This document shows positions 1 through 64,000 of a stretch of DNA of 64,000 nt, piece by piece. The notes under the pieces were generated by a model that searched no databases, was not told the origin of the DNA, and was given only the letters and a program-made list of their open reading frames with translations. How positions within the stretch are numbered: position 1 is the first letter of the stretch; the number at the start of each line of letters is the position of its first letter. The DNA lies in NCBI GenBank assembly GCA_023246655.1, contig JAHFHX010000003.1:24875-88874 (forward strand). Reading direction: 5' to 3'. This DNA is from Candidatus Magasanikiibacteriota bacterium. Its GTDB lineage: Bacteria; Patescibacteriota; Patescibacteriia; Magasanikbacterales; GWA2-37-8. Both the position numbers and the translations under genes were made by a program.

Positions 1-1
1 C

Positions 2-1855
2 TCTACTGCCCTTAAAACGAGCGACCTCACCGAAGCGCGCAATGCTAATATCAAAGCTTTACATCATTTTACACTCGCCAGCGCTACGTTGGGTGCCAAA
101 CACCAGCTCCTTCAAGGAGTGCTCGGAAACCTCCCCGTCGTTGGAACTAATGTCAAAAGTGCCACGCAATTAGTACTCGCTGGTGAAGAACTTTCTTTAG
201 CCAATTCTTACCTACTTAAAGCCGCCGAGCAGGTTTCTGAGGCAACGACGACGCCGCTTGGTGCGCGCCTGGCAGCAATTCTTACCGGAGTTTCCACTGC
301 ACTCCCAAATTATCGGGAGGCTTTACAAAATCTGCGAGCCGTTGACCCCGAAATTTTACCAATAAAATATCAGGCACCCTTTGCTGGGTTTGTGGAAATT
401 TTTGGGCAAGTCCTCCACGACATGCAACGTGTAACCGATCTGGAACGGCCGCTGTTGGAAATGTTTGGTGGCACCGGCCGACGACGTTATCTATTGATAT
501 TTCAAAACCACCACGAATTACGTGCTACTGGTGGATTTATGGGTAGTTTTGCCGTGCTCGACATAAAAGACGGAAAAATTGAAAAACTCGAAATTCCACC
601 CGGGGGCACCTACGATGTCCAGGGTCAACTCAATGCCTATATCGAACCACCAACACCGCTTTTGCTCACGAATAAACGGTGGGAGTTTCAAGATGCCAAT
701 TGGTTCGCTGATTTTCCAACGACCGCTGAAAAAATTCTTTGGTTTTATCGCCACAGTCGCAACCTCACCGCCGATGGTGTCATTGCCATTAATGCAACGG
801 TCTTAGAACGCTTGCTTACTATTGTCGGGCCGATCACCGATTCCAATCGTAACCTTACCTTAACTGCCGCCACCGCACTGCCCGATCTTCAAGAAATTAT
901 TGAACGTGGCCCCGAAAAACAGGATCACCGACCAAAACAAGTGGTAGCTGATTTAGCACCACAATTTCTCAACATGATAACGGCTCTCCCCCCACGCGGA
1001 ATGATTCCACTGGCCACTGGGTTAGCCGAAGCCTTAGAACAGAAAGAGGTGCAGATCTATTTAACTGACGCCACAGCCCAGCAGGCGCTGGAACGTATGG
1101 GATGGGCCGGACGTCTCCTTCCGATTCATCCTCCAGAGGATTATCTACTGGTTGTCAACTCTAATATTCAAGGGGGTAAAAGTGATGCTGCCATTACCCA
1201 AAAAATAAGTCATCAAGCAGTGGTGGCGGAAGATGGCACCATTACCGACACGGTCACGGTAACCCGCGAACATCGTGGCCATAACGATGGCGGCCTCTAC
1301 GGACAAACCAATATTGATTACCTCAGAATCTATGTTCCTGAAGGCAGCACGTTTATAAGTGGAGCTGGATTCACCTGGCCATCAGAACAAGCCTTCCGCC
1401 CCCCAGAAGCCTGGTATTCCAAAGATACTCTGCTCCAGCAGGTTGAAAAAGAAATTGGTGTGGATCAAACGACCGGCACAAGAATTACTCATGAATTTGG
1501 TAAATATGTCTTTGGTAACTGGGTGATTACCGAACCAGGAACGGTTAGTCAAATCCAATTTACCTACCGGTTACCTTTTAAAGCCTTTACCCTCACCGGG
1601 CCACCGGGCGGAAATGATACGAATAATGAACAGAATGTATTGAATAGTTCCAAAACAATGAGTCGGTATCAATTAATTGTGCAACGACAATCCGGTGCCG
1701 TAACTACCTTCGAAAGTCAAATCATCTTTCCCGCCCCCTGGCACTCAATTTGGACTGATGGCCCCTCTCGCCAAACCGCCACTAATGGTCTGCGCATTGA
1801 GGAACATTCACTTAAAAAAGACACCGCTTGGAGTCTTCTCATGGAGAAAAAATGA
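2..1855 (+). CDS. large hypothetical protein, 5' partial; possibly a DUF4012-family envelope protein
   Basis: Long ORF. The frame is open from the window edge at position 2 through the track start at 89, which is a TTG. It ends at a TGA followed by TAA. The family assignment is a recollection and is not verified. Confidence 0.6.
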   Translation, partial: STALKTSDLTEARNANIKALHHFTLASATLGAKHQLLQGVLGNLPVVGTNVKSATQLVLAGEELSLANSYLLKAAEQVSEATTTPLGARLAAILTGVSTALPNYREALQNLRAVDPEILPIKYQAPFAGFVEIFGQVLHDMQRVTDLERPLLEMFGGTGRRRYLLIFQNHHELRATGGFMGSFAVLDIKDGKIEKLEIPPGGTYDVQGQLNAYIEPPTPLLLTNKRWEFQDANWFADFPTTAEKILWFYRHSRNLTADGVIAINATVLERLLTIVGPITDSNRNLTLTAATALPDLQEIIERGPEKQDHRPKQVVADLAPQFLNMITALPPRGMIPLATGLAEALEQKEVQIYLTDATAQQALERMGWAGRLLPIHPPEDYLLVVNSNIQGGKSDAAITQKISHQAVVAEDGTITDTVTVTREHRGHNDGGLYGQTNIDYLRIYVPEGSTFISGAGFTWPSEQAFRPPEAWYSKDTLLQQVEKEIGVDQTTGTRITHEFGKYVFGNWVITEPGTVSQIQFTYRLPFKAFTLTGPPGGNDTNNEQNVLNSSKTMSRYQLIVQRQSGAVTTFESQIIFPAPWHSIWTDGPSRQTATNGLRIEEHSLKKDTAWSLLMEKK

Positions 1856-1905
1856 TAAGCATATATTTTTTATGAGACTTGCATTGAAATTAATATGAGT
1901 TCATT

Positions 1906-3792
1906 ATGAATCCTATGATCGAGGAACGCCCCCACTTCTCCGAGCATGTCTTGGGAGAAAAAAAACCTAAAAAAATTACTCCCCGACAACGACGTCGCAT
2001 CAAAACTCCTGCGAACCAATTGGCAGTTGCTAACCCAAAAATTGATGAATGCCTCACGAGCATTTACCAGGATGAACGCGGGGCAATTCCCGATATGCGC
2101 ACCATTGCCGTTAAAAAAGAACACCGCATTGGTAACTTTTTTCTTCGTCTGATATGTATCAGTGTAGTCTGCTCCGCCCTCGGCTGGATACTTTGGTATT
2201 ATTGGCCTCAATTACTGCGCCACTCAGAAAACCAAGCAACCTTAACTATTGTGGGGCCAGATCACCCACCCATTGGGCAAAGCAGCACCTATACGTTAAG
2301 CTATGAAAATAGAGAAAAAATTGACTTACACGATGTGCTATTACAACTCCATCCTGCGGCTGGTTTTATAATTGACTATAGTTCTCTTACCGCAAATAAT
2401 GATAAAAAAACTGAATGGACCATTGGAATTCTTCCGGCCAAAGGTAGCGGCACGCTCACCATCACTGGCCGGCAATTTGGCACTCCTCATCAAGCTGCTT
2501 CATGGCGCGCCGCCCTCAAATATCAATCAGAAAAAATAACTTCCTTTCTTGAAGAAGAAACCTCACTGCCAATCACCCTCGGCCCCGCCCCGGTTACTCT
2601 CACCATCTCCGGCCCCGCCCAAAATACCCTAGGTTCAGCAGTTACCTACACCTTCCAAGTAGCTGCCAAGGGTGGGTGGCCGCGTGAACCACTGGAAATA
2701 GTCCCTGAGTTTCCGGTTAATTTTTCCCTCTCATCGAGCTCACCGGCTCTTACTAAAAATCACTGGATTATTCCTACCCCCTCGTCCACTACTCCTTTCA
2801 ACGTAGTCATTACCGGGCAATGGCACGACAGCACCACAACCGAACCCATTATCCGAGCGGGGCTCTTTTGGAGTGTGCCGAGTACAACAAAAAATTTCTT
2901 AGTAGAAAAGTCTGAATTTAAAAGTGAAGTAATTAAAAATGATATTAATCTATCAATTGCGATTAATGGAACCACCACTGATTTTGATAGCAAGCCAGGT
3001 GACCTGATTAATACTACTTTTCAACTCCAAAACAACAGTGGTCACGAAATTAAAAATGCCATCCTCGGACTGAGTTTTGAAGCTCCCGCCCTTAAACGCC
3101 AAAGTCTTCTTAACTGGCCGGAAATCACCAACCCCGCTGATGCTGATATTCAAGGTGAACAATTGAGCGATACGCGACGTCGCGGCACACTTACCTGGTC
3201 TTCCAAACATCTCCCTGCCTTAGCGCAACTACCTTCGGGGAAGGAGGCAAGCCTTGATATACGTTTACCAATTCGTGATAGTAAAAATTTCGCTCTTGAA
3301 TCGGTTCGTGATACAACTATTACTGTTCGGGGCACAGCTACCTTTAGTGACCAAACGGGAACTCACACTATTCTCAGTAACCCCATTACCATCACGGTTA
3401 ATTCCGATCTTACCTTTGAACAACGCTCGGCTGTTTCCGTCACTCCGGAAGGTAAAAAACGATTCGCGATAAGCTGGATACTAAACAACACCTTCCACGC
3501 GCTTAAAAATATTGATCTCTCGGCCACGCTCTACGGAGACATCAACTGGGAAGCAAACGGCGACGTTTCTTCAGGAGTTCTTACTTATGACGCTGCCGCA
3601 AAAAAGCTCACCTGGCATATTGCCGAATTGCCCACCACCGTGGATGTTGCCAGCGCCCCGTTTACGGTAAGTCTAAACAGCAACAACCCTACCCAGAGCT
3701 TACTCATCTCAAAAATTCGAATCCAGGCGGACGATACCGTCACAGGTAAAAAAATAGAACTTCTGGGGGACGAAGTTCCTTTGAATAAATAA
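1906..3792 (+). CDS. hypothetical membrane-anchored extracytoplasmic protein (628 aa)
   Basis: Basic N-terminus (KKPKKITPRQRRRIK), then one hydrophobic helix (FFLRLICISVVCSALGWILWYYW), then a long Thr/Ser-rich domain. Ends with TAA. Confidence 0.7.
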   Translation: MNPMIEERPHFSEHVLGEKKPKKITPRQRRRIKTPANQLAVANPKIDECLTSIYQDERGAIPDMRTIAVKKEHRIGNFFLRLICISVVCSALGWILWYYWPQLLRHSENQATLTIVGPDHPPIGQSSTYTLSYENREKIDLHDVLLQLHPAAGFIIDYSSLTANNDKKTEWTIGILPAKGSGTLTITGRQFGTPHQAASWRAALKYQSEKITSFLEEETSLPITLGPAPVTLTISGPAQNTLGSAVTYTFQVAAKGGWPREPLEIVPEFPVNFSLSSSSPALTKNHWIIPTPSSTTPFNVVITGQWHDSTTTEPIIRAGLFWSVPSTTKNFLVEKSEFKSEVIKNDINLSIAINGTTTDFDSKPGDLINTTFQLQNNSGHEIKNAILGLSFEAPALKRQSLLNWPEITNPADADIQGEQLSDTRRRGTLTWSSKHLPALAQLPSGKEASLDIRLPIRDSKNFALESVRDTTITVRGTATFSDQTGTHTILSNPITITVNSDLTFEQRSAVSVTPEGKKRFAISWILNNTFHALKNIDLSATLYGDINWEANGDVSSGVLTYDAAAKKLTWHIAELPTTVDVASAPFTVSLNSNNPTQSLLISKIRIQADDTVTGKKIELLGDEVPLNK

Positions 3793-3835
3793 TGAATAGC
3801 ACTAATTAATTCGTTTTCAACGAAGTCGCACTCAT

Positions 3836-3930
3836 TGTCATTCCGAGCGAGGCCTCGCGGCCGACGAGGAATCTCTGTCCAACCAACGATCGTGTGAGCC
3901 AGAGATCCCTCACAGCGGTTCGGGATGACA
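3836..3930. repeat. palindromic repeat element, family A, copy A (tgtcattccgag...cgggatgaca)
   Basis: Terminal inverted repeats. Near-identical to the reverse complement of the copy at 47217-47303 and alignable with the copy at 16419-16557. Confidence 0.85.
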
Positions 3931-3988
3931 AAGTATTATTTGAGGGGAGGTAAGAGAAATTAATTAGCACTATTCATAAAATAATAAA

Positions 3989-4933
3989 TCATTTTTCCTG
4001 CAAAAATTTCTCTATTAAACCAACGGCGGTTACAATATCATCTCCCTCAATCCAATTGATTCGCTTGTCCCGTTTAAACCAGGTTATTTGACGTTTGGCA
4101 TACTGCCGGGTGGCAACTTGTATGGCGCGCACTGCTTCTGCCTTGGTACATTCCCCGCGCACATAGCTCCCCATCTGCTGGTATCCAATACTACTCATAC
4201 TCGGAAGATCCCAACCATATTGTTCTTGCACTAATCGTTTTGTTTCCTCATCCAACCCTTGTGCTATTTGTTCCTCAACCCGGCGATTAATTCGCGCCAA
4301 GAGTTTTTCCCAAGGCCAATGAATACCAATTTGGAGTGTATTAAATAACGGTGCCCCTACTCGCCGCTGCTCTATAAAGGATTTCCCCGTTATCATAGCT
4401 ACTTCCAACGCCCGCAATACCCGTCGAGGATTATGGCGGTCAATTGCCTGGTAACTCTCTGGATCACAGTGCTGCAGCAATTGTTGCAATTCAGCTAACG
4501 ATTTCTGCTCCAAACTCGCCCGCAGCGCCTGGCTGGGAGCGACGGCCGGAATAATAAGATTATCTATAAGCGCCCACAGATACTGCCCCGTTCCTCCCAC
4601 CACAATCGGCAATTTTCCGCGCGCTTGAATAGCATAGAGGCACCCAACAGCTAGCTCCTTAAACTGGGCCACACTCATTTGCTCCTTTGGATCAATGATA
4701 TCCATAAGGTAATGCGGTATACCCTTAACTACATATACCTTACTGCCACCCACCAATTGCCACTCACCAAAAGGCTTAGCCGTTCCAATATTCATTTTTG
4801 TATACACCTGCCGCGAATCAGCCGATACCACTTCACCATTAAACCGCTGGGCAAGCTTAATGCCCAATTCAGTCTTTCCCGAGGCAGTAGGGCCAAGGAG
4901 AATGATAATTTTTGACTTTTTAAAATTTTCCAT
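3989..4933 (-). CDS. miaA: tRNA dimethylallyltransferase
   Basis: Begins IILLGPTASGKTELGIKLAQRFNGEVVSADSRQVY (P-loop plus the MiaA N-terminal signature). 314 aa, ends with TGA. Confidence 0.9.
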   Translation of the reverse strand: MENFKKSKIIILLGPTASGKTELGIKLAQRFNGEVVSADSRQVYTKMNIGTAKPFGEWQLVGGSKVYVVKGIPHYLMDIIDPKEQMSVAQFKELAVGCLYAIQARGKLPIVVGGTGQYLWALIDNLIIPAVAPSQALRASLEQKSLAELQQLLQHCDPESYQAIDRHNPRRVLRALEVAMITGKSFIEQRRVGAPLFNTLQIGIHWPWEKLLARINRRVEEQIAQGLDEETKRLVQEQYGWDLPSMSSIGYQQMGSYVRGECTKAEAVRAIQVATRQYAKRQITWFKRDKRINWIEGDDIVTAVGLIEKFLQEK

Positions 4934-5021
4934 AAAACTTATATACCAAAAACAAATCCTATTGTAGATACCCTCATGCTATCAGTCAACTCAACAACAA
5001 TGATAAAAATACTAGGGGGGA

Positions 5022-5050
5022 TTGACAAAAGGGTAAAAGTATGCTATACT
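5022..5050 (+). promoter_or_regulatory. sigma70-type promoter, TTGACA-17 bp-TATACT
   Basis: ttgaca at 5022-5027, a 17-nt spacer, then tatact at 5045-5050. Lies upstream of three small ORFs. Confidence 0.6.
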
Positions 5051-5068
5051 ATTAATATAATTTAGCTA

Positions 5069-5353
5069 ATGTTAGCTAAATTTGCTGTTGAGTATCTACC
5101 CTACAGCACGCGGTCCCTGCCGCACGTAAATATTAATTTTACTACTATGTCAAAAGAACAAACTATTTCCGATCCAAATAAAGGAATAAAAGAATTTATT
5201 TCAATTGAAGGCAGACCGATTCCTGGGGTTGATTTTGTTCCTGATGATTTGATAGATACGAATGCAATGGGTAATGAACTTGTTAAGGAGATTGAAGAAG
5301 AAGAGCGGGCTAAAGCTGCAAAGGAAGGGCAAGCACAAGACCATGCCGCCTAA
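5069..5353 (+). CDS. small acidic hypothetical protein; an alternative start at 5147 (MSKEQ) gives 68 aa
   Basis: ORF directly downstream of the canonical promoter. Glu/Asp-rich C-terminus. Confidence 0.5.
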   Translation: MLAKFAVEYLPYSTRSLPHVNINFTTMSKEQTISDPNKGIKEFISIEGRPIPGVDFVPDDLIDTNAMGNELVKEIEEEERAKAAKEGQAQDHAA

Positions 5354-5407
5354 AACTACCTCACCTCTTAAGGTAAATCTCTAACTTTAATCTTAAAAAA
5401 TAATTTT

Positions 5408-5746
5408 ATGCCAGAAGAACTACCACGGATTTATGATCTTCCCAATGCGGAAGAAGCTTCTTTCCAAGACATCTCTGAAACAATTACTTCGGTAGAAGAC
5501 CTAGAAACTCGTGTAGGAATTTCTAAAACTGAAGTAACACCAGAACTAGGTAATTTGCTTCAAGGACTGATCGTCCTAGCCAATAAACGAAATAAGCTTA
5601 CAGCTAAAGCGAAGGGTTCCCGAGAAGTAGCAAGCGAGTTCGTAGACAAACGGAATGCGGCTTTTGTCGAACTCAGTAAATTAGTGGGATACGAAAGAGC
5701 CGGCAAAATTGATAAGGCTCTTTTCTCCGCCAAACAGAAAGAATAA
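5408..5746 (+). CDS. small acidic hypothetical protein (112 aa)
   Basis: Same strand as, and tandem with, the neighbouring small ORFs. Confidence 0.5.
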   Translation: MPEELPRIYDLPNAEEASFQDISETITSVEDLETRVGISKTEVTPELGNLLQGLIVLANKRNKLTAKAKGSREVASEFVDKRNAAFVELSKLVGYERAGKIDKALFSAKQKE

Positions 5747-5781
5747 GTTAAATTTATTTATAATATAAAAACTCTTTCTAT

Positions 5782-6015
5782 ATGTCCTCCAAAGAATTTT
5801 CAGGAACTTTCCCACCACCAAAAGATCCGGTTGTTGACAATCTTTTCCGTCCTGGTCGGATTCGTGAAGAATGGGCAAAGGAAGCAGCAGACGAAGAGGC
5901 TGAGAGCGCGGCTGCAGCGGCAGCAATGGGAGAAAAACAAAAAAAACTTGCCGAAAGTGCAGGGAAAAAATCAATTCAACCTCCACTTGGTGAACTCCCT
6001 GGAATCAAAGTATAA
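5782..6015 (+). CDS. small hypothetical protein (77 aa) with an Ala/Glu-rich low-complexity region
   Basis: Third ORF of the tandem set. Contains AADEEAESAAAAAAMGEKQKK. Confidence 0.45.
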   Translation: MSSKEFSGTFPPPKDPVVDNLFRPGRIREEWAKEAADEEAESAAAAAAMGEKQKKLAESAGKKSIQPPLGELPGIKV

Positions 6016-6062
6016 CTCAATTAGCCCTTCCAACAGGGCTAATTTTAATTTTGTAATCGTTG

Positions 6063-7829
6063 TTACTTTCGAGTGGCGATTTCGGTACGTACTTTGGCAA
6101 TAAACTCCTCTTTTGTTATCTTCAACTGCTCCTCCTGCCCCCGCACCCGAATGGTCCAGTCTCCGCCGTCGAGTTCTCTATCCCCTATTACTACAATATA
6201 GGGGATTTTTTGTTTAGCAGCGTTCCTCACTTTTTTGCCAATGGACTCATCAGCATCATCCACCGCCACCCGAATTCCAGCGGCCTCAAATTGTTTGGCA
6301 AGGGTGTGAGTTTGGGCAGCGTGTTTCTCGGAGACTGCCGCGAGCAGAACGTGAACCGGAGATAACCATACCGGAAGGTTGCCGGCTGTGTGTTCAATCA
6401 AAACGCCCATAAATCGTTCTACGGAACCAAGCACCGCCACATGAATCATAACCGGGCGTTCATCTACCCCTGCTGCATTCGTAAAATTCAATTTAAAACG
6501 CTCGGGTTGGTTCATATCAAGCTGAATAGTAGCGAGCTGCCATTCCCGACCAAGGGAATCCACACCCATAAAATCAAGCTTAGGACCATAAAAAGCGGCT
6601 TCGCCCACGCCCACGGAATAATCTTGGCCAGCCTGTTTTACAATATCAGCCAAATTCTGCTCGGCCTCATTCCACATTTCTGGCGTCCCTAAATATTTTT
6701 GCATATTGGCAGGGTCGTGCGTGGATAAACGCACTCTCAATTCCATCCCAATAGTTTTATACAATGTTGTAATAATCTCGTAAGCAACTCCAACCTCTTG
6801 TTTAATCTGATCACGCCGACAAAACACATGGGAATCGTCTTGGGTAATGGAACGCACGCGCGTCAACCCCTGGAGCTGGCCTGTGTTTTCGTCACGATAA
6901 ATGGTGGTGGTTTCAAAATATCTAACCGGCATCTCCCGATAACTCCGGCCGCGCGCAGCAAATAACTGAATATGATGTGGGCAATTCATGGGTTTAAGCA
7001 CAAATTGCGTCTCGGTCTTTTTGCTTTTTACATGAAATAGGTCGTCTTCAAATTTATCCCAATGACCAGACGTTTTATATAAATCATTCTTGGCAATATG
7101 TGGTATCCATACCCGCTCAAATTTTTTCGCCAAACGAAGTTCAGCAATAAAATTTTCAAGTTCACGCCGCACCATGGTACCCTTGGGGGTAAAGAGTGGG
7201 AGCCCGGAACCAACGAGCTCAGAAAATACAAATAAATCTAATTCCGCTCCAATCTTACGATGGTCCCGCTTCTTAGCTTCCTCCAGCATATGCAAGTAAT
7301 CCTTAAGTTCTTGCTGAGAGGGGAAACAGGTCCCGTAAATTCGGGTGAGCATTTTATTTTTTTCATTCCCTCGCCAATAGGCGCCCGCAACGGAAAGAAG
7401 CTTAAAATGTTTAATTTCGTCTTTCGGGTGTGCTAAATGACCACCTTTGCACAAATCGAGAAATGATCCCTGTTTGGTCTCGGTAATCGTTTTCCCCTGC
7501 ACCGCGAATTCATCAATCAGCTCTAGCTTGTAAGGATTCCATGAAAAATCTTTTTTGGCTTGCTCTACCGGAACCTCTTGAATAGTAAAATTATCCCACG
7601 TTTTTAAAATTTCGCGCATTTTGTTTTCTATTCTTTCAAAATCGGCTTCAGAAATTTTTACGTCCCCCATGTCAAAATCCTGATAAAAACCACTTTCGAT
7701 GGAGGGGCCAATAGCGTTTTGTGCATTGGGCCAGATGCTTCTAACCGCAGCAGCAAGAAGATGCGCGCAGGAATGACGTAAGTTATCGAGATATTGTTGA
7801 TCCATATAGAAATAATTAACAATTATCAA
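6063..7829 (-). CDS. thrS: threonine--tRNA ligase, lacking the N-terminal TGS domain
   Basis: HSCAHLLAAA editing-domain motif, RDHRKIGAELDLF, class II synthetase core and a C-terminal anticodon-binding domain. 588 aa. Confidence 0.9.
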   Translation of the reverse strand: MIIVNYFYMDQQYLDNLRHSCAHLLAAAVRSIWPNAQNAIGPSIESGFYQDFDMGDVKISEADFERIENKMREILKTWDNFTIQEVPVEQAKKDFSWNPYKLELIDEFAVQGKTITETKQGSFLDLCKGGHLAHPKDEIKHFKLLSVAGAYWRGNEKNKMLTRIYGTCFPSQQELKDYLHMLEEAKKRDHRKIGAELDLFVFSELVGSGLPLFTPKGTMVRRELENFIAELRLAKKFERVWIPHIAKNDLYKTSGHWDKFEDDLFHVKSKKTETQFVLKPMNCPHHIQLFAARGRSYREMPVRYFETTTIYRDENTGQLQGLTRVRSITQDDSHVFCRRDQIKQEVGVAYEIITTLYKTIGMELRVRLSTHDPANMQKYLGTPEMWNEAEQNLADIVKQAGQDYSVGVGEAAFYGPKLDFMGVDSLGREWQLATIQLDMNQPERFKLNFTNAAGVDERPVMIHVAVLGSVERFMGVLIEHTAGNLPVWLSPVHVLLAAVSEKHAAQTHTLAKQFEAAGIRVAVDDADESIGKKVRNAAKQKIPYIVVIGDRELDGGDWTIRVRGQEEQLKITKEEFIAKVRTEIATRK

Positions 7830-7979
7830 ATAACAATTAACAAGTGTGGCTTGCTCGTTGTTATTTGTTCATTGTTAATTTATTTAAAAAAATACCCCGA
7901 CACCGCAAAATCTGCGATATCGGGGTCTGTGATAAAATCACGGACGGTTCCACCCGACGTTTCACTTTTTTTCACCAAT

Positions 7980-8010
7980 TGTCATCCCGAGCGGAGAACC
8001 GAGGGATGAC
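7980..8010. repeat. short hairpin copy of family A (gtcatcccgagcggagaaccgagggatgac)
   Basis: Termini match the family A terminal inverted repeats. Confidence 0.6.
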
Positions 8011-8148
8011 ACAATTGAGATATTATAGATACTCTGAGAGTGGTACCATATCGGTCCCGACTAGGTCGGGATAAACTGGGCTGGTTCTCATACTAACGTA
8101 TCTTAACAATACTGTACTCAATCGCTTCAAGTCTGTCAAGATCGTCGA

Positions 8149-8188
8149 GACTTTACGAACTTTACAGACTTTATGGACTTTACAAACT
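8149..8188. repeat. phased GACTTTAYR tandem repeat block
   Basis: Sequence gactttacgaactttacagactttatggactttacaaact, periodicity ~9-10 bp. Confidence 0.8.
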
Positions 8189-8306
8189 CTCACTCCACAT
8201 TCTTCACTACTACTTTAATCCGATCCGGTACAGTTGGTGCCGAAAACATCCAAGAGGGAGTAAAAATAATTTCGGCCGAAGCAACGTGATCGAGCCCCAA
8301 GATATA

Positions 8307-9335
8307 TCATTCAATTTCATCTTTTCTCTTTCCCACAAAATGTTGGGGCGAGAGTGTCTCCACGTTGGCATCAAGTGTCACGAGCAGATTGTGCTCTACA
8401 GTAAGTTCCGCTGTACCAGTTTTGGCATCATATGAAGCTAATGCAATATGTGGTTCGGCATCGCTTGAGACTACCTTTTCGATGGTTGGATCAATTTTAT
8501 CTGTTATTGTTCGATCTAACAACTGGGTCAGCTGTTCAGCATCATAGGTCACCGCTATTATGGTACTGGTACCATTTAAAACAAATTCACTTACCTCTTC
8601 ACCTATCTGATGGTTTGAAACAACATTCTGGTTACTCAAAGCCATAATCAGATGCTTACCGGGAACAGTTGAAGGAAGTGTCTTGGCAAAAGCGGCTTGA
8701 GCCTTTTGTGCATAGATTTGCTGTGCGGCCTTAAGATCGGAATCACTCAGAACGCCAATGGTGGCTACCCCCCCCCGCATGGGTTCCGTACTTTGCGCGT
8801 ATACCTGTTTCTGACGATCGGGTGATAAACCAGGAATAGTAAATTGAGTTGGGTCAATATCCGAAGTGCTCCCTGGTTGATCGGCATACACTGGTACCGT
8901 TACTTGCCCATTGGCAGGCACTATTGCCCGCTCCGCCAAACGAAATAGTATTCCTTGGGCAGTGAGGAGACGCGTTGTGGCGACTAATGTTTGTGAACTG
9001 TTGCTTTTATTATAAATTACAGCTGTGCCCTTGGCGACACCAGTGGTTGTCTTATTGCCCGTTGGCTGAAAATGTTCTGACCAGGTAAATACAGTTGAAC
9101 TCGCCAAACCCGTAATGGTATCTTTCCCGTCCGGCTGTTTGGCAACCTTCGCTACCAAGCTCACAATTCGTTGATCAGCTTTCGCTACCACCGTAATGGT
9201 GGCTTTTTTTGACGTCATAAAAACGACCACCGCAAATAATACCACCGTCAACACCAAAAAAGAAAGCGCGATTATTTTATACAAGCGAACGGGTGGCTCT
9301 GGTGGTGGTTTGGTTGACATGCGATAGGTGATCAT
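8307..9335 (-). CDS. hypothetical membrane-anchored protein (one N-terminal TM helix, Thr-rich)
   Basis: N-terminal hydrophobic segment LYKIIALSFLVLTVVLFAVVVFM. Lies next to the pilus ATPase. Confidence 0.6.
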   Translation of the reverse strand: MITYRMSTKPPPEPPVRLYKIIALSFLVLTVVLFAVVVFMTSKKATITVVAKADQRIVSLVAKVAKQPDGKDTITGLASSTVFTWSEHFQPTGNKTTTGVAKGTAVIYNKSNSSQTLVATTRLLTAQGILFRLAERAIVPANGQVTVPVYADQPGSTSDIDPTQFTIPGLSPDRQKQVYAQSTEPMRGGVATIGVLSDSDLKAAQQIYAQKAQAAFAKTLPSTVPGKHLIMALSNQNVVSNHQIGEEVSEFVLNGTSTIIAVTYDAEQLTQLLDRTITDKIDPTIEKVVSSDAEPHIALASYDAKTGTAELTVEHNLLVTLDANVETLSPQHFVGKRKDEIE

Positions 9336-9376
9336 ACAAAAGTATGGACTAAAAATGTATGGATATAGTATAGCAT

Positions 9377-9432
9377 AAAAAAAAATTCGTGTAACGTGGA
9401 ACGCGTAACCCCTCTAAGGGAGGCGTTACACG
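9377..9432 (-). terminator. rho-independent terminator for the pilB-like gene
   Basis: Perfect 9-bp inverted repeat cgtgtaacg / cgttacacg (9388-9396 and 9424-9432), followed on the minus strand by a run of 9 T. Begins 15 nt after the stop codon. Confidence 0.6.
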
Positions 9433-9447
9433 TTGTGCGTTATGCGC

Positions 9448-11163
9448 TTATTCCGCCACTCGAAATATTTCCTCCACGGTTGTAATCTTATCAAGAGCCT
9501 TAAGGAGCCCATCCTGTGCCATCGTTACCATCCCGTCCTTTACGGCTAATTCCTGAATGATATATTCCGAAACGTTGCTACTTAAAATAACCTGTTCAAT
9601 CTCTTTGGTCATAATAAAAATTTCATAAATACTTATTCGCCCTTTGTACCCAAGACCGCTACATACCGAGCACCCAGCACCGCGATAAAAATGTAAATCA
9701 TTAAAATTAAGTTTGGTTTTCTCTTCCGTTGGTAGAGCCTGTAAAATATTCACAACGCGCTCTAATTGTTCCGTTGGCAACACGGCTTCTTCGCGGCACG
9801 CCTCACAAATGCGACGCACCAACCGCTGACCAATAACGGAATTTAACGCCGGTGCAAGCAAAAATGATTTAACTCCCATCGACAAAAACCGCGGAATGGC
9901 ACCGGCCGCACTATTGGTATGAATAGTGGACAACATTAAATGCCCAGTAAGCGCCGCCTGAATAGAAATTTCGGCGGTCTCTAAATCACGAATTTCACCC
10001 ACCATACAAATATCAGGGTCTTGGCGCAGAATACTTCTCAAACCCTTAGCAAACGTATAATCATGGCTTGCATCTACCTGGCTCTGGTTCACCCCCTCCA
10101 TCTTAATTTCAATGGGATCTTCTAAGGTGATAATTTTTACCCCGGGCTTGTTAAGAAGACGAAGAATAGCATACATGGTGGTGGTTTTTCCAGACCCAGT
10201 AGGACCAGTAGTAATAATCATACCATTGGGTCGCTCAATCTCGCGGCGCAGGCGCTCATATGCCATCCCGCGAAGACCCAAATCATCAAAGGTCACAACA
10301 TGACTACCGCTATACAAAATTCTCATCACCACACTTTCTCCGTGAATCGTCGGCATAGTAGAAACACGGACGTCAATACTACTTGATGTTAGTTTTAAGG
10401 TGACCCGTCCATCCTGAGGACGGTCGGTAACATTAATTTTAAGAGCGGCCACTAGCTTAATTCGAGAAATAAATCGTTTCCACTGTTCCTTAGGAAGACG
10501 CGCCACTTCATGAAGGACACCGTCAATACGATATCGCATCACAATCCCGCCTTCTTCCGCCTCCACATGAATATCGGTGGCATTTATTTTAAGTGCTGCA
10601 GCAATCATGAGCGTTAAGATATCACTCATGGTTACGGATTGAAACGCCTCTTCCAAACTTTTTAAATTATCAATGCCGCCTTCGTAACGAGCCAATTCTT
10701 CATCAGTAATAATTACATCCTTACTCACGGATTTGACAATGGGCAAATTAGCATACAATGCTAACACCCGCTCTAAGCTGTGCTCGGAAATAAAGTACAG
10801 TTGCGTTTGGGCATGGTGGCGTTCACCCAGTTGATACACCAGCTCCTCGACTTCCGGACGCGGCTCAACAGTACCAAGCCGCATCTCTTCCGGCGTAAAA
10901 TAAAAACAGATCGTTCCATTTTCGCGAGCGATCTCCTCAGGAATAACTTTCAGCGCTTCCGAGGAAACGGGGAAAGTTGCCAGATCAATGTACGGAAGCT
11001 GAGAGCGGGCCGCTTGCGCGGCTGCGAGCTGCTCTTTCTCCTGAGTGGTAATCTGCTCCATCTTATGAGAAAATTTGGCCTGGACACCACTTGGTCCACC
11101 GCTCACCGGTTTCGCTGACGCTCCGCTGCCAGCCAAATCTTTTATCGAAGGAAAATCGGACAT
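9448..11163 (-). CDS. pilB: type IV pilus assembly / type II secretion ATPase (GspE/PilB family)
   Basis: Walker A motif TGPTGSGKTTT, a GspE_N-like N-terminal domain and a C-terminal tetracysteine-like CSVCSGLGYKGR. 571 aa. Confidence 0.85.
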   Translation of the reverse strand: MSDFPSIKDLAGSGASAKPVSGGPSGVQAKFSHKMEQITTQEKEQLAAAQAARSQLPYIDLATFPVSSEALKVIPEEIARENGTICFYFTPEEMRLGTVEPRPEVEELVYQLGERHHAQTQLYFISEHSLERVLALYANLPIVKSVSKDVIITDEELARYEGGIDNLKSLEEAFQSVTMSDILTLMIAAALKINATDIHVEAEEGGIVMRYRIDGVLHEVARLPKEQWKRFISRIKLVAALKINVTDRPQDGRVTLKLTSSSIDVRVSTMPTIHGESVVMRILYSGSHVVTFDDLGLRGMAYERLRREIERPNGMIITTGPTGSGKTTTMYAILRLLNKPGVKIITLEDPIEIKMEGVNQSQVDASHDYTFAKGLRSILRQDPDICMVGEIRDLETAEISIQAALTGHLMLSTIHTNSAAGAIPRFLSMGVKSFLLAPALNSVIGQRLVRRICEACREEAVLPTEQLERVVNILQALPTEEKTKLNFNDLHFYRGAGCSVCSGLGYKGRISIYEIFIMTKEIEQVILSSNVSEYIIQELAVKDGMVTMAQDGLLKALDKITTVEEIFRVAE

Positions 11164-11280
11164 ATGAATTTATTCTCGCGTGAATTTCTTTCGCAAGAAA
11201 TTCATCCCGACTTAGTCGGGAAAGATTCCTTTAAAATATGCTGCAATGAATTGAAAATTATAAAATTGTTTATAGGCAAA

Positions 11281-12234
11281 CTACTGCATTCGAAACAATT
11301 TCCTTGTATGATGAATGATCCTACTCCCGATGCCTTCATGATGCATCTTCATAAATAAATATATCCAAGCACTGGTAGTAAAGGCGTTAAAAATCGCGCC
11401 GACCAAAGCCGCTACAGCAATGAGTAGAAAAAAATATAAAACCACCGCCACCGTAACAAACGACATTTGTCCGGTAAATCCAGCAGTAAGAGCGAGCAAG
11501 GAAGATGGAATAAGCGCAATAACCGAGCCAGCTGATAATGCCAGTACAATAACAAAATTTAAAATTATCAACACAATGCTCAGTTCCAAGGAAACCAAAA
11601 AATGATGATCAAATAACTGCCATGCCTGCGCCACGGCGGTTGGTATACTCCGGCGCTCCGCAATAACATAACCAAGGGCATAAATAGCCATCACAGTTAC
11701 CGTGAGAGCCAAAAGTAAACTGACTGCTACCAAACTAATAGTCAGTAAAAGCCCGCCCCACGTAGCAAGAGACACTGTGCGAAGTGTCATAAGTGTTATC
11801 ATAATAAGCACGGCTAAGAGCGCCTTCTCCAAAATATTAATTCCACATATTTCCCAAAAATGTTCCACGCCGCGCTGCCAGGCACTACGCAACGGCAAAA
11901 TAGTATGCACCTTATACCAATGAATCGCCGTAGCAATAAGTGCTCCCTCCGCACAAAGTGCCACAACAATAATAAACACAATGCCGCTTAAAATAATGCA
12001 CGTCAGCCAAATAAACCAAATAAATTCATTCAAACTGCTAATGGTAATTGTCCCCCACGATGCTGGCCACCACGGTTCCGGCGCAAAGGCGCTGTCAAGC
12101 AGATAGCCAATAAAATTCGCCAGGCCAAATTGACCCACAAACACGGCCAAAAGCCCCAGTGCCCACGTACTGCGGTGATGCCATACGAGCGTCCAAGCCC
12201 GCGTGAGCGCCCGCGTATAAGTTGGTTCATGCAT
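11281..12234 (-). CDS. hypothetical polytopic membrane protein
   Basis: At least 6 hydrophobic helices. Ends with TAG. Confidence 0.6.
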   Translation of the reverse strand: MHEPTYTRALTRAWTLVWHHRSTWALGLLAVFVGQFGLANFIGYLLDSAFAPEPWWPASWGTITISSLNEFIWFIWLTCIILSGIVFIIVVALCAEGALIATAIHWYKVHTILPLRSAWQRGVEHFWEICGINILEKALLAVLIMITLMTLRTVSLATWGGLLLTISLVAVSLLLALTVTVMAIYALGYVIAERRSIPTAVAQAWQLFDHHFLVSLELSIVLIILNFVIVLALSAGSVIALIPSSLLALTAGFTGQMSFVTVAVVLYFFLLIAVAALVGAIFNAFTTSAWIYLFMKMHHEGIGSRIIHHTRKLFRMQ

Positions 12235-12242
12235 ATTTTAAA

Positions 12243-12277
12243 GACTTTATGGACTTTATAAACTTTTGACTTTAAAC
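12243..12277. repeat. phased GACTTTAYR tandem repeat block
   Basis: Sequence gactttatggactttataaacttttgactttaaact, within 10 nt upstream of the start codon at 12234. Confidence 0.8.
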
Positions 12278-12374
12278 TATTACATAGTATACCACAAAAG
12301 CGAGGCTAATAGAAATCATTATAACAAAATAGCCCCGGACGGGGCTATTGTTTTTACCACAATTGCTGGAATAT

Positions 12375-14234
12375 TTAGACGCCATCTATCACCATCTTCT
12401 GAGGAGCAGGGCCCAGGAGAGCAATAATTTCATCTTGTTCAATCGTTTCTTTCTCCAAGAGCGCCTTTACGAGTATCTCGAGCTTCTCCCGATGTGTGTC
12501 AATCGTCTTTTTAGCTACCGCTTGCGCCTCTTCAATAAGGCGTTTCATTTCCTTATCAATTTCTTCGGCGGTTTTATCACTGTAATCGCGCTCTTCATGA
12601 ATCTCCCGACCTAAAAAGACTAGCTCCTCATGCTCGCCAAAGGTGCGAGGACCGAGCACAGTACTCATGCCATAACGGGTTACCATATCGCGAGCCAATC
12701 GCGTAGCGTTTTTCAAATCATTGGACGGACCAGTGGAAACCTGATTATCACCAAAAATTATTTTTTCCACCACATAACCACCAAGGGCCATTGCCAAATC
12801 ATCGGTAAACTGCGCTAAAGTGTGATAATGCTTGTCTTCGCTCGGCATTTTAAGAGTATAACCACCGGCTTGACCACGAGAAATAATAGAAACCTTGCGT
12901 ACTGGATCACAATTGGGCAGCATATACCCCACAATCGCATGGCCAGCTTCATGATACGCAGTCATCTTTTTGTCACGCTCAGTCATCACGCGACTTTTAC
13001 GCTCTGGCCCCAAAAGCACTTTCTCGATACTCTCTAAAACTTCACGCTCACCAACTTCGGTGCGTCCACGCCGAACAGCCAAAATGGCCGCTTCATTCAT
13101 AAGGTTGGCTAAATCGGCTCCAGAAAATCCGGGAGTACGCTCGGCAATCTTGCGAATATTTACCTCGGAAGCTAGCTTTTTGCCCTGGGCATGAATTGCC
13201 AAAATTTCCTCACGATCTTTAATATCTGGCATATCAATGACGACACGCCGATCAAACCGCCCGGGACGCAGTAACGCCGGATCGAGCACATCCGGACGAT
13301 TAGTAGCCGCCATAACAATCACACCAAGATTAGCCTCAAAGCCGTCCATCTCAACCAGAATTTGGTTAAGGGTTTGTTCGCGTTCATCGTGCCCACCACC
13401 AAGACCAGCCCCCCGCCGACGCCCCACCGCATCAATTTCATCTACAAAAACAATCGCCGGTGCTGCTTTCTTGGCTTTGGCGAATAAATCACGAACCCGT
13501 GAAGCCCCAACCCCAACAAACATCTCAACAAATTCTGAACCGCTCATGTGAAAAAAAGGAACATTAGCTTCACCAGCAACCGCCTTGGCTAAAAGGGTTT
13601 TGCCGGTCCCGGGCGACCCCATCAATAACACCCCTTTCGGGATCTTTGCCCCCATCTCCACAAATTTCTTTTGATCACGAAGAAAATCAACAACTTCTAC
13701 CAACTCTTCTTTAGCTTCTTTCGCCCCCGCCACATCGGCAAAGGTCTTGCGATCTTTATCTTCTGGTTTTACTTGACGCGGATTGCTCTGCCCAAAGCCC
13801 ATTGCTCGATTATTCATTCCTTGCACGCCGCGACTCATGAAATAGAAAAAAGCCATGATGATAATGAGGGGCAAAATTGCTGGAAGCAAATTAAATGCCC
13901 ACAGCTTCCAAGAACTTTCTTCTTGAACTTCTACGTTGAGCTGTTTACGCGCTTCATCGCTGACACCATAATTTTTTATAATGTCACCAAACGATTCTTG
14001 TGGTTCTTTCTTCACTTCCTGGCTTTTCGCCGCCTCTTCTTTCAGCTCAATCTTTAAAGTATCGCCTTGAACAATTATATTTTTTACCTGACCAGCATTT
14101 ATCTCCTCAACCATGCGGCCAACACCAATAACTTCTGGTTTAGCGCCTCCATGGCCCTTCACCAGACCCAAGGCCCCTGCAACCAAAAATAATACCAAGA
14201 AAATAATTAAAAAATTTTTAATAAAATGTCGCAT
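12375..14234 (-). CDS. ftsH: ATP-dependent zinc metalloprotease FtsH
   Basis: AAA Walker [24 protein letters not shown], and the zinc site HEAGHAIVG. Confidence 0.95.
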
Positions 14235-14281
14235 AATAATTTAGAGAGATCCTTAATTTCGTATCACTATCCTTTTATCCT

Positions 14282-15469
14282 TTAACCAGCGACCTCTTTT
14301 GTTTCTTCATTCTTACTTTCGTTCTTTTCTTCTACTTGAGCTGCCGCCATTGCTTTCGCCTCGCTCTTAGCTACTCCACGCGCCCGCTTACCTTTAACTC
14401 CAGCGAGCTTTAATCCCAAGCGATGTTCGGCGGGTTCGAGCGATACTATTTCAAACTCCAATTCTTGACCAAGCTTAAACTTGTCACCAATATTCCCCAT
14501 GGGTTCATCCGACAATTCAGAAATATGTGCCAGCCCATGAATTTCCTTATCCAACCCTATCATGAGCCCAAACGGTTCAATCTTTAATATTTTTCCTGTG
14601 GCTTTCTCCCCTATCTTATAACGCTCTTTCACCGTCTTCCACGGATCTTCCATCGTCCGCTTAATCGACAGATAAATTTTCGAATGGTCAAGTTGGATAA
14701 TCTGAGCTTTGACTTTTTGACCAATCTTAAGCATATCTTTAGGATGATCAATACGTTGCCAAGCAATCTCGGAAATATGAATCAACCCTTCAAGACCTTC
14801 TCCAAACCGCACAAAAGCTCCAAACGCGGTGAGGGCGCTTATTTCCCCTTCCACCACATCTCCTACTTTATACGATTCCAGGACTGCCTTTTGCGAGTCC
14901 TCCCAAACCGCGCGTTCAGAAACAATCAATTTCTCCTCCGCTTCATTTACGTCAATGACTTTTACTTCGAGTTCCTGACCAACTAATTCACGCAGTTTTT
15001 CAAGAATTCTATTTTTATCACCACCAGCCACCCGTGGATAATGATCGGGGGAGAGCTGTGAAACCGGCATGAATGCTGCTAACGCCTCTACCTGTACCAT
15101 AATGCCGCCCTTATTGGCCCCTAATACCCGGCCTTTGAGGGTTAAACCATCTTTCAGCCACTGCTTCATGTTGTTCCAAGCACGTTGATACCCAGCCGTA
15201 CGGAATGAAAGTTCCATTTCGCCGTTTTCGTTTTCAAATTCTAAAACGGTCGCCTCCACCTCCGCTCCTACCTTTAGATTATTATACTCTCGAGATTCAG
15301 AAAATAACTCAGTACCACGCACCACGCCGGTCGTGAGTCCTTCAATATCAATATGTACAACGTGGCGATCTACCGCAATGACTTTGCCTTTTACTACGTC
15401 TCCTACCTTTGGAATCGCCAGCCCTTGGGCCTGAAATAGTACTTTAAAATCTTGCTCTTTATCTGACAT
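14282..15469 (-). CDS. rpsA: 30S ribosomal protein S1
   Basis: Four tandem S1 domains with a VGDVVKGKV-type start, and an acidic C-terminal tail. Confidence 0.85.
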   Translation of the reverse strand: MSDKEQDFKVLFQAQGLAIPKVGDVVKGKVIAVDRHVVHIDIEGLTTGVVRGTELFSESREYNNLKVGAEVEATVLEFENENGEMELSFRTAGYQRAWNNMKQWLKDGLTLKGRVLGANKGGIMVQVEALAAFMPVSQLSPDHYPRVAGGDKNRILEKLRELVGQELEVKVIDVNEAEEKLIVSERAVWEDSQKAVLESYKVGDVVEGEISALTAFGAFVRFGEGLEGLIHISEIAWQRIDHPKDMLKIGQKVKAQIIQLDHSKIYLSIKRTMEDPWKTVKERYKIGEKATGKILKIEPFGLMIGLDKEIHGLAHISELSDEPMGNIGDKFKLGQELEFEIVSLEPAEHRLGLKLAGVKGKRARGVAKSEAKAMAAAQVEEKNESKNEETKEVAG

Positions 15470-15623
15470 ACTAAAATAAAAAAAGAAACCTTTAACCTGT
15501 CTCGACTCAGTCGAGATTAAGTGCCCTCCTCTTAAAGCGGAAGGGCTTATAACGATATGTTAGTAACGGCCATACTATACACTACACTAAGGTAAACTGT
15601 CAATACCCACATCTGCGTGAATC

Positions 15624-15652
15624 TTGCCATCCTACAGAAATTATGCTAAAAT
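15624..15652 (+). promoter_or_regulatory. candidate promoter, TTGCCA-17 bp-TAAAAT
   Basis: ttgcca at 15624-15629, a 17-nt spacer, then taaaat at 15647-15652. Confidence 0.35.
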
Positions 15653-15664
15653 AATTCTACTTTT

Positions 15665-15684
15665 AAAGTCTTTATAGACTTTGG
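15665..15684. repeat. phased repeat block (aaagtctttatagactttgg)
   Basis: Same motif family. Lies between the divergent rpsA gene and the gene starting at 15696. Confidence 0.6.
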
Positions 15685-15695
15685 ATTTTTATCAT

Positions 15696-16310
15696 ATGCA
15701 TATCTCCTGGCTCGGCGGCACTTGTGTTAAACTGCAAACTAAATATCAAGAAGAAGATGTTGTTGTTCTCATTGATGCTTACCGACCGACTAAGGGTGAT
15801 TTTCCGCGCAGTTTTTCTCCCACCATTGCGCTCTTCTCCACCGGAGAGGAGGATGCCGCTACCCTATCGCAAAATCCCTTTGTGCTCTCCACGTTAGGCG
15901 AAGTCGAACTCAAAGAAGTTATGATCACCACCTGGCCCGCCGCCGCGGGGACAATTGTTTTTAAAATTAACGCTGAAGGAATTTCGATAGTACACTTAGG
16001 CGTTCTTAACAAAAAACTCACGGCGGATGAAATAGAAAAAATGGGGTCGGTTGATATTTTATTCGTACCGGTTGGCGACGTTGGACGGTATTTGAACGCG
16101 GAAGACGCCGCAGCGTTGGTGACCGCACTTGAGCCACGAGTGGTTGTCCCAATTGCCTACCAATGTGACACAGACCCCACTGCCAAACCTGTAACGGAAT
16201 TTATTAAAGAGTTGGGCCTAAAACCAGATAGTACCGATAAAAAAATAATTCTTAAGAAAAAAGATTTACCACAAGAAGAGACAAAGTTGATGATATTAGA
16301 AAAATCTTAA
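15696..16310 (+). CDS. MBL-fold-like protein (Lactamase_B_3 / YtkL-like), apparently lacking the HxHxDH motif
   Basis: N-terminus MHISWLGGTCVKLQT...VVLIDAY resembles UPF0173 metal-dependent hydrolases. No His-rich motif is visible. The track start at 15681 is a TTG. Confidence 0.35.
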   Translation: MHISWLGGTCVKLQTKYQEEDVVVLIDAYRPTKGDFPRSFSPTIALFSTGEEDAATLSQNPFVLSTLGEVELKEVMITTWPAAAGTIVFKINAEGISIVHLGVLNKKLTADEIEKMGSVDILFVPVGDVGRYLNAEDAAALVTALEPRVVVPIAYQCDTDPTAKPVTEFIKELGLKPDSTDKKIILKKKDLPQEETKLMILEKS

Positions 16311-16418
16311 GACGACCTTGCGTTCACCACAAAAATTTCCACGACTGAGTTTATCCAAAATGACAAATATACGAGTTGTGCTAATTAATTTTCCCTAAAT
16401 TTGGCTCAAATACCGTTT

Positions 16419-16557
16419 TGTCATCCCGAGCAAGCCTTCCGCCAAAGGCGGACACAGCGCGAGGCCTGCCCGCCTCTGGCGGGAGGGATCTCTCTGTCCG
16501 TCGTTGGTTGATTGAGACAGAGATTCCTCACCCCTGCGACGGGGATTCGGAATGACA
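16419..16557. repeat. palindromic repeat element, family A, copy B (139 bp)
   Basis: Runs from tgtcatcccgag to ggaatgaca. The internal segment gagggatctct...cagagattcctc is shared with copies A and C. Confidence 0.85.
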
Positions 16558-16627
16558 AGTGTTTTTTGGCTAAAATGAAAGAGGTTAATTAGCATAACTC
16601 GTTAATTTCAAATCAATATCAAAGCGA

Positions 16628-16646
16628 AAATGTCAAAATTTGACAT
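16628..16646. promoter_or_regulatory. 19-bp perfect palindrome aatgtcaaa-a-tttgacatt (candidate operator); a third half-site tttgacatt lies at 16663-16671
   Basis: The palindrome and the extra half-site are read directly from the sequence. The palindrome overlaps a TTGACA -35-like hexamer. Confidence 0.4.
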
Positions 16647-17281
16647 TGATATTTTGGATTTACTTTGACATTTGTTATTTGGATTTTGTAATGCGGCTTA
16701 TGGTTTCTAAAAAATCTAGTCCTAAAAAATTTTCCAATCGAAAAAAGAAGTCAATAGAAAAAACCGCCCCTATGCCGAGCCTCATTTTTAGTGAGGCCAC
16801 CATTCCCCGCCCTTCGCCCATAGTAAACAAGAAAGCCACCACCGTTAATGCTGCCGATGAGAATCTGAAACTCTCTGTTCCAACCATAACCCAAGAACAA
16901 AATCAAAACTCTGAAACAAGCTTCTCGCGCTACCAAGAACGTGACCGAGTGGCACGTCGCTGGATGTGGCTTGGAGTAATTAGTTTTTCGACCATTATCT
17001 TTTTCCTATGGGGGTGGTCACTGTGGCTTAAATTTTCTCTCATGAACTGGAACCGTGGATCAGATTTTTCTTTAGTACAGCGTGCTGAACAAAATTGGAA
17101 TCAACTTTTTTCACAGCAAACACCGGAACAACTTATTATAGAACGTGACCGCGTGCAACTAAAAGAAGCACTGCGGTATATCATTAACCAAAATACACCC
17201 ACCACCACTGCTTCACCCACGACGATGGTCTCAAGCACATCGGCTATAACGACGAGCGCAGCGACTACTACAAAAAAATAA
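16640..17281 (+). CDS. hypothetical membrane protein with a Thr-rich C-terminus; likely true start at 16691 (MRLMVSKK)
   Basis: One TM helix (WMWLGVISFSTIIFFLWGWSLWL). Low-complexity tail TTTASPTTMVSSTSAITTSAATTTKK. Confidence 0.5.
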   Translation: MTLIFWIYFDICYLDFVMRLMVSKKSSPKKFSNRKKKSIEKTAPMPSLIFSEATIPRPSPIVNKKATTVNAADENLKLSVPTITQEQNQNSETSFSRYQERDRVARRWMWLGVISFSTIIFFLWGWSLWLKFSLMNWNRGSDFSLVQRAEQNWNQLFSQQTPEQLIIERDRVQLKEALRYIINQNTPTTTASPTTMVSSTSAITTSAATTTKK

Positions 17282-17332
17282 CCGCACAACGGCTAACGTT
17301 ACGGGTTATGCTTTATCCGTTCCACAAATATT

Positions 17333-19798
17333 ATGCAAACTAAACTCCCTATGCCAGCAGCACCAATCGGCAAACTTACCAAAGCCCCGATTGTTGATGA
17401 AGTTAAACAATCCTACTTGGAATATGCCATGAGCGTCATTATTGCCCGCGCGCTTCCTGATGTGCGCGATGGGCTTAAACCGGTGCACCGTCGTATTCTA
17501 TACGCCATGGGAAATCTGGGGTTGCGCCACACCGCCCGCTTCCGTAAATCGGCCCACGTGGTTGGTGAGGTGATGGCCAAATACCACCCGCATGGCGACA
17601 CGGCAATTTATGATTCACTGGTACGCATGGCTCAAGATTTTGCCATGCGCCACCGGCTCATTGATGGCCAAGGTAACTTTGGTTCCATGGATGGCGACAG
17701 CGCCGCCGCGATGCGCTATACCGAAGCTCGCCTCACGGCCCTGGCGGAAGAGATGCTCGCCGATATTGAAAAAAATACGGTCAATTTCATCCCCAACTAT
17801 GATGGTTCACACCAGGAACCAACCGTACTTCCCACTCAAGTCCCTAACCTGCTCCTTAACGGCACCGTTGGTATTGCTGTCGGCATGGCCACCAGTATTC
17901 CGCCTCACAATTTGGGGGAACTCTGCAACGGCGTAGTCGCGCTTATCGATAAACCAAAAACTACGATTGAGGATCTGACGGAAATGATTAAAGGCCCAGA
18001 CTTTCCAACGGGTGGCATTGTCTATGGCAAAAAAGATATTGCCACTGCTTTTGCAACTGGTCGGGGCGGCGTCGTGATGCGTGCCAAAGCCGAAATTGAA
18101 GAAACTAAAAACGGCCTTTTCCGCATTGTGGTAACCGAAATGACGTACCAAGTAAATAAGGCTGAATTGATTGAAAAAATCGCCACGCTCGTCCAAGATA
18201 AAAAAATTGAAGGCATTAAAGACATTCGTGATGAATCCAACAAAGATGGCGTACGCGTTGTCATTGAGCTGAAGAAAGATTCCTACCCCAAAAAAATTCT
18301 CAACCAACTCTACAACCATACCGATCTTCAAACCACCTTCCACTACAACATGCTCGCGCTGGTAGATGGCATTCAGCCGCGCGTTTTGAATCTCAAAAAT
18401 ATTTTAGAGGAATTTATCAAACACCGCCAAGTCGTGATTCGCCGCCGCACCGAATTTGATTTGGAAAAAAATAAAGAGCGCGCTCATATTTTGGATGGGT
18501 TAAAAATGGCACTCGATAAAATCGATTTGGTGATTAAAACTATTCGCGCGAGTAAAGATAAAGACGAAGCCAAGGTAGAACTCATGAAAAAATTCAAATT
18601 CACCGACCGGCAAACGACCGCTATTTTGGAAATGCGCCTCCAACAACTTGCTAACTTAGAACGCCAAAAAATTGAAGATGAATTAAAAGAGAAGAAAATC
18701 CTCATTAAAGAACTTGAATCCATCCTGGCTTCTGAGACAAAAATTCTTGCCATTGTTAAAAAAGAAACAACTGAACTTAAAGAAAAATTTGGCAATGATC
18801 GCAAAACCCAAATTATTGCTCACGGGGTAAAAGAATTCACTACCGAAGATTTAATTCCCAACGAGCCAACCATTGTTATGACCACCACCGACGGCTATAT
18901 TAAACGCCTCCCGCCGGATACTTTCCGCCAACAATCACGGGGTGGCAAGGGTGTCATTGGGGTGACGACCAAAGAAGACGAATCAGTGGACCAGATGCTC
19001 ACCACCAACACGCATGACAACATGCTGTTCTTTACCAACCGCGGCCGCGTGTTCCAACTCATGGCTTATGATATTCCCCAGGCCAGCCGCACCGCCAAAG
19101 GCCAGGCCCTTGTTAACTTTCTCCAACTCGCCCCCAACGAAAAAGTCACTGCGTTGCTGGCGACGAGCGACATGGAAAAATACAAATATTTAGTCATGGT
19201 AACAGGAAAAGGCACCATCAAAAAAACCGCTGTTACAGACTTTCAGAATGTTCGCCGGAGCGGCCTTATTGCTCTCAAACTCAAAGGCGATGATAATTTG
19301 GAGTGGGTCAAACCATCTATTGGGAATGATGAAATAATTCTGGCGACCAAAGGCGGCCAAGCGATCCGTTTTAAAGAGCGCGATGTACGCGAAATGGGAA
19401 GAACCGCCGCCGGCGTACGCGGCATGCGCCTAAAGAACGATGACGCCATTATTGGCATGGATATTGTTGACCCCGGAAACAAAAACTTGGAATTCTTAAC
19501 GGTTGGCGCCAATGGCCTTGGCAAATGCACGGAACTCAATGAATACAAAGTACAAGGTCGCGGTGGTTCTGGTATCAAAACAGCCGAAATCACCACTAAA
19601 ACCGGCTCTATTGTCTATGCCCGCGTTATTGATAGAAGCATCGCGAACGAACGCGACCTTATGATGATGTCAACGAAAGGCCAGGTCATCCGCCTACCAT
19701 TTAAATCCATTAATACCTCAGGACGAGCTACGCAAGGTGTGCGACTAATGCGCTTCAAAGAAGAGGGTGACAAGGTGGCCAGTGTGACGGTGATTTAG
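17333..19798 (+). CDS. gyrA: DNA gyrase subunit A
   Basis: SYLEYAMSVIIARALPDVRDGLKPVHRRILYAM and AAMRYTEARL (containing the active-site Tyr), followed by C-terminal beta-pinwheel repeats. 821 aa, TAG stop. Confidence 0.95.
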   Translation: MQTKLPMPAAPIGKLTKAPIVDEVKQSYLEYAMSVIIARALPDVRDGLKPVHRRILYAMGNLGLRHTARFRKSAHVVGEVMAKYHPHGDTAIYDSLVRMAQDFAMRHRLIDGQGNFGSMDGDSAAAMRYTEARLTALAEEMLADIEKNTVNFIPNYDGSHQEPTVLPTQVPNLLLNGTVGIAVGMATSIPPHNLGELCNGVVALIDKPKTTIEDLTEMIKGPDFPTGGIVYGKKDIATAFATGRGGVVMRAKAEIEETKNGLFRIVVTEMTYQVNKAELIEKIATLVQDKKIEGIKDIRDESNKDGVRVVIELKKDSYPKKILNQLYNHTDLQTTFHYNMLALVDGIQPRVLNLKNILEEFIKHRQVVIRRRTEFDLEKNKERAHILDGLKMALDKIDLVIKTIRASKDKDEAKVELMKKFKFTDRQTTAILEMRLQQLANLERQKIEDELKEKKILIKELESILASETKILAIVKKETTELKEKFGNDRKTQIIAHGVKEFTTEDLIPNEPTIVMTTTDGYIKRLPPDTFRQQSRGGKGVIGVTTKEDESVDQMLTTNTHDNMLFFTNRGRVFQLMAYDIPQASRTAKGQALVNFLQLAPNEKVTALLATSDMEKYKYLVMVTGKGTIKKTAVTDFQNVRRSGLIALKLKGDDNLEWVKPSIGNDEIILATKGGQAIRFKERDVREMGRTAAGVRGMRLKNDDAIIGMDIVDPGNKNLEFLTVGANGLGKCTELNEYKVQGRGGSGIKTAEITTKTGSIVYARVIDRSIANERDLMMMSTKGQVIRLPFKSINTSGRATQGVRLMRFKEEGDKVASVTVI

Positions 19799-19881
19799 CA
19801 CGGATTATGCCGATTTTGCTTCGAGCAAAATCGAGCATCCGCGATTTCAGTCGAAACTGAAAGAGGATTATACCGGTTACA

Positions 19882-19912
19882 AAAGACGCCTTTAGTATGG
19901 CGTCTTTTTTGT
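19882..19912 (+). terminator. rho-independent terminator after gyrA
   Basis: Stem aagacgcc / ggcgtctt with a 9-nt loop, then TTTTTTGTT. Confidence 0.7.
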
Positions 19913-19964
19913 TGCAACTATTTTTTCTTTCACGCAAAACGTTGACCATCCTGAATTTTTAAAC

Positions 19965-20012
19965 TGTCATCCCGAACTTGTTTCGGGGTCCTGAAATAAA
20001 TTCAGGATGACA
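19965..20012. repeat. short family A-like nested hairpin (tgtcatcccgaacttgtttcgggg...ttcaggatgaca)
   Basis: Lies between the convergent gyrA and deacetylase genes. It may act as a bidirectional terminator. Confidence 0.5.
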
Positions 20013-20050
20013 ACCGTTTGAGGCGTCCTATCTTGTTATATGTTATTGTC

Positions 20051-20881
20051 TTATCTTGGCACATCTAATGCATCATCCACCCGATTAAAAGCAAAGCCAC
20101 GTTGTAAAAGTTTATCAATAATATGAGGAAGCGCCGCTACTGTAGCACTCCTATCATCTCGTCCCGAATGAAATAAAGCAAATCCACCAGGGTGGGCATG
20201 TTTTACAACAACCTGCTCAATTTGCTGGGGATTGTCATAACCCTTGCGCCAGTCAAAACTATCCACGGACCAATTGGCTACCACCACCCCGTGTTTACGG
20301 CATTCCTCAATCTGGCTATCCGTCACTACACCATATGGCGCTCTAAATAAATTAATGGAAAAACCTAACTGCCGTGCCAACAGCTCTCTGGTTTTCTCCA
20401 CCTGATTCGCATACATATCTTTCGTGTCTAATTTTCTCATATCCACATGTTCATGAGCGTGCCCTCCAATAGCATGGCCCTCATCTTTAATTCGTTTAGC
20501 CATGGCCGGGTACTTTTCTGCCAATTCTCCCACGAGAAAAAAAGTGGCTTTAATATTATATTTCTTTAAAATATCAAGAATAGCTGGAGTATAGACATCA
20601 TCCGGCCCATCGTCAAACGTCAAACTAAAGTTAGACTCTCCCTTTTCGTTATACGGATGTTTACCCTCCAGAAAAAAATTAGAAAAATTCCGTGCCTGCC
20701 GTTCCACTGTGGCCTGAAACGTTTTAAGTGCAGAATTATCCATATGATTACGCAAACGAGCTCCTCCCTCGTGTGCGCGAGCCGCCGAGACCTCTTTTCT
20801 AGGCGGTTCGCCACCCTCCGCTGATCCAACCAATAGCCCGAGTGTCAACAATACGGCCTTTGGTATCTCTCGTGGTCTCAT
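20051..20881 (-). CDS. secreted polysaccharide deacetylase (NodB homology domain)
   Basis: Signal-peptide-like N-terminus. Motifs TFDDGPDDVYTPAILDIL and ATFFLVG. Confidence 0.85.
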   Translation of the reverse strand: MRPREIPKAVLLTLGLLVGSAEGGEPPRKEVSAARAHEGGARLRNHMDNSALKTFQATVERQARNFSNFFLEGKHPYNEKGESNFSLTFDDGPDDVYTPAILDILKKYNIKATFFLVGELAEKYPAMAKRIKDEGHAIGGHAHEHVDMRKLDTKDMYANQVEKTRELLARQLGFSINLFRAPYGVVTDSQIEECRKHGVVVANWSVDSFDWRKGYDNPQQIEQVVVKHAHPGGFALFHSGRDDRSATVAALPHIIDKLLQRGFAFNRVDDALDVPR

Positions 20882-20890
20882 ATATCTTTA

Positions 20891-22828
20891 TTAAAGAACT
20901 TCTTTCACCTTCTTTACAATCGCCTGTGCATCAATCTCTCCATACGCCAGCAGTTCATCCGGCTTCCCGCTCTTCGGCATCTTCCGCACCGCCAATCGAT
21001 GGATTGAGACTGAAGATTGAATATTGAAGATTGAAAATTCCGTGACGGCCGTCGCTACCACCTCACCAATACCACCCTCCGCGTAATGATCTTCAACAGT
21101 CACAATCGCTTTTGTTTCGTGCACTGCTTTTTCAAGAGTCGCCGCATCAATTGGTTTAATACTATAAAGATCAACCACACGAATACTAATTCCTTCTTTC
21201 TGCAAAACATCGTACGCCTTTAATGCCTCAATCAATGTCACCCCAGCGCCAATCACCGTCACTACATCCTGCCCGCTACTCTTGAGCGTCTTACTTCCAC
21301 CAATTGGAAACTTTTCATCGACACTATACAAAATCGGCGATTCTTTACGCGTGGTGCGAATATACACATTTCCCATATGCTCAGCCGCCGCTTCCACCAA
21401 CCTCTCGGTTGAAACAGCGTCCGATGGATATAAAACCACACTCCCAAAAATTGATCGAAACATCCCTAAATCTTCCAAAGCCATTTGGGACGCGCCGTCT
21501 TCGCCAATTGAGACGCCGGCGTGCGAACCAACGAATTTAATATTGGGGTTGGAATACTGGCTCATTCTAATTTGATCAAACGCCCGCGAAAAAAACGCGG
21601 CAAAGGTCGATACAAACGGAATTTTCCCGCGCCGCGAAAACCCTAAAGCCGTTCCCACCATATTCTGCTCCGCAATATACATCTCAAAAAACCGCTCCGG
21701 GTATTTTCCCTTAAAAAATTCCGCATACGTGGAATTGCTTACCTCCGCGTCCAACACCACCATATTCGGTATCGCCGATGCGAGCCTAACCAAGGCGTTT
21801 CCATATGCCTTCCGCGTAGCAACCGGTTTATCACTTGGATAATTGAAATTTGGTGTTTGGAACTTGTTTGGAACTTGGTCATTGAGATTTGGGGTTGTTA
21901 CTTTCTCGGGCAAAGCTACCGTACCAACTAATGTTTTATCTACCGACCCCAATTCCACCAATGCCTTCTCCAACTCCTCCCGAGAAAGTGCTTTGCCGTG
22001 CCAATTATCTTTATCTTCGATAAACGACACACCTTTACCCTTCAAAGTCTTCGCGATAATCATCACTGGTCTATTTCTATATTTCTCTATTTCTTTATTT
22101 CCAATCGCTTTCTCATACGCCTCCGCAATCTCCTCCACATTATGCCCATCAATAACAATTGTCTTCCAGCCAAACGCTTCGGCCTTTTTCTGATACACTT
22201 CCAGCTCATGTCCGTACATCGTCTCCCCCCGTTGCCCCAAACGATTCACATCAATGATCGCAATTAGATTATCTAATTTATAATGTTCGGCGCAGGCCAT
22301 TGCTTCCCACACACTTCCTTCGGCCATTTCGCTATCCCCCAACAGCACCCAAGTGCGGTACGGCAATTTGTCGAGCTTGGCATTCAGTGCCATCCCAACG
22401 CCGATGGAAAGCCCCTGCCCCAAGGACCCAGTGGCCGCCTCGGTATACGGAAACGCCATTGTGGGGTGACCCTCCAGGCGGCTCCCAAATTTCCGCAAGC
22501 TAAGCATTTCTTCCTCGGATACTTTTCCCGCCGCCGCGTAAATCGAATAAAATAACGGCGAGGCATGGCCTTTAGAAAAAATTAATCGATCATTGTTTGG
22601 AAATTCGGGATGATCCAAATCAGCGCGGAAAAATGGACCACCCCCGCCAGAGGCGGGTCCGCCTGTGGCGAAAAACATGAGTATGGTCATTAAATCTGCC
22701 GCGGAAAGTGATGATGTTGGGTGCCCTGATCCAGCCGCAGTGGTGGAAACAAGACTATAATAACGAATGAGCTTGGCGAGTTGTTGGAGACGTTCGTGGT
22801 TGGTCATAAATAAATAATGATTAAACAC
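20891..22828 (-). CDS. tkt: transketolase
   Basis: Thiamine-diphosphate-binding N-terminus (GSGHPTSSLSAADLM), then the pyrimidine-binding domain, then the C-terminal domain. 645 aa. Confidence 0.9.
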   Translation of the reverse strand: MFNHYLFMTNHERLQQLAKLIRYYSLVSTTAAGSGHPTSSLSAADLMTILMFFATGGPASGGGGPFFRADLDHPEFPNNDRLIFSKGHASPLFYSIYAAAGKVSEEEMLSLRKFGSRLEGHPTMAFPYTEAATGSLGQGLSIGVGMALNAKLDKLPYRTWVLLGDSEMAEGSVWEAMACAEHYKLDNLIAIIDVNRLGQRGETMYGHELEVYQKKAEAFGWKTIVIDGHNVEEIAEAYEKAIGNKEIEKYRNRPVMIIAKTLKGKGVSFIEDKDNWHGKALSREELEKALVELGSVDKTLVGTVALPEKVTTPNLNDQVPNKFQTPNFNYPSDKPVATRKAYGNALVRLASAIPNMVVLDAEVSNSTYAEFFKGKYPERFFEMYIAEQNMVGTALGFSRRGKIPFVSTFAAFFSRAFDQIRMSQYSNPNIKFVGSHAGVSIGEDGASQMALEDLGMFRSIFGSVVLYPSDAVSTERLVEAAAEHMGNVYIRTTRKESPILYSVDEKFPIGGSKTLKSSGQDVVTVIGAGVTLIEALKAYDVLQKEGISIRVVDLYSIKPIDAATLEKAVHETKAIVTVEDHYAEGGIGEVVATAVTEFSIFNIQSSVSIHRLAVRKMPKSGKPDELLAYGEIDAQAIVKKVKEVL

Positions 22829-22878
22829 TCCTTATCCTAACAAATGATAGATATTTTCGCAACGGCAACATTAAAAAT

Positions 22879-24120
22879 TTAAACCCTAGTCTGAGCAATG
22901 CTTTCCCCTGCCACTCGCCCAGTGGCCCAAGAGGCTTGGAGGTTGAAACCACCGGTAAAACCATCAACATTCAAAATTTCTCCAGCAAGGTAAAGGCCGG
23001 GGCACAGCTTGGATTCCATGGTCCGCGGATCAACTTGGGAAAGTTCAACGCCACCCGCGGTAACAAACTCATCCCCCGCACCACGCGCAACCGCATGGAG
23101 CGGCAAATGCTTAACCCATTCCCCAGTCTTTTGTACTTCTTGACGAGTAATTTCCGCGTTCTTTTTTTCAATGGGAATACCAACTTCTTGGCAAATTATT
23201 TCGGATAAAGACAACGGAACAAAATGTTGTAAAATATTTTTAAAACTTTTTTTAGGATTGGCTTGTAACAACTGTTGAAGAGTAATAATAAACCTGTCCA
23301 TTGTAATTTCCGGAACAAAATCGATGAAGATAGCGAGTGGTTTCGCCGGACCAAAATTTTGAAAAGCAGTTAAGGACGAAAGCGCAAACACTGCCGGACC
23401 GCTGATACCGGTGTGGGTAAATAAAAATGCACCGGTGAAAGTATTAGGCTTAGGACAATCGGCTGAGATGTTAGCTTTTATAAATGACACTCCGGAGAGC
23501 GCTCGTGGCCATTTTTCTTTGGTGATAAATGAATGCAGGCTTGGTGCGAGCTCCGTAATATGGTGACCAAGCGATTCGGCAAGCGTATAGCCATCACCAG
23601 TTGAGCCAGTGTGGCGATAGGCCTGCCCACCGAGCGCGAGCACGACGCGATCGACGGTGAGTGGCGGTTGATTTTGGCACATCACAAAAAATTCTTTACC
23701 CTGACGCGTGATGCTTTTTACATTATGTTTGGTAAGCACCTGAACTCCGGAATGAACAAAAATTTTGGTGAAAACATTTACAATATCTTTACCGTCATCA
23801 GAGACCGGAAATACCCGTAAATCTTTTTCACACTTGAGAGGTATTCCATGTTCCTCAAACCACGCTCGGACAGCGGCCGGAGAGAAACGATGGAGTGCTG
23901 AAATGAGAAATTTTTTTCCGCGCGGGTATTTGCTGAGCGCAATTTTTATATCCTCTACCCCCGTGGTTACGTTGCAACGCCCCCCGCCGGAAATAATTAC
24001 TTTTTTACCGAGCGAATCATTTTTTTCCAATAAAAAAAGTTCCGTTTCCGGATTATTTTCCAGTATCGTGGCCGCACACATCATGCCAGCCGCGCCAGCG
24101 CCCACAATTGCTACGCGCAT
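22879..24120 (-). CDS. NAD(P)/FAD-dependent oxidoreductase, HI0933/BaiN-like flavoprotein
   Basis: Dinucleotide-binding motif MRVAIVGAGAAGMMCA, plus GGGRCNVT, which is typical of the HI0933 family. Confidence 0.8.
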   Translation of the reverse strand: MRVAIVGAGAAGMMCAATILENNPETELFLLEKNDSLGKKVIISGGGRCNVTTGVEDIKIALSKYPRGKKFLISALHRFSPAAVRAWFEEHGIPLKCEKDLRVFPVSDDGKDIVNVFTKIFVHSGVQVLTKHNVKSITRQGKEFFVMCQNQPPLTVDRVVLALGGQAYRHTGSTGDGYTLAESLGHHITELAPSLHSFITKEKWPRALSGVSFIKANISADCPKPNTFTGAFLFTHTGISGPAVFALSSLTAFQNFGPAKPLAIFIDFVPEITMDRFIITLQQLLQANPKKSFKNILQHFVPLSLSEIICQEVGIPIEKKNAEITRQEVQKTGEWVKHLPLHAVARGAGDEFVTAGGVELSQVDPRTMESKLCPGLYLAGEILNVDGFTGGFNLQASWATGRVAGESIAQTRV

Positions 24121-24377
24121 ACAATAGGCTTCATCATTTTAATCAATGCTAATTTTTCCGCTCGTGAGAGCTTCTTGATCTCCACCTCTCGTTTACGCGC
24201 AGCCGAGATGCCATGAAACACCTCAGAATAAACGAGCCTAACCGGCCGCCGCACTCGGGTATATTTGGCGCCGGCCGTGGTTGTATTATGCGCGTGAATT
24301 CGTTTCGTAATATTTTTGGCAGAGCCAGTGTAGAGTGTTTGGTCTGCGCATTCGAGAATATAAACAGTGTGAAACAT
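24111..24377 (-). CDS. GIY-YIG nuclease family protein (YhbQ-like)
   Basis: GIY-YIG core YILECADQTLYTGSAKNITKRIHAHN. 88 aa. Overlaps the upstream gene by 10 nt. Confidence 0.75.
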   Translation of the reverse strand: MFHTVYILECADQTLYTGSAKNITKRIHAHNTTTAGAKYTRVRRPVRLVYSEVFHGISAARKREVEIKKLSRAEKLALIKMMKPIVCA

Positions 24378-24536
24378 AATTTAATGTACCTGATAGAATC
24401 AACTCTATCCCTCTTTTACATAAAAATCAACTCTATGGTACTACTATAAAAATGCTTGGATTTGTCAAACAGCCGAAAAATGGTACCATGGTATTCTATG
24501 CAAATTCCTTACCGAAAACCAGGCAAATTTAGCCAA

Positions 24537-24998
24537 ATGAAAATCGATCCTCTCGTTACGGAGAAAAAATATCAGGAACTTAACGCCAAGTTAGAAAAAT
24601 TAAAAAATATGAGCCAACCACAAGCAGCCGCCGAAGTGGCCAGACTTGCTGAACTAGGTGATTTTTCAGAAAATGCCGAATATCAAATTGCTAAAGGCCG
24701 TTTGCGAGGAATTAATAATTCGATTCTCCGATTAGAACACCAGCTACATCAGGCAATTATTATCCGCCCACTAAAACAAACGGATACAGTGAAAATTGGA
24801 CACACCGTAACCGTTGAACGGAATGGCAAGCAAAACACTTATCAGCTACTCGGCTCCTCTGAAACAGATCCACAGAAGGGAATCATTTCTCATAACTCCC
24901 CCCTTGGGGGGGCTCTCATGGGGAGGATGGTTGGTGAGATTATTGCTGTAAAATTAGCTGACAAGGAAGTTGACTATAAGATTGTTAAGATTAAGTAA
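24537..24998 (+). CDS. greA: transcription elongation factor GreA
   Basis: Motif LTEKKYQELNAKLEKLK...ARLAELGDFSENAEYQIAKGRL. The likely true start is the MKIDPL codon at 24537; the track extends to 24456. Confidence 0.85.
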   Translation: MKIDPLVTEKKYQELNAKLEKLKNMSQPQAAAEVARLAELGDFSENAEYQIAKGRLRGINNSILRLEHQLHQAIIIRPLKQTDTVKIGHTVTVERNGKQNTYQLLGSSETDPQKGIISHNSPLGGALMGRMVGEIIAVKLADKEVDYKIVKIK

Positions 24999-25009
24999 AA
25001 AAAGTAAAG

Positions 25010-25081
25010 TGTCCCCATGAGGAATTGAACCTCAATCCTGGGCTTCGGAGGCCCATATTTTATCCGTTAAACTATGGGGAC
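25010..25081 (-). tRNA. tRNA-Arg, anticodon CCG
   Basis: Cloverleaf folded by hand. Acceptor gtcccca / tggggac, anticodon loop ctCCGaa, T-loop ttcaatt, discriminator A, no encoded CCA. Overlaps the femAB stop by 1 nt. Confidence 0.7.
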
Positions 25082-26085
25082 TAAAATAATCGTCGTAACC
25101 ACCGCAGCGCTTGATACATCTTATATCTGACCGGCGAAATAATCAAATCAAACGTACCCGGGTCTTCAGCTACTGTCCCGCCAAACCCAAGTTTAAATCT
25201 GGTCATGCGAGCGTACTGATGTTTCAAATTATATTGATATCTTTCATTTCTATCACTGTGAACTGTGCTTGGCGCAATTCCAAAAAAATCATACTGACTG
25301 TATCCCAACTTTTTGCCCAACTGAATCCCTTCCCACTGTATAAGATGTGAGGCCATCAATTGTCGAGAGTCGTGATCTGAAGCACCAAAAAGATATGTCA
25401 ACGTATCTCCAAAACCAACCAACACCGCGGCGGCCACCGGTTGCTCATTATAATAAATCGTAATCTGGTGTGTTAATGGCGAAGCTAAAACTGCCTGATA
25501 ATGTTCTCTCGGATGGAGACGAAATCCATCGCGCTCGGCGGTCTTATGACTCAATTTCCAAAAACTGTCAAAATCTTTTAGTCTTTCAATCTTCAACTCT
25601 TTCTTCTGTGCTAACCGAATATTATATCGAGTTTTTTCGTGCATGTTGGCGAGGAGCTCGTCATTAGATTTGCTGAGATCAAGAATGGTAGTGGCACGGG
25701 GGGTGAGGTCGATGGATTTGTTAATTAACAATGAACAACTATCAATTAACAAATGTGATGGCTCAACTCTAAACAAAATAATTTTTCGAGCCAAAAAATA
25801 ATCCTTAAAACATCCCCAAACACTCGTTAATTGTTCTTTATTAATTGTTAATTTCGCCACCGGCCCAGCGGGACAAAACCCATACCTCATACCAAACGGC
25901 AACTTAGTATACACTACCTGCGCCTGCGCAACGATTTCGCTACCATCACTCACCCGCAATCGTTCAACAAATTTTCCCTCACTGTGCAAAATCTCCCCCC
26001 ATTCCCACGACTGTAAAAATGACCCGTTATGCTCGGTAAGCCAGGAATTCCAAGTTTTTTTATCATGAGCTAGATGGATATCCAT
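25081..26085 (-). CDS. FemAB-family peptidoglycan interpeptide-bridge peptidyltransferase
   Basis: N-terminus WNSWLTEHNGSFLQSWEWGEIL and overall FemX-like layout. 334 aa. Confidence 0.75.
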   Translation of the reverse strand: MDIHLAHDKKTWNSWLTEHNGSFLQSWEWGEILHSEGKFVERLRVSDGSEIVAQAQVVYTKLPFGMRYGFCPAGPVAKLTINKEQLTSVWGCFKDYFLARKIILFRVEPSHLLIDSCSLLINKSIDLTPRATTILDLSKSNDELLANMHEKTRYNIRLAQKKELKIERLKDFDSFWKLSHKTAERDGFRLHPREHYQAVLASPLTHQITIYYNEQPVAAAVLVGFGDTLTYLFGASDHDSRQLMASHLIQWEGIQLGKKLGYSQYDFFGIAPSTVHSDRNERYQYNLKHQYARMTRFKLGFGGTVAEDPGTFDLIISPVRYKMYQALRWLRRLF

Positions 26086-26123
26086 AACTTTATGGACTTT
26101 CGACTTTATAAACTTTATAGACT
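26086..26123. repeat. phased GACTTTAYR repeat block immediately upstream of the femAB start codon
   Basis: Sequence aactttatggactttcgactttataaactttatagact. Confidence 0.8.
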
Positions 26124-26897
26124 AGTCGCCAGATAACTGGCGACCACCGCCGCCGTCTCCGCCCTGAGTGTCAACGGCCCAAGGGAGCGAATGAGACAGT
26201 CAGTCTTTTCCGCAGCCGCTCGTTCTGCTTTGGACCAACCACCCTCTGGTCCAACAAACACAGCAATTGATTGCGAGACCTCTCTTCCCGTTCTCTCCTC
26301 TGCGGAGGAGAGAAGGAATCGTTCGCGCCCTCTCCTTTGCAAAGGAGAGGGCAGGGTGAGATCTCGTTCAGGCACAAATTGAGTATCGGTAAAATCACAA
26401 AAAATCTTAATCTCATTCTCAATCTTTAAAGCGTCACCTAACTTGATCGGTTCTCCAAATTCCGGCACCACCGCGCGCCCACACTGTTCACTGGCTTCTT
26501 TCATAATCCGTTCAAGACGGGCCCGATTCAGTCCGGTCTTCACGATATGCTCAGTAATTATTGGTACAACCTTCACCACTCCTACCTCCGTGGCTTTCTG
26601 AACCACCCACTCAAAATTATCTCCTTTAAGGATTGCACAATACAACGTCACCGGTCGTAAAGTATTTAGTATTTGGTACTTAGTATGTGGGGTCGCCAGA
26701 ATCTCAATTTCGATCTTAGTCTTATCCATCTTCACGATCTTTGCAGTCTTATTTTCACCCTTTCCATCGCTTAAGAGTATTTCTTCGTCTAGCTTCAACT
26801 TCAAAACCTCCCGCCACTGGTGCACAAGGTCGGGCTTACTGACGGTGAGTGAAGGTTGCGATAAATCACTATCAATGATAAAACGGTGACGACGCAT
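26115..26897 (-). CDS. rsmE: 16S rRNA (uracil1498-N3)-methyltransferase RsmE, carrying an in-frame palindromic insertion
   Basis: RsmE N-terminus MRRHRFII, and a VGPEGGWS knot motif. Contains an extra segment PSPLQRRGRERFLLSSAEERTGRE. Confidence 0.8.
   Translation of the reverse strand: MRRHRFIIDSDLSQPSLTVSKPDLVHQWREVLKLKLDEEILLSDGKGENKTAKIVKMDKTKIEIEILATPHTKYQILNTLRPVTLYCAILKGDNFEWVVQKATEVGVVKVVPIITEHIVKTGLNRARLERIMKEASEQCGRAVVPEFGEPIKLGDALKIENEIKIFCDFTDTQFVPERDLTLPSPLQRRGRERFLLSSAEERTGREVSQSIAVFVGPEGGWSKAERAAAEKTDCLIRSLGPLTLRAETAAVVASYLATSL
26285..26355. repeat. palindromic repeat element, family B (paired hairpins ctctcctctgcggaggagag and ccctctcctttgcaaaggagaggg), inside the rsmE coding sequence
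   Basis: Two perfect palindromes separated by gaatcgttcgcg. A homologous element lies in sucC at 45505-45625. Confidence 0.75.
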
Positions 26898-26946
26898 ACG
26901 CCTCCAGTGTACTCCCCGATTCCCCTTCCGTCAACGCGGCTAACCC

Positions 26947-26975
26947 TTGCCAAAAAACAAGATATGTAGTATAAT
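26947..26975 (+). promoter_or_regulatory. sigma70-type promoter TTGCCA-17 bp-TATAAT for the rpmF-nusB-rnc cluster
   Basis: ttgcca at 26947-26952, a 17-nt spacer, then tataat at 26970-26975. Confidence 0.55.
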
Positions 26976-27035
26976 AACCACACTTTTGGTAACTACACCC
27001 TAGTTACTATTTACTTTTTACTGTTTACTAATTCT

Positions 27036-27230
27036 ATGGGTTTACCTGGACATCGCCGCACCTCTGGTGATAAACGACGTAATCATAACCATCTTGCTCT
27101 CAAAGAAATGGCTATTAATAACTGCCCAAAATGCGGCAAAGCCAGGCTTCCACATCGCGTCTGCGCCTTCTGTGGAACATACCGAGGGCGACAAGTCGTA
27201 AAAGTTAAGATGGCCAAAACAAAAAAATAG
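27036..27230 (+). CDS. rpmF: 50S ribosomal protein L32 (bL32)
   Basis: HRRTSGDKRRNHNHL...CPKCGKARLPHRVCAFCGTYRGRQV matches the L32 zinc-ribbon pattern. Confidence 0.8.
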   Translation: MGLPGHRRTSGDKRRNHNHLALKEMAINNCPKCGKARLPHRVCAFCGTYRGRQVVKVKMAKTKK

Positions 27231-27318
27231 ACCTAAACAATAAGTTATAGGTGCTAAGCAGTGAACCAATTATTTTAGCTTAGAACTGAGTACTTACGTG
27301 CTTAGTACTAAACACACT

Positions 27319-27777
27319 ATGCCCAACCGTCACCTCGCCCGCTCCATTGCCATGCAATCGCTCTTTGAATGGGATTTTCGTGGCAACCCTACCGCCGCCT
27401 TACCAGCAATTGTAAAACATAATCTAGAAGAATTTGCTCCGGGCCTCAAAGATACTGAGTTTGCCCAAAAACTTATTGACGGGGTAATGGACCATTTACC
27501 AGAGATAGACAGCGTGATTAGCACCTATGCGCCCAGCTGGCCGATTAGCCAAATTACCATCGTTGATCGAAATATCCTGCGCCTTGGTGTATATGAATTA
27601 AAAATCAACAATGACGTGCCTCCCAAAGTGGCTATTAACGAGGCTATTGAACTCGCCAAAACTTTTGGCGGGCCCTCCTCCGGCAAATTTGTTAATGGTG
27701 TTTTAGGGTCGATGTATAATGATCTCGTGAAAGAAGAACCTGAAATAACCAATAAACAAACAGTTAAAGAAGATTAA
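27319..27777 (+). CDS. nusB: transcription antitermination factor NusB
   Basis: Motif [17 protein letters not shown]. The track start at 27298 is a GTG; an ATG start at 27319 is more likely. Confidence 0.85.
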
Positions 27778-27819
27778 AATTTTTATCTTCTATTTCATCG
27801 GATAACGCCTAACGTAAAA

Positions 27820-27868
27820 CGCGTAACCTGTTTAACCAAGTTATACGTTTCACGTTCCACGTTACGCG
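27820..27868 (+). promoter_or_regulatory. stem-loop ending 1 nt before the rnc start codon (candidate RNase III autoregulatory hairpin)
   Basis: 8-bp stem cgcgtaac (27820-27827) / gttacgcg (27861-27868). An alternative pairing is aacgtaaaacg / cgtttcacgtt. Related sequence occurs at 9388-9432. Confidence 0.35.
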
Positions 27869-28654
27869 ATGTATCGATCTATGTCACTCGCCTACAATTC
27901 CCTTCCCGAAATTGCCGAAAAAAATTTTCCAAGCCTCGAGGAAAAAATTGGTATCACTTTCAAAAAACCCGAATACCTCATCCAAGCCTTTGTCCATCGC
28001 TCATATTTAAATGAGCACCACGATTTTCCCCTTGGACAGAATGAGCGTTTAGAATTCTTAGGCGATGCCGTACTAGAACTTATTGTTACTGAATTTCTCT
28101 TTGATGAATATGGAAATCCGGAGGGCGAACTCACCAACTGGCGTGCTGCCCTCGTAAACGCCATCATGCTTTCCAAAATTGCCTACGAAATTGGCATGGA
28201 GCCCTTCCTGTTTCTCTCTCACGGCGAAGCTAAAGATACGGGCACTAAGGCACGAGATTATATCATGGCCAATGCTATTGAAGCTCTCATTGGAGCAATT
28301 TATCTTGACCTCGGTTACCCGATGGCCCAACAATTTGTGACTCGGTGGGTACTCACCAAGCTCCCAGAAGTGCTGGAACAAGGTCTTTACCTTGATGCGA
28401 AAAGTCGATTCCAAGAAGCGGCCCAGGAACTTTTAGGTATTACACCCACTTATCGGGTACTACACGAAGAAGGACCAGATCATGCCAAGAATTTTCGTGT
28501 TGGTATCTTTCTTGATAAAGAGCTGGTAGCAACTGGTGAAGGAACCAGCAAGCAAGAAGCCCAGACCCAGGCGGCCGAGGCGGCCGTGAAAATAAAAGGT
28601 TGGAAAGGGCCGCATATTAATATTGTAAAACGACAAACCGGAGACCCGATATAA
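27869..28654 (+). CDS. rnc: ribonuclease III
   Basis: Catalytic signature ERLEFLGDAVLELIVTEFLF, and a C-terminal dsRNA-binding domain. Confidence 0.9.
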   Translation: MYRSMSLAYNSLPEIAEKNFPSLEEKIGITFKKPEYLIQAFVHRSYLNEHHDFPLGQNERLEFLGDAVLELIVTEFLFDEYGNPEGELTNWRAALVNAIMLSKIAYEIGMEPFLFLSHGEAKDTGTKARDYIMANAIEALIGAIYLDLGYPMAQQFVTRWVLTKLPEVLEQGLYLDAKSRFQEAAQELLGITPTYRVLHEEGPDHAKNFRVGIFLDKELVATGEGTSKQEAQTQAAEAAVKIKGWKGPHINIVKRQTGDPI

Positions 28655-28656
28655 CC

Positions 28657-28747
28657 AGTCCGTAAAGTCAAAAGTTTGTAAAGTCCGTAAAGTGACGCTT
28701 GACCAACATTTTACAGACTTTATGGACTTTTGACTTTATAAACTTTC
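28657..28747. repeat. repeat module upstream of tRNA-Lys: agtccgtaaagtcaaaagtttgtaaagtccgtaaagt, then an inverted GACTTTAYR block
   Basis: A 37-bp block is duplicated exactly at 28840-28876. The two halves of the module form a quasi-palindrome. Confidence 0.8.
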
Positions 28748-28758
28748 TACTAATCACT

Positions 28759-28831
28759 GGATCGGTAGCTCAGCTGGTAGAGCAGGGGCCTCTTAAGCCC
28801 AAGGTCCCGGGTTCGATCCCCGGCCGATCCA
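28759..28831 (+). tRNA. tRNA-Lys, anticodon CTT
   Basis: Cloverleaf folded by hand. Acceptor ggatcgg / ccgatcc, D-arm gctcagctggtagagc, anticodon loop ctCTTaa, T-arm ccgggttcgatccccgg. Confidence 0.85.
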
Positions 28832-28839
28832 CTAATGAT

Positions 28840-28930
28840 AGTCCGTAAAGTCAAAAGTTTGTAAAGTCCGTAAAGTCACAATGCGTTAAAACTTTATGAC
28901 TTTATGACTTTCGACTTTATGGACTTTTTT
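28840..28930. repeat. second copy of the repeat module, upstream of tRNA-Arg
   Basis: The 37-bp direct repeat of 28657-28693, then actttatgactttatgactttcgactttatggacttt. Confidence 0.8.
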
Positions 28931-28988
28931 TGCGCCCGTCGTTCCCGCCACAGGCGGGCAGGCAACGGATCATCTGGCTACTACCAAT

Positions 28989-29060
28989 GCTCCCGTAGTT
29001 CAATGGATAGAATATTAGGCTTCGAACCTAAAGATAGGGGTTCGATTCCCTTCGGGAGCA
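28989..29060 (+). tRNA. tRNA-Arg, anticodon TCG
   Basis: Cloverleaf folded by hand. Acceptor gctcccg / cgggagc, anticodon stem ttagg / cctaa, anticodon loop ctTCGaa, T-loop ttcgatt. Confidence 0.7.
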
Positions 29061-29309
29061 CTGGCGATAGCAAGATTAGCAAACAGTATGAACAAACAAT
29101 TCTTGACCTGTGCATAACTTTGTTTGACTCTATTTATCTTTTTTTTATTTCCCTATATACTAATTAATAGGTCGAGGAAAATTTTTTACATCAATGCTTG
29201 TCATGTAAAAAGTTACTTCCAAAATTTTTTCTCGCGTTCGCGAGGTTAGAAAAAATTTGTATCTCTAACGCAACTCTTGAGCGTTAGGTCAAGACAGGAG
29301 GTGTTAAGT

Positions 29310-29387
29310 ATGATGAAGAAAAAAAAGATGGGTGGTAAGAAGAAAATGGCCAAAAAGAAAATGGCCAAAAAGAAAAAGAAGCGATAG
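29310..29387 (+). CDS. lysine-rich micro-protein, 25 aa (MMKKKKMGGKKKMAKKKMAKKKKKR)
   Basis: AGGAGG at 29296-29301, 8 nt upstream of the ATG. The TAG stop is followed by a strong terminator. Confidence 0.55.
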   Translation: MMKKKKMGGKKKMAKKKMAKKKKKR

Positions 29388-29395
29388 TGCTGAAT

Positions 29396-29430
29396 AAAAA
29401 ATCCCCGAATATGACGGGGATTTTTATTTT
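29396..29430. terminator. bidirectional rho-independent terminator
   Basis: Stem atccccg / cggggat with a 7-nt loop. Flanked by AAAAAA upstream and TTTTTATTTT downstream, so it can terminate both the micro-ORF and the convergent PHP gene. Confidence 0.75.
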
Positions 29431-29506
29431 ATAGAACTTCATAGGTCGTTTCATGCCTATAGCACGGCCAACGAGAGGCAAAGCAACAAATAGACCTTCG
29501 GCTCTA

Positions 29507-30898
29507 TCATTCAAACAACTGCGATTGTTTTGGTTTGCCCACCTTGGCATCGGGAAAAGGATCAACGACCCCATACTGGCCATCAAACCCAGGCACAATC
29601 TTTACCTTACCAACGCGCATATTCTGTATCCCAAGGGCAATATTTTTATCACTCACCGCCCGTTCAATTTCGGGTAAAGGAGAATGAAGTAAGATATTAA
29701 ATTCACTCCCTACCGCCGGTACGAGCCTTCGATATTCTATCTCTACCTTTTTACTTTTCTTCCCAGTCTCAAAACTTGCCGCGATAATCTCACGAAGAGG
29801 AACGATGTGGCGGTGAGGAATAAATTTTTCTAGTAGAATATCTTTCTCCAGGCGATCCGCCAAATCGTCCACGCGGTACAACACGCCGACCGTGAGTTTC
29901 TTCTTGCATACTGGGCAAATTTCTTTGTTTCGTTTGGTTTCAGCAGGAGTAGAGGAGAACTTACACTCTCTGTGACCGTCAAAATGATACATACCTTCTT
30001 CCGGATAAAATTCAATTGTATACAAAAACTTCTTTCGGTCACCCGTTTTTAAAATTCGGCGAATCTCGCCATACGTAATCTCAGTCTCAAACTGAAACAC
30101 ATTCGCCTCACGCCCTAAATTGTCCAGGCTATGCGCGTCAGAATTAGACACTAACACAATTTTATCAAGCTGGCTAAGCCGCCGGTTCATCGGTGGGTCA
30201 CTCGATAGCCCCGTCTCAATTGCAAAAATATGAGGTGTTAATTCTTCAAAACATTCTTCTAATGAATTATAGCCTGACTTTGAGCCAAACACTGCAAACC
30301 ATGGTGTCCAGGCGTGAGCGGGAATAACCATCATCCGCTCATCAAGCTCTAAACATATTTGGAGAACCTCCTTCCCCGAAAGTCCAATAATCGGTCGCCC
30401 ATCAGCCTTCAAGTTCGCCCCGCGATTTTCTAATTCCTCATTAAACCGTTTGGCAACTTCCAAACTCGGCGCAAAAATAAGTAAATGCAACCGCCTCACC
30501 TTATCCTTGTGTTTGTAAATACAAGAAATTTCCGTACCAAAAATAAATCTCACCGGCGTTGTCATTCCGAGCACATTCGGCAAGCTCAGTGTAAACTCCG
30601 TCGAGGAATCCATTTCACCCAAACGACCAAGGGATTTCTCCACTCCGCTTCGCCCTGTACCATACGGTACTGGGCTTCGCTCTGGTCGAAATGATAATTG
30701 ATAAGTGCCCGTCTTTCCAATCTCCACCAGATTCTCTTCCAGATGTTCCATCCACTTTGGATGCGTAAAATCCCCTGTGGCCACGAGTTGTATCCCTTTT
30801 TCCTGACAGGCTTTCACAATCTGCGGAATCTCAAGCAAAGGCGAGCAGGCTCGCGCATATTTAGAGTGGATGTGAAAATCAGCGATGATCTCGATCAT
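29507..30898 (-). CDS. PHP-domain protein of the TIGR00375 / EndoQ-like family, carrying an in-frame repeat insertion
   Basis: N-terminal PHP motif DFHIHSKYARACSP, and a C-terminal zinc ribbon CPVCKKKL. Extra segment RPERSPVPYGTGRSGVEKSLGRLGEMDSSTEFTLSLPNVLGMTTP. Confidence 0.55.
   Translation of the reverse strand: MIEIIADFHIHSKYARACSPLLEIPQIVKACQEKGIQLVATGDFTHPKWMEHLEENLVEIGKTGTYQLSFRPERSPVPYGTGRSGVEKSLGRLGEMDSSTEFTLSLPNVLGMTTPVRFIFGTEISCIYKHKDKVRRLHLLIFAPSLEVAKRFNEELENRGANLKADGRPIIGLSGKEVLQICLELDERMMVIPAHAWTPWFAVFGSKSGYNSLEECFEELTPHIFAIETGLSSDPPMNRRLSQLDKIVLVSNSDAHSLDNLGREANVFQFETEITYGEIRRILKTGDRKKFLYTIEFYPEEGMYHFDGHRECKFSSTPAETKRNKEICPVCKKKLTVGVLYRVDDLADRLEKDILLEKFIPHRHIVPLREIIAASFETGKKSKKVEIEYRRLVPAVGSEFNILLHSPLPEIERAVSDKNIALGIQNMRVGKVKIVPGFDGQYGVVDPFPDAKVGKPKQSQLFE
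30561..30697. repeat. family A-type palindromic element inserted in frame inside the PHP-domain gene
   Basis: Sequence tgtcattccgagcacattcggcaagctc...ggcttcgctctggtcgaaatgata, the same subtype as the intergenic copy at 30910-31005. Confidence 0.7.
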
Positions 30899-30909
30899 AA
30901 TATATGAAA

Positions 30910-31005
30910 CGTCATTCTGAGTGAAACGAAGAATCTTCTACTTACGCCACAATCACCACACGACTCGCATAAAAGGAAGATTCTTCGCTGGCGCTCTGAA
31001 TGACA
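30910..31005. repeat. family A-type palindromic element, intergenic, between the PHP gene start and the livF stop
   Basis: Runs from gtcattctgagtgaaacgaagaatcttc to gaagattcttcgctggcgctctgaatgaca. Confidence 0.75.
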
Positions 31006-31013
31006 AGAAAAAA

Positions 31014-31742
31014 TTACTCCAGCTTCCCTACAAACACCTGCTTCATAATAACACTATTCTTAAGAAGGCTGCAATAATCATATGCTACAATCTCACCCTG
31101 CACCATAACATACCCATAATCCGCAATGTCCATCAAACTCTTAATATTGTGCTCCACAATTAAAACCGTCGTCTTAAATGTATCCCTAATCTCACGAATT
31201 TTTTCAAACACTTCCTTGACGAGTTTTGGGGAAAGGCCAAGCGATGGCTCATCCATGAGGAGGAGCTGGGGAGAACTCATGAGCGCACGCCCAATAGCGA
31301 GCATTTGTTGCTCACCACCCGAAAGGGCAAATGCCAATTGCCGCTCCTTTTCAAGGAGTACGGGAAATTGCTGGTAAACGGTTGTCAACCGGTTAGTTAC
31401 TTCAGTCCGATTTTTTAGATGATGCGCGCCGAGCAATAAATTATCTCGAACGCTCAGCGTGCCAAAATTAATTTTGCCTTGCGCCACGTAAGCAACGCCG
31501 AGTTCAAGAAGTTGGTGCGCCGGCCACCCGGTAATTTCCACGCCCTCAAACCAAATCTGACCTGAGGTAATATTTGTTAAATTAAAAATAGATCTAAGGA
31601 GTGTTGACTTACCTGCACCATTCGGGCCCATGATAATAGAAACGGTGCCCGATTGCAATTCTAAGCTAACGTCCTTAAGCACAGGAAGATCGGCGTAGCC
31701 AGCGTTTAAATTAGAAATTTTGAGCATAACGTTTAATTCCAA
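31014..31742 (-). CDS. livF: branched-chain amino acid ABC transporter ATP-binding protein LivF
   Basis: Walker A GPNGAGKSTLLRSI, the LSGGEQQMLAIGRAL signature, and a LivF-type length of 242 aa. Confidence 0.85.
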   Translation of the reverse strand: MELNVMLKISNLNAGYADLPVLKDVSLELQSGTVSIIMGPNGAGKSTLLRSIFNLTNITSGQIWFEGVEITGWPAHQLLELGVAYVAQGKINFGTLSVRDNLLLGAHHLKNRTEVTNRLTTVYQQFPVLLEKERQLAFALSGGEQQMLAIGRALMSSPQLLLMDEPSLGLSPKLVKEVFEKIREIRDTFKTTVLIVEHNIKSLMDIADYGYVMVQGEIVAYDYCSLLKNSVIMKQVFVGKLE

Positions 31743-31829
31743 AGTGCCTAATTTCTAATGTCTAATATAATTTCCAATACTAAACCTGAACTTTTACCTT
31801 ATGGCATTATATTAGACATTAAAAATTTA

Positions 31830-32558
31830 TCATTTCCCCAAATACGCCTCCATCACCTTTGGATCACTAAGCACCTCATTTGGTGTGCCCGCTGCCACTA
31901 CCATCCCCGCATCCAAACAAATTACCCGGTCTGACAGTCGCCGCACGAAATTCATATCATGATCAATAAGGAGAACCGTTTCTCCACGCGCTTTAAGATC
32001 CAAAAGCAACTGCTCAATTTTTTCCTGAATCACTTTGTTAACCCCAGCGACTGGTTCGTCGAGCATGAGGAGTTGATGTCCCCGCCGGAGCGCCATTGCA
32101 ATTTGGAGAAGTTTACGCTGGCCGTAACTTAAATCGCTCACTGGCGTATCAAGCGTCCGTTTAATTCCAAACTGTTCAAGGATTGCATCATATTCATCAC
32201 AATGAACTCGCTCGCGCCGCCATATATTCTGCCATAATTTTGTGTCGGCATTGTCCGTCGCCATCATCAGATGATCCAAAATCGTAAGATAGCGAAATAA
32301 CCGTGCGTGCTGAAAGGTACGACTCATCCCGCGGTCAGCACGTTCATGAGGTAAAAGTTGCGTTACATCATCACCATTCAAAAGTACCCGGCCCATATCC
32401 GGCTCTACAAAACCAGCGATAATATCAAACAGCGTGGTTTTACCCGCGCCATTGGGACCAATAAGAGCAGTGACTTTATTTTTTTCTACTACAAAATTAG
32501 ACCCGCGAATCGCTTGCACACCTCCAAATGACTTGGTAATGTTTTCCACCTTGAGCAT
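31830..32558 (-). CDS. livG: branched-chain amino acid ABC transporter ATP-binding protein LivG
   Basis: Walker A GPNGAGKTTLFDII and the LSYGQRKLLQIAMAL signature. Confidence 0.85.
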   Translation of the reverse strand: MLKVENITKSFGGVQAIRGSNFVVEKNKVTALIGPNGAGKTTLFDIIAGFVEPDMGRVLLNGDDVTQLLPHERADRGMSRTFQHARLFRYLTILDHLMMATDNADTKLWQNIWRRERVHCDEYDAILEQFGIKRTLDTPVSDLSYGQRKLLQIAMALRRGHQLLMLDEPVAGVNKVIQEKIEQLLLDLKARGETVLLIDHDMNFVRRLSDRVICLDAGMVVAAGTPNEVLSDPKVMEAYLGK

Positions 32559-32606
32559 AATACTAATACACGAACGATCGTTTAGTATTTTTCAATCACA
32601 TGAGAG

Positions 32607-33479
32607 TTAGTCAATATCCACCTTCCCCAAAATTCCCCGCGGACGAAACAGTAAAATTAAAATCAGAATCACACTATATATCATCTGCCGCAGCGGCCCT
32701 ACCGCCTCTGGGGTAATGGGGAGAAACCGTAAAATCTCGGGGATAGCTAAAATAATAAATCCACCCAGAATACTACCAGTGAGAGAAGCTAAACCGCCGG
32801 TAATCACAATCGTCAGCACAATAATAATATCGGAGAGATAAAATGAAGTTGGATCAATAAACTGAATAAAATGGGCAAATAAACTCCCTGCCAACCCAGT
32901 AAAAAAAGCTGAGACAACAAAACACTGGTACTTCAGGCGATACACGTCTTTACCCAGCGCCGAGGCCCCCACACTATCATCACGCACGGCTTCGAGAAGC
33001 CGCCCATAGCGTGACCGGGTTAAACGATATAAAAAAAATAATGATCCAATGGTTACCACTGTTGTCAAAAGAAGAAATGGCCCACCACTTTTAATGGTCA
33101 GACCAAAAATCACTGGCCGGGGAATTCCCGGAATGCCTAACGAGCCCCGGGTAAGGCTTATCCAATTTTGTGCCAACGCCACGACCAAAAAATTAAACCC
33201 GAGCGTTACAAAGGCAAAATAATCACCACGTAATTTCTGAGTCACCACGGTAAGGAAGAGTCGGGAGAGGCTGCTGAGGAGTCCCGCCATAAAAAATGCG
33301 GGCATAAAAGGCACACCAACATCCTTGGTGAGAATCGCTGAAGTATAGGCTCCGATACCAAAAAGCGCGACATGTCCTAAACTAAGGAGCCCGGTGAATC
33401 CAATCGCCAAATTCAAACTCGCCGCTACTATGATGTAGATAAGAATGAGCGTAAAAACTTGAACAAGATATGCAGTCAT
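32607..33479 (-). CDS. livM: branched-chain amino acid ABC transporter permease LivM
   Basis: Polytopic permease. The start is moved to MTAYLV so that it abuts livH. Confidence 0.8.
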   Translation of the reverse strand: MTAYLVQVFTLILIYIIVAASLNLAIGFTGLLSLGHVALFGIGAYTSAILTKDVGVPFMPAFFMAGLLSSLSRLFLTVVTQKLRGDYFAFVTLGFNFLVVALAQNWISLTRGSLGIPGIPRPVIFGLTIKSGGPFLLLTTVVTIGSLFFLYRLTRSRYGRLLEAVRDDSVGASALGKDVYRLKYQCFVVSAFFTGLAGSLFAHFIQFIDPTSFYLSDIIIVLTIVITGGLASLTGSILGGFIILAIPEILRFLPITPEAVGPLRQMIYSVILILILLFRPRGILGKVDID

Positions 33480-33480
33480 A

Positions 33481-34374
33481 CTACTCTCGCATTCCCTTTT
33501 CCACACCTAAAATACCATTCTGACGAAACACTAAAAACAAAAACAGGACCACAAAAGGAATAGCTTCTTTATACCCTGATGGAATGACCCAAAGCGTTAC
33601 ATTCTCGGCAAAACCAATTAAATAACTGCCTAGAATACTTCCGGGCATTGATCCAATACCGCCCACTACTGAACTGGTAAAACTCACTAACGCAAAATTA
33701 ACCCCCATCCGCGGTTCAACATTACGCTCCAAGGCAATAAGAATGGCTGCACATCCGGCAATCGCTGAAGCAATTACAAAACTCAAGGCTTGAAAACGAT
33801 CGGTATTAATACCCGTGAGACGAGCTAATTCCACATTATCCGCTACTGCTCGAAGCTTTTTCCCGGTAGGGCTCAACTTAATAAATATCCAAAATACCAA
33901 CAGCAAAACAACAGAACAAGCGATAATAATGAGTTGAAGTGGCGTTACCAGAACTCCCCCCACATTAATTCCTGCTTGTACTTCAATAAATTCAAGTGTC
34001 TTAACATCTGAACCAAATAGTATCTGGGCGAACCCTTCAAAAAATAACAGTACCCCAGCACTTGCAATAAGCATAATAAGATTCCCAGCCCGGCGACGGC
34101 GAAGCGGCCGATAGAGAAAAATATACATTGCCAAACCAAGCACCATGGCGGTGATCACCGTCAAAATGCTACTCAGATAAAAATTCAATCCGAGCAACGA
34201 GTATAATCCATACAAGGCATAGGCCGCTGACAACAGTACTGCCCCATGCGCCAAATGCCAAAACCGATTGGTGGCGTACACCAACGACATCCCTGAAGCT
34301 GTGAGAGAATAAATTGCCCCAGCTATGAGACCATCCATAAATAGCTGGGGCAATATCGCAGTTGATAACTGCAT
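33481..34374 (-). CDS. livH: branched-chain amino acid ABC transporter permease LivH
   Basis: Polytopic permease, 297 aa, in an operon with livKMGF. Confidence 0.8.
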   Translation of the reverse strand: MQLSTAILPQLFMDGLIAGAIYSLTASGMSLVYATNRFWHLAHGAVLLSAAYALYGLYSLLGLNFYLSSILTVITAMVLGLAMYIFLYRPLRRRRAGNLIMLIASAGVLLFFEGFAQILFGSDVKTLEFIEVQAGINVGGVLVTPLQLIIIACSVVLLLVFWIFIKLSPTGKKLRAVADNVELARLTGINTDRFQALSFVIASAIAGCAAILIALERNVEPRMGVNFALVSFTSSVVGGIGSMPGSILGSYLIGFAENVTLWVIPSGYKEAIPFVVLFLFLVFRQNGILGVEKGMRE

Positions 34375-34392
34375 AGAAACTTAAACGTTTTC

Positions 34393-35541
34393 TTACTTCA
34401 TCACTTCGGCCTTACCATACTTAACAACTTTCACATCGTACTGAGCAAACGTTGGATCACCGTTACCGTCAAAGGTAATTGGTCCAGCTTCTCCGGGATA
34501 ATCTTTCACTCCATACAATGCATCCTTAAGCTTCGTGGCATCAGGACCAGCCTGCTTCATAAGACTAGATACTAACTTCACATTATCGTACGTGCGCGGA
34601 ACACATACTGTTGGGTTGCCGCCCTTATCTTTAAGTTTTGCCTTCCAGGCATCACTCGTATTGGCAGAATAGACGGTATACATCATTCCTTCGGCAAAGG
34701 AATTAGCATGGATTTTGCTATCATCCCACGCATCGCCCCCCAGCATTGGCAAATTTAAACCCAATTCCTTGGCTTGCTTCAAGCCGGCAATCGAAGCCTC
34801 CGTATAACCAACAAAGTATAAGAGTTCTGCGCCACTGCCTTTAACTTTAGTCAACTGGGCTTTAAGATCACGAGCATCTTGTGCATAATCCTGCGACAGA
34901 ACAATTTCCCCACCCAGTTGCTTAAAGGCAGCCTCAAAAGCATTCTTAATGCCAGTACCATAATCACCTAGAACTGCTAAAGTCGCTACTTTCTTTTTTC
35001 CTAATTTATTATACACATATTCCGCAGCAAATTTACCCTGGTGCAAATCGGAAGGATAACTGCGGAAAACATATTCTCCGGCTGTGGTGATACTCGGCGC
35101 GGATGAGCAACCCGAAATTAAGAGTACTTTATTCTGCTCGGCCACCGGGGCGACTGCTGTTGTTTCACCGGAACACAAACCACCAAAAATAACTGGCACC
35201 TTATCAACATTAATTAATTTATTGCCGGCTTGCGCAGCATCTTTTGGGTTGCATTTGCCGTCTTCAACTACCAATTCTAACTTCCGACCACCAACCCCAC
35301 CAGCGGCATTGATCTCATCAACCGCCAATTGTGCTCCTTTGAGCGTGTCCTGCCCAACACTGGCTGCATCGCCCGTAAGTGGACCAAGCCAACCTACTTT
35401 AATTGGCCCGCTCTCCTCTCTTGAGGGCAAATAAGAACCAGTGGTAACTTGCTTCTCTCCGGGAAGCGACGAACACCCTGCTCCAACCAGGAGCATAGCC
35501 CCGGCTACAGCAACTAGGAATCCTGCTTTCTTCATACACAA
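34393..35541 (-). CDS. livK: branched-chain amino acid ABC transporter substrate-binding lipoprotein (LivK/LivJ-like)
   Basis: Lipoprotein signal LVAVAGAMLLVGAGCSS, and a periplasmic-binding-protein type I fold. Confidence 0.8.
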   Translation of the reverse strand: MCMKKAGFLVAVAGAMLLVGAGCSSLPGEKQVTTGSYLPSREESGPIKVGWLGPLTGDAASVGQDTLKGAQLAVDEINAAGGVGGRKLELVVEDGKCNPKDAAQAGNKLINVDKVPVIFGGLCSGETTAVAPVAEQNKVLLISGCSSAPSITTAGEYVFRSYPSDLHQGKFAAEYVYNKLGKKKVATLAVLGDYGTGIKNAFEAAFKQLGGEIVLSQDYAQDARDLKAQLTKVKGSGAELLYFVGYTEASIAGLKQAKELGLNLPMLGGDAWDDSKIHANSFAEGMMYTVYSANTSDAWKAKLKDKGGNPTVCVPRTYDNVKLVSSLMKQAGPDATKLKDALYGVKDYPGEAGPITFDGNGDPTFAQYDVKVVKYGKAEVMK

Positions 35542-35630
35542 TTATAATTAATACTAAAAATTTAAGCTAACTTATTATATAATAACAAAAAAATTATGTC
35601 TAATGGGTTACCCACAAAAATTTTAGTTAA

Positions 35631-36299
35631 TTATAGGCTATACTTTGACCATTCAGCAGGAACTTTTATGAGTATCGTTTGGTAACTCAACAAAGTCGCT
35701 TGTTGGAATGTTAAAGATGTTGCTGCCAATGCGATTGCTTGATGAGACGAATCCTGAGAGGCTCCATATTTTACATCCCCCACTATCGGACACCCCATTG
35801 CCGCGAGCTGTGCCCGAATTTGATGCGACCGACCGGTACCTAATTTAATTTTAAGGAGAGAGTGTTTTCCATCTGATTTGACAACTTCATAACTGAGCTC
35901 GGCTCGCTGAGAATCTGCGAACTCTGAACTATGAACTGTGGTCCGGTTTGCCTTCTCATTCTTCGTGAGCCAATGCACCAGCGTTTCTCGCTCCTTCTTG
36001 GGTCGCCCCTCCACCACCGCGTGATATATTTTTTCAATGGTATGATTGCGAAATTGCTCCGATAATCGTGCTGCACCCTTGCTGGTTTTCGCAAACAAAA
36101 TAATTCCTTGAACATTACGATCCAAACGATGTAATAACCCCAAAAATACCTTTCCCGTTTTGTGATATCTTTGTTTCAGATAATATTTCACTTCATCCAT
36201 TAATGTCGGATCGCCCGTAATGTCCCCCTGGACCAAAACACCGGCTGGCTTGTAGACGGCGATAAGGTGATTGTCTTCGTATAAAATTTGTAAAGCCAT
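35631..36299 (-). CDS. rluA: RluA-family pseudouridine synthase
   Basis: Catalytic-Asp motif HRLDRNVQGIILFAKT, and ILYEDNHLIAVYKPAGVLVQ. Confidence 0.85.
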   Translation of the reverse strand: MALQILYEDNHLIAVYKPAGVLVQGDITGDPTLMDEVKYYLKQRYHKTGKVFLGLLHRLDRNVQGIILFAKTSKGAARLSEQFRNHTIEKIYHAVVEGRPKKERETLVHWLTKNEKANRTTVHSSEFADSQRAELSYEVVKSDGKHSLLKIKLGTGRSHQIRAQLAAMGCPIVGDVKYGASQDSSHQAIALAATSLTFQQATLLSYQTILIKVPAEWSKYSL

Positions 36300-36306
36300 A
36301 ATGAGC

Positions 36307-36428
36307 TGTCATTGCGAGGAGGCCCGATTCGCATCGGGATGATGTGGCAATCTCCTTGTTTACAAAATCAAATCTCCCATAAGCAGGGGGATTGCTTCGT
36401 TGTTCGTTCCTCACTCCTCGCAATGACA
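36307..36428. repeat. palindromic element, subtype tgtcattgcgaggag...ctcgcaatgaca, intergenic
   Basis: Shares termini and internal blocks (ggcaatctcc, ggggattgcttcg) with the element inside sucD at 44525-44616. Confidence 0.8.
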
Positions 36429-36430
36429 CT

Positions 36431-37318
36431 TCAAACACTCCACCGCGCAAAAATTCCTGCCGGCAGCAATCGCTCACTATCCTGTTCCGCAATCGTTAAT
36501 TCGCCAATCTCAATCTCTCCCCCAAAATCCTTCATTAAATCACCCAAACTATTTTTATACGCCACCGCCGAATACCCCGAAGCATAGCCATTGATTAAAA
36601 AAAATAATGGCTTCTCGCTCAAAACCTGTTTACACAAATCGAGCAGTTCCAAAAAATGCTCCTCAATTTTCCATACTTCCCCGCCCGGCCCATGCCCAAA
36701 CGCCGGCGGATCCATAATAATACCGTCATATTTTCGGCCGCGTTTAATTTCTCGTTTCACAAACGTCCGTGCGTCATCAAGTATCCATCTGATTGGTTTA
36801 TCCTTGAGCCCACTCAACTCCGCATTATCTCGCCCCCACCCAATCGCCACTTTTGATCCATCGAGGTGCACCACTTCCGCCCCTGCTTGAGCGGCAGCCA
36901 ACGTTGCCCCGCCGGTATATCCAAACAAATTCAAAACACTCGTCGGACTTTCTGACTTTATAGACTTTCGACTTTCGACTTGCTGGAGAACCCAACCCCA
37001 ATTCCCCGCCTGCTCGGGAAACACTCCCGTATGCTTAAACGCCGACAATTTAATCCAAAATTTGAGACCCGCCAACTCAATCGGCCAGCGCTCCGGCAAT
37101 TTTTTCCGTGTCTGCCACTCAGCACTTTTAGAATCACGCTTAAAATAAGCATCCGCTTTATTCCATTCACTTTCTGACAAGCGTTTTTTCCACAACGCTT
37201 GTGGGTCTGGCCGCGCAATAACGGCTTCGCCATATCGCTCCAACTTTTCGCCGTCGCCGCTATCGAGGAGCGAATATCCTTTGTTAGTTTTTGTTTCTAA
37301 AATTGAATACGTAATCAT
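36431..37318 (-). CDS. class I SAM-dependent RNA methyltransferase (RlmI/YccW-like)
   Basis: Motif I VLNLFGYTGGATLAAAQAGA and motif IV DGIIMDPPAFG. Contains an in-frame phased-repeat segment at 36945-36990. Confidence 0.65.
   Translation of the reverse strand: MITYSILETKTNKGYSLLDSGDGEKLERYGEAVIARPDPQALWKKRLSESEWNKADAYFKRDSKSAEWQTRKKLPERWPIELAGLKFWIKLSAFKHTGVFPEQAGNWGWVLQQVESRKSIKSESPTSVLNLFGYTGGATLAAAQAGAEVVHLDGSKVAIGWGRDNAELSGLKDKPIRWILDDARTFVKREIKRGRKYDGIIMDPPAFGHGPGGEVWKIEEHFLELLDLCKQVLSEKPLFFLINGYASGYSAVAYKNSLGDLMKDFGGEIEIGELTIAEQDSERLLPAGIFARWSV
36945..36990. repeat. GACTTTAYR-type repeat block inside a coding sequence
   Basis: Sequence ctttctgactttatagactttcgactttcgactt, which encodes QQVESRKSIKSESPT. 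Confidence 0.6.
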
Positions 37319-38127
37319 AGCGGACTTTTAATATTTTTTAAACTCGGATTCGTAACGTGCGTATAAATTTGCGTGGTACGAATATTCGCGTGACCAAGCA
37401 ACTCCTGCACAAATCTAACATCAGTTCCGTTTTCGAGCAAGTGCGTGGCAAAACTGTGGCGCAAACTATGGAACGTGGCCGGTTTGATAATTCCGACCCG
37501 GCGCATCGCCTGGTAAAAAACTTTTTGCGCCGTTGCCTCCACTAACCGCCCGCCGCGTTCACTCGCGAACAGATAGTCGCTCCCCTCTTTTCCAACCATG
37601 CATTTTTGTATCTCCGGCGCCAAAACAGCCGAAAATACCGTTAACCGATCTTTTTTACCTTTGCCCTGTCGTACCGTAACTGTTAGTCCGTTCAAATCGA
37701 TATCCTGCACTCTCAATCGCACCGTCTCGCTTACCCGCAAGCCCGCGGCATACGTAATCGCCAAAAGCGTACGATGCTTCAGATTGCTGGTGCAATCAAT
37801 CATCCGTTTAATTTCCTCCCTGCTTAAAACTACCGGCAACCTATTCGCCTGCTTGGGGTGGCGCAATTTAACGTATCCCTCTCTATGATAAATCTGAGTA
37901 AAAAGGTAATTGAACGCGTTAGCATACAAAGAAATAGTCTGGCTCGCCAACCCTTGCTTCTATTTATGATACAAAAATTCCTTAATCTCCTCCACCGACA
38001 ACTCTCGCGGCGGCTTGTGGTAAAAAACATAGATATCCTTTACAACGTGCGTATATGCCTCAATGGTTTTTGGGCTATAGTTGTACAACTTCATCTCACG
38101 TACTATAATATCAAGCAAGTTAGCCAT
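37315..38127 (-). pseudogene. XerC/XerD-like tyrosine recombinase interrupted by an in-frame TAG (37960-37962)
   Basis: The N-terminal 55 aa (MANLLDIIVREMKLYNYSPKTIEAYTHVV...) and the catalytic domain (HSLRHSFATHLLENGTDVRFVQELLGHANIRTTQIYTHV) share one frame, separated by a single TAG. Confidence 0.65.
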
Positions 38128-38316
38128 ATGCCCATAATACTATCATAAGTCAATATAACCTACAAATTGTTGCATACTTTACAACAACACTAGGGATATT
38201 AACGAGTTAAGTGAAATAAAATTTACACTTTTTATTTTTTTGTGATTGAGTGATTGGCAAGGGGGGGCGAATGTGACTGGTTTTGTATCATATTTCTAAG
38301 CAATTTTATAATTAGT

Positions 38317-39033
38317 ATGTCAAACCCCTGGGATGCCTTGAGTAAAAAATTTAATAGTCGTAAAAATATAACAGAGATTAATCCTGATGCGGCAGATAAC
38401 ATCCTCATTGCCTGGCCGCCAATGATCAATCAGATTAATAAACATTTCGAAAAAAATATTTCCATACTTGATTATGGTTGTGGCACGGGAGCATTGAGCG
38501 AAAAACTTTGGAGTTTGGGGTATAGGAGAATTGTTAGCATGGATGGTTCACAAGCAATGATCAGCATTGCCAACAACAATTACGGTGACCATATTAGCTT
38601 TGTGCGGGGTACGGCTGAAACCAAACTAATCACAGAGCTAGTCGATGTCATTATCGGTAGTATGGTGTTTCAATTTATTGAGGATATCGAAACGTTATTT
38701 AAAAACTTGATAGATATTCTAAAACCCCAAGGTTTACTCATTTTCGCAGTTCACAATCCCGAAGTTGTGAAAACCGCCATTGAGAGAAAACTCACACTCT
38801 TTACAGACTTTCAATCAGCAGAAAATCCAAGGAAGGGTTTAATACATTTGGGGACCGCTTCAATTCCGATATTTATCCGAACCACCGCTGAGTACGACGA
38901 AATAACTTGTCGTTTAGGACTCATTAAAGTATTTGAAAATCGCCCACCTTTCACCAAGGAATTTCTCGACAACTACCCCACTGAAGTACCTGACGTTTCA
39001 AATTTTCTTGTTTTAGGCTATACAAAAAAATAA
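38317..39033 (+). CDS. class I SAM-dependent methyltransferase (small-molecule type)
   Basis: Motif I ILDYGCGTGALSEKL. The ATG at 38317 (MSNPWD) is preferred over the track start at 38254. Confidence 0.7.
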   Translation: MSNPWDALSKKFNSRKNITEINPDAADNILIAWPPMINQINKHFEKNISILDYGCGTGALSEKLWSLGYRRIVSMDGSQAMISIANNNYGDHISFVRGTAETKLITELVDVIIGSMVFQFIEDIETLFKNLIDILKPQGLLIFAVHNPEVVKTAIERKLTLFTDFQSAENPRKGLIHLGTASIPIFIRTTAEYDEITCRLGLIKVFENRPPFTKEFLDNYPTEVPDVSNFLVLGYTKK

Positions 39034-39133
39034 AAGGCTTTCTTTGCGCGAATCACTTATTCTAAATATTAGAATAATGACTCTTCTTATTCTAGCCATT
39101 TCTCTTCTGCGGTTGATTTGACATCAGCTCTCT

Positions 39134-39170
39134 AATCTTATATAATCTTATATAGTTAATATATAAGATT
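39134..39170. promoter_or_regulatory. operator-like repeat: atcttatata as a 2x direct repeat plus the inverted copy tatataagat, upstream of fic
   Basis: Sequence taatcttatataatcttatatagttaatatataagatt, read directly from the sequence. Confidence 0.35.
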
Positions 39171-39176
39171 ACTTTT

Positions 39177-40235
39177 ATGGCTACCACCCGGCTGGACAAG
39201 CGATTAAAAACTATTCCCTCGGAAATCTGGCTTAAAATAAACAAGGTTGATGAACTCAAAGGTCAGTGGATTTCCGGGGCAAAATTGGACCCTCAAGTTT
39301 TAGATCGTCTTAAACGATCCGTTTTGATTACTTCCACCGGTGCCTCCACCCGTATTGAGGGCGCCAAACTATCGGACGAAGACATTGAAAAAATGATGCG
39401 CGGATTATCCACGCAAAAATTCGCCGACCGAGATGTACAAGAAGTGAAAGGTTACTACGAACTCCTTAACAACGTTTTTGATTCATGGAAACACATAAAA
39501 TTCAACGAGAATACAATAAAACATTTCCACAAAGAATTATTGAAGTATGCCGACAAAGACAAAATCCACCGTGGCGAATACAAAAAACAAGAAAACAGAG
39601 TACATATGGTTGACGAGGCCGGCAATTCTGTTGGCGTACTTTTTGATACCACGCCGGCGTACCTGACTCCAAAGGAAATGCAAGAACTGGTGGAGTGGAC
39701 AACCGGAGCATTAGAAAACAAAACTATTCATCCCCTCTTAACCATTGGCAATTTTTTGGTTGAGTTTTTGAACATACACCCATTTATTGATGGCAACGGC
39801 CGAATTTCACGCGTTCTAACTAATTTCTTACTGCTTAAAATGGGTTATGAATACATGCCCTATATTTCGCACGAGAAGTTAGTGGAAAATAGCAAATCCG
39901 AATACTACATTGCCCTGCGCCGAAGCCAAAAAACGATTAAAAAGAAAAATGAGGATGTAACACCGTGGCTTAACTTTTTTCTTGATATCCTTCTTGAGCA
40001 ATCCAAACAAGCCGTTGAATTGTTGTCAAAGGAAAATATTGAAAAATTGCTTTCGCCCAAACAATTGGCGGTATGGAAATATTTGAACACTGTCGCCGAA
40101 GCAACTCCAGCAGAAATATCTAAACACGCAAAAGTCGCCAGACCGACGATCAACCAGGTGGTGGATAAGTTATTACGTCTAAAAAAGATTGAACGGATTG
40201 GATCTGGTAGGACGACGAGATACAAAAAAATATAA
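39177..40235 (+). CDS. fic: Fic-family protein (class II architecture, with a C-terminal winged-helix domain)
   Basis: Fic motif HPFIDGNGRISR. The N-terminal inhibitory motif (S/T)xxxE(G/N) is present as STRIEG. C-terminal wHTH-like domain (GSGRTTRYK). Confidence 0.85.
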   Translation: MATTRLDKRLKTIPSEIWLKINKVDELKGQWISGAKLDPQVLDRLKRSVLITSTGASTRIEGAKLSDEDIEKMMRGLSTQKFADRDVQEVKGYYELLNNVFDSWKHIKFNENTIKHFHKELLKYADKDKIHRGEYKKQENRVHMVDEAGNSVGVLFDTTPAYLTPKEMQELVEWTTGALENKTIHPLLTIGNFLVEFLNIHPFIDGNGRISRVLTNFLLLKMGYEYMPYISHEKLVENSKSEYYIALRRSQKTIKKKNEDVTPWLNFFLDILLEQSKQAVELLSKENIEKLLSPKQLAVWKYLNTVAEATPAEISKHAKVARPTINQVVDKLLRLKKIERIGSGRTTRYKKI

Positions 40236-40424
40236 TCAAGTGAATTCGCCCCCCTTGATTGAACGAAAAAAACAAAAAGTTAAAATAATGTACATCCGAT
40301 AACAGCGTGTATACGGTTCCGCTCCGTTCCACCCATGTGTTTGACGCACATCGCATACACGCGGACGTTAGCTGAAATATTCTTTTTCTGGGCTAACGCC
40401 CAGTTGTTTTAAAAATATTTTTTG

Positions 40425-41150
40425 TTATCCTACATACTCAATCTCACTCTCATCCAATCTCCGTATTCCCTCCCCACTTGTTATTTCTTCATAGGTATGT
40501 GCAATGAGCCCCGGTATGCGGCCAAGAATGAAAAAACCGGTGGCGATACGCCAATCAAACCCCATGTCGGATAAAATCGCGGCGTTGGCACCATCCATAT
40601 TTAATGGCAAAGGCTTAGAAGAAATTTTGTTCAATGCCTCGCCAACCGCCACAGCAAACGCACAGTGCTTGCCATAGAGGCCAGTTTCTTTGGCAATCAT
40701 AAATAGAGTGTCGGAACGGTTATCATGGGTTAATACCCGATGCCCATATCCTGGAATGCGGACTTTTTTTTCTTTAAGATTCTTCACCAAGGCATCGACA
40801 TTAGCATTTTCCACATTTGTCTGCAAAAACTGCGCTGCCCCCTCAAGCGCCCCGCCATGTTTACTGCCACCCAGCGCTAAAATTCCGGCTGCGATTGACG
40901 TGTGCATTGCATTTCCAACCGACGCCACCATCCGTGGCACCATAGCAGATGCAACTCCAACACCGTGATCAATCATAGCTGTTAACATCGCATTGAGCAT
41001 CTTTGTTTCCGCTGGCGTTGGCAATTGCCCTCGCCAAATTAAAAATACGGTCTCAACGAAACTGTTATTCCGAACAAGATCGTGGAGATTTTTCCCTCGA
41101 ATAATTTCTTGGCCATCGTTGACATTGCTAATTGCAGTTTTCCACTTCAT
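40425..41150 (-). CDS. citrate synthase-like small protein (citryl-CoA lyase-like)
   Basis: Contains SKHGGALEGA (aligns with the citrate synthase HGGANE motif), GYGHRVLTHDNRSD (aligns with the GYGHAVLR catalytic His motif) and NMDGANA. Only 241 aa, covering just the C-terminal catalytic part. Confidence 0.55.
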   Translation of the reverse strand: MKWKTAISNVNDGQEIIRGKNLHDLVRNNSFVETVFLIWRGQLPTPAETKMLNAMLTAMIDHGVGVASAMVPRMVASVGNAMHTSIAAGILALGGSKHGGALEGAAQFLQTNVENANVDALVKNLKEKKVRIPGYGHRVLTHDNRSDTLFMIAKETGLYGKHCAFAVAVGEALNKISSKPLPLNMDGANAAILSDMGFDWRIATGFFILGRIPGLIAHTYEEITSGEGIRRLDESEIEYVG

Positions 41151-41241
41151 ATATGATCGAAAGATTAAAAGACTAGAAGGCTAGAAGATTGTGACCGCTC
41201 GCGAATCTCACAAAATCTTATAATCTTTCAATCTTATAATC

Positions 41242-42006
41242 TTAAATCTTCCTCGCCATAATCGCCATAAACAGCGGTATCTCTGCAAAACTTACATTCT
41301 CTTTTTTATTTGTACTCTTTTTATCACTCACCCACTCTTCAATTTTCTCAATCATGAGTCCTGCGTCAAACAAAAATTGAGCATACGCTGACAGTGGCTG
41401 ATGAAAACTCAAAGTTCGCTCACTCGCCCGCTGCCCAGGATGCATTTCAATGGGTATTTTCATGGGCGTCATATACCGTGTTACCCATCGATGTTGTTGT
41501 TTATTTTCGGAAATTCCCCAGCCGCTCTGTCGGGGAATTCTAAAGGCTGGGTGATTAATTACAAATATAAATCGCCCATCCCTTTTTAAATGCTGCGTTG
41601 CATTCGCAATCGCTCGCTCCGGATGCTCCATATTCTGCAAACTAAATAAGGCTATGGCATGAGAAAAATCTTTTTTAACAATCGGCAGTGGCGCCGTGGC
41701 ATCGGCCACTGTATATTCATGTTGTGAATTTTTATCCTGCATTCGCGCCGCCTTAATTAAGCTCGGAGCCGAATCAATGCCATGATAAAAAATATCTTTA
41801 GAAAGATGGCGCGCTAAAATTCCCTGACCTGCACCAATATCAAGCACACTGTCCCCGGCTTTCAAATGCGTGAGTTTAAGCACCCCAGGTATCACCACAT
41901 GTTGATGATAGTAGTGCCCTTCCTTGCCAACTAACTTATTATACCAACCACTGGATTGTTCCCACGACGTCTCGCTCCGTTGATAAAATTTTTTCTTTTT
42001 ATGCAT
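41242..42006 (-). CDS. class I SAM-dependent methyltransferase
   Basis: Motif I VLDIGAGQGILARHL. Confidence 0.7.
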   Translation of the reverse strand: MHKKKKFYQRSETSWEQSSGWYNKLVGKEGHYYHQHVVIPGVLKLTHLKAGDSVLDIGAGQGILARHLSKDIFYHGIDSAPSLIKAARMQDKNSQHEYTVADATAPLPIVKKDFSHAIALFSLQNMEHPERAIANATQHLKRDGRFIFVINHPAFRIPRQSGWGISENKQQHRWVTRYMTPMKIPIEMHPGQRASERTLSFHQPLSAYAQFLFDAGLMIEKIEEWVSDKKSTNKKENVSFAEIPLFMAIMARKI

Positions 42007-42047
42007 ACATCACTATTTCCTTATTTCTCTATTTCATTATTTCCGTT

Positions 42048-43004
42048 TTATTCTCTAAATTCCCCCTGCCGCACCGAACGGCGCAGAAGCCACCACAATA
42101 CTACCACACCACCAACAATAATAACCACTCGCTTTGGATTATTATGATCAGAAACAGTATTCCATATCGGCTCTACCTTCTCCACATAAGGCACTGCCTT
42201 ATTCCAATACTCCTGCCCCTTGGCATAATATTCCTTACCCTTATCAAATGTCGACTTTGTTTGAGAATAAACTGCTTCGATTTTTCCAGCTGTCGAGGTA
42301 ATGGTGTTAGCTACCTGTTCTGCTTGAGCTAAAATTTCTCGATTCTTCTGAAAAATATTCTGCGCACTAGCCGCAATATTGCTAGCAATACCAAAAGCAC
42401 TGGTAGTTTCTTTTCTTCCTGGAGCCACCAACGTCAAGGTATCACCTTCTTTCTTCACTAGCACGCGAGTAGTGCCAAGAATGGCTAGCCGCTCAGTTGA
42501 TGTATTTACTGCTAACGTGCTACTGGAGAATTCCGTCTGGGGAGTGGGGAATGTTACGGCCCCAGGCACAATCTTCGTATCACCAATCGTGAGCGGCGCA
42601 CCAGTGAAACTATTTATCTGTCCAACATCTAATTCTTGCCGCTTACCTTTTTCGTCAATCGCCACCGCCTTAATGAATCGTGCTCCTAATGTATGTTCAC
42701 CTTCCGTTGGCTCCCAAAAAACGCGTATCTGTTGGGCGCTCTCTTTAAATAAATTTTTTATTTCCACCGTATCAATTATTTCGCCATTATCATAAAACCC
42801 CACCTGTCCCTCCAAAGCATAATAATCATTATTAATAATTACACTATATACGCGCACCGTCTCATGTGGAACAAACGACGTGCGCGAAAACCAAATGCCA
42901 GTCGAGGGCACAAAGCCAACGCCAGCGGCATAAACACTAGATGGTAATAAAAAAATTATCAAAAATAGAATTCTTCCAAAGATACGCATAACATTATATT
43001 TCAA
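42048..43004 (-). CDS. hypothetical secreted protein with a C-terminal membrane anchor
   Basis: Signal peptide ILFLIIFLLPSSVYA and a C-terminal TM helix VVIIVGGVVVLWWLL. Low GC. Confidence 0.55.
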   Translation of the reverse strand: MKYNVMRIFGRILFLIIFLLPSSVYAAGVGFVPSTGIWFSRTSFVPHETVRVYSVIINNDYYALEGQVGFYDNGEIIDTVEIKNLFKESAQQIRVFWEPTEGEHTLGARFIKAVAIDEKGKRQELDVGQINSFTGAPLTIGDTKIVPGAVTFPTPQTEFSSSTLAVNTSTERLAILGTTRVLVKKEGDTLTLVAPGRKETTSAFGIASNIAASAQNIFQKNREILAQAEQVANTITSTAGKIEAVYSQTKSTFDKGKEYYAKGQEYWNKAVPYVEKVEPIWNTVSDHNNPKRVVIIVGGVVVLWWLLRRSVRQGEFRE

Positions 43005-43840
43005 TTCATAAACGCAGATACAAATTCCTGCGTATTAAGATGGAGTTCTCGTACTTGAGGCAGTTTGCCAGATATAAGATATTTACGAAGCAAACCAGTA
43101 TTATATTCTAAAGCTAATCGTTGTGTTTTTTGTACCGATTGTTTCTCTGATACAGCTGCACGGAAATATAAGGGACTCTTAATCTTTCGAAATACTCTAT
43201 GGATAATGGTTTGATACTGCTCACCTAATAACCAAGATATCAAAATAATTTTGTTAGCACTAAGGTCATTATGAGCAATTTTTTGTGCTACTATCCTAAA
43301 ACCCTCCATAAGCTGAGAGAGTTGCGCTGTGGCACTCAATGTATTGGGATCAATATGAAACGACAAGGCTCCATCTGGTTCCTGCTCATAATATACTACC
43401 TTATTGACGTACCTATCTTGATTTTTGGGATGTTCCTCATGAGCTCCCCAAAACGCAAGGTAGTAACGATCTCGTCCAAGAGAAACAATTTTTTCTGCTA
43501 ACTTTAAAGGAGTAAATGAGCTACTCTCTGCTTGTTGAAGAGCAAAACTTTTCAACTTATCAATTTTATCATGTAGTTGACGCATACGTACTTTAACCGT
43601 TGATTGTATGTCCGTCGATACGGACTGCAGTATCTCTTGATAGAGCTCAAAACAACGAGCAAATCGTCGAAAGGATTCATTATGTATCAAATTTTGAATC
43701 TTTTCTTGTATTTCATGAGGGTTAGATTGACTATCATACAAATCACCGGGTTCGAGCAAATTATAAAAATCATCCGGGGTTCCCTCTCTCATATTGGATT
43801 TCTTAGAACCAAATAATCCCATATATTTGATACTAAACAA
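43001..43840 (-). CDS. hypothetical cytoplasmic protein (279 aa)
   Basis: Overlaps the downstream gene by 4 nt, suggesting an operon. Markedly AT-rich. No motif recognised. Confidence 0.5.
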   Translation of the reverse strand: MFSIKYMGLFGSKKSNMREGTPDDFYNLLEPGDLYDSQSNPHEIQEKIQNLIHNESFRRFARCFELYQEILQSVSTDIQSTVKVRMRQLHDKIDKLKSFALQQAESSSFTPLKLAEKIVSLGRDRYYLAFWGAHEEHPKNQDRYVNKVVYYEQEPDGALSFHIDPNTLSATAQLSQLMEGFRIVAQKIAHNDLSANKIILISWLLGEQYQTIIHRVFRKIKSPLYFRAAVSEKQSVQKTQRLALEYNTGLLRKYLISGKLPQVRELHLNTQEFVSAFMN

Positions 43841-44801
43841 ATGGTTTCACCAACTTCACTAACTCTTCATATGTATCGGCAATCATTGCCCCGACTGCTT
43901 TGAGCGCTGCTTCCTTCTCTGTTGCCCCTTGTCCTCGCGCTACAATTGCTCCCGCGTGGCCGATGTTCATGCCTTCGGGGAGCATCTGAGCAAACTTGCC
44001 CCCGATGTAAATCGCCAAAGGCTTCGTAAATTCTTTATTTTTTATTAATTCAACAATCTCAAACTCATAACTGCCACCATGCTCACCAAAAATAATCACG
44101 GCTTTGGTTTGTTCGTCTTTCTCAAACAGTCGTAACACATCAGCATACGTTGTGCCCATGAGCAAATCACCACCAACATGCACTGCTGCACTCTGCCCGA
44201 GTCCCGCTTGCCGAATAATCCACGACAATTCATTCGTCATACCGCCCGAACGAGAGATAACACCAATCGAACCGGGCTGAAAAATTTCCCGCACTAAGGG
44301 ACCGCCGACAACTCCAATTCGTCCGACATCTGGCACGATCAAACCCAATGAACTCGGACCAACAATCCTGACTCCTCGCTCTTTCGCCGCTGCCAAACAA
44401 TAGGCCGTATCTTTAATCGGAATCCGCTCCACAAAAATATTTATGAGAGGAATATTGTTTTCAATCGCTTCGAGGATGGCGGCTTTGGCGGCGAAAGGGG
44501 GAACGTAAACAACAGCTACCCAATTGTCATTGCGAGGAGCCGAAGGCGACGCGGCAATCTCCCCGTTTTCCTCTTGTCGGGGGGATTGCTTCGCTCCTTC
44601 GTCGCTCGCAATGACAGCGAGAGCCTCCCGCACCGTATCAAACACCGGCTTACCCTCAACTTCCTGTCCACCTTTTTTCGGTGTCACGCCGCACACTACA
44701 TTAATGCCGTAATCCAACATTGCCTTGGCCGCCTTTTGGCCTTCTTTACCAGTCATGCCTTGAATGAGAACGTTGGTTTCGGATGAAATAAGAATACTCA
44801 T
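43833..44801 (-). CDS. sucD: succinate--CoA ligase alpha subunit-like (SucD family), with an in-frame repeat insertion
   Basis: CoA-binding motifs NVLIQGMTGKEGQ and VVYVPPFAAKAAILEAIENNIPL. Extra segment ASDEGAKQSPRQEENGEIAASPSAPRND. Confidence 0.8.
   Translation of the reverse strand: MSILISSETNVLIQGMTGKEGQKAAKAMLDYGINVVCGVTPKKGGQEVEGKPVFDTVREALAVIASDEGAKQSPRQEENGEIAASPSAPRNDNWVAVVYVPPFAAKAAILEAIENNIPLINIFVERIPIKDTAYCLAAAKERGVRIVGPSSLGLIVPDVGRIGVVGGPLVREIFQPGSIGVISRSGGMTNELSWIIRQAGLGQSAAVHVGGDLLMGTTYADVLRLFEKDEQTKAVIIFGEHGGSYEFEIVELIKNKEFTKPLAIYIGGKFAQMLPEGMNIGHAGAIVARGQGATEKEAALKAVGAMIADTYEELVKLVKPFV
44525..44616. repeat. palindromic element (tgtcattgcgaggag...tcgctcgcaatgaca) inserted in frame inside sucD
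   Basis: Same subtype as the intergenic copy at 36307-36428. Confidence 0.75.
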
Positions 44802-46042
44802 ACTGTTTTTGTGGTCACTGCGTTAACCATCTCTGCCAACACTTTCGCCGTCTCGCTCATACTTGTCTCTTTGGTAAATAATTTTATATTGAAATTATTC
44901 CGCGTTGCACACTCTCGCATCAGAGCAAACGCTTCTTGGCTCTCCGGACCATCGCGACGCACCACAATCGGATACGTCGGTTTTATTTCATCGAGCGCAT
45001 CGATAATTCCCAAAAAGGTTTCTTTGATATTGGTAAAATTCGCCACCACTCCCGCCATCCAAAGTCCGCGGAGCGCCGGCTTAGACAAAACAATTTTTGC
45101 GAGTTGATACACTTTCTCTCGCGGCGGATTCCCCGAATACTCCGTATAATTTGCCGGTTTGAGACCAGCTTTTATTAATGCGTCCATATTCGCAATGCTT
45201 GCTCCGCCGCCATTCAAAATCATTGCAATATCGCCGTCGAGCTCAATATATTTCCCGGCCGTACCTCGGTAATACGCTTCGCCTTCATCAATTTTTTTCA
45301 CAGCGACCTCCCGCTCCGTCGGCAGCCGCCCCATCATTGTCCGCGGCTCGAGTTGATTCCACTCCTCATGCCTAAAAAACGCGTCATCATCAATTGCCAC
45401 TTTTGCATCCGCCGCGACCCATTGACCATCGGCGGTTTTAACGAGCGGGTTGATTTCTACGAGACGGGTGTCTTCGGTTAGGAAGCAAGACCAGAGCGAT
45501 TGCACCACCGACGACCACCCCCGCCCCCCTCCTTCGTAAGGAGGGGTCAACGAATCGTTGCGGCCACTTGAGGTGTCCCCTCCTTGCGAAGGAGGGGAAT
45601 AAGGGGTGGTTTCGCTTCGCACATCCACCCACGTCTTTTCAATCTTTTCTTCCGGAACATCCTCAATATCCATTCCGCCCTGTCGCGAATAAATCACCAC
45701 CGGCTGTTTTTTGTTGGTATCGTAAGTAATCGATAAATAATGTTCCTCAGCAATGGAAAGTTCCTCCTCAATTAAAACTGCCGCTACATATTGCCCGCTA
45801 ATATTTAGCTTAAACAAATCATTAATAGCGGCTACACCATCTTCAACACTGGAACAAAATCTTATTCCATTATTCTTCCCGCGCTTACCACTAAGCACTT
45901 GGGCTTTCACAACAAAATTCTTAATTCTTAGCTCTTCAATCTTCATTCTGGCATCATCTCCACGCCGAACCACTACGCCTTTTGGCGTGACAATGCCGTG
46001 CTTTTCAAATAATTTTTTCCCTTCAAATTCGTATAAATTCAT
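44798..46042 (-). CDS. sucC: succinate--CoA ligase beta subunit-like (SucC family, ATP-grasp), with an in-frame repeat insertion
   Basis: N-terminus MNLYEFEGKKLFEKHGIVTPKG, and ...LVEINPLV. Extra segment YSPPSQGGDTSSGRNDSLTPPYEGGGRGWSS relative to the SucC layout. Confidence 0.8.
   Translation of the reverse strand: MNLYEFEGKKLFEKHGIVTPKGVVVRRGDDARMKIEELRIKNFVVKAQVLSGKRGKNNGIRFCSSVEDGVAAINDLFKLNISGQYVAAVLIEEELSIAEEHYLSITYDTNKKQPVVIYSRQGGMDIEDVPEEKIEKTWVDVRSETTPYSPPSQGGDTSSGRNDSLTPPYEGGGRGWSSVVQSLWSCFLTEDTRLVEINPLVKTADGQWVAADAKVAIDDDAFFRHEEWNQLEPRTMMGRLPTEREVAVKKIDEGEAYYRGTAGKYIELDGDIAMILNGGGASIANMDALIKAGLKPANYTEYSGNPPREKVYQLAKIVLSKPALRGLWMAGVVANFTNIKETFLGIIDALDEIKPTYPIVVRRDGPESQEAFALMRECATRNNFNIKLFTKETSMSETAKVLAEMVNAVTTKTV
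45505..45625. repeat. palindromic repeat element, family B (cccctccttcgtaaggagggg ... cccctccttgcgaaggagggg), inside the sucC coding sequence
   Basis: Two near-perfect 21-bp palindromes separated by a gaatcgttgcgg-containing spacer. Homologous to the element in rsmE. Confidence 0.75.
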
Positions 46043-46047
46043 AATAA

Positions 46048-46857
46048 CTATTCCTTTATATACATGGCGTGGTCCACAGTATCTTCGCTTGGAGGAGGAA
46101 ACTTAACCACTTCATCTAACCTAAAACCATATTTTTCTGGATTAAATCCATGTGTTGCTCGCCCAATAATTAAGGCATCCCCCGGCTGTAAGATTCTCGC
46201 CATTTCCGCAAGACATGCTTCGCGATACTGAGCCCCAGCAGTGTCTGCCTCTAAACGCCTCTTCGCGAATCTATGTGTAGACTCTTTTTGTAAGACAGCC
46301 TCCAGTTCCAATCTTCCCACTTCACTCAACTGAAAAAACTCAAGCCCACTCATATACACTACAGTCTTGCCAACGCCCTCAATCTGTGATAAAAATGTTA
46401 AAATATCTTCATTAATGTAAAATTCTGGTATCTGCTCTTCGCCAATCCGAGCAGTCTGTATTTGAGGTTGTACGGCTTTATCAACCCCAATATAACGGGT
46501 AGCACCAAAAGCTTCAGCTAATGCCCGTGGTTCTCCCGAAGCTTTCGGATCACCGCAAGGAAGATCAATAAAAGTACGACCCTTGACCAAATCTCTAAAT
46601 TTTTGTCCAAACGGAGTTAAAACATCATCGGACACGTCGTGCCGTATCGCTTCAGCCGGACGCGGCTCTTGAAAATTATAACCATCCCACTCCAGAAATA
46701 ACCTTTTTTGTTTCGAAATTGCATCAATCAAATATTTAGAAAAATTCTGAGATGAACCTACCACTTCAGCTTTTTCCCTAAGTAATGTATATGTCGCAGG
46801 GGTCCTTCGAGTTAAAAACTCTCCCAATATCCTTTGTGTCTGTCTGCTTTCTCTCAT
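46048..46857 (-). CDS. hypothetical protein (possible Rossmann-fold methyltransferase-like)
   Basis: Weak motif-I-like FIDLPCGD and RYIGVDKA. Not confidently assigned. Confidence 0.45.
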   Translation of the reverse strand: MRESRQTQRILGEFLTRRTPATYTLLREKAEVVGSSQNFSKYLIDAISKQKRLFLEWDGYNFQEPRPAEAIRHDVSDDVLTPFGQKFRDLVKGRTFIDLPCGDPKASGEPRALAEAFGATRYIGVDKAVQPQIQTARIGEEQIPEFYINEDILTFLSQIEGVGKTVVYMSGLEFFQLSEVGRLELEAVLQKESTHRFAKRRLEADTAGAQYREACLAEMARILQPGDALIIGRATHGFNPEKYGFRLDEVVKFPPPSEDTVDHAMYIKE

Positions 46858-47222
46858 ACATCATCGACGTCTATTGTAAAATCCATCCTAAACTCCTTGC
46901 CATAATCTTTAAACCCCAAACTCTCGTACCAGGCATGCACCTGCGGACGACTATAGCGGCTGGTGCCGATAAGCTTGTAGCACCCGTGCCCTTTGGCCTC
47001 GGCAATCACCATTTCGACGAGCTTGGTACCAATGCCTCGCCCTCGCATATCTTCATCAACTAAAAGATCAGTAAAAAAACCATACAAAGTATCGTCTTTA
47101 GAAATAACATACAGGTAAGCGCGCCCCACCTCTCGCCCATTCTCTTCAGCACTAACCCGTACTGCATATGCATCACGTTTAATTTCTTTTTTAAACTCCA
47201 TAACATCGTTTACGATTGTCAT
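46854..47222 (-). CDS. GNAT-family N-acetyltransferase
   Basis: Motif A RGRGIGTKLVEMVIAEAKGHG. The track extends the N-terminus into the repeat at 47217-47303; the start at MTIVNDV (47222) is preferred. Confidence 0.7.
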   Translation of the reverse strand: MTIVNDVMEFKKEIKRDAYAVRVSAEENGREVGRAYLYVISKDDTLYGFFTDLLVDEDMRGRGIGTKLVEMVIAEAKGHGCYKLIGTSRYSRPQVHAWYESLGFKDYGKEFRMDFTIDVDDV

Positions 47223-47303
47223 CCCGACCGCAGGAGGGATCTCTGGCTCACTCGCCAACGGACAGAGATTCCTCGTCGGCCGCGAGGCCTCACTCGGAAT
47301 GAC
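47217..47303. repeat. palindromic repeat element, family A, copy C
   Basis: Its reverse complement is near-identical to copy A (3836-3930). Overlaps the yvcK stop codon and the N-terminal extension of the GNAT ORF. Confidence 0.85.
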
Positions 47304-48276
47304 AATTAAATAAATCCACCAAAATTTTCGACAATTTCTCCGAACTCAACCCTCCTTCTTCCTTTTCAAAATCTGCTCCAATAATATTTTTATTTTTAAT
47401 ATTTTCAATATCTTTCATAAACGTGCCCCATTTTTTTTCTGCATACTTTCTCTGCTGCGCTGGAGTCAGCATGGAATTATTATACACCACCACATCAATT
47501 TTTCGTGGCAGATAGCGCTCTAATTGCTCTACAAAATCACTCAACCGTTCCGGGCCGGTCTCACCTTCAAGCTCATAAGCATCGCCCGCAACATATATGA
47601 GTTGCGCCGGTGATTGTGTAATGGCTTCTTTCGTTCCGGTTGGCAACAATGTTGCCACGACACTTGTATAAAGACTCCCCGGACTCAAAAAAATATAATC
47701 GGCTTGTTCAATAACCTCACCAGCGCCATCGTACATAACAGCATTTGGTTCCAACCATACTCGGCTAATCTTGAGCGATCGATCATACGTCGGTCGATCA
47801 ATCGCCGCTTCAGTCTTTATAATGGTACCATTCACAAGCTCCGCACACAAATCATTCATCTCAAGCGTCGCGGGGTATACATGCCCAACCGCTTCCACCA
47901 CTTCCTCAAGAGTTCTCAAGGCGCTTACATAATCACTCTCGTACGCAGCTAAAAAAGCGATAAATAAACTCCCCAAATTTGGGCGACTCGTTCCAGCAAA
48001 CACGGCATCGAGTTGCGGCGCCTTTGTACAACGATTTGTATAAAAAATTTTTCTAAGAACTGCATAATCATAAGGAGAAAGTGCAAGCGCTGCCCGAACA
48101 ACATCGGCTGGTGGCGGAACATTAAACTCACGCCGCACCACCCCCATAGAGCGACCGGAATCACTCATGGTGATAACTGCTGAAATATCTAAACGATCAG
48201 AAAATTTCTTGAGAGCGTTCAAGACAACGGCACTTCCGTTTCCCCCACCAATAACAACAACTTTCTTCTTAACCAT
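47290..48276 (-). CDS. yvcK: gluconeogenesis factor YvcK / CofD-like (UPF0052) protein
   Basis: Motif VVVIGGGNGSAVVLNALKKF...ISAVITMSDSGRSMG. 328 aa. The last 4 codons and the stop are supplied by the repeat element. Confidence 0.75.
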   Translation of the reverse strand: MVKKKVVVIGGGNGSAVVLNALKKFSDRLDISAVITMSDSGRSMGVVRREFNVPPPADVVRAALALSPYDYAVLRKIFYTNRCTKAPQLDAVFAGTSRPNLGSLFIAFLAAYESDYVSALRTLEEVVEAVGHVYPATLEMNDLCAELVNGTIIKTEAAIDRPTYDRSLKISRVWLEPNAVMYDGAGEVIEQADYIFLSPGSLYTSVVATLLPTGTKEAITQSPAQLIYVAGDAYELEGETGPERLSDFVEQLERYLPRKIDVVVYNNSMLTPAQQRKYAEKKWGTFMKDIENIKNKNIIGADFEKEEGGLSSEKLSKILVDLFNCHSE

Positions 48277-48279
48277 AAA

Positions 48280-48933
48280 TTATAATTCTAAAAATGCAAA
48301 TAGTTTTGGGTCCTCAAGCGATTCCACCGTACTATCAGCTGACGAAAAATCTCCCCAACTCCAACGCGGATTTGGTACCGCAATACAGGCCATGCCGGCC
48401 GCCTGGGCCGATTGTAAACCGTTGATCGAATCTTCAACCACCACACAATCGGCTGGCTGAACGTGCAAAACCTTGGCGGCGTACAAATAAATTGCTGGAT
48501 CCGGCTTGCCCACAAAATTAACATGATCAGTCGACACGAGCGTATCAAAATAATTTTCCCAATGAAAGCGTTGAACAATTGTTTCAATACGGTATAAAAA
48601 TGATCCTGATGCAATAGCAGTTTTAAACCCATGCGCGCGCAGCCTCGGGAGGAGTGTTTCCACCCCTGGCAAAATGCCCGACGCTTGGGTATAAATATGA
48701 TCCGTTAGCTTCACCCGCTCCTCACACAACTCTTCAACGCTCTCGCTAAAACCAAATTCCTGCTTTACCCAAAGCATATTTTCTCGCATGCTATGACCAA
48801 CCAGCTGCGCTTTAAGTTGTTTAGTATAAGGAATATTGCGTTTTCCAAAAAAATTTCTTCCTTCCTCATCCCAATAGAGCTCACTGTCGATCAAGACACC
48901 GTCCATGTCGAAAATAATTGCTTTGAAATGCAT
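48280..48933 (-). CDS. HAD-superfamily hydrolase (beta-phosphoglucomutase-like subfamily IA)
   Basis: Motif I AIIFDMDGVLIDSE. 217 aa. Confidence 0.8.
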   Translation of the reverse strand: MHFKAIIFDMDGVLIDSELYWDEEGRNFFGKRNIPYTKQLKAQLVGHSMRENMLWVKQEFGFSESVEELCEERVKLTDHIYTQASGILPGVETLLPRLRAHGFKTAIASGSFLYRIETIVQRFHWENYFDTLVSTDHVNFVGKPDPAIYLYAAKVLHVQPADCVVVEDSINGLQSAQAAGMACIAVPNPRWSWGDFSSADSTVESLEDPKLFAFLEL

Positions 48934-49005
48934 ATGAATTTTTTCTCGAGGAAAAATTCACTTCGTAGCGAGCGGGTCGCGAGCGAAGAAGATTCCTTTT
49001 TTAAA

Positions 49006-50850
49006 CTATTCCACCGTCACACTCTTCGCCAAGTTCCGTGGCCGATCCACATCCCGACCCAATAACACGGCCATATGATACGCAAATAACTGTAGCGGTA
49101 AGGTGTTAATGAGCGGCTCCAACAATTCCATCGTCGGTGGCACAAAAATGACGTCATCAGCTAATTCTTTCGCCTGCTCATCTCCTTCCGTTGCGATGAG
49201 AATGACGGGGGCTTGACGCGCACGAATTTCTTCGATATTACTGCGCATTTTATCATACAACTGATTCTTTGTCAGGATAGCAAACACCGGAAAATCGGGC
49301 GAGAGGAGAGCAATGGGCCCGTGTTTCATCTCTCCGCCCGGGTACGCTTCGCTATGAATATAAGTAATCTCTTTGAGTTTAAGTGATCCTTCGAGCGCCA
49401 CGGGATAATTGATCCCCCGACCCAAAAAGAAAAAATTTTTATAGTGCTGATATTTTTCTGCCAGCATCTTAATATAATCTCCTTGACGAAGAATTTTTTC
49501 CATCTTTTCCGATACCTCCCGGAGTGCTGCAACCACCCGTTGCCCGGTGGCAACCGTCACCCGCCGGGTCCGACCAAATTGCAAAGCATACATCAGCAAT
49601 ACGGCTACCATATTAGTGTATGCCTTAGTGGATGCCACCGCGAGCTCTGGTCCGGCATGAATGTAGGTGCCACCATCAGTTTCGCGGGCAATGGTTGAAC
49701 CAACCACGTTCACAATACCGCGGACATAAGCCCCCTTACGCTTGGCTTCACGCAACGCTGCAATGGTATCAGCGGTTTCACCAGATTGGGATACACCAAA
49801 TACCAACGTCTGGCGATCAATAATCGGATCACGATATCGAAATTCACTGGCTACCTCCACATCAGTGGGGATACCTGCCAACCGTTCAAAAGCATATTTG
49901 CCCACTAAAGCCGCATACGAAGCAGTACCACAAGCGATTAAAATTATCCGATTAACTGAATGCATCTGCGCCTCTGTCATGTTCAACCCCCCCAGATGCG
50001 CCGTTCCTTCATCTTCAACCAAACGCCCTCGAAGGGCATCCTTAATGACCGTAGGTTGATCAATAATTTCCTTCAACATAAAGTGGCTGTAGCCACCTTT
50101 CTCAGCTTGATCCTCGTTCCAATCAATATGCTCAGCTGCCTTAATTATTTCCTGATCTTCCAAGTTAAAAATTTGCAGTCCGTGATCGGTAATTTCAGCA
50201 ATCTCACCATCATCCAAAAAAATAACTTGCTGAGTGTAAGCCAGCATCGGTGAAGTATCCGAAGCAACATAGTATTCCTTATCACCAACCCCAACCACCA
50301 ACGGACTCCCCAAACGCGCTGCCACTAATTTACGTGGTTCATTTTTATGCATCACCACCAGGCCATAGGTACCCCGCACATGCTGCAAGGCTTTCTGCAC
50401 TGCTAAACGAAGATCCCCCTGATAATGGACCTCAATAAGATGCGCCAAAATTTCGGTATCGGTCTTGGATCGAAGTGTGTGGTCTTTCAAAAAACCGCTC
50501 CGGAGTTCGCGGTAATTTTCAATAATACCATTATGGACAACAATAATATCACCGCTACAATCCGTATGTGGATGGGCGTTCTCTTCCGTAACACCACCGT
50601 GCGTGGCCCACCGCGTGTGGGCAATGCCCATGGTACTGTTGAGTGTCATGGTCTTGAGCTTCTCCGCCAAATTATCAATTTTACCAACCGCTCGCACTCG
50701 CTCAATTGTCGTTTCGCTATTTTTTTCTGACTGCTGATTCAAAACTGCAATACCAGCCGAATCATAACCCCGATATTCCAAACGCCGCAGACCTTTAACC
50801 AAAATAGGTAAGGCTGATTTTGTTCCAATATAGCCAACAATTCCACACAT
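49006..50850 (-). CDS. glmS: glutamine--fructose-6-phosphate aminotransferase
   Basis: True N-terminus MCGIVGYIG (Cys2 nucleophile), and two SIS domains. The track start at 50931 over-extends into the upstream gene. Confidence 0.9.
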   Translation of the reverse strand: MCGIVGYIGTKSALPILVKGLRRLEYRGYDSAGIAVLNQQSEKNSETTIERVRAVGKIDNLAEKLKTMTLNSTMGIAHTRWATHGGVTEENAHPHTDCSGDIIVVHNGIIENYRELRSGFLKDHTLRSKTDTEILAHLIEVHYQGDLRLAVQKALQHVRGTYGLVVMHKNEPRKLVAARLGSPLVVGVGDKEYYVASDTSPMLAYTQQVIFLDDGEIAEITDHGLQIFNLEDQEIIKAAEHIDWNEDQAEKGGYSHFMLKEIIDQPTVIKDALRGRLVEDEGTAHLGGLNMTEAQMHSVNRIILIACGTASYAALVGKYAFERLAGIPTDVEVASEFRYRDPIIDRQTLVFGVSQSGETADTIAALREAKRKGAYVRGIVNVVGSTIARETDGGTYIHAGPELAVASTKAYTNMVAVLLMYALQFGRTRRVTVATGQRVVAALREVSEKMEKILRQGDYIKMLAEKYQHYKNFFFLGRGINYPVALEGSLKLKEITYIHSEAYPGGEMKHGPIALLSPDFPVFAILTKNQLYDKMRSNIEEIRARQAPVILIATEGDEQAKELADDVIFVPPTMELLEPLINTLPLQLFAYHMAVLLGRDVDRPRNLAKSVTVE

Positions 50851-50861
50851 ATAAAATAAAC

Positions 50862-51653
50862 TTAATTTTTCTCCATTCGTTTTCGCCGATCTGCTTCTGC
50901 TAACTGTTCCGGCGTATTTACGCCAAACCACTCACTATTATCAGGCAATTGCATCAGGCGATATGGTTGATGCTCGGCATGTGCCATCGCCAGTGCGGTG
51001 GGGAGGCCATACTCACCGAGCTTGCGAAGCTTGGGCATGGTTAAAAACATCGCTTCAAACCAAGCCCGATTAAACACAAACGTTCCGGTGCTAATTTCCT
51101 TAATTAATGTTTGTTCGGCAGTAAGATATTCTTTCTCAATAATTTCCACTCTACCATCCGGATGCCGTATAATCCGACCGAGTGCTGCTGGGTTATCTGC
51201 CAATGCCGTCAGAAGAGTCAAAACTGGCTTCTCTACAAGATGAATGTGCATTAAAGATTGTAAGGTTTCAGGACGATAAAAGGCACTATCATCACCGCCG
51301 AGTACCAGCACATCGGTAACTGACAAAGGCAATGCCCGCATGCCAGCATATGCAGCGTGAGCCGTGCCCAACAATTCCTCTTGAAAAGCATAACTTACCG
51401 TTGCCCCCAAATATTTCATCAGGCGCTCTTTTTGAAAATTAACTACCAAACAAATGTGCTGTGGAGAAAAACCTAATTGTTGCAACGTTTCAATAGTATA
51501 ATGTATCATTGGTCGCCCACCAATTTCGGCCATTACCTTGGGGCCAGTTGTATGCTTAAGACGCGTGCCTTTGCCCGCGGCTAAAACGACAACACCGATA
51601 GTTGACAAAACTAAATCTTTTCCAGTTGGCATAGATATGGATAAACAGCGCAC
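50862..51653 (-). CDS. sugar-phosphate nucleotidyltransferase (GlmU N-terminal-like, no acetyltransferase domain)
   Basis: Motif GVVVLAAGKGTRLKHTTGPKVMAEIGGRPMIHY. 263 aa, without left-handed beta-helix repeats. Confidence 0.7.
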   Translation of the reverse strand: MRCLSISMPTGKDLVLSTIGVVVLAAGKGTRLKHTTGPKVMAEIGGRPMIHYTIETLQQLGFSPQHICLVVNFQKERLMKYLGATVSYAFQEELLGTAHAAYAGMRALPLSVTDVLVLGGDDSAFYRPETLQSLMHIHLVEKPVLTLLTALADNPAALGRIIRHPDGRVEIIEKEYLTAEQTLIKEISTGTFVFNRAWFEAMFLTMPKLRKLGEYGLPTALAMAHAEHQPYRLMQLPDNSEWFGVNTPEQLAEADRRKRMEKN

Positions 51654-52477
51654 TAAGAAAAAGCAAAATCTACTACTAAAGGAAAATGATCAGACGCCTC
51701 CAAGGATTCCCCAGCAGTATAAAAAAAGACTTCTTTGATATATGAGGCTAATCCCGGAGAAACAAAGATATAATCCAAACGCAGAGGAACAATATGGGTT
51801 GGATCCTCCCGCAGGGAAGTAGGTACAGAAGAAACTGGATACCGCCCCTTTATATCGAAAACATCATGTAATCCAGCGTCTAAGATACTATTAATAACAT
51901 CGTAGCGCAATGCTGCGTCACCAAATTTTCTAATACTTTTTCTCTGCAATGATAAAAAAATATCCTGGGTATAACAATCAGCCGGAGACAGTGAGTTAAA
52001 ATCACCCATCATAATGAGATTTTTTTCTAATCCAAAATGGCTAAGAATAAGACGAACTTCTTTAAATCGCTCGTCCTCTGAACGCGGATCAAGATGCACC
52101 AGTACGATTGTCACTTCACCGATATCCGGAGAATAATATCGCGCTACCGCGCTTCCATGCCAAAGGCCAACCCGTTCGCAACGAGTGTTAAAAAGTGAGA
52201 AAAGCGATAAAAAAACTAAATGGTATGCGGTATTGGCCTGGCAAAAAAAACTGTTGTGAAGACCGGTTGCCGCTTGCATATAACGTAATACTTGGTAATT
52301 ATCATCATGCCAACCGTTGGCTTCACAAAAACCCACGATATCAGGAGAACAGTCACGCACGACCTGGGCAATCCTTCCAAGCCGATTAACGCCGCCTTTA
52401 TAAATATTGTAAGACAAAAATCTCATATCAATTGGGATGTTGAGGGTGGTGCCGTGATGACGGCACCAACCCTCCAA
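51653..52477 (-). CDS. endonuclease/exonuclease/phosphatase (EEP) family protein
   Basis: Motif MRFLSYNIYKGG...DIVGFCEANGW, and the catalytic motifs LDYIFVS and DHFPLV. Confidence 0.75.
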   Translation of the reverse strand: MEGWCRHHGTTLNIPIDMRFLSYNIYKGGVNRLGRIAQVVRDCSPDIVGFCEANGWHDDNYQVLRYMQAATGLHNSFFCQANTAYHLVFLSLFSLFNTRCERVGLWHGSAVARYYSPDIGEVTIVLVHLDPRSEDERFKEVRLILSHFGLEKNLIMMGDFNSLSPADCYTQDIFLSLQRKSIRKFGDAALRYDVINSILDAGLHDVFDIKGRYPVSSVPTSLREDPTHIVPLRLDYIFVSPGLASYIKEVFFYTAGESLEASDHFPLVVDFAFS

Positions 52478-52482
52478 GACAC

Positions 52483-53466
52483 TTAGAGAAACGGTCGCAT
52501 CAGTTCAAGAAACTTCTGCAGACGTTCCTCACGAGTCTTCGCGTCAGCCGCAGCGGCTTGGCTCGTATTATCAAACACGGCCTCCATGATCCGCTGACGG
52601 ATAGCGCCAGCCGGATACGGAATGAGTCGAATCGCGAGCTCGCGAAGCGTGTCAACGTCGGTCGTACCCTCTAGGAGAGCGAGACGCTGACGCGCGTCCA
52701 GGCTGAGCACACGGCTGTCAGGAAGGGACTCAAGAGCGGAGCGTACGAAGCAACGCAATGAGTCGGGCAAGCGGTCGAGGGAATGCGCAAAAGGCGCTTC
52801 CCAGTCCGGATCAACAGCCATCAAGTCGAAACGCAGGCGTCGCAGCACCCCGAGGGGGGTGAACTTGCGCTCGACTTCAGCTGCAACGATGGCTGCATCG
52901 CTCGGATTGGGATAGTGCACCCAGTACTTCCCCTCATGGAGGACCAACGGTGGGAAAATGTCGATGTACACCACCAGGTCTCCGTCGCGGGTGGCGAAAT
53001 TAGACAGGCGGGCGTCGATGCCAACGCACCTCTGGCCTTCCACCAGAAGTTTGCTGATGGCACCAACGATTGCCGGTAGCACCGATCGGACACGCTCAGG
53101 GCAGCGCTGCACGAAACTCATGCAGTCCTCCCCCTCATCCGAAACCAGGTGAACCGGGCAAACGTTAACTGAATAGATCCCATAGACGCTGGGCAAAGGC
53201 ACATCGTGCCTAGCCAATTCGTCACGAAAAAATTCAGTCACCCCGTTGATATGCTCCACTGCCTGGGAGCGCTCCGCATCCGGCAAGTGCTGGAAAACAC
53301 CCTGGGAAGGCAACTTTATGACCCACTGGTCGTTACCGCACTCCACGCCGATGATCTCGGCGTAACGAGAGCTCCTCCTCCACCTAACACGGGGCTCCGA
53401 GAGAGCCGCCCCGAACAATTTCAGTAGCTTTGCGGTCTCCATAGAGCCTCCTTTCATTGTCTTCAA
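52483..53466 (-). CDS. hypothetical protein with a protein-kinase-like fold signature; high GC
   Basis: VIKLPS (beta3 Lys-like), GIDARLSNF (catalytic-loop-like D..N) and YIDIFPP (DFG-like). GC ~57-60% against a ~40-45% background. Confidence 0.4.
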   Translation of the reverse strand: MKTMKGGSMETAKLLKLFGAALSEPRVRWRRSSRYAEIIGVECGNDQWVIKLPSQGVFQHLPDAERSQAVEHINGVTEFFRDELARHDVPLPSVYGIYSVNVCPVHLVSDEGEDCMSFVQRCPERVRSVLPAIVGAISKLLVEGQRCVGIDARLSNFATRDGDLVVYIDIFPPLVLHEGKYWVHYPNPSDAAIVAAEVERKFTPLGVLRRLRFDLMAVDPDWEAPFAHSLDRLPDSLRCFVRSALESLPDSRVLSLDARQRLALLEGTTDVDTLRELAIRLIPYPAGAIRQRIMEAVFDNTSQAAAADAKTREERLQKFLELMRPFL

Positions 53467-53537
53467 GGCTCAAATAACAAGCCCCAGAGAATTGATATTT
53501 AACAAACATCAACTATTCAGGGTTCATTTAAAAAAAC

Positions 53538-54272
53538 TTAAAGTTTACTCCACAACTCATCAAAAATCACCCGCTGTGTTTGATGTACTCCTTCATTTTC
53601 AATTACCACACCCACCGGTTCCTGTTGAGCGTTTAAGGAAATATAGGCTGTTTTGCCTGGATAAATAATAATATACGTTGGCGTAGCACTAGCGGCCTTG
53701 AGCCACTTGCGTTCATCCAGCCCACGCAACTCCCCGCCCTCACCAATTGCAATCACTTTCACTGCAATCCCTTTGGCTACCCGCACATCACTAAAGGTTT
53801 CAAAACCGGCATATAGATATTCACGGATACCAGCCGTAGAATAAATGCGATACTCAAGATCTGCTCTCTCTTCACAGACCTTTAACACATCTTCCAAAAT
53901 GTTATGTATCTCGTCGCGCGCAAAATAACGTGCCACTGGTTGTTCGCCGCCCCGATGATGCAGCGACCGCAATTCGGGAATAATGGTTTGCAAATTTTCC
54001 TCCGCTTCTTTCAGTTCTTCCTTTTCTTTTTCCACAACAAGCCGCAACTTCTCAGGGTCCTCAGCCACAAAATACTGTTTACTTTCCTTGGCATAAAAAT
54101 CTACCAGGCCACGCTCCTGGAGCCATTTTAGCCCATCATAGACTACGCCTCGATTTAGCTTACTAGCCTCGGCTACTTTTCTAACTGGTGCTGGGCCTAA
54201 TCCTAAGAGCGTCAGGTATATGGTAGCTACTTTTTCGGAAAACCCAATTTTTTTAAGAATACTGATATCCAT
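53538..54272 (-). CDS. trmB: TrmB-family sugar-responsive transcriptional regulator
   Basis: N-terminal wHTH GFSEKVATIYLTLLGLGPAPVRKVAEASKLNRGVVYDGLKWLQERGLV. Confidence 0.75.
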   Translation of the reverse strand: MDISILKKIGFSEKVATIYLTLLGLGPAPVRKVAEASKLNRGVVYDGLKWLQERGLVDFYAKESKQYFVAEDPEKLRLVVEKEKEELKEAEENLQTIIPELRSLHHRGGEQPVARYFARDEIHNILEDVLKVCEERADLEYRIYSTAGIREYLYAGFETFSDVRVAKGIAVKVIAIGEGGELRGLDERKWLKAASATPTYIIIYPGKTAYISLNAQQEPVGVVIENEGVHQTQRVIFDELWSKL

Positions 54273-54445
54273 GTGATAGAATCTGACAAAAAAATCTAGA
54301 CTATGATTAATACGATATGGCTATTTTTAACTAATTCTAAGTATAACAAAGCATTTCTAATTGTCAAATTTCTTGTAACAATAGTTGTGGATAACTAAAA
54401 ATTACCTTATACAAAGATCATACTATATGAGCAGTGCTCATTAAT

Positions 54446-54566
54446 TTTATTATAATATAGCCAAAATTATTATATTTTTGCCGTGAGGACCTAGCGAGCC
54501 TGTCACAATTGGCCGTGGCGAGCGAACCCGCAACAAGAAAATATAATAATTTTGGCTATATTATAG
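54446..54566. promoter_or_regulatory. 28-bp perfect inverted repeat (ttattataatatagccaaaattattata / tataataattttggctatattataataa) with a 58-bp GC-rich spacer, in the divergent trmB-pfk intergenic region
   Basis: Arms at 54446-54478 and 54537-54566, read directly from the sequence. Confidence 0.7.
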
Positions 54567-54651
54567 AGTTTGACAACTAGCCCTGGTCATTACTATGGTA
54601 AAAAATCTGTAGTTGAGGTATAATGAGCCCGTAAATAATTTACCTAAACGC

Positions 54652-55812
54652 ATGAAAAAAATCTTTGTCCTCACCGGTGGGGGGTTAGCTCCAGCCTTAA
54701 ACCCAACCCTCTATGGAGTAATTACGGCAGCGCGAGAACGTGGTTGGAGTGTGATAGGGGGGTTGTTTGGCTGGGCTTCGCTCTTGCGTAATGGCCAACA
54801 CATTGATCTTGATAATCTCCCGATTGAAGCAATCCGTAATGTTGGTGGAACCTTCCTGCGCTCCTCGCGCACTAACCCGTTCGCCTTTACCGATGGTATC
54901 TATCAACTAAAAGAACGACTACACGATCTTGGTATTGATGCGGTGGTAGCGATTGGCGGAGACGATACGCTGGGAGCGGCAGCTGAACTATTCCGTGAAG
55001 GAATTCCGGTTGTGGGAATTCCCAAAACGATTGATAATGATCTTGCCGGCACCTATTACACACCCGGCTTCCCTTCCGCCGCCCACTATTTAAGTTCCTT
55101 CACCAACGAAATCCGTGAAGATGCTGCCTACGCACTATCTCGTATTTTTATCATCGAATCCATGGGTATGAAAGCTGGCTGGCTCGCCGCGGCTGCCCGC
55201 TACGGGAACGCCGACATTATTGTTCCTCCCGAGCAACCAGTTTCATTGCGGGCCATGCTTGGTGCGCTGGAAAAACGCTACACCGAAAATGGAAACTACG
55301 CCGTGGTGGTAGTGGCCCAAGAAGCACACTTTGATGAACCGCTTGAGCGTATCCGCGATCATTATATTGATGAACAATACGGCCACCAACGCCACAGTTT
55401 TATTTGTGTGAGCTTGCGGGAAAAAATTAAAAAGGAATTGGGAGTTGATACTAAAGCACTCTACCCGGGAAACTGGCTTGAAACTGGTCGCCCTATTCCA
55501 CTGGATCGTGATATCGCTATCAATCTAGGTCACCACGCCATAAAAATGATTGCCGAAGCACGGCTTGGTTACATGGCTGCCATTGTTCGGCCTGATGAAA
55601 AAAAGACTGATCTCGCCGTGAGCGAAATAGCCCTGAGTGCTATTGTTGGTAAACAAAATTATCGCATTATGCCGCCTGGTTTTTTTGATTTTTCTAACTT
55701 CCAACCCACCGCGGCCTTTTGCGACTATATGGAACCGATCCTCGGCCGGTGTGAACCAAAGGATGACGACTACACCAAACTTATTAAAAAAATTACGAGC
55801 CAGGTTGGGTAA
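54652..55812 (+). CDS. pfp: 6-phosphofructokinase, predicted pyrophosphate-dependent
   Basis: IGGDDT and GIPKTIDND. These give Asp and Lys at the positions of E. coli PfkA Gly104 and Gly124, the known PPi-PFK signature. The start at MKKIFVLTGGG is preferred; the track start at 54613 is a TTG. Confidence 0.8.
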   Translation: MKKIFVLTGGGLAPALNPTLYGVITAARERGWSVIGGLFGWASLLRNGQHIDLDNLPIEAIRNVGGTFLRSSRTNPFAFTDGIYQLKERLHDLGIDAVVAIGGDDTLGAAAELFREGIPVVGIPKTIDNDLAGTYYTPGFPSAAHYLSSFTNEIREDAAYALSRIFIIESMGMKAGWLAAAARYGNADIIVPPEQPVSLRAMLGALEKRYTENGNYAVVVVAQEAHFDEPLERIRDHYIDEQYGHQRHSFICVSLREKIKKELGVDTKALYPGNWLETGRPIPLDRDIAINLGHHAIKMIAEARLGYMAAIVRPDEKKTDLAVSEIALSAIVGKQNYRIMPPGFFDFSNFQPTAAFCDYMEPILGRCEPKDDDYTKLIKKITSQVG

Positions 55813-55826
55813 CCTGGCTTTTTTCT
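55799..55826. terminator. bidirectional terminator between the convergent pfk and pfkB genes
   Basis: Stem gccaggtt / aacctggc with loop gggt, then TTTTTT. The reverse strand has a T-run 6 nt after the hairpin. The hairpin overlaps the pfk stop codon. Confidence 0.55.
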
Positions 55827-55827
55827 T

Positions 55828-57000
55828 CTAGCGCCGCTGCCGTCCATGGAAACGGCGGATGCGCTCCGGCGTGGGGATGGTCCATGGTCCTTGATTTCCG
55901 ACCTTGTGTCCGGAAACAAAGACGGCGTCACGAATCACCGTGACCAACCGATCCCAGCTGCCGATAGGTCGCTCCATTTGCCGAGCGAGGATGGTAGCGA
56001 GGAAGGAATCCCCGGCACCTGTGGGTTCCACCACTTTGGTCCGCTCCGCAATTGGACGCTGGTGGAAGGTGCCCCCGGCATACGCCACCACTGCCCCCTC
56101 TTTATCGAGGGTAACGATGGTAATGGCAGCGCCGAGTTTGGCGACCTCGCCAATGCGCTCAGGCACGAACGTGCCCCCGATGAGGAGCCCGGCCTCGTGC
56201 GCGTTCATCACGAGGAGATCGAGTTCCCGAATGAGCGCCACCACCTGTGGCCGCAAGTGGTGCTGGGCAGGGTCGATGAGATTGGGGTGCGGCACCAGCG
56301 CCACAAAGGGCTGGTTGCTGCGGCGGTGCCCCTGCCGCAAGCGGCGCACAGTGTCCTCCGCAAAGCTGAAATCACTGGGCCGAAGGCTGGTGAAGGCCAC
56401 CGTCCGCGGACGGATCAACTCCGCCACGTATTCCCCAATGCCCGTGGAAAGGACATGCCGCCCCTTCTTGCACAGGAGGAGAATGCGGCCAGTGCCGCGC
56501 TCGCGCAGGCGCACCGAGAACGACGTCAGGTTAGCCGGAATGACGCCATACTCAATACCCCACTGCTCCAGGTCGCGGAGCAACTCAACGCCGTCCGCAT
56601 CCACCTGGCCGTCCTTACCGACGCCAACCGCACCAACCCCACCAACCAGCCTGTTGGGCAAAAGTTGGCGCAAATCGATGAGGGCGTTCCCCGTGCTCCC
56701 CGAGGTGACGGTTCCGCCGTCGCGCTTGCCCCAAAAGGCAACCTGCTCGCCACCGTCCTTCAAGGTGACGATAAAGTTGCCACCCTGCCCTTTGGGGGTG
56801 CAGTGGATGGCGGCGACGGTGAGCTTTTCCCCCTGCTTTTTGCCCTGCCGAGCTGCCTCCAGGAGCTGGGTAGGGATCTGGTCTACTGCAATGCGTTGCT
56901 GCCGGTCCAGGCTTGCCAGGACCAGGCAGTCAACCTCACCCAACCCATCCGTCCATTTGAAGAACGGGGGGCTGAGACGCCGATGCTTTCTTCGCGTCAT
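55828..57000 (-). CDS. PfkB-family carbohydrate kinase; high GC
   Basis: PfkB signature 2 VVEPTGAGDSFLATILARQ and an N-terminal GG-type motif. GC ~65-68%, so all six frames are open here. Overlapping plus-strand ORFs are rejected. Confidence 0.7.
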   Translation of the reverse strand: MTRRKHRRLSPPFFKWTDGLGEVDCLVLASLDRQQRIAVDQIPTQLLEAARQGKKQGEKLTVAAIHCTPKGQGGNFIVTLKDGGEQVAFWGKRDGGTVTSGSTGNALIDLRQLLPNRLVGGVGAVGVGKDGQVDADGVELLRDLEQWGIEYGVIPANLTSFSVRLRERGTGRILLLCKKGRHVLSTGIGEYVAELIRPRTVAFTSLRPSDFSFAEDTVRRLRQGHRRSNQPFVALVPHPNLIDPAQHHLRPQVVALIRELDLLVMNAHEAGLLIGGTFVPERIGEVAKLGAAITIVTLDKEGAVVAYAGGTFHQRPIAERTKVVEPTGAGDSFLATILARQMERPIGSWDRLVTVIRDAVFVSGHKVGNQGPWTIPTPERIRRFHGRQRR

Positions 57001-57083
57001 TTCCCGTCTCCTTGATGACGGTTAGGGTTTAGGAACCAAATTTACCCTAACACCAATTTAACTAATCCGTCAATAGATCGCTG

Positions 57084-57114
57084 CAAAACAAAAACTGCCC
57101 TCTGGGGGCAGCTG
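57084..57114 (-). terminator. rho-independent terminator after gap
   Basis: On the minus strand, stem ctgccc / gggcag with a 5-nt loop, then TTTTTGTTTT. Confidence 0.55.
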
Positions 57115-57144
57115 TTATGAACAAAAATCAATTATTCCAAACCG

Positions 57145-58161
57145 TCATGGCCTTCCTTGCCTTTCGCCTATCGTCTCTACTAATTTCGCCAATTGCGTCA
57201 CATATCCCCACTCGTTATCATACCAGGCTTGGACAAATACTTGGGTACCACCAGTAACCAAGGTGGACAGAGTGTCAATGGTCGCACCATAGGGGGAACG
57301 AATGTAATCCACTGAAACCAAACCAACTTCTGAGGTTGCTAAACGATTGGGATGCACTTGGGCAGCGTTTTTAAATAATTCATTCACCTCGCCAGCGGTG
57401 GTTGGCTTGTTTACTTCTGCCACAAAACTCAAAATTGATGGCACTGCTACTGGCACACGCAAGGCATTGCCATCGAGTTTACCCAAAAGTTCGGGAATTA
57501 CTTTGCCAATGGCTTTGGCCGCTCCGGTTGACGTTGGCACTATTGACATCCCGGCCGCGCGTGAACGCCGAAAACTTTTATCTTTGTGCGGGTTGTCTAC
57601 TAAATGTTGGTCGTTAGTATAGGCATGTGTTGTAATCACCGTACCATGTTTAACACCAAAAGCCTCATGCAAAATTTTAACAACTGGCGCGAGGCACGTG
57701 GTGGTGCATGAGGCAGCAGAAATTATTTTATGTTTGGCCGGATCAAATAATTCATGGTTAATTCCATAAATCATAGTAATATCCTCATCTTTGGTGGGGG
57801 CGCTGATAACTACATATTTAGCTCCGGCTGCCAAATGCTTTTCCGAAGCTGCCCGATTCTTAAACACTCCAGTTGATTCAATTACCACATCAACATCATA
57901 ACTTCCCCAAGGCGCTCGCTCTAACTCATTTTCATGGTGCAAAGGAATGTTCTTACCATCAATAACAAGCATCTCATTACCTACAAACGAAACTGGCCAC
58001 TCCCACGGTCCATAGACTGAATCATATTTTAACAGGTGGGCATAAATATCCGCCCCCGAACGACTATTAATTGCAACAAGCTCAAACACTGGGTTACCCC
58101 AGATAACACGAGTAAGAATACGACCGATACGGCCGAAGCCGTTGATAGCGATGCGAAGCAT
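57145..58161 (-). CDS. gap: glyceraldehyde-3-phosphate dehydrogenase
   Basis: Motifs MLRIAINGFGRIGR and ASCTTTCLAPV (catalytic Cys). Confidence 0.95.
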   Translation of the reverse strand: MLRIAINGFGRIGRILTRVIWGNPVFELVAINSRSGADIYAHLLKYDSVYGPWEWPVSFVGNEMLVIDGKNIPLHHENELERAPWGSYDVDVVIESTGVFKNRAASEKHLAAGAKYVVISAPTKDEDITMIYGINHELFDPAKHKIISAASCTTTCLAPVVKILHEAFGVKHGTVITTHAYTNDQHLVDNPHKDKSFRRSRAAGMSIVPTSTGAAKAIGKVIPELLGKLDGNALRVPVAVPSILSFVAEVNKPTTAGEVNELFKNAAQVHPNRLATSEVGLVSVDYIRSPYGATIDTLSTLVTGGTQVFVQAWYDNEWGYVTQLAKLVETIGERQGRP

Positions 58162-58219
58162 AAAGCTTGGAAAGCTTAGAAAGCTGGGGAAACTTGGGAG
58201 GTGGTGCCCATCGACCAGT

Positions 58220-58570
58220 CTAACTGAGAGATTCTATTAATTTATTGAGCAAAAAGCCAATCTCACGAACTCTTTGTAATTGTCGATCTAATTCTTGTTG
58301 AGTAATATATAGTAATCCTACCGCCAATTCCAGATAACATTGACACTCGTTCAGTGATCCCTTCGATATATATAAATAGCGAATAAAATCTTTATCCGTT
58401 TGTTTTCCTCTTCCTTCTACAACATTCGCCATCACTGACACTGCCGCACGTCGTAGTTGGCTGATTAAACCAAACAACTCTTCTTTTGGAAATTTTTTTG
58501 TCAACTTATAAATATCTAGCACAAACGCTAACGCCTTCTGCCAAACTAATAACTTGTGATAATCATGCAT
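58220..58570 (-). CDS. four-helix-bundle protein (23S rRNA intervening-sequence protein family)
   Basis: LLVWQKALAFVLDIYKLTKKFPKEELFGLISQLRRAAVSVMANVVEGRGK is typical of the PF05635 family. Confidence 0.8.
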   Translation of the reverse strand: MHDYHKLLVWQKALAFVLDIYKLTKKFPKEELFGLISQLRRAAVSVMANVVEGRGKQTDKDFIRYLYISKGSLNECQCYLELAVGLLYITQQELDRQLQRVREIGFLLNKLIESLS

Positions 58571-58629
58571 ATCTTACCTGCTCCTTAGGGCATCCCAAGC
58601 CTTTCCCAGCCTTCCTAGCTTCCCAAGCC

Positions 58630-59709
58630 TTACACAATACTCACCTCACTACACAAATACACATCCTGCACCGCATTGAGCAATTTAATTCCTTCCGCCA
58701 GTGGCTTCTGAAAAGATTTCCGACCAACAATTAACCCCATCCCACCGGCTCGCTTGTTAATGACAGCTGTTTTCACTGCTTCTGCTAAATCACTTGCGCC
58801 ACCACTCTCCCCGCCGGAGTTAATAAGACCAACTCGCCCCGCAAAACCGTTTACCACTTGGTAACGACACAAATCAATTGGATGGTCACTGCATAAATCG
58901 GTGTACATTTTTTCGGAATATTTTCCAAATTTCTTATCACCCTGGTTCAAAGCCTTGTAGCCGCCATTCCTCATCGGCAACTTTTGCTTTACAATGTCAG
59001 CCTCGATCGTTGCACCAAGATGGTTGGCTTGGCCCGTGAGATCAGCGGCGTCATGATAGTCCACACCGTCAACCTTGAAAGCATTGTTACGTAGATAACA
59101 CCAGAGCACGGTGAACATTCCTTTTTTGTGAGCTTCCGCAAACGCTGCGGAGACTTCTTGAATTTGGCGTTTGGATTCTGGCGAACCAAAATAAATCGTA
59201 GCCCCCACACCCGCCGCGCCCATGTCCTACGCTTGTTGCACCGAACCGAACATAATTTGATCGTAGTCATTGGGGTATCGCAAAAAATCATTGTGGTTCA
59301 ATTTTACAATAAAGGGAATTTTGTCCGCGTATTTTTTGCTCACCATTCCTAAAACCCCAAACGTCGATGCCACTGCATTGCATCCACCTTCCACAGCAAG
59401 TTTGACAATACGTTCCGGGTCAAAATAGTCCGGGTTCTTGGCAAAACTGGCGCCCGCACTATGTTCAATTCCCTGGTCAACCGGGAGAATAGAAACGTAA
59501 CCGGTTCCAGAGAGTCGCCCATAATCGCGCATCTTCTTTAAACTCTTAAGCACCGCTGGCGTCCGGTCGGAAATACTTAACACATCATCAATAAAACTTG
59601 GGCCTGGCGCGTGCAAACGGTCTTTGGACATTTTGGGAGAATTAAAGGCGAGTAAGTTGTCGCTGTCGCTACCAAGAAGTTGTTGAATGATTGAATAGAG
59701 TTGGGACAT
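58630..59709 (-). pseudogene. fbaB: class I fructose-bisphosphate aldolase (DhnA/FbaB type) interrupted by an in-frame TAG (59227-59229)
   Basis: Both halves align end-to-end with E. coli FbaB ([55 protein letters not shown]). The TAG sits where E. coli has Phe in EQAFNMGA. Confidence 0.75.
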
Positions 59710-59733
59710 AAAAAAAATTTCAATTTACAATTT

Positions 59734-60099
59734 CTAATTTTCAATTACCATTTCATCTTCAGTCCTCCACGCTGGATCGACAATGCAAATAAATTCAAGA
59801 TCTTCGTTCCCAACATTCTCAATATACTGAATACTTTCCGGAGGAATATAAATCGTATCACGTTCGCCCACTGTTTTAACCTCCTCTCCAATATACACCT
59901 TTCCAATTCCTTTAATAATAAAATAAACTTCAGTTGTCTTAAGCGCGTGTCTAAGAGATTTCTTGCCTGGTGCTAATCGTGCGTGAGCCAGACTATAGCG
60001 ACAAGCCACAGAATCGTTTAACCCGCTTAAAGTCTCTCGCAAAACCGTATTATCTCCAGCAATAATTTCTTTACAATCATCAAATCGTTTCACTAACAT
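59734..60099 (-). CDS. cupin-domain protein
   Basis: Cupin-2 motifs YFIIKGIGKVYIGEE and IYIPPESIQYIENVG. 121 aa. Confidence 0.65.
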   Translation of the reverse strand: MLVKRFDDCKEIIAGDNTVLRETLSGLNDSVACRYSLAHARLAPGKKSLRHALKTTEVYFIIKGIGKVYIGEEVKTVGERDTIYIPPESIQYIENVGNEDLEFICIVDPAWRTEDEMVIEN

Positions 60100-60173
60100 A
60101 ACAACATAACAGTTTCATAATATAGCAATCGAACAATTGAACTATTAAACGGGACAGAGATCCTTCGCTCTGC

Positions 60174-61160
60174 TCAGGATGACAGTTTATGATGGGTCTC
60201 CAAAAACCTAACCGTCCCGCTCTTCACCCGCATCACGACCGAATGCGTAACGCAATGATTGGACGTATAACGTACACCTTTCAAGAGCGGTCCGTCAATC
60301 ACACCCGTGGCCGTAAACGTCAAATCCTGGCCCTTGGCCAAATCATCGAGTGTTAAAATTTTAAAAATATCCGTGATACCAAGTTTGTGCAAACGCTCAT
60401 GTTGTTCCGCATTTTTGGGTGCTAATTTCGCCTGAAAATCTCCACCCAAACATTTAATTGCCGCACTCGCCAAAACCGCCTCAGTCGAGGCACCAATTCC
60501 CAGAAGCATATCGATACCGGAATCAGAGAGACTGGGCGCGATCGCGCCGGCTACATCGCCGTCGGTAATCAAGCGCACCCGAGCGCCGGTACAACGAATA
60601 TCTTTGATGAGTTGTTCGTGCCGCGGACGATCAAGTACCAACACAACCATGTCACACATGTCTTTGCCGAGTCGCTTAGCAACTCGTTCAATATTCTCGG
60701 CCGGTGATAATTTCAAATCAATCGCGCCTTTGGCACCAGGCCCGCAGGCAACTTTTTCCATATACATATCCGGCACTTTAAGGAGCGTGCCTTTGGCCCC
60801 CGTCGCGATAACCGCAATGGCATTAGGCCGGCCGTTCGCCACACTATCGGTGCATTCCAATGGGTCAACCGCTATATCTAGTTCCACTCCATTCCCCGTG
60901 CCCAATTTTTCTCCCACATATAATTCTGGCGCTTCATCCTTCTCTCCTTCGCCAATCACTACCTCGCCATGAAAATCAATCTGGTGAAAACGCTGGCGCA
61001 TTTCATTTACCGCGGCTTGGTCAGCCGCTTTGCCATCCCCCCGCCCGGTCCACTCCGCCGCTGCAATCGCCGCCGCTTCGGTGACACGAACAAATTCGAG
61101 TGCTAAGTTACGGTCCATATTCGAAATGAGTGAGAAAAATGAGTGAATGGGTTCAGTCAT
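60174..61160 (-). CDS. glpX: fructose-1,6-bisphosphatase class II (GlpX)
   Basis: Motifs LALEFVRVTEAAAIAAAEWTGRGDGKAADQAAV and GEGEKDEAPELYVGEKLG. 328 aa. Confidence 0.85.
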   Translation of the reverse strand: MTEPIHSFFSLISNMDRNLALEFVRVTEAAAIAAAEWTGRGDGKAADQAAVNEMRQRFHQIDFHGEVVIGEGEKDEAPELYVGEKLGTGNGVELDIAVDPLECTDSVANGRPNAIAVIATGAKGTLLKVPDMYMEKVACGPGAKGAIDLKLSPAENIERVAKRLGKDMCDMVVLVLDRPRHEQLIKDIRCTGARVRLITDGDVAGAIAPSLSDSGIDMLLGIGASTEAVLASAAIKCLGGDFQAKLAPKNAEQHERLHKLGITDIFKILTLDDLAKGQDLTFTATGVIDGPLLKGVRYTSNHCVTHSVVMRVKSGTVRFLETHHKLSS

Positions 61161-61220
61161 TTCCGAGCGAATGAGAATATATGGCGAAGCCTATATAGTT
61201 AAAAGCTTAAAAAGCTAAAA

Positions 61221-61263
61221 AGGCTTACAATGCTTACAAGGCCTCGTGAGCCTTGTAAGCCTT
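61221..61263. repeat. hairpin repeat aggcttacaatgcttacaaggcc...gccttgtaagcc; a second copy lies at 62618-62654
   Basis: 11-bp stem gcttacaaggc / gccttgtaagc. The two copies bracket the gene at 61273-62604. Confidence 0.7.
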
Positions 61264-61272
61264 TACTTCACA

Positions 61273-62604
61273 TTAAAACAAAATCACATACCCTACTAAA
61301 CTACTCCCAATAATCACCGCCATCGCCGCCCCAAATTTGACCGCAAACTTTCGGTTTCCCTGAATAAACGAATATACCGTTTTACTGAGCAAGTTAGTGG
61401 CATTGACCAAAACAAAAGTTAAAACAGCGGTTTTAAAAGTAATCAATTTCCCCGCCAACTCAGCCAGGTTAATAATAATGGCATCAAGCCCAGCAAAGGA
61501 AGCAATGATTGAGCTAATTAAAAATCCGGACTGACCAAAAATTGCCAAACAAACTTTAGTCGCCAGCTTCACGCTCGTTAAGAGCAGTGCAAACTTAAGT
61601 GCCGAGACTAACGAAAAAATTCGTTTCTGTTCTCCAGCTTTTTCGGCCTCACCATTGGTGGCCTCGGGTTGTTTTTTGGTAAGAAAAAAAATGCTCACCA
61701 CTACAGCTGCAACAATAATAATAAGCAGGATCGGCGTTAAGCGCACGAGCCATTGCGGATTTAAGGGTGCTACCAAAAGAAAAACTTGAAAAAAACTCGC
61801 CAAATTGGCCGCTACCGCCGCGCCGAGCAGTGTGTGGACCAAGGCCACGGGCGACCGTTTGCTTTGCTGGGCTAGGGATTGGGTGGTGGAAGTTGAAGAA
61901 ATAAAACCGCCGACAAAACTGGCCATGGTAAAACTTTTTTTATTTCCTAAAATTCTTCCTAAAATATAGCCAAATACATCAATGCCCGTAACCAGTGCCA
62001 CAATAAACCACAGCTTGCGTGGGTTCACTATTTCAATAGTAGCCAGCGCTCCAAGATGGATATTGTACCCATCTAAAATCGTAACCAGAGTAGGAATATC
62101 TTGCAGATGGAAACCACGGTTAGGTAAAAAGGGAAGAATGACAAGTGCAATAATGGCGTAGCTAATAAAAGACTCCGTCTCCTGGGGGGTAATACCAAGC
62201 ATCAGGCGCTTGGTTCGTGCTTTCATTGATAAAATTAAAAGCACTACTACCAGGAGTGCTAAAATAATCTGGATCGAAAGAACTTCGGTCATGACAATCA
62301 CTCCCAATAAAAATGTAAAGACGAGCGAGATTTCAGTGGTGATTCCTGACCGCTTGGTAATAAGTGATCCCACCACATAATAAGCCACAATCAATCCACA
62401 CACCGTGATGGCAGTTACCAAAAAAAGGTTACGAGCTTGAGAATTAAAAAATACTCCGGCGAGCGCCCCCATCAATGAAATCAAGGCGTAGGTCCGAATT
62501 CCGCTTACCGCGGTTGAGCTACTTCTACCACCACTGCTCTCACGCTCCAAACCTAAAAGCGCGCCCAGGAGGGTGGCAAGAAATAGTTTAAGAGGCAGGC
62601 TCAT
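61273..62604 (-). CDS. MgtC/SapB-family membrane protein with a DUF4010-like C-terminal domain
   Basis: N-terminus LLGALLGLERE (MgtC motif), polytopic. 443 aa. Confidence 0.6.
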   Translation of the reverse strand: MSLPLKLFLATLLGALLGLERESSGGRSSSTAVSGIRTYALISLMGALAGVFFNSQARNLFLVTAITVCGLIVAYYVVGSLITKRSGITTEISLVFTFLLGVIVMTEVLSIQIILALLVVVLLILSMKARTKRLMLGITPQETESFISYAIIALVILPFLPNRGFHLQDIPTLVTILDGYNIHLGALATIEIVNPRKLWFIVALVTGIDVFGYILGRILGNKKSFTMASFVGGFISSTSTTQSLAQQSKRSPVALVHTLLGAAVAANLASFFQVFLLVAPLNPQWLVRLTPILLIIIVAAVVVSIFFLTKKQPEATNGEAEKAGEQKRIFSLVSALKFALLLTSVKLATKVCLAIFGQSGFLISSIIASFAGLDAIIINLAELAGKLITFKTAVLTFVLVNATNLLSKTVYSFIQGNRKFAVKFGAAMAVIIGSSLVGYVILF

Positions 62605-62617
62605 AACGTTTGATACC

Positions 62618-62654
62618 AGGCTTACAATACTTGCAAGGCCTTGTAAGCTTTTAT
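62618..62654. repeat. second copy of the hairpin repeat (aggcttacaatacttgcaaggccttgtaagc)
   Basis: Direct repeat of 61221-61263. Tight palindrome cttgcaagg / ccttgtaag. Confidence 0.7.
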
Positions 62655-63184
62655 TTTAAACTTCGTGGATCCTGAATATTATTCCGCAGTTCTTTCCAGG
62701 GATATAGCGGCCACTTCCTAATGAGTCGGCCATAATAATGGGGTTTAAACTGTGTCCATGGCTGTTTGTAGAGTACTGCATAGCGAACCTCGCGTGGCTT
62801 TTTGGTTTTCAGATATTTACTAACCAACTTAAGCGTCTCACCCGATACGGTCATTTCATCCACCACTAAAATTTTTAAACCATGGAGACTACGCTTGATG
62901 CGTTGCGTTAAAATTGGACGACTACGTAAATCTTGAATCTTTCCGCTACGTTGCGTCTTAGAAAAATCAGCTTTGACCGTATAAAGTTGTTTGTTGCCAA
63001 TACAATAGGAAATAAGCGCCGCGGGAATAAGCCCAGAACGCGCGAGGGAGATTATGATATCGGGTTTAAACTTGTCTTCCTCCATTCTGTTTACAATATG
63101 GAGAGTATCATGTTCAACGTCTCGCCAACTCAACTTCACCTCTTCTTTATTTCGCGCATAATACTTCTGCACTATGTGGTTCAT
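62651..63184 (-). CDS. phosphoribosyltransferase-family protein
   Basis: PRPP-binding motif LKILVVDEMTVSGETL. 177 aa. Confidence 0.65.
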   Translation of the reverse strand: MNHIVQKYYARNKEEVKLSWRDVEHDTLHIVNRMEEDKFKPDIIISLARSGLIPAALISYCIGNKQLYTVKADFSKTQRSGKIQDLRSRPILTQRIKRSLHGLKILVVDEMTVSGETLKLVSKYLKTKKPREVRYAVLYKQPWTQFKPHYYGRLIRKWPLYPWKELRNNIQDPRSLK

Positions 63185-63199
63185 AGGTTGGTCACTCGT

Positions 63200-63246
63200 A
63201 CTTTATAAACTTTCAGACTTTACAGACTTTACAGACTTTCAACTTC
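63200..63246. repeat. phased GACTTTAYR repeat block 13 nt upstream of the PRTase start
   Basis: Sequence actttataaactttcagactttacagactttacagactttcaactt. Confidence 0.8.
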
Positions 63247-63894
63247 GTCTCCCTCCCATTCCTTCATAAATTGTTCAATGAACAAGTTGGTAAAACGGAT
63301 CTTGTGCTGTGCAATTCGCCGAGCGGTGGCAGTATTCAGACGATCTGTGAGCTTCAACACTCGTTCATAAAAACTCCCGAGACTGCTTCCTTTATTTTTC
63401 TCCCGCTCATAGGCATATTTTGTTAATTGTTTACGCACCTTCATACCGGGGTCGTAAATCGGCCGGCCATAATAACCACCGGATGCGAACCGTCGCGCTA
63501 CTCCAATCGCTCCAAAACTATCCAAAAAATTAGCATCTTGTACAATTTGACCCTCCAAAGTACGTGGTTTCTTAGTTTCAACACCACCATATTTAATCTC
63601 ATGGGCAATATGTAAAATATTACTTTTGAGCGGATCTTCAATTCCTAAAATATCCATCATGCCAAATAAAATAAGTGGGCCTTTCTCTGCATTAAACGAA
63701 TAATCCGAATGCTCACCGAGATTGTGTAACAGCGCAGCGAATTCAATAAGCTCAAGATCACCGCCCTCTTTGGTCTGAATGAACTGAGCACACTTCCACA
63801 CCCGCTCAACATGATACCAATCATGACCGGATGGCTCATTATAGAGCTTAGATTTTACGTATTCAGCAGTTTTTTGAATAAGTTCTTTGGACAT
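63229..63894 (-). CDS. HD-domain phosphohydrolase
   Basis: SGHDWYHVERV (His...HD) and AALLHNLGEH. 221 aa. Confidence 0.6.
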   Translation of the reverse strand: MSKELIQKTAEYVKSKLYNEPSGHDWYHVERVWKCAQFIQTKEGGDLELIEFAALLHNLGEHSDYSFNAEKGPLILFGMMDILGIEDPLKSNILHIAHEIKYGGVETKKPRTLEGQIVQDANFLDSFGAIGVARRFASGGYYGRPIYDPGMKVRKQLTKYAYEREKNKGSSLGSFYERVLKLTDRLNTATARRIAQHKIRFTNLFIEQFMKEWEGDEVESL

Positions 63895-64000
63895 AGCCGA
63901 ATATATTTTGCTGTAAGCGTATCATATATAATCGAAACGCGTCAATAATCTTGCTCTTTTATGAACCATTGTGTACAATCACCCTACGAGAATTTTGTGC

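Follow-up and report, generated by a model that had tools for sequence, protein, structure and literature searches.

Why a palindrome should lie within the reading frame of an enzyme gene is the question raised by this locus in the genome of an ultra-small, Magasanikbacteria-like CPR bacterium; the window referred to below is the whole 64-kb stretch of DNA that was analysed. The earlier note had placed a palindromic element in frame in sucD at 44525-44616, and its sequence as quoted, its arms, its fold and the ORF were all verified. On the reverse strand these 92 nt make up an imperfect palindrome of the TGTCATTGCGAG type, with outer arms complementary at 12/12 positions (TGTCATTGCGAG at 44605-44616 and CTCGCAATGACA at 44525-44536, the 5' and 3' arms on the coding strand, respectively) and 12-nt inner arms (GCAATCCCCCCG / CGGGGAGATTGC on the coding strand; 44554-44565 / 44578-44589) around a 12-nt terminal loop, an inverted repeat with predicted structure that spans 44554-44589. 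The label given to it needed refinement: the element is palindromic, but as a doublet of two hairpin units and not as a simple palindrome, with the 5' outer arm and a GAAGCAATC module in unit 1 and the 3' outer arm and a GATTGC module in unit 2. Its RNA fold was predicted at -56 kcal/mol compared to -36.4 +/- 3.8 kcal/mol in shuffles (z = -5.2; 0 of 200 shuffles equal), and its GC content is 0.60 versus 0.45 for the window. At the Rfam gathering threshold the whole window yielded three tRNAs only and nothing at the element, a search of the element at E <= 10 matched nothing but generic miRNA hairpin models, by chance, and a terminator and promoter scan detected none at the element, where a terminator-like tail is absent. 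The motif ATTGGGT just 3' of this copy was ruled out as part of the element, being missing from the intergenic copy at 36307-36428 described below.

The gene carrying the element (43833-44801, reverse strand) encodes a SucD-family alpha or small subunit of 322 aa that qualifies as an SCS-alpha subunit by its Pfam CoA_binding and Ligase_CoA domains and its phosphohistidine motif, and the motifs QGMTGKEG, SRSGGMTNE and GHAGA (catalytic) are all intact. The name sucD was right as to the family; SucD-family / citryl-CoA-synthetase-small-subunit-like is the better label, because the partner protein best matches the citryl-CoA synthetase large subunit CcsA (PDB 6hxq_B, E = 3.7e-66; SCS beta, 7.5e-50) and carries Pfam Citrate_bind, and because a Citrate_synt (citryl-CoA-lyase-like) ORF lies nearby in the cluster. 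Since the element is 92 nt long, the copy is read through in one of two stop-free frames; the gene reads ...EALA-VIASDEGAKQSPRQEENGEIAASPSAPRND-NWVAVVYVPPF across it, and the element peptide is V-I-A-S-D-E-G-A-K-Q-S-P-R-Q-E-E-N-G-E-I-A-A-S-P-S-A-P-R-N-D. The estimate of about 27 extra residues agrees with the 26-27 obtained by HMMER against solved SCS-alpha chains, in which the alignment broke from query 62 to 96 and chain 67 to 75 (2yv2) or from query 62 to 95 and chain 61 to 67 (3ufx), and with the 26 counted against a 296-aa ortholog baseline. Structural mapping on solved chains and an AlphaFold2 model, a check the earlier note had proposed, placed the insert in the CoA-binding domain, where it follows a helix and precedes a beta-strand. 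The model shows a coil at residues 70-93, flanked by helix 57-69 and strand 94-98, with a block-mean pLDDT of ~49-57 over residues 71-90 (overall pLDDT 85.9), and the occupied loop faces away from the ligand site on the other side of the sheet. Target-normalised TM-scores of 0.93-0.94 between the model core and SCS-alpha structures predict an intact enzyme core with the SCS-alpha fold, and according to this model the insertion site is a solvent-exposed helix-to-strand loop of a Rossmann-type CoA-binding domain, compatible with the fold.

The adjacent SucC/CcsA-like gene (44798-46042) harbors a second doublet-hairpin insert, which is unrelated to the first (CCCCTCCTT-NNN-AAGGAGGGG twice; 45515-45609, reverse strand), is likewise in frame and adds 27 aa compared to a 380-aa baseline. 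The corresponding SucC-like loop of the syntenic relative L161 is occupied by a different family.

Alignment of the SucD-like protein with its orthologues revealed that the insert is absent in most of those from Magasanikbacteria; in most of the close ones as well as in outgroups the loop comprises 11 aa. Among 101 parsed orthologues, 29 exhibited loops of 12-57 aa at this site, which derive from several palindrome families, so that recurrent occupancy of the loop by different palindromes across the lineage is shown. The insert-bearing alleles are interspersed among insert-free close relatives: P0029, P0003, P0028 and P0030 are 94.0, 93.3, 92.2 and 90.9% identical to insert-free alleles, respectively, and less like other insert-bearing alleles than insert-free ones. 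Relatedness was judged here by pairwise identities, the neighbour-joining tree of the 101 orthologues being one without support values. Taking the 11-aa loop of most orthologues and outgroups together with the insert-free nearest relatives, the insertion is, as judged from these sequences, derived. The earlier note would have abandoned its claim if related organisms shared the segment as divergent, non-palindromic DNA; the relatives that share the insert have palindromic DNA instead, and hairpin folds in their loops reached -49 (L081), -67 (L082) and -70 kcal/mol (L001) compared to -5 to -8 kcal/mol for insert-free loops. Conservation among copies is confined to the residues encoded by the palindrome arms, and all three substitutions that separate the window copy from that of L161 change an amino acid; selection at the peptide level has thus left no sign.

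The element is one of at least nine copies or fragments of a family in the 64-kb window, where its 13-mer terminus occurred eight times with up to two mismatches compared to 1.5 times in shuffles (0 of 100 shuffles reached eight). It is thereby confirmed as belonging to a dispersed family of palindromic repeats and as being inserted in frame at a site where the reference enzymes have a short loop. Three of the nine copies overlap coding sequence, two of them in frame and one by supplying a stop codon, while the others are intergenic. The second in-frame copy, of the TGTCATTCCGAG subtype, lies in a 463-aa ORF (copy 30560-30696, reverse strand; ORF 29507-30898) and is read as SFRPERSP...LPNVLGMT; the stop codon and the last codons of CofD are provided by a copy located between CofD and the gene for a GNAT acetyltransferase (47217-47304, reverse strand). 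The 122-nt inverted repeat at 36307-36428 (reverse strand) exactly fills the gap from the stop codon of a methyltransferase gene to the start codon of a pseudouridine synthase gene. It had been assigned to the same subtype as the SucD copy, which is borne out by the common termini and the inner GCAATC / GATTGC modules; the variable arms and the loop differ. The remaining members, to which no strand is assigned, are a doublet between convergent genes (3836-3930) and a 139-nt doublet (16419-16557), nested in AT-rich inverted repeats at 3781-3811 / 3958-3988 and 16365-16388 / 16585-16608, respectively, as well as a doublet of the TCATTCTGAG subtype (30910-31005), a solo hairpin unit TGTCATCCC-loop-GGGATGACA (7980-8012) and a solo right-hand unit GACAGAGATCCT...AGGATGACA (60152-60187).

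Comparison of the copies revealed a common architecture of two inverted ~30-nt hairpin units, TGTC-AT[T/C]NN-GAG...CGA-NN[A/G]AT-C. Pentamers paired within units in 98.8% of cells, and 29 changes were double-sided; for pairing in the long hairpin the values were 92.9% and 22. Doublets often join different variants (ATTCC + ATCCC, or ATTCC + ATTGC), chimeric doublets were observed in L019 and L082, and arms and loops, the variable parts, differ freely from copy to copy. Distinct in-frame copies were also detected in other CPR loci, affecting SucC-like and SucD-like genes as well as one further ORF; the in-frame cases outside the window comprise L019, L021, L082, L134 and L161. No target-site duplication was apparent at copies whose flanks were read, and no IS was found within the 64-kb window. 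Pfam analysis covered 59 of the 61 ORFs that reach 90 aa and lie outside the SucCD pair; it revealed no transposase (Y1/RAYT, DDE, TnpB), and the sole recombinase among the scanned ORFs of the window was a 211-aa Phage_integrase-family protein (37315-37950).

The core modules of the element were also present, and constant, in 40 phage contigs ranging from 36 to 67% GC. Ten of 46 phage copies lay within ORFs of at least 150 aa. No transposase was found next to the 46 phage-contig copies, and Pfam analysis of 63 ORFs beside them identified portal, terminase, capsid and one GIY-YIG protein without enrichment for transposases. PLSDB plasmids contained no match to the element, and GenBank phages gave three partial matches only, all in uncultured gut phages. 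At the protein level, a phmmer search of 1.84 billion representative proteins with the 34-aa insert peptide, a query that is short and compositionally biased, gave no hit at E <= 0.001, and six word-sharing candidates for a 60-aa synthetic concatenation of two insert peptides included none that scored.

The palindrome with its doublet structure, its family membership, its in-frame site and its absence from most orthologues are thus established by observation, and the origin that probably accounts for them is a copy of a non-autonomous hairpin repeat that landed or was imported in a tolerated enzyme loop and is carried there as a nearly neutral, translated passenger. According to this proposal, a non-autonomous hairpin-forming repeat family would populate the Magasanikbacteria-like CPR genome, and one copy would have landed, or arrived by recombination, in the solvent-exposed helix-to-strand loop of the SucD/CcsB-like subunit. 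The insert would most likely be transcribed and translated with the gene, yielding a hydrophilic, presumably disordered loop of ~26 residues that the enzyme tolerates, and the element would be carried along, nearly neutral, as a passenger. Its mode of mobility is something we infer, as no mobilising enzyme was found among the scanned ORFs of the window. Several observations sit uneasily with a neutral passenger. Repeated occupancy of one loop could mean that the loop or the hairpin is useful, transposases are missing from the window as well as from the surroundings of the phage copies, target-site duplications are missing, and the element is far better conserved between the window and L161 than the gene around it, as detailed below.

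Among the alternatives to a neutral passenger, the least credible is that the segment arose as an error of sequencing or assembly, or that it is an old loop peculiar to the lineage whose palindromic look is due to chance. Hairpins can cause assembly errors, and L166, an 11.3-kb contig of another assembly, differs from the window at a single position, which lies inside the element and replaces a C-G pair with a U-G pair; the junctions in L166, however, are identical, and the same element type occupies the same nucleotide position in the orthologues L161/L162, L163 and L081 from other projects, with contigs coming from NCBI, ENA, JGI and Logan data. A chance palindrome is further at odds with the significant fold and with family copies far above chance. 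Only slightly more credible, and still very improbable, is removal of the segment from the mRNA in the manner of an intron or from the protein in the manner of an intein. The 12-bp outer stem would juxtapose the junctions and the window encodes an RNase III (27869-28654), but 92 nt, or about 30 aa, is far too small for a group I/II intron or an intein, neither an Rfam match nor intein splice motifs were found in the insert, and all intragenic copies examined keep the frame without stop codons, which would be needless if they were excised. Where a copy lies in a stop-containing frame, the gene is cut short, as CofD is at its end. Exaptation of the insert as a functional protein loop, for example as a flexible linker or an interaction surface of the synthetase complex, appears improbable, even though inserts occupy the same loop in about 29% of close orthologues, the partner subunit also has one, and the reading frame is preserved in every insert-bearing orthologue. 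The inserts vary in length (an extra 5-46 aa), sequence and element family, the palindrome arms and not peptide properties are conserved, the AlphaFold2 model has a coil of low confidence at this place, the insert is missing from the nearest relatives, and short remnants such as ...DSSASPQND... indicate decay.

Comparison with L161 bears on the two other alternatives. The window and L161 copies are identical at 83 of 86 nt (96.5%), compared to ~74% for the flanking, highly conserved gene, and the terminal loop accounts for two of the three substitutions. On these grounds a vertically inherited, decaying neutral passenger is unlikely; as far as the sequences can tell, the pattern would require recent lateral spread, site-specific re-insertion or constraint at the nucleotide level. 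Constraint would be expected if the hairpin were kept for a nucleic-acid function, such as processing, stability or a translation pause in the operon mRNA or a protein-bound DNA site, with the peptide as a by-product. The location of the substitutions, the preserved pairing in L166 and the constant core modules of the phage contigs would fit this, as would the orientation of copies relative to transcription (11 same, 3 opposite), a bias that is not significant (p = 0.057) and includes orthologous, non-independent copies. Nevertheless, we consider such a function unlikely: at the place orthologous to the CofD-GNAT copy the syntenic L161 retains a single, diverged and half-deleted unit, the families in the SucC loop differ, most orthologues have no insert at all, the element has neither an Rfam match nor a terminator-like tail, and variable arms and loops are free to differ between copies. 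A further, rather unlikely reading takes the element as a phage-borne, cross-lineage, REPIN-like TGTCAT...ATGACA doublet that would be actively exchanged among co-resident CPR bacteria and either targeted to homologous protein loops or maintained there through selection on the hairpin. It draws support from the near-identical L161 copy: by similarity to the window protein, the gene backbone in which this copy sits comes no higher than 19th of 100, and the two organisms were found together in one sample. If it were true, selfish palindromes would be systematic remodellers of housekeeping proteins in a second clade, CPR, independently of Rickettsia, and each subunit of this one enzyme would contain an identifiable hot spot of insertion.

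For the passenger reading favored here, the closest known parallel is provided by the Rickettsia palindromic elements (RPEs), for which in-frame insertion in protein genes is established (Ogata et al. 2000, 2002, summarised in PMC10969869). RPEs measure ~100-150 bp, are present in many copies, a large share of which lie in frame in unrelated housekeeping genes, and occupy sites at which an additional surface segment is compatible with the protein fold; families coexist and old copies decay (PMC10969869). The Magasanikbacteria element similarly is a short dispersed palindrome of a host-dependent bacterium with a reduced genome, a long-hairpin repeat that lies in frame in unrelated genes and is absent from their orthologues (SucD-like, SucC-like and 463-aa ORF), with several coexisting families, decay of old copies and fold-compatible surface insertion. 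In contrast to RPEs, which reside in Alphaproteobacteria, it belongs to CPR / Patescibacteria, is a doublet of small hairpin units, shares one loop with different families in different lineages and has a core sequence that also occurs in phage contigs. By analogy we would call it RPE-like as a kind and, the host phylum being a different one, do not claim membership in Rickettsia RPE families 1-10.

In architecture, the element is REPIN/BIME-like, and in behaviour RPE-like. A REPIN consists of two inverted REP units and a spacer, forms a long hairpin and is mobilised by a RAYT (Bertels & Rainey 2011, PMC3116915; PMC3337134). The features shared with REP sequences and REPINs include the short imperfect palindrome as a unit, the inverted doublet with spacer, solo units as remnants, high density in intergenic spacers and lack of target-site duplication. 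REPINs, however, are extragenic by definition (PMC3116915; PMC3337134), whereas about a third of the window copies lie in coding sequence; the Magasanikbacteria doublets further differ in often joining different variants and in having no conserved GTAG-like 5' tetranucleotide. No RAYT was found among the Pfam-scanned ORFs of these 64 kb (of a genome of roughly 1 Mb). Bacterial MITEs that make in-frame fusions comprise Correia, ERIC, BOX, QMITE1 and the Anabaena MITEs (PMC10969869). Like these, the element is small and non-coding, has inverted-repeat ends (12/12) and is sometimes read through in host ORFs, but its copies exhibit no target-site duplication, and the window yielded no parent IS whose terminal repeats match. 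Searches of the literature on palindromic elements or MITEs of CPR/Patescibacteria and on the terminal motifs returned nothing relevant; we found no prior report of the element in CPR, and the closest analogues are the Rickettsia palindromic elements and REPINs.

Protein-coding palindromes have so far been treated as a peculiarity of Rickettsia, and the same behaviour is now seen in a CPR bacterium. The involvement of a different, doublet-hairpin family in another reduced, host-dependent lineage suggests that selfish DNA has a general way of endowing essential enzymes of small genomes with disordered loops. The recurrently occupied loops in both synthetase subunits represent a natural experiment on the tolerance of a fold to insertion, while an element better conserved than its host gene offers a handle on the spread of repeats between co-resident lineages. 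For annotation of CPR MAGs it is relevant that such inserts lengthen proteins, give rise to spurious antisense ORFs, contribute stop codons (CofD) and split domain matches.

An imperfect palindrome of 92 nt (44525-44616) lies within a minus-strand ORF of the SucD family (43833-44801), where it is read as VIASDEGAKQSPRQEENGEIAASPSAPRND. Its outer arms, TGTCATTGCGAG and CTCGCAATGACA, are complementary at 12 of 12 positions, while the inner arms of 12 nt each flank a 12-nt loop. The single strand folds at -56 kcal/mol, compared with -36.4 +/- 3.8 for shuffled sequences (z = -5.2), and none of 200 shuffles folded as well. HMMER alignments to solved alpha chains of succinyl-CoA synthetase (SCS) split at the element (for 2yv2, query residues 1-62 and 96-319 against 6-67 and 75-292), and the SucD-like protein is therefore 26-27 residues longer than the reference enzymes. 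The sequence agrees with that quoted in the earlier note, which had described a palindromic element in frame inside sucD that accounts for about 27 extra residues. Over 11,259 nt, the independent ENA contig L166 matches the window at 99.991% identity, and its element junctions are the same; the insertion is real. The sole difference is a C>T change inside the element (L166 position 8260, coding-strand base 75 of the element), which adjoins an element base that differs in the syntenic relative L161. As one event, this gives only a hint of hairpin-associated mutability.

The terminal 13-mer of the element (up to two mismatches) occurs eight times in the window, compared with 1.5 expected. TGTCAT...ATGACA elements are intergenic at 3836-3930, 16419-16557, 30910-31005 and 36307-36428, the last being of the same subtype as the copy in the SucD-like gene, as had been proposed; single units occupy intergenic positions 7980-8012 and 60152-60187. 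The copy at 47217-47304, situated between CofD and a GNAT acetyltransferase gene, supplies the final codons of CofD as well as its stop. A further TGTCATTCCGAG-type copy (30560-30696, read as SFRPERSP...LPNVLGMT) is in frame in a 463-aa ORF without Pfam match (29507-30898), just downstream of the intergenic copy at 30910-31005. The GC content of the copies spans 0.46-0.62, with full doublets reaching 0.60-0.62 compared with 0.45 for the window. Two TGTCAT doublets are nested in outer AT-rich inverted repeats (...GCACTAATTAATT / AATTAATTAGC...), forming composite palindromes at 3781-3988 and 16365-16608. Other AT-rich palindrome families, AATTAACAAT-type palindromes among them, are found at 28663-28874, where a pair flanks a tRNA gene (28759-28831), 7814-7880, 25723-25853 and 54451-54565, the last with a perfect 28-nt inverted repeat.

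Full elements contain four related pentamers A-D (e.g. ATTCC...GGAAT...ATCCC...GGGAT), of which B and C were placed by anchors independent of the variable bases. In 17 distinct copies, a small sample partly related by descent, pairing within units (A-B, C-D) was found in 98.8% of cells with 29 double-sided changes, and pairing along one long hairpin (A-D, B-C) in 92.9% with 22. Chimeric doublets combining ATTCC/GGAAT with ATTGC/GCAAT (loci L019 and L082) as well as the solo units are compatible with the unit model only. The element thus consists of two hairpin units of about 30 nt in inverted orientation, and it has a central loop and distal hairpins that vary.

Among the 120 best homologues of the SucD-like protein the modal length was 296 aa, with a loop of 11 residues (xxQFPDVNTTA-like) at the insertion place, outgroups included. 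Loops of 16-57 residues were present in 29 of 101 parsed orthologues and included VIAS...PRNDNW (TGTCATTGCGAG type), VILS...AQNDK (TGTCATTCTGAG type) and VIPT... inserts, a second family of GGGG / PPYEGGG hairpins, and shortened remnants (e.g. ...DSSASPQND). Inserts with accessible DNA sequence fold strongly, at -49 (L081), -67 (L082) and -70 kcal/mol (L001), compared with -5 to -8 for insert-free loops. By pairwise identity, alleles with inserts are interspersed with insert-free ones: outside the loop, orthologue P0029 shares 94.0% identity with P0114, which has no insert, but its identity to other insert-bearing alleles does not exceed 82.8%. The insert-bearing P0003, P0028 and P0030 are 93.3, 92.2 and 90.9% identical to the insert-free P0025, P0014 and P0057, respectively. 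Since the relatives' inserts fold strongly and the alleles are scattered, the extra segment is not one that related organisms share without a palindromic signature.

In an AlphaFold2 model based on 42 orthologues (mean pLDDT 85.9), residues 70-93 form a coil between a helix (57-69) and a strand (94-98), with block-mean pLDDT of about 49-57 over residues 71-90. The remainder matches SCS-alpha crystal structures with target-normalised TM-scores of 0.93-0.94. In a Rossmann-type domain, the helix-to-strand connection is on the side away from the ligand site, and the insertion position is thus plausibly permissive.

The four VIAS-type copies (window, L161, L163 and L081) agree in their junctions and in a few altered codons in the flanks, an argument that the segment with the insert either descends from one ancestor or arose by site-specific insertion. 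The window shows synteny with L161, the DNA identity being 66-85% across aligned stretches of at least 100 nt, and their sucD-like genes are about 74% identical (58-88% in 60-nt windows). The element itself is identical at 83 of 86 positions with one 6-nt indel, for which the binomial probability is about 2e-8 if the gene-wide rate is applied and still only 0.006 with the best flanking rate. Judged by backbone similarity to the window protein, the L161 protein (P0002) is only 19th of 100; of the three closest backbones, one has a VILS element, one a GGGG hairpin and one no insert. ENA sample ERZ27276474 contains both organisms. The conservation of the SucD copy is absent from other syntenic copies: the CofD-GNAT copy in L161 (7229-7262) is diverged and half-deleted, leaving one unit that belongs to another subtype and also supplies the stop. 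Our reading is that the segment with the insert recently spread laterally, or was re-inserted, among relatives that live together; selection at the nucleotide level could also keep the element conserved. An element copy better conserved than its host gene merits follow-up.

The 322-aa product of the host gene (Pfam CoA_binding and Ligase_CoA) retains intact catalytic motifs, GHAGA included, and its closest proteins and contigs belong to Candidatus Magasanikbacteria and other Patescibacteria (CPR) metagenome-assembled genomes. The partner gene (44798-46042) carries Pfam Citrate_bind; its best match is 6hxq_B, the large subunit of citryl-CoA synthetase (E = 3.7e-66; SCS beta, 7.5e-50). A citryl-CoA-lyase-like ORF of 241 aa with a Citrate_synt C-terminal domain, also found in relatives, lies downstream (40425-41150). 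The name sucD therefore holds at the family level, while the cluster resembles ccsA-ccsB-...-ccl rather than classical sucCD. Such a citryl-CoA synthetase and lyase cluster is a metabolic feature that one would not expect in a CPR bacterium. The ccs-like cluster spans 40425-46042 in the window and 8775-12835 in L161. In the contig of P0028 (ENA ERZ1305449), a close relative with a VILS-type insert in its SucD-like gene, that gene is separated from the SucC-like one by a 99-aa GIY-YIG nuclease ORF.

Compared with the SucC/CcsA-like baseline of 380 aa, the partner gene is 27 aa longer owing to an in-frame CCCCTCCTT-NNN-AAGGAGGGG hairpin doublet (~45515-45609). The corresponding loop is occupied by an TGTCATTCTGAG element in L161 and by other inserts in L003, L089 and L115; the partner gene behaves in this respect like the SucD-like gene. 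That a loop is recurrently occupied in each of the two subunits of a single enzyme merits follow-up.

No Y1/RAYT, DDE or TnpB genes were found by Pfam among window ORFs of at least 90 aa, where a 211-aa tyrosine recombinase (37315-37950) was the only recombinase. The element had no Rfam family and no terminator tail, and its orientation relative to transcription (11 vs 3) was not significantly biased. PLSDB plasmids gave no element match, and GenBank phages only three partial ones, all in uncultured gut phages. The exact 12-nt termini with inner GAAGCAATC / GATTGC modules were present in 40 IMG/VR contigs (L167-L206; 36-67% GC) encoding portal, terminase and capsid proteins, with 10 of 46 copies within ORFs of at least 150 aa, and phages are thus a possible vehicle.

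In behaviour, the family is closest to Rickettsia palindromic elements (RPE), which are found in frame within many housekeeping genes at sites that the protein fold accommodates (PMC10969869), with sequence membership in RPE families not claimed. In architecture it is closest to REPIN/BIME doublets of inverted hairpin units (PMC3116915, PMC3337134), yet differs from REPINs in not being confined to extragenic positions and, so far, in lacking an associated RAYT. Unlike MITEs, its copies showed no flanking target-site duplications. Literature searches turned up no account of such elements from CPR. The interpretation in the earlier note is supported, and the elements constitute a new family of an already known type in a phylum for which we found no report.

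Elsewhere in the window, positions 58220-58570 encode a 23S rRNA intervening-sequence protein (PF05635), a four-helix bundle of the bAvd-like kind. A DeoC/LacD-family aldolase gene (58630-59709) is broken by a single in-frame TAG, its halves matching Pfam positions 2-85 and 88-229, and could be a pseudogene, an error or a case of read-through.

Follow-up and report, generated by a model that had tools for sequence, protein, structure and literature searches.

A palindromic repeat inserted in frame in a citryl-CoA synthetase-like gene of a CPR bacterium is probably an inverted pair of intrastrand triplex motifs

REP/BIME elements and MITEs such as Correia, ERIC and Nezha are short, palindromic, multi-copy sequences of non-coding origin, the MITE-like ones being occasionally encountered in genes. 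REP elements come with RAYT transposases and a conserved 5' tetranucleotide, while MITEs come with transposases and target duplications. The Rickettsia palindromic elements (RPEs), reportedly described by Ogata et al. in 2000, are palindromic repeats of about 100 nt that lie in frame in conserved genes, where they are presumably translated to an extra surface segment, and also in intergenic regions. The mirror repeats of eukaryotic H-DNA are homopurine/homopyrimidine tracts with triplex potential, and they are linked to stalled polymerases and unstable genomes. Previous work on intrastrand triplex motifs concerned intergenic sequences of E. coli and cyanobacteria with no established function. 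In the ITxF definition of class II motifs, a pyrimidine-rich 5' block is followed by its Watson-Crick purine complement and by a 3' reverse-Hoogsteen mirror block, in which G answers to G and either A or T to A; the stem measures 6-15 nt and tolerates a single mismatch, and the loops measure 1-6 nt (PMC4666352). TMECO (Holder et al. 2015, PMC4666352), with the consensus CCCTCNCCC N3-6 GGGNGAGGG N3 GGGNGAGGG, forms inverted pairs, adopts a triplex in vitro as judged by CD and NMR, and is associated with local genome instability; in E. coli K-12 it is always intergenic and five inverted pairs are present. The triplex was seen for isolated single strands only, double-stranded TMECO behaved as duplex, and DMS footprinting in vivo was unsupportive (PMC4666352). 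BoxC is equated with the PIT elements (Hoyne et al. 2000, as cited in PMC4666352).

The window analyzed here is the whole 64-kb stretch of DNA, and the features discussed below are collected in Table 1. Names of homologs place the host organism in Candidatus Magasanikbacteria (CPR). Both palindromes of the element lie in one minus-strand ORF, the translation of which includes YSPPSQGGDTSSGRNDSLTPPYEGGGRGWSS. The encoded protein contains the Pfam domains ATP-grasp_2 and Citrate_bind, its best PDB match is 6hxq_B, a citryl-CoA synthetase large subunit (E=3.7e-66), and the JGI names of its orthologs also back a CcsA-like label. These matches indicate that the gene, which the initial annotation had called SucC, is closer to the citryl-CoA synthetase large subunit than to SucC; sucC is kept below as the name of the site. 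In a second assembly record (L001) the host gene is identical and a single mismatch is seen over 14,500 nt, and given that the element is present there too, it is not a one-off assembly glitch.

Table 1. Coordinates of the repeats, their parts and the host gene in the 64-kb window
Feature	Position	Strand	Description
rsmE element	26277..26362		inside rsmE gene 26115-26897, minus strand; two inverted triplex motifs
sucD repeat, other family	about 44526..44615	-	ends GTCATTGCGAGCG...CTCGCAATGAC; in frame in sucD-like gene 43833-44801
Host gene	44798..46042	-	414-aa ATP-grasp subunit, SucC-like; best label citryl-CoA synthetase large subunit (CcsA)-like
Triplex motif 2, class II (putative)	45513..45546	- (coding strand)	scan; 8/9 triads fit
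Whole sucC element	45514..45610		97 nt; outer arm ACCACCCC to GGGGTGGT on coding strand
Central small palindrome CAACGAATCGTTG	45548..45560		between the two triplex motifs of the sucC element
Triplex motif 1, class II (putative)	45577..45611	+	scan; 9/9 triads fit (G on G:C, T on A:T)

The two 21-nt palindromes first noticed in this gene are real and occupy exactly positions 45526-45546 (CCCCTCCTTCGTAAGGAGGGG) and 45577-45597 (CCCCTCCTTGCGAAGGAGGGG); the palindrome pattern CCCCTCCTTNNNAAGGAGGGG had no match in 100 dinucleotide-preserving shuffles. Outer inverted arms, ACCACCCC at 45514-45521 and GGGGTGGT at 45603-45610, enclose them in the manner of the terminal inverted repeats of MITEs. The whole element is predicted to fold as a single long hairpin, with an energy of -77.2 kcal/mol (z -5.5) as RNA and -39.5 kcal/mol (z -6.1) as DNA, and it encodes residues ~145-178 of the protein (TTPYSPPSQGGDTSSGRNDSLTPPYEGGGRGWS). 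The GAATCG core of the central palindrome is common to the rsmE copy and the sucC ortholog L134. The initial annotation had used the GAATCGTT spacer to define a 'family B'; this family is not widespread, and 49 hairpin pairs taken from other genomes contained neither the central palindrome nor the GAATCG spacer. A metagenome scan with the pattern GGAGGGG..GAATCG..CCCCTCC proved too loose, with a real hairpin adjoining in 12 of its 122 matches and the full architecture in two.

On one strand of each half of the element, a pyrimidine arm precedes its Watson-Crick purine complement, and after another 3-5 nt the purine arm recurs in mirror image, spelled with G and T. In motif 1 these blocks are the pyrimidine arm CCCCTCCTT (45577-45585), a GCG loop, the purine arm AAGGAGGGG (45589-45597), the linker AATAA and the third, reverse-Hoogsteen arm GGGGTGGTT (45603-45611). 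Motif 2 reads, on the opposite strand, CCCCTCCTT (45546-45538), an ACG loop, AAGGAGGGG (45534-45526), the linker GGCG and the third arm GGGGTGGTC (45521-45513). Both follow the class II order of blocks, with the triad fits listed in Table 1, and their dimensions fall within the class II limits, the stems being of 9 nt and the loops of 3 and 5 nt on the plus strand and 3 and 4 nt on the minus strand. An ITxF-like scan of our own, run on the window and on 20 shuffles of it, recovered exactly four class II motifs in the window, divided equally between sucC and rsmE, whereas all of the shuffles were free of them, a frequency above chance. Because the third block mirrors the purine arm (GGGGTGGTT), we assign the sucC element to the intrastrand triplex class: it is probably an inverted pair of class II purine-motif triplex motifs of the BoxC/PIT/TMECO type, inserted in frame. 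It should be noted that the outer arms of an inverted pair can also pair with each other, so that the sucC copy by itself can be explained without a triplex.

Variation among copies bears on this point. The third arm varies jointly with the hairpin arms in the rsmE copy of the window and in relatives, AAGGGGAGG going with GGTGGGGTA, GGGAGAGGG with GGGTGAGGG and AAAGGGGGA with AGGGGGATT, and the orthologous sucC site of L131 provides a further example, AAGAGGGGG with GGGGGAGTT. When hairpin-strands with other arms were considered, 60 of 150 had the matching mirror in their own 3' flank, as against a mean of 12.5 (sd 3.3, maximum 28) with swapped flanks in 500 permutations, which is the covariation of the third block looked for in a class II motif. 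The third block or its complement was located at most 70 nt away in 128 of 145 hairpin copies from other genomes, most commonly at a spacing of 3 nt, while the background was 1.6% per side. Furthermore, unpaired single modules, which have no inverted partner, still keep the third arm, and there it covaries as a mirror and not as a complement.

The insertion had originally been recognized by its absence from the E. coli layout. The number of residues separating the two conserved blocks is, however, about the same in E. coli SucC, in Hydrogenobacter CcsA and in the window protein, and hence the valid comparison is with Magasanikbacteria orthologs. Measured against the closest of these, P0002 (380 aa) and P0008, in which the loop spans 12 residues (QEKIQAVVPLAQ) as opposed to 39 in the window protein, the claim of an in-frame palindromic insertion in a conserved gene is upheld, with a net gain of 27 aa; ortholog alignments confirm that the element is absent in P0002/L002. 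The 97-nt element partly replaced the native loop with a net change of +27 codons that kept the frame. Its own length therefore need not be a multiple of three, and the check on divisibility by three suggested earlier was ill-posed. In being a palindromic repeat of the ~100-150 nt type lying in frame in a protein-coding gene, the sucC element resembles an RPE.

Frame and length are the features from which we infer that the insert is translated. The AlphaFold2 model of the host protein (mean pLDDT 84.6) leaves the extra residues as a predicted disordered, floppy loop, with values below 50 at residues 154-173 and no secondary structure from 139 to 175. At the nucleotide level the insert is more conserved at synonymous sites than the remainder of the gene: identical residues are encoded by identical codons in 18/20 cases in the insert and 140/273 in the rest of the gene when the window is compared with L004, and in 14/21 and 124/270 cases, respectively, when it is compared with L003. 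Structural constraint need not be the cause of this high identity, which a recent independent insertion or a gene conversion could also have produced.

The element of the same type that had been pointed out in rsmE is likewise genuine. In its arms, which differ from those of sucC, AGGAGAGG pairs with GGTGAGAT and AGGAGAGA with AGAGAGGT, and all three blocks have changed together while the design is as in sucC. An alignment with PDB sequences places ~24 extra residues at this site. The rsmE copy is read in a different frame from the sucC copy, and thus the conserved unit is the DNA and not the peptide. Both elements of the window consist of two motifs inverted on opposite strands, as in TMECO pairs, and both are located within ORFs with Pfam domains on either side. 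An insertion of another family had also been proposed for the second subunit of the enzyme, and this repeat, in the sucD-like gene, is equally real. It is present in the window, L004 and L131 and missing from L002, and its motif occurs 8 times in the window where 0.22 occurrences are expected. The sucD repeat is of a different family and is not part of the triplex-motif element.

The initial annotation had viewed the insertions as a genome-wide phenomenon. They are not specific to this genome: the sucC-type hairpin, usually with the third block, was detected in at least 18 phyla, mostly in intergenic regions, and the 21-nt hairpin with its flanking block at more than 120 loci in other phyla. 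Intragenic copies are also found in reading frames with Pfam domains, especially in CPR bacteria, so that copies elsewhere are both intergenic and intragenic, in line with the earlier proposal that the coding cases are not coincidental. The Pfam-carrying frames with the module include those for RNase J-like proteins, MgsA, Lgt, UDP-glucose dehydrogenase, GT2, FemAB, Orn/Arg decarboxylase, spermidine synthase, a PQQ propeller and TsaE. By its composition the module might have been expected to be open in all six frames; with 4.5 open frames, as against 4.26 for random 33-mers, this was only weakly true and the idea was dropped. TMECO-type arms (GGGAGAGGG with GGGTGAGGG) adjoin window-type arms in the loci analyzed. 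The sucC loop of orthologs holds other variants of the element in different lineages, and in a rough neighbor-joining tree the carriers of the insertion are not monophyletic, which argues for several gains at this loop. Insertions at both sites, sucC and sucD, are found in the window, L004 and L131, and at neither in L002, which is a closer relative; this joint pattern argues for shared ancestry or recombination.

Several of these observations would also be accounted for if the element were a conventional MITE or REP-like element, as is assumed for RPEs, with a distant transposase recognizing the terminal inverted repeats or hairpins and the triplex potential being incidental. The enclosing outer arms ACCACCCC/GGGGTGGT, the tandem arrays of the module in Thiomargarita, the lineage-specific variants in the same sucC loop with their non-monophyletic carriers, and the many copies in many phyla, which suggest horizontal spread, are all compatible with it. 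Nevertheless, no transposase-like family recurs within ~4 kb (8-kb stretches) of 120 loci, where only housekeeping families recur. Neither the window copy nor complete pairs at other loci are bordered by a visible direct repeat of the kind left by target-site duplication, the empty site in L002 being too diverged for exact junctions. The GTAG-type tetranucleotide of REP elements is absent beside 145 hairpins, which have the ACCACCCC/GGGGTGGT block there instead, and no neighboring gene recurs in the manner of RAYT. Only 6 viral contigs carry the module, and BLAST detected nothing in plasmids and phages, with the reservation that short matches may have been masked by the low-complexity filter. 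Moreover, unpaired modules keep a third arm with mirror-type covariation, and TMECO was not linked to mobile elements by its authors (PMC4666352). On balance we regard a mobile element of this kind as rather unlikely.

A role as a structure in the mRNA appears less likely still. A very stable hairpin, in which the Shine-Dalgarno-like AAGGAGG is complemented by CCTCCTT, could slow ribosomes, protect the transcript or tune the two-gene operon, and the fold energy of the coding-strand RNA, the occurrence of both sequences in the arms and a sense-strand placement of 5/6 single motifs in Pfam-confirmed genes (not significant) are in agreement with this. Against it, module copies are found in either orientation and mostly between genes, and the third arm of single modules is conserved and covaries even though it has no Watson-Crick partner. 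Rfam produced no match in the window at permissive thresholds, and for 15 other loci at gathering thresholds it returned only an unrelated group II intron. RNA is reported not to adopt purine-motif triplexes, and PIT elements reportedly acted neither as promoters nor as terminators in E. coli. Finally, the variable loop length at this site in many orthologs might be taken to mean that the segment is a native low-complexity linker of the lineage, with no insertion and with coincidental palindromes. This is contradicted by the shuffles, by the same hairpin and flanking block at the loci of other phyla, by the different frame of the rsmE copy and by the synonymous-site conservation, and we consider it scarcely credible.

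The assignment to the triplex class thus places the element nearest to BoxC/PIT/TMECO. They share the three class II blocks with 9-nt stems, a loop of 3-6 nt, a linker of ~3 nt and a G/T mirror arm; both are G/C-rich and multi-copy, and often form inverted pairs on opposite strands, and no associated transposase is known for either. The window element departs from the strict consensus, with arms CCCCTCCTT/AAGGAGGGG/GGGGTGGTT in place of the CCCTCNCCC/GGGNGAGGG/GGGNGAGGG of TMECO, and it is found in a CPR bacterium instead of a proteobacterium or cyanobacterium. It is also intragenic and in frame, in contrast to the intergenic TMECO of E. coli K-12, and, unlike BoxC/PIT/TMECO, its module is nearly invariant over at least 18 phyla. 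The description of the insertions as an RPE-like phenomenon, made in the initial annotation, holds up, but the identity it implied does not: the third block had been missed, and the element appears to belong with the triplex motifs and not to be a relative of the Rickettsia repeats. RPEs are set apart by their different host clade and by their restriction to Rickettsia, as opposed to the spread of the window module across phyla, and we know of no account of them with homopurine/homopyrimidine arms and a mirror third block. The hallmarks of REP/BIME elements and MITEs (RAYT, tetranucleotide, transposase, target duplication) were not found at or around the copies analyzed. H-DNA, which has in common with the element its homopurine/homopyrimidine composition, mirror symmetry and triplex potential, arises from duplex under supercoiling and needs only two blocks, whereas the window element has three blocks on one strand and can fold alone.

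A route by which such an element might arise can be outlined. In DNA exposed as a single strand, be it by replication or as the non-template strand in a transcription bubble, each half could fold into a hairpin, and the third arm would then lie over its purine arm, with G on G:C and T on A:T; alternatively, the inverted pair could be extruded as one long hairpin or cruciform. Structures of this kind are held in the TMECO literature to stall polymerases and provoke local insertions and deletions, and copies might in this way arise or be replaced at many sites. Selection would purge the copies that break frame or fold, and the survivors in the compact CPR genomes would consequently be those in frame in tolerant surface loops, where they would encode a Pro/Gly/Ser-rich disordered peptide. 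It is possible, though we put this forward only tentatively, that the ~33-nt module CCCCTCCTT-NNN-AAGGAGGGG-NNN-GGGGTGGTT is pan-bacterial, propagates or regenerates itself through single-strand structure without a transposase, and has been repeatedly fixed in frame in conserved enzymes encoded by the gene-dense CPR genomes.

Our search of the literature, including PMC4666352, found no report of one variant nearly unchanged in at least 18 phyla, of three-block covariation, or of in-frame copies in conserved enzymes of CPR and several other phyla; nothing relevant was found by the sequence of the element, nor on RPE-like or palindromic insertions in Patescibacteria. If the assignment is true, the triplex-motif class would be a cross-phylum phenomenon acting directly on protein sequences, and orthologs with and without the element would provide natural test cases for its formation in the cell and its origin. 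If the reading of the module as pan-bacterial is also true, it would quite generally supply proteins with new disordered loops and create hot spots of recurrent insertion, of which the CcsA/SucC loop would be one. Among metagenome-predicted proteins, many of the Pro/Gly-rich loops regarded as lineage-specific may be translated repeats, which would affect alignment, phylogeny and structure prediction.

The two palindromes that the initial annotation had reported inside a sucC gene are real and lie where it placed them, the peptide quoted for them is present in the translation of the host ORF, and the observation of an in-frame element in this gene is confirmed. The pattern CCCCTCCTTNNNAAGGAGGGG found no match in 100 shuffles of the window. 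The element as a whole is larger than had been described, the palindromes being parts of a 97-nt stretch. The near-identity of the two palindromic hairpins means that this whole stretch can also fold as one long hairpin, at -77.2 kcal/mol as RNA (z -5.5) and -39.5 kcal/mol as DNA (z -6.1). In a second assembly record (L001) the gene is identical, with 1 mismatch in 14.5 kb.

Features of the window and their positions
Feature	Position	Strand	Description
Host ORF (sucC-like)	44798-46042	minus	414 aa
Whole element	45514-45610		97 nt; coding strand: ACCACCCC-ttat-[hairpin]-...CAACGAATCGTTG...-[hairpin]-ggcg-GGGGTGGT
Palindrome CCCCTCCTTCGTAAGGAGGGG	45526-45546		within host ORF
Palindrome CCCCTCCTTGCGAAGGAGGGG	45577-45597		within host ORF
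sucD-like gene	43833-44801		90-nt element, ends GTCATTGCGAGCG...CTCGCAATGAC
ORF between acetyltransferase and sucC-like gene	46048-46857	minus	269 aa
GTCATYSCGAGCG copies	3837, 7981, 16420, 30561, 30992, 44603, 47218, 47291
ORF with one GTCATYSCGAGCG copy	29507-30937		476 aa
Gene ends with two GTCATYSCGAGCG copies	~47218-47303
GACTTTAYR repeats	8141-8203, 12235-12279, 26078-26122, 28657-28879, 63208-63252		9-nt unit
40-nt copies of GACTTTAYR repeats	28657, 28840		98% identical, 183 nt apart
Perfect AT-rich inverted repeat	54451-54478, 54538-54565		28 nt, arms 59 nt apart

Each hairpin consists of an all-pyrimidine 5' arm, CCCCTCCTT, and an all-purine 3' arm, AAGGAGGGG, and a few bases past the latter stands a third block, its mirror image with A replaced by T (AAGGAGGGG-aataa-GGGGTGGTT on the plus strand and AAGGAGGGG-ggcg-GGGGTGGTC on the minus strand). 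With the third strand antiparallel to the purine arm, the predicted triads, G on G:C and T on A:T, are satisfied at 9/9 positions on the plus strand and 8/9 on the minus strand. This is the design of the class II purine-motif intrastrand triplex motifs (Holder et al. 2015, PMC4666352). A purpose-written scan of the 64-kb window, using rules like those of the published definition (ITxF), recovered exactly four three-block motifs, divided equally between the sucC element and a second one in rsmE, and none in 20 shuffles. To judge from its sequence, the sucC element is an inverted pair of class II motifs, with arm sequences other than those of the best-known member, E. coli BoxC, also described as PIT elements (Hoyne et al.) and as TMECO (PMC4666352). 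TMECO has the consensus CCCTCNCCC N3-6 GGGNGAGGG N3 GGGNGAGGG and occurs in E. coli K-12 in 23 copies, 100% intergenic, with five inverted pairs; its isolated strand forms a triplex by CD and NMR, an in vivo footprint is absent, earlier work cited there found promoter/terminator activity absent and polymerase blocked in vitro, rearrangement is commoner around it among E. coli strains, and purine-motif triplexes are stated not to form in RNA (PMC4666352). The window element departs from TMECO in the strict sense in both consensus and intergenic location. It resembles the Rickettsia palindromic elements (RPEs) as an in-frame palindromic repeat, and the RPE-like reading of the initial annotation holds for that phenomenon but not for identity: its sequence design places it in the intrastrand triplex motif class.

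A triplex predicts that the third block covaries with the arms as a mirror; nothing of the kind is needed for a simple terminal inverted repeat. In the rsmE copy the hairpin arms differ and the third arms have changed along with them (AGGAGAGG with GGTGAGAT, AGGAGAGA with AGAGAGGT). In L131, a locus from another record, the motif at the orthologous position in sucC reads CCCCCTCTT / AAGAGGGGG / GGGGGAGTT; further sucC orthologs have CCCTCCCC / GGGGAGGG / GGGTGGGG, or a variant with C-run and G-run arms; and in loci of other genomes AAGGGGAGG is accompanied by GGTGGGGTA, AAAGGGGGA with AGGGGGATT and, in the TMECO type, GGGAGAGGG with GGGTGAGGG. Among 150 hairpin-strands of 38 arm types, with the query's arms excluded, the native 3' flank contained the mirror matching the arms in 60, as against a mean of 12.5 (sd 3.3, max 28) over 500 permutations in which flanks were exchanged among hairpins with other arms. 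These patterns are evidence that the third block is constrained together with the hairpin arms.

A scan for the bare 21-nt hairpin in one genome per species (596 Gb) returned at least 120 loci, the chance expectation being about 9-17 matches, and at least 18 phyla are represented among the matches listed. Hosts among these are Chlamydiota, SAR324, Omnitrophica, Calditrichaeota, Acidobacteriota, Nitrospirota, Nitrospinota, Chloroflexota, Ignavibacteria, Planctomycetota, Armatimonadota, Verrucomicrobiota, Marinimicrobia, Poribacteria, Desulfuromonadales, Bacteroidota (including cultured Hymenobacter and Robertkochia), Gamma- and Betaproteobacteria (including Thiomargarita) and CPR lineages, the last with eleven loci. 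Of the 145 listed copies, 128 have the third block or its complement no more than 70 nt away, most commonly at a spacing of 3 nt (background 1.6% per side), and in a second class of copies the linker is a small variable hairpin. The architectures comprise single motifs, a minimal form in which the two outer arms enclose one hairpin, inverted pairs as in the window, and tandem arrays. One such array, in a Thiomargarita MAG (L073 7048-7312), has at least 5 consecutive units with a 41-nt period, which suggests amplification via slippage or recombination, not transposition. No recurrent transposase was found near 120 listed copies, BLAST searches of plasmids and phages gave no match to the module, only 6 viral contigs held it, and Rfam returned no matching family. 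In a Contendobacter MAG, a group II intron domain (Rfam RF02005, 73 bits; L040 1771-2041) lies ~3.6 kb from a triplex-motif copy and is probably unrelated to it.

Most listed copies are intergenic, and of the 34/145 in long stop-free frames some are spurious, lying in GC-rich DNA. The copies are nevertheless not confined to intergenic regions, the outcome that the initial annotation had named as refuting its view: in each of ten checked with Pfam the frame holding the module has Pfam domains, mostly flanking it on both sides. The CPR hosts are genes for an RNase J-like metallo-beta-lactamase (Magasanikbacteria), MgsA/RarA and UDP-glucose dehydrogenase (Patescibacteria), Lgt (Andersenbacteria) and TsaE (Giovannonibacteria); the others encode a GT2 glycosyltransferase (Nitrospinota), FemAB, a PQQ propeller (Phycisphaera), and an ornithine/arginine decarboxylase and spermidine synthase of Chloracidobacterium. 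Intragenic hairpins make up 5-6 of 13 in CPR loci, and both elements of the window are intragenic. Across genes the hairpin is translated in all three frames (PLLxKEG, PSLxRRG, PPxxGG), which confirms that the unit is the DNA and not the peptide. The proposal that its composition keeps the module open in every frame was dropped (4.5 vs 4.26 open frames). Single motifs in Pfam-confirmed genes lay on the sense strand in 5/6 cases (L045, L104, L085, L116 and L054 vs L041), a sample too small to interpret.

The host protein combines ATP-grasp_2 with an ATP-citrate-lyase citrate-binding domain (Pfam), and its named homologs are almost all from Candidatus Magasanikbacteria, a Patescibacteria/CPR lineage. 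Its closest solved structure is the Hydrogenobacter citryl-CoA synthetase large subunit (6hxq_B, E=3.7e-66), with succinyl-CoA synthetase beta chains behind; as the JGI annotation also gives several orthologs the citryl-CoA synthetase large-subunit name, "sucC" is only an approximate label. The "sucCD" pair resembles citryl-CoA synthetase (CcsA/CcsB-like), and in relatives (L131 12233-12979; L004 5891-6112) a short Citrate_synt-domain gene, possibly a citryl-CoA lyase, follows immediately downstream, a hint that Magasanikbacteria cleave or synthesize citrate in two steps. The neighboring 269-aa ORF has no Pfam match on record and is missing from L002, L131 and L132, loci that are syntenic in other respects.

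The initial annotation had set the insertion against the E. coli layout; this comparison is invalid, E. coli SucC and CcsA each having roughly the window protein's number of residues between the two conserved blocks, and the valid one is with close orthologs. Their modal length is 380-386 aa, and in two of them, P0002 (84% identical in the multiple alignment) and P0008, the loop (QEKIQAVVPLAQ) is 12 residues long and fits the family consensus xEKIxxxxPxAQ. In the ortholog alignments the window protein has 39 residues here, a net gain of 27 codons, with the native loop partly replaced. Overall confidence is good in an AlphaFold2 model for which 50 orthologs were used (mean pLDDT 84.6); since residues 139-175 lack secondary structure and 154-173 have pLDDT <50, the insert is modelled as a disordered loop running from strand 134-138 to helix 176-189.

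The loop that takes up the insert is a hot spot: in about 40 of the best 120 orthologs there are additional residues in the block of columns of the window insert, and further orthologs have them in adjoining blocks, from several repeat families. A second hot spot has PSTSSGQ-type peptides in five orthologs (alignment columns for these observations, 178-267 and 314-330). L003 and L004 have the window's motif pair at the DNA level, L131, L132, L133 and L134 have other variants, and in every case the element starts directly after the same R-x-(E/N) codons. Insert codons at identical residues are identical to the window's in 18/20 cases in L004 (rest of gene 140/273) and 14/21 in L003 (124/270), which fits either nucleotide-level constraint or a younger insert. 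Carriers of the window-type element are not monophyletic in a rough NJ tree, and the sucC insertion and an unrelated one in sucD are common to the window, L004 and L131, the closer relative L002 having neither; this pattern may reflect repeated gains, recombination or loss.

The claimed sucD insertion of another repeat family is likewise borne out by the 90-nt element. Its end motif GTCATYSCGAGCG, a second GC-rich palindromic family, occurs 8 times in the window vs 0.22 expected, in both genic and intergenic positions: one is the in-frame sucD copy, one lies within the 476-aa ORF, two are at gene ends and three are intergenic. The rsmE insertion, too, is upheld, as a gap of ~24 residues opens when the protein is aligned with solved RsmE structures. 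Several GC-rich palindromic repeat families thus occupy in-frame positions within genes of the genome, as the initial annotation suspected. The GACTTTAYR repeats are AT-rich, direct and inverted, clustered and apparently intergenic.

The literature searched held no account of the intragenic location, the CPR host or the near-identity of the module across phyla. Published work on a related motif describes a stable triplex in the isolated strand, a block to DNA polymerase in vitro and an association with unstable loci (PMC4666352). The motifs would fold where the DNA is single-stranded and trigger insertions, deletions or replacements nearby. Only copies keeping frame in tolerant loops would persist in the gene-dense genomes of CPR bacteria, and these would be translated as Pro/Gly/Ser-rich disordered segments.

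Follow-up and report, generated by a model that had tools for sequence, protein, structure and literature searches.

Two GC-rich kinase-like genes of a Patescibacterial genome: evidence for long residence and for predicted ORF-wide mRNA structure

Results

The kinase genes and their neighbours

The stretch of DNA analysed here (the window, 64 kb) contains two GC-rich genes, henceforth gene A and gene B, among genes related to sugar metabolism. The annotated features around them are as follows (coordinates are those of the window).

49006–50931, minus strand, GlmS (glutamine-fructose-6-phosphate aminotransferase), SIS and GATase domains
50862–51653, minus strand, NTP-transferase of the sugar-1-phosphate nucleotidyltransferase type (PF12804, PF00483), 3′ of EEP
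51653–52477, minus strand, EEP (endonuclease/exonuclease/phosphatase, PF03372), 5 bp 3′ of gene A
52483–53442, minus strand, gene A, protein-kinase-like, 319 aa from ATG 53442 (the ORF reaches TTG 53466)
53538–54272, minus strand, TrmB-family HTH regulator of normal GC (PF01978, 44 bits)
54340–54367, minus strand, sigma-70-like promoter 5′ of TrmB (TTGACA-16-TATACT, TG extended; a pattern match only)
54613–55812, plus strand, phosphofructokinase (PFK) of normal GC, convergent with gene B (PF00365, 217 bits)
55797–55820, bidirectional, predicted terminator-like hairpin in the gap between PFK and gene B
55828–57000, minus strand, gene B, orphan PfkB-family kinase, 390 aa (PF00294, 58 bits against a cutoff of 25.8, residues 239–340)
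57093–57113, minus strand, predicted terminator-like hairpin 3′ of gap and 5′ of gene B
57145–58161, minus strand, gap (GAPDH) of normal GC, used as a housekeeping control

The preliminary description of this DNA had correctly named the neighbours as TrmB, PPi-type PFK, gap, fbaB and glpX; the GGDD and PKTIDND residues of the PFK are what we take to be the PPi-type signature. TrmB probably heads a transcription unit TrmB-A-EEP-NTP-transferase-GlmS. Gene B appears to form a unit of its own, as the predicted hairpin between gap and gene B suggests that it is transcribed alone. No mobility genes were present among the annotated neighbours (49006–58161) and no tRNA lies close to either gene, those of the window being located at 25–29 kb.

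Gene A likely starts at ATG 53442, which has AAAGGAGG upstream, rather than at TTG 53466. Its AlphaFold model (pLDDT 89.4) matched CK1, JAK, MAPK and ADCK3 kinases in Foldseek with probability 1.0, so that on the model the protein is kinase-like in fold, as had been proposed. Like other members of the protein-kinase-like superfamily it is bilobal and retains the beta3 Lys, the catalytic-loop Asp/Asn and the DFG-like Asp (K51, D151, N156 and D169 are invariant). It also matches Pfam DUF6206 (PF19709), although weakly and under the gathering threshold, and no solved structure related by sequence was detected. What sets the family apart from both is its own motifs (VHxPNP, ERKFxPxGxLRRLRF) and its constant EEP neighbour. 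The family is small, with 262 clusters at 50% identity. It has members in MAGs of Parcubacteria, Magasanikbacteria, Nomurabacteria, Saccharibacteria, Paceibacterota and Buchananbacteria; all the fetched loci with an organism name came from CPR MAGs, with one doubtful exception.

Gene B was rightly described as a PfkB kinase, scoring above the Pfam threshold, and its sequence matches in PDB are ribo/fructokinases. It shares with the PfkB family (ribokinase-like fold) the GAGD motif with the anion hole and catalytic Asp (residues 328–331), NxxE (266–269) and an N-terminal Gly-rich motif (SGSTGN, 100–105), all of them invariant. It differs in carrying some 60–90 additional N-terminal residues and in that its C-terminal third alone aligns to the profile; no NCBIfam equivalog came close to its cutoff. 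A Shine-Dalgarno sequence (AAGGAGA) precedes ATG 57000. Only two homologues were found among 5.8 billion proteins, both GC-enriched and both placed, like gene B, between fbaB and PFK.

With TrmB, GlmS, an NTP-transferase and PFK nearby, the two kinases probably act on sugars or amino sugars, and control by TrmB is plausible. In other genomes, TrmB occurs near gene A in six loci, a similar NTP-transferase in three (L006, L007, L014) and GlmS in three (L001, L006, L014).

Two islands of high GC bounded by coding sequence

Gene A (GC 0.579, GC3 0.665) and gene B (GC 0.632, GC3 0.752) stand about 4 and 6 standard deviations, respectively, above the 57 other ORFs of the window (GC 0.446 ± 0.031, maximum 0.51; GC3 0.424 ± 0.059). 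The window as a whole has a GC content of 0.450 (sd 0.044 in 500-bp windows), and windows above 0.54 occur only within 52501–53500 and 55751–57000, confirming that these two genes are its only GC islands. An initial estimate of 57–68% GC was right as to GC-richness and slightly generous as to range, since 300-bp windows peak at 0.617 in gene A and 0.657 in gene B. Each island edge lies no more than about 30 nt from the corresponding end of the CDS; the intergenic DNA on either side has a GC of 0.28–0.47. EEP (0.418) is even more AT-rich than the genome.

The codon usage (RSCU) of the two genes is correlated (r = 0.66) and bears no relation to that found elsewhere in the window (r about 0). GC1 is shifted too, as is amino-acid usage, with Arg at 9.5–10% against 5.1% and Lys at 3–4% against 6.6%. 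This Arg/Lys shift is also what general GC pressure predicts.

Gene B had been reported as open in all six frames; we found three, namely the sense frame plus two on the antisense strand (391 and 368 codons). In the others the longest open runs are 89, 104 and 46 codons. Codon content alone accounts for one of the antisense frames. The other (frame −1, 368 codons) was matched by none of 300 codon shuffles. Long antisense ORFs were found neither in the two B homologues (124 and 69 codons) nor in gene A.

The composition itself is all that would favour a chimeric assembly or a contaminant junction, a possibility that we regard as negligible. An independent ENA assembly (L041) covers 50516–54496 of the window, 3981 bp including both edges of the gene A island, with a single mismatch; in other samples, upwards of 25 independent contigs likewise show a GC-rich gene A between AT-rich neighbours, and the B homologues have the same flanks.

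Synteny and persistence of the anomaly in relatives

Gene A adjoins EEP in 23 of 30 distinct loci. Pairwise distances of the two proteins are strongly correlated (Pearson 0.95, Spearman 0.76) and their neighbour-joining trees are congruent. In many loci the two genes are convergent and hence not co-transcribed. The GC of gene A exceeded that of the host genes in 24 of 28 distinct loci (median +0.10, Wilcoxon p = 6e-6), by 7–20 points in 16 of the 28 genomes, even though host GC ranges widely (0.31–0.58).

These data bear directly on the earlier suggestion that a kinase pair was recently acquired from a high-GC donor, in which case its composition would not yet have ameliorated. Atypical GC, GC3, codon and amino-acid usage would all fit such an event, as would the fast divergence of both proteins: gene A is 41% identical to a relative in which gap, fbaB and glpX are 68–78% identical, and gene B 45% identical to a homologue whose PFK is 70% identical. 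However, orthologues carrying the same anomaly are syntenic in many CPR genomes and gene A co-diverges with an EEP gene of normal or low GC. The best non-self matches of A and B are only 45–46% identical and come from CPR-like contexts; the 5.8 billion proteins contain nothing closer to either gene and hence no visible donor. The islands, moreover, end with the coding sequences and bring no foreign flanks, and neither a mobility gene among the annotated neighbours nor a nearby tRNA accompanies them. Nor can the two genes be one transferred pair, because TrmB and PFK of normal GC lie between them and L006, the closest of the sampled relative loci, carries A without B; it would take two independent insertions of one gene each, at a distance of 2.3 kb. 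Acquisition of one or both genes in this way is thus most improbable, and we consider both to be long-resident in the CPR (Patescibacteria) lineage.

Another reading is an ancient GC-rich state still in decay, or repeated replacement of the resident allele by GC-rich alleles circulating among CPR, comparable to hypervariable loci of odd composition, O-antigen clusters for example; any excess of mRNA structure would then be incidental. The GC excess among A orthologues is indeed continuous (−0.05 to +0.20), and evolution is fast in A, B and EEP alike. Parsimony gave S>W to W>S ratios of 18:9 (L024/L028) and 30:3 (L009/L021), but GC-rich outgroups bias the count towards S>W, and noise alone is estimated to yield about 3:1 and 8:1 with these outgroup sets. 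In a clade of 70–77% identity four-fold sites fall short of full saturation (0.39–0.54 against 0.24–0.28), which leaves room, arithmetically, for a very GC-rich ancestor and some decay since. Deeper pairs, on the other hand, are saturated at synonymous sites and both members keep the offset; between the window and L006, four-fold sites are saturated in A, EEP, TrmB and gap, and glpX is just above saturation. GC3 of gene A follows that of the host (r = 0.80, slope 0.75, in the 16 loci with an excess above 0.07), and the A and EEP trees agree while EEP remains AT-rich. We judge decay or replacement unlikely.

In the same 16 loci the logit offset of GC3 over the host is roughly constant (1.12 ± 0.30). 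On established population-genetic reasoning, forces of the GC-biased conversion type can account for offsets about as large as 1.1. GC-biased gene conversion, or a different local bias in mutation or repair affecting a gene prone to recombination, would raise GC at all codon positions and would accordingly fit this value and the shifts in GC1 and amino-acid usage. Conversion tracts, however, are not expected to match CDS edges within tens of bases and to spare EEP 5 bp away, nor would they explain the hairpin-forming arrangement of synonymous codons, the strand asymmetry and the compensatory changes described below. Such a bias therefore seems to us quite unlikely.

Predicted structure of the transcripts

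All structures reported here are thermodynamic predictions, and folding z-scores compare the minimum free energy (MFE) with that of synonymous-codon shuffles. Both genes fold far better than expected from their proteins and codons, with whole-ORF z-scores of −4.4 (A) and −5.1 (B) and local scores of −5.2/−6.5 and −6.0/−4.1. For 41 other ORFs of the window the scores were about −0.5 ± 1.0 (minimum −3.4); EEP gave −1.3 to −1.6, gap +0.8 to +1.0 and GC-rich control genes +0.9 to −2.6. Predicted local MFE per nucleotide reaches −0.40 in A and −0.44 in B, against −0.15 to −0.29 in the other ORFs. Domains of −15 kcal/mol or lower number 12 across the gene A ORF and 14 in gene B, and the most prominent are listed below.

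52633–52713, minus strand, strongest predicted stem-loop domain of gene A (−39.0 kcal/mol)
53007–53155, minus strand, two adjacent predicted stem-loop domains of gene A (−36.7 and −35.6 kcal/mol)
56155–56238, minus strand, strongest predicted stem-loop domain of gene B (−37.1 kcal/mol)
56341–56427, minus strand, predicted stem-loop domain of gene B (−35.3 kcal/mol)

Relatives behave similarly. The B homologues scored −7.1 (L004) and −3.4 (L005), A orthologues scored as low as −12.9, and GC excess correlates with folding z (Spearman −0.63, p = 7e-4). L002 (GC excess +0.20), with a z of just about −1.3, and L007, with about 0 to −1.4, show that a GC excess is possible without marked excess structure.

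Conservation of the hairpins was apparent in one clade of 10 A orthologues, for which RNAalifold gave −113.6 against −41.3 ± 5.5 for codon-column shuffles (z −13), while EEP scored 0. Across 166 local pairs, 92% of cells were paired, compared with 41–48% when the partner was slid, and double changes affected 34 pairs against 19 ± 2.7 in shuffles (0 of 500), with the structure derived from the same alignment as was tested. Synonymous sites are more conserved in gene A than in the neighbouring gene. Conserved hairpin positions were detected neither in the clade to which the window belongs (z +0.26) nor when the three B sequences were compared (z −1.1), and the covariation support thus belongs to a sister clade and not to the genes of the window.

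Could the hairpins instead serve the DNA, as template-switching inverted repeats or a functional DNA structure, or reflect an overlapping antisense gene? The antisense strand does beat its own shuffles (z −3.4 to −7.7), and the long antisense frame −1 of gene B could be read in this way. Yet the sense strand was the better folder in all seven genes compared, with more G:U pairs, and one-sided changes between G:C and G:U or between A:U and G:U are frequent in the conserved A helices. The lack of long antisense ORFs in the B homologues and in gene A, with the second antisense frame due to codon content, weighs against an antisense gene. We hold explanations of this kind to be very unlikely. Decay or allele replacement, for its part, leaves the z-scores of −5 to −13, the sense-strand bias and the covariation unexplained.

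Discussion

Structured mRNA as the proposed source of high GC

On balance we favour the view that A and B are long-resident genes in which selection for ORF-wide mRNA structure keeps both GC-rich. Gene A would work with the adjacent EEP-family phosphoesterase, the pair being kept across many CPR groups, and gene B would be a rare, divergent PfkB kinase fixed between glycolytic genes and PFK. The high GC would be accompanied by local stem-loops that lie densely along the sense transcript and are specified mostly by synonymous positions, and selection for such highly structured mRNA is the most likely mechanism: in an AT-rich genome, mRNA structure needs G:C and G:U pairs, which raises GC at all codon positions and only within the CDS. 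We infer this causal role as well as its purpose; low translation and/or a longer transcript life are the likely benefits. Tuning of translation within an operon is not a general purpose, given that A and EEP are convergent in many loci. Causation could also run in the opposite direction, with GC-richness coming first and merely permitting structure. The synonymous shuffles and the GC-rich controls speak against structure as a pure by-product, though not for either direction.

Since relatives show the same position, the same anomaly and predicted hairpins, the composition is best seen as a long-kept property of the genes, and their odd GC is no sign of recent gene transfer.

Comparison with known systems

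Like horizontally acquired genomic islands, A and B show odd GC, GC3, codon and amino-acid usage and encode proteins that diverge faster than their neighbours. They differ from such islands in keeping their syntenic position in relatives, in the recurrence of the anomaly among orthologues, in the co-divergence of A with a neighbour of host-like composition, in edges that coincide with the CDS and in lacking a donor or an annotated neighbouring mobility gene.

AmgK-MurU and NahK-type systems are salvage pairs of an anomeric sugar kinase and a nucleotidyltransferase. Gene A resembles them in its kinase-like fold and in its amino-sugar setting, with GlmS and a short NTP-transferase close by; in L006, HAD and NTP-transferase are fused. 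Unlike them, it has no sequence similarity to the APH/AmgK family, an NTP-transferase is nearby in just 3 of 30 other loci and its constant partner is the EEP enzyme, for which we know of no part in these pathways.

Katz and Burge, writing in Genome Research in 2003, reportedly found that local structure in the coding regions of bacteria is under weak selection throughout the genome. The native sequences of A and B likewise fold better than their synonymous-codon shuffles, but the mean shift per gene is reported to be small there, whereas A/B-type genes reach z-scores of −4 to −13 and the other ORFs beside them centre near −0.5.

A further parallel comes from E. coli operons, in which units of mRNA structure span whole ORFs, change from one ORF to the next and are predictive of translation efficiency (Burkhardt et al. 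2017, eLife, PMC5318159). As in those units, the structure of A and B is confined to the ORF, unlike that of adjacent ORFs, and encoded in the sequence. In our case the structure is predicted only and many relatives have no operon joining A to its partner; the effect, in contrast to E. coli, would lift the GC of whole ORFs by 13–20 points, and it persists over deeply diverged lineages, with covarying helices in one clade.

Two GC-rich coding sequences in an AT-richer context

In 500-bp windows the GC content of the window is 0.450 (standard deviation 0.044), and only two segments along its whole length, 52501–53500 and 55751–57000, rise above 0.54. Windowed GC and per-ORF GC and GC3 thus bear out the preliminary description, which had reported two strongly GC-rich genes amid AT-richer neighbours. 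These genes, and the one adjoining the first of them, are as follows.

52483–53466, minus strand: gene A, kinase-like; probable start ATG at 53442, behind AAAGGAGG
55828–57000, minus strand: gene B, PfkB-family kinase (PF00294)
51653–52477, minus strand: EEP, an endonuclease/exonuclease/phosphatase family gene, neighbour of gene A

The ORF of gene A has a GC content of 0.579 (GC3 0.665) and that of gene B 0.632 (GC3 0.752), against 0.446 ± 0.031 (maximum 0.51) and a GC3 of 0.424 ± 0.059 in the remaining 57 ORFs. Relative synonymous codon usage (RSCU) is correlated between the two genes (r = 0.66) and not between them and the window background (r about 0), and both proteins are enriched in Arg and depleted in Lys. 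They have, in other words, the atypical base composition and codon usage of a horizontally acquired island. The rise and fall of GC agree with the CDS ends of both genes within about 30 nt, and the intergenic DNA flanking them has a GC content of only 0.28–0.47. Misassembly at the gene A junctions, a concern of the preliminary description, was ruled out by an independent ENA assembly (L041) that matches 50516–54496 with 1 mismatch in 3981 bp and therefore reproduces both edges of the island.

It is not the case, as had been stated, that all six frames are open over gene B. Three are open, one sense and two antisense (among them 391 and 368 codons), and the remaining frames reach at most 89, 104 and 46 codons. 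The antisense frame of 368 codons (55904–57025, plus strand) was matched by none of 300 codon-order shuffles, and the other long one is explained by codon content. An overlapping antisense gene was nevertheless ruled out: long antisense ORFs are confined to the gene B of the window, and in its two homologues the 368-codon frame is not open (124 and 69 codons).

Two kinase-like proteins

Gene A matched no curated family above threshold. Its score against Pfam DUF6206 (PF19709) was 21.4 bits, below the gathering cutoff of 30.4, with 30 residues aligned only; a distant relative (P0019) passes this cutoff at 35.1 bits, and a full-text literature search found no paper mentioning DUF6206. Sequence searches against the PDB gave only spurious matches, hence no sequence-detectable solved relative; the same kind of search with EEP matched nothing in the PDB. 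The AlphaFold model (pLDDT 89.4, pTM 0.87) had 314 structural matches in the PDB at E <= 1e-3 (probability 1.0, TM 0.3–0.47), headed by CK1, JAK, MAPK and ADCK3/COQ8, and the modelled fold is bilobal and protein-kinase-like. Residues K51, D151, N156 and D169 (the last in D-x-F-P-P) are invariant among 13 sequences; mapping them by inspection, we take them to be the beta3 Lys, the catalytic-loop Asp and Asn, and the metal-binding Asp. The family is small: clustering at 50% identity leaves 262 clusters out of 1.84 billion representatives. Three distant relatives combine the kinase-like domain with another one, namely a PP2C phosphatase (P0029), an AAA ATPase (P0136) or a TIR domain (P0137), which hints at roles of other branches in signalling or defence. 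As to gene A, gene B and EEP themselves, a defence system was ruled out, none having a PADLOC match.

Gene B scored 58.0 bits against PF00294 (cutoff 25.8), in an alignment that covers residues 239–340 only, i.e. model positions 163–268 of 302. Its sequence matches in the PDB are ribokinases and fructokinases (E 2e-7 to 1e-3), and the three known sequences share the invariant motifs S100-G-S-T-G-N105, N266-x-x-E269 and G328-A-G-D331. By the established features of the family, GAGD corresponds to the anion hole with the catalytic Asp and the N-terminal Gly-rich stretch to the substrate motif, NxxE being the third of the family motifs. Membership in the PfkB sugar kinase family, as given in the preliminary description, is therefore upheld by the Pfam threshold and by the retained catalytic and ATP-site motifs. 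Among the NCBIfam PfkB specificity classes (ribokinase, 1-PFK, fructokinase, KDG kinase etc.) the best score was 32 bits, with cutoffs of 216–500. Searches of 5.8 billion proteins, one with a profile among them, found just two homologues (45% and 42% identity), and the AlphaFold model, built on an alignment of 3 sequences, was unusable (pLDDT 40.6).

Genomic neighbourhood and putative pathway

The other neighbours are genes for an NTP-transferase, GlmS, TrmB, gap and a phosphofructokinase (PFK). ATP-dependent PFK enzymes carry GGDG and PGTIDND; the PFK at 54613–55812 has GGDD and PKTIDND at these sites, which is consistent with the PPi-dependent type to which it had been assigned, and NCBIfam matches did not discriminate between the PPi and ATP types. 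As to a possible TrmB-regulated sugar operon, a TrmB-domain gene sits immediately upstream of gene A and is itself preceded by a strong promoter-like site. These pattern matches suggest that TrmB, gene A, EEP, the NTP-transferase and GlmS form one predicted transcription unit starting at 54367–54340. Gene B, flanked by a terminator-like signal after gap and by a bidirectional one shared with PFK, appears from the same kind of pattern matches to be a separate unit.

The divergent intergenic region between TrmB and PFK holds a perfect 28-nt AT-rich inverted repeat (54451–54478 and 54538–54565) enclosing a 59-nt GC-rich spacer. Its motif TATAGCCA/TGGCTATA is found again at 54315–54334, and the repeat gives weak Rfam miRNA-precursor matches on both strands. 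It may be a set of TrmB operators or a small palindromic element.

The firm association of gene A is with EEP, and we infer a pairing of kinase and phosphoesterase. The looser link with TrmB, GlmS, NTP-transferase and PFK suggests a place in sugar or amino-sugar metabolism, one possibility being a salvage route that would yield a sugar-1-phosphate for nucleotide activation. The closest sampled relative locus (L006) has, in place of the plain NTP-transferase, a HAD-phosphatase/NTP-transferase fusion of 468 aa (7281–8687), reminiscent of the phosphatase-plus-uridylyltransferase steps of sugar salvage. Gene B lies beside the putative PPi-PFK and the glycolytic genes and probably encodes a kinase acting on sugars or sugar phosphates. 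The nearby fbaB gene (DeoC/FbaB-type aldolase, 58630–59709, minus strand) is split into two ORFs by one in-frame TAG at 59227–59229 (...CAA GCG TAG GAC ATG GGC...). The L006 orthologue lacks this stop, which in the window may reflect a nonsense mutation or pseudogene, an error of sequencing, or a codon that is read through.

Resident genes with a recurrent compositional anomaly

Related loci were drawn from assemblies, species-representative genomes and JGI metagenomes. The gene A family occurs in metagenome-assembled genomes labelled Parcubacteria, Magasanikbacteria, Nomurabacteria, Saccharibacteria, Paceibacterota and Buchananbacteria. EEP adjoins gene A in 23 of 30 distinct loci; the 30 also include 6 with TrmB, 4 with GlmS and 3 with an NTP-transferase close by. 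Pairwise distances of gene A and EEP are correlated (Pearson 0.95, Spearman 0.76) and their neighbour-joining trees agree, and from this we conclude that gene A and EEP were inherited as a pair. Both gene B homologues lie in the same fbaB–B–PFK arrangement as in the window, with PFK 70% and 51% and FbaB 83% and 67% identical to those of the window, and both are GC-enriched relative to their flanks.

The anomaly is likewise shared. Gene A exceeds the other genes of its own locus in GC in 24 of 28 distinct loci (median +0.10), and in 16 of the 28 it stands 7–20 GC points above a host whose GC ranges from 0.31 to 0.58. In those 16 loci its GC3 follows that of the host (r = 0.80), from which it is offset by 1.12 ± 0.30 on the logit scale. 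GC-biased gene conversion, or some other local mutational or repair bias, would account for an offset of this size; it does not fit islands that end exactly with the CDS, nor the predicted hairpins described below, and we regard it as very unlikely. EEP, in contrast to gene A, is usually below the GC of its own genome; it is 3–10 GC points more AT-rich in the window and in L002, L006, L009, L012, L013, L015, L016, L018, L025 and L032.

Between the window and L006, identity is 68% for gap, 78% for fbaB, 76% for glpX and 64% for TrmB, against 41% for gene A and 37% for EEP. Four-fold sites are saturated in gene A, EEP, TrmB and gap (glpX is slightly above saturation). Over such a distance a foreign composition, once inherited, would be expected to have faded.

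The preliminary description had proposed recent acquisition of a kinase pair from a high-GC donor, best-hit taxonomy being one of the checks it named. This is unsupported. We found no donor lineage, the nearest non-self homologues of both genes being 45–46% identical and in candidate phyla radiation (CPR)-like contexts; the annotated neighbours (49006–58161) include no mobility gene such as an integrase or transposase; and normal-GC genes separate A from B, while L006 has A without B. There is no tRNA target near either gene (the tRNAs of the window are at 25–29 kb only) and no foreign flanking DNA, the GC islands stopping at the CDS ends. An acquired island would be absent or differently placed in relatives, but gene A is syntenic in the 23 of 30 loci and gene B in two of two. 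Recent transfer is thus contradicted by synteny, by the co-divergence of A and EEP and by the recurrence of the GC anomaly in orthologues, even though composition tests would still flag both genes (RSCU, Arg up, Lys down).

Two further loci deserve mention. A 6-kb contig of 0.38 GC labelled uncultured Gammaproteobacteria (L010, CAYJWS010000065.1) carries a gene A homologue of 33% identity with no EEP neighbour detected on the contig, and may be a mis-binned CPR contig. In Parcubacteria GW2011_GWA2_48_9 (L001/L008) one locus holds two gene A paralogues (604–1617 and 10001–10957).

Predicted folding of the messages

Both ORFs are predicted to fold much better than shuffled sequences. Predicted minimum free energies gave z scores of -4.7 (A), -4.9 (B) and -2.3 (EEP) against dinucleotide shuffles, and -4.4 (A) and -5.1 (B) against synonymous-codon shuffles, which preserve protein and codon usage. 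With pairs limited to 90 nt, global and 40-codon-block shuffles gave -5.2 and -6.5 for gene A and -6.0 and -4.1 for gene B. For comparison, 41 other ORFs of the window had z scores of about -0.5 ± 1.0 (minimum -3.4), and GC-rich control genes from relatives ranged from +0.9 to -2.6. A within-gene GC mosaic was rejected as the cause of the low energies: GC is uniform along both ORFs and block-restricted shuffles still give -4 to -7.5. Strong local stem-loop domains, 12–14 per ORF, are predicted along the full length of both genes, so that the modelled structure is uniform within each ORF and distinct from that of adjacent ORFs. No known RNA family was recognised: Rfam gave nothing for either gene at the gathering score, nor with the limit relaxed to E <= 1. 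In all seven genes compared, the antisense strand folds less well than the sense strand, in energy and in z, and the sense strand has more G:U pairs, which points to RNA rather than DNA.

Orthologues also fold strongly (gene B of L004 -7.1 and of L005 -3.4; gene A orthologues down to -12.9), and over 25 loci GC excess is correlated with folding z (Spearman -0.63, p = 7e-4). In L002 and L007, gene A is GC-rich with little excess folding. Of the two L001 paralogues, one lies close to EEP and TrmB and is both GC-rich (0.56 versus 0.48) and hairpin-dense (z -6.0); the other, adjoining GlmS and a GlmU-like gene, is near genome composition (z -1.4).

Some other ORFs were also noted. The most extreme z after A and B among the 41 tested (up to 50931) belongs to 26115–26897 (minus strand, z -3.4, GC 0.48). 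Other GC-rich ORFs of related loci were rejected as a class with A and B, being a heterogeneous set of low-complexity Asp/Gly/Thr or Gly/Arg proteins, one ribosomal protein and small unknowns; as controls they showed no strong excess folding. Small ORFs near gene A in L006 (59–631) and L022 (97–684), with GC3 of 0.84 and 0.74 amid AT-richer neighbours, folded only modestly better than expected (z -2.6 and -1.4).

Predicted helix conservation and covariation in one clade

Ten gene A orthologues with 70–77% amino-acid identity served as a sister clade for covariation. RNAalifold gives them a consensus energy of -113.6 kcal/mol, where codon-column shuffles yield -41.3 ± 5.5 (z -13), and the neighbouring EEP-like gene scores 0. 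Over 166 local pairs, 92% of cells pair, compared with 41–48% when the partner is slid. Double-sided changes occur in 34 pairs versus 19.0 ± 2.7 in shuffles (0 of 500 reaching this number), for a structure derived from the same alignment on which it was tested. At four-fold sites the excess identity in gene A is twice that of the neighbouring gene. Positional helix conservation was detected neither in the more divergent gene A clade of the window (z +0.26) nor among the three gene B sequences (z -1.1).

An ancient GC-rich state that is still decaying, or repeated allele replacement, would agree with a GC excess that varies continuously among orthologues and with synonymous sites that, in the 70–77% clade, fall short of full saturation. 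It leaves the folding results unexplained, and we consider it unlikely. A polarised substitution test for ongoing GC decay did yield an excess of S>W changes, and was rejected as uninformative because of outgroup bias: under majority-rule parsimony with GC-rich, partly saturated outgroups, noise alone is expected to give S>W ratios of about 3:1 to 8:1.

Selection on mRNA structure as a proposed explanation

Genes A and B are resident, fast-evolving kinase genes with GC-rich, predicted hairpin-dense coding sequences, a trait common to their CPR orthologues. The reading that fits most of the observations, resting on the folding models, is that selection for a highly structured mRNA limited to the ORF would keep both genes GC-rich. 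Stable stems require G and C in an AT-rich genome, and GC-richness would thus follow from structure. Such selection would be expected to produce a CDS-limited island, persistence at a constant offset and a shift at all codon positions, together with a non-random arrangement of synonymous codons, a sense-strand bias, and helices conserved locally with turnover over long distances. The GC-rich gene A of L002 and L007, with its little excess folding, is unexplained by structure selection alone.

The structure could serve to hold down translation of the two kinases, to prolong the life of the mRNA or to protect it from nucleases. Because gene A and EEP are convergent in many relatives, tuning within an operon cannot be its general purpose. 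More broadly, and with rather less than even confidence, we propose that a few CPR genes, the kinase-like partner of EEP and the orphan PfkB kinase, carry an ORF-wide, selectively maintained RNA architecture that would hold the gene 10–20 GC points above its AT-rich genome over very long periods, either as a distinct and heritable structured-ORF form of post-transcriptional control or as an RNA with a second function, e.g. nuclease resistance or transfer. If so, structured ORFs would systematically mimic horizontal-transfer islands in composition scans.

Whatever the cause, genes A and B show by example that calls of horizontal transfer made from composition can mislead, since they look foreign, are resident, and have an anomaly that is inherited and gene-specific. 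They point to mRNA structure as a possible force on whole-gene base composition in reduced, AT-rich genomes; if this is confirmed, base composition, selection at synonymous sites and the control of expression would be tied together in organisms for which few regulators are known. Literature searches brought up no relevant paper on GC-rich CPR genes. The analysis also defines an uncharacterised CPR-wide two-gene module, a kinase-like enzyme with an EEP phosphoesterase, often near TrmB, GlmS or a nucleotidyltransferase, and an orphan PfkB kinase beside the PPi-type PFK, all of them candidates for missing CPR steps in sugar or cell-wall precursor metabolism.

The closest precedent for the predicted structure of genes A and B is found in the operon mRNAs of E. 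coli, in which structure units, each spanning an ORF, vary from one ORF to the next and are predictive of how efficiently the ORFs are translated (PMC5318159).
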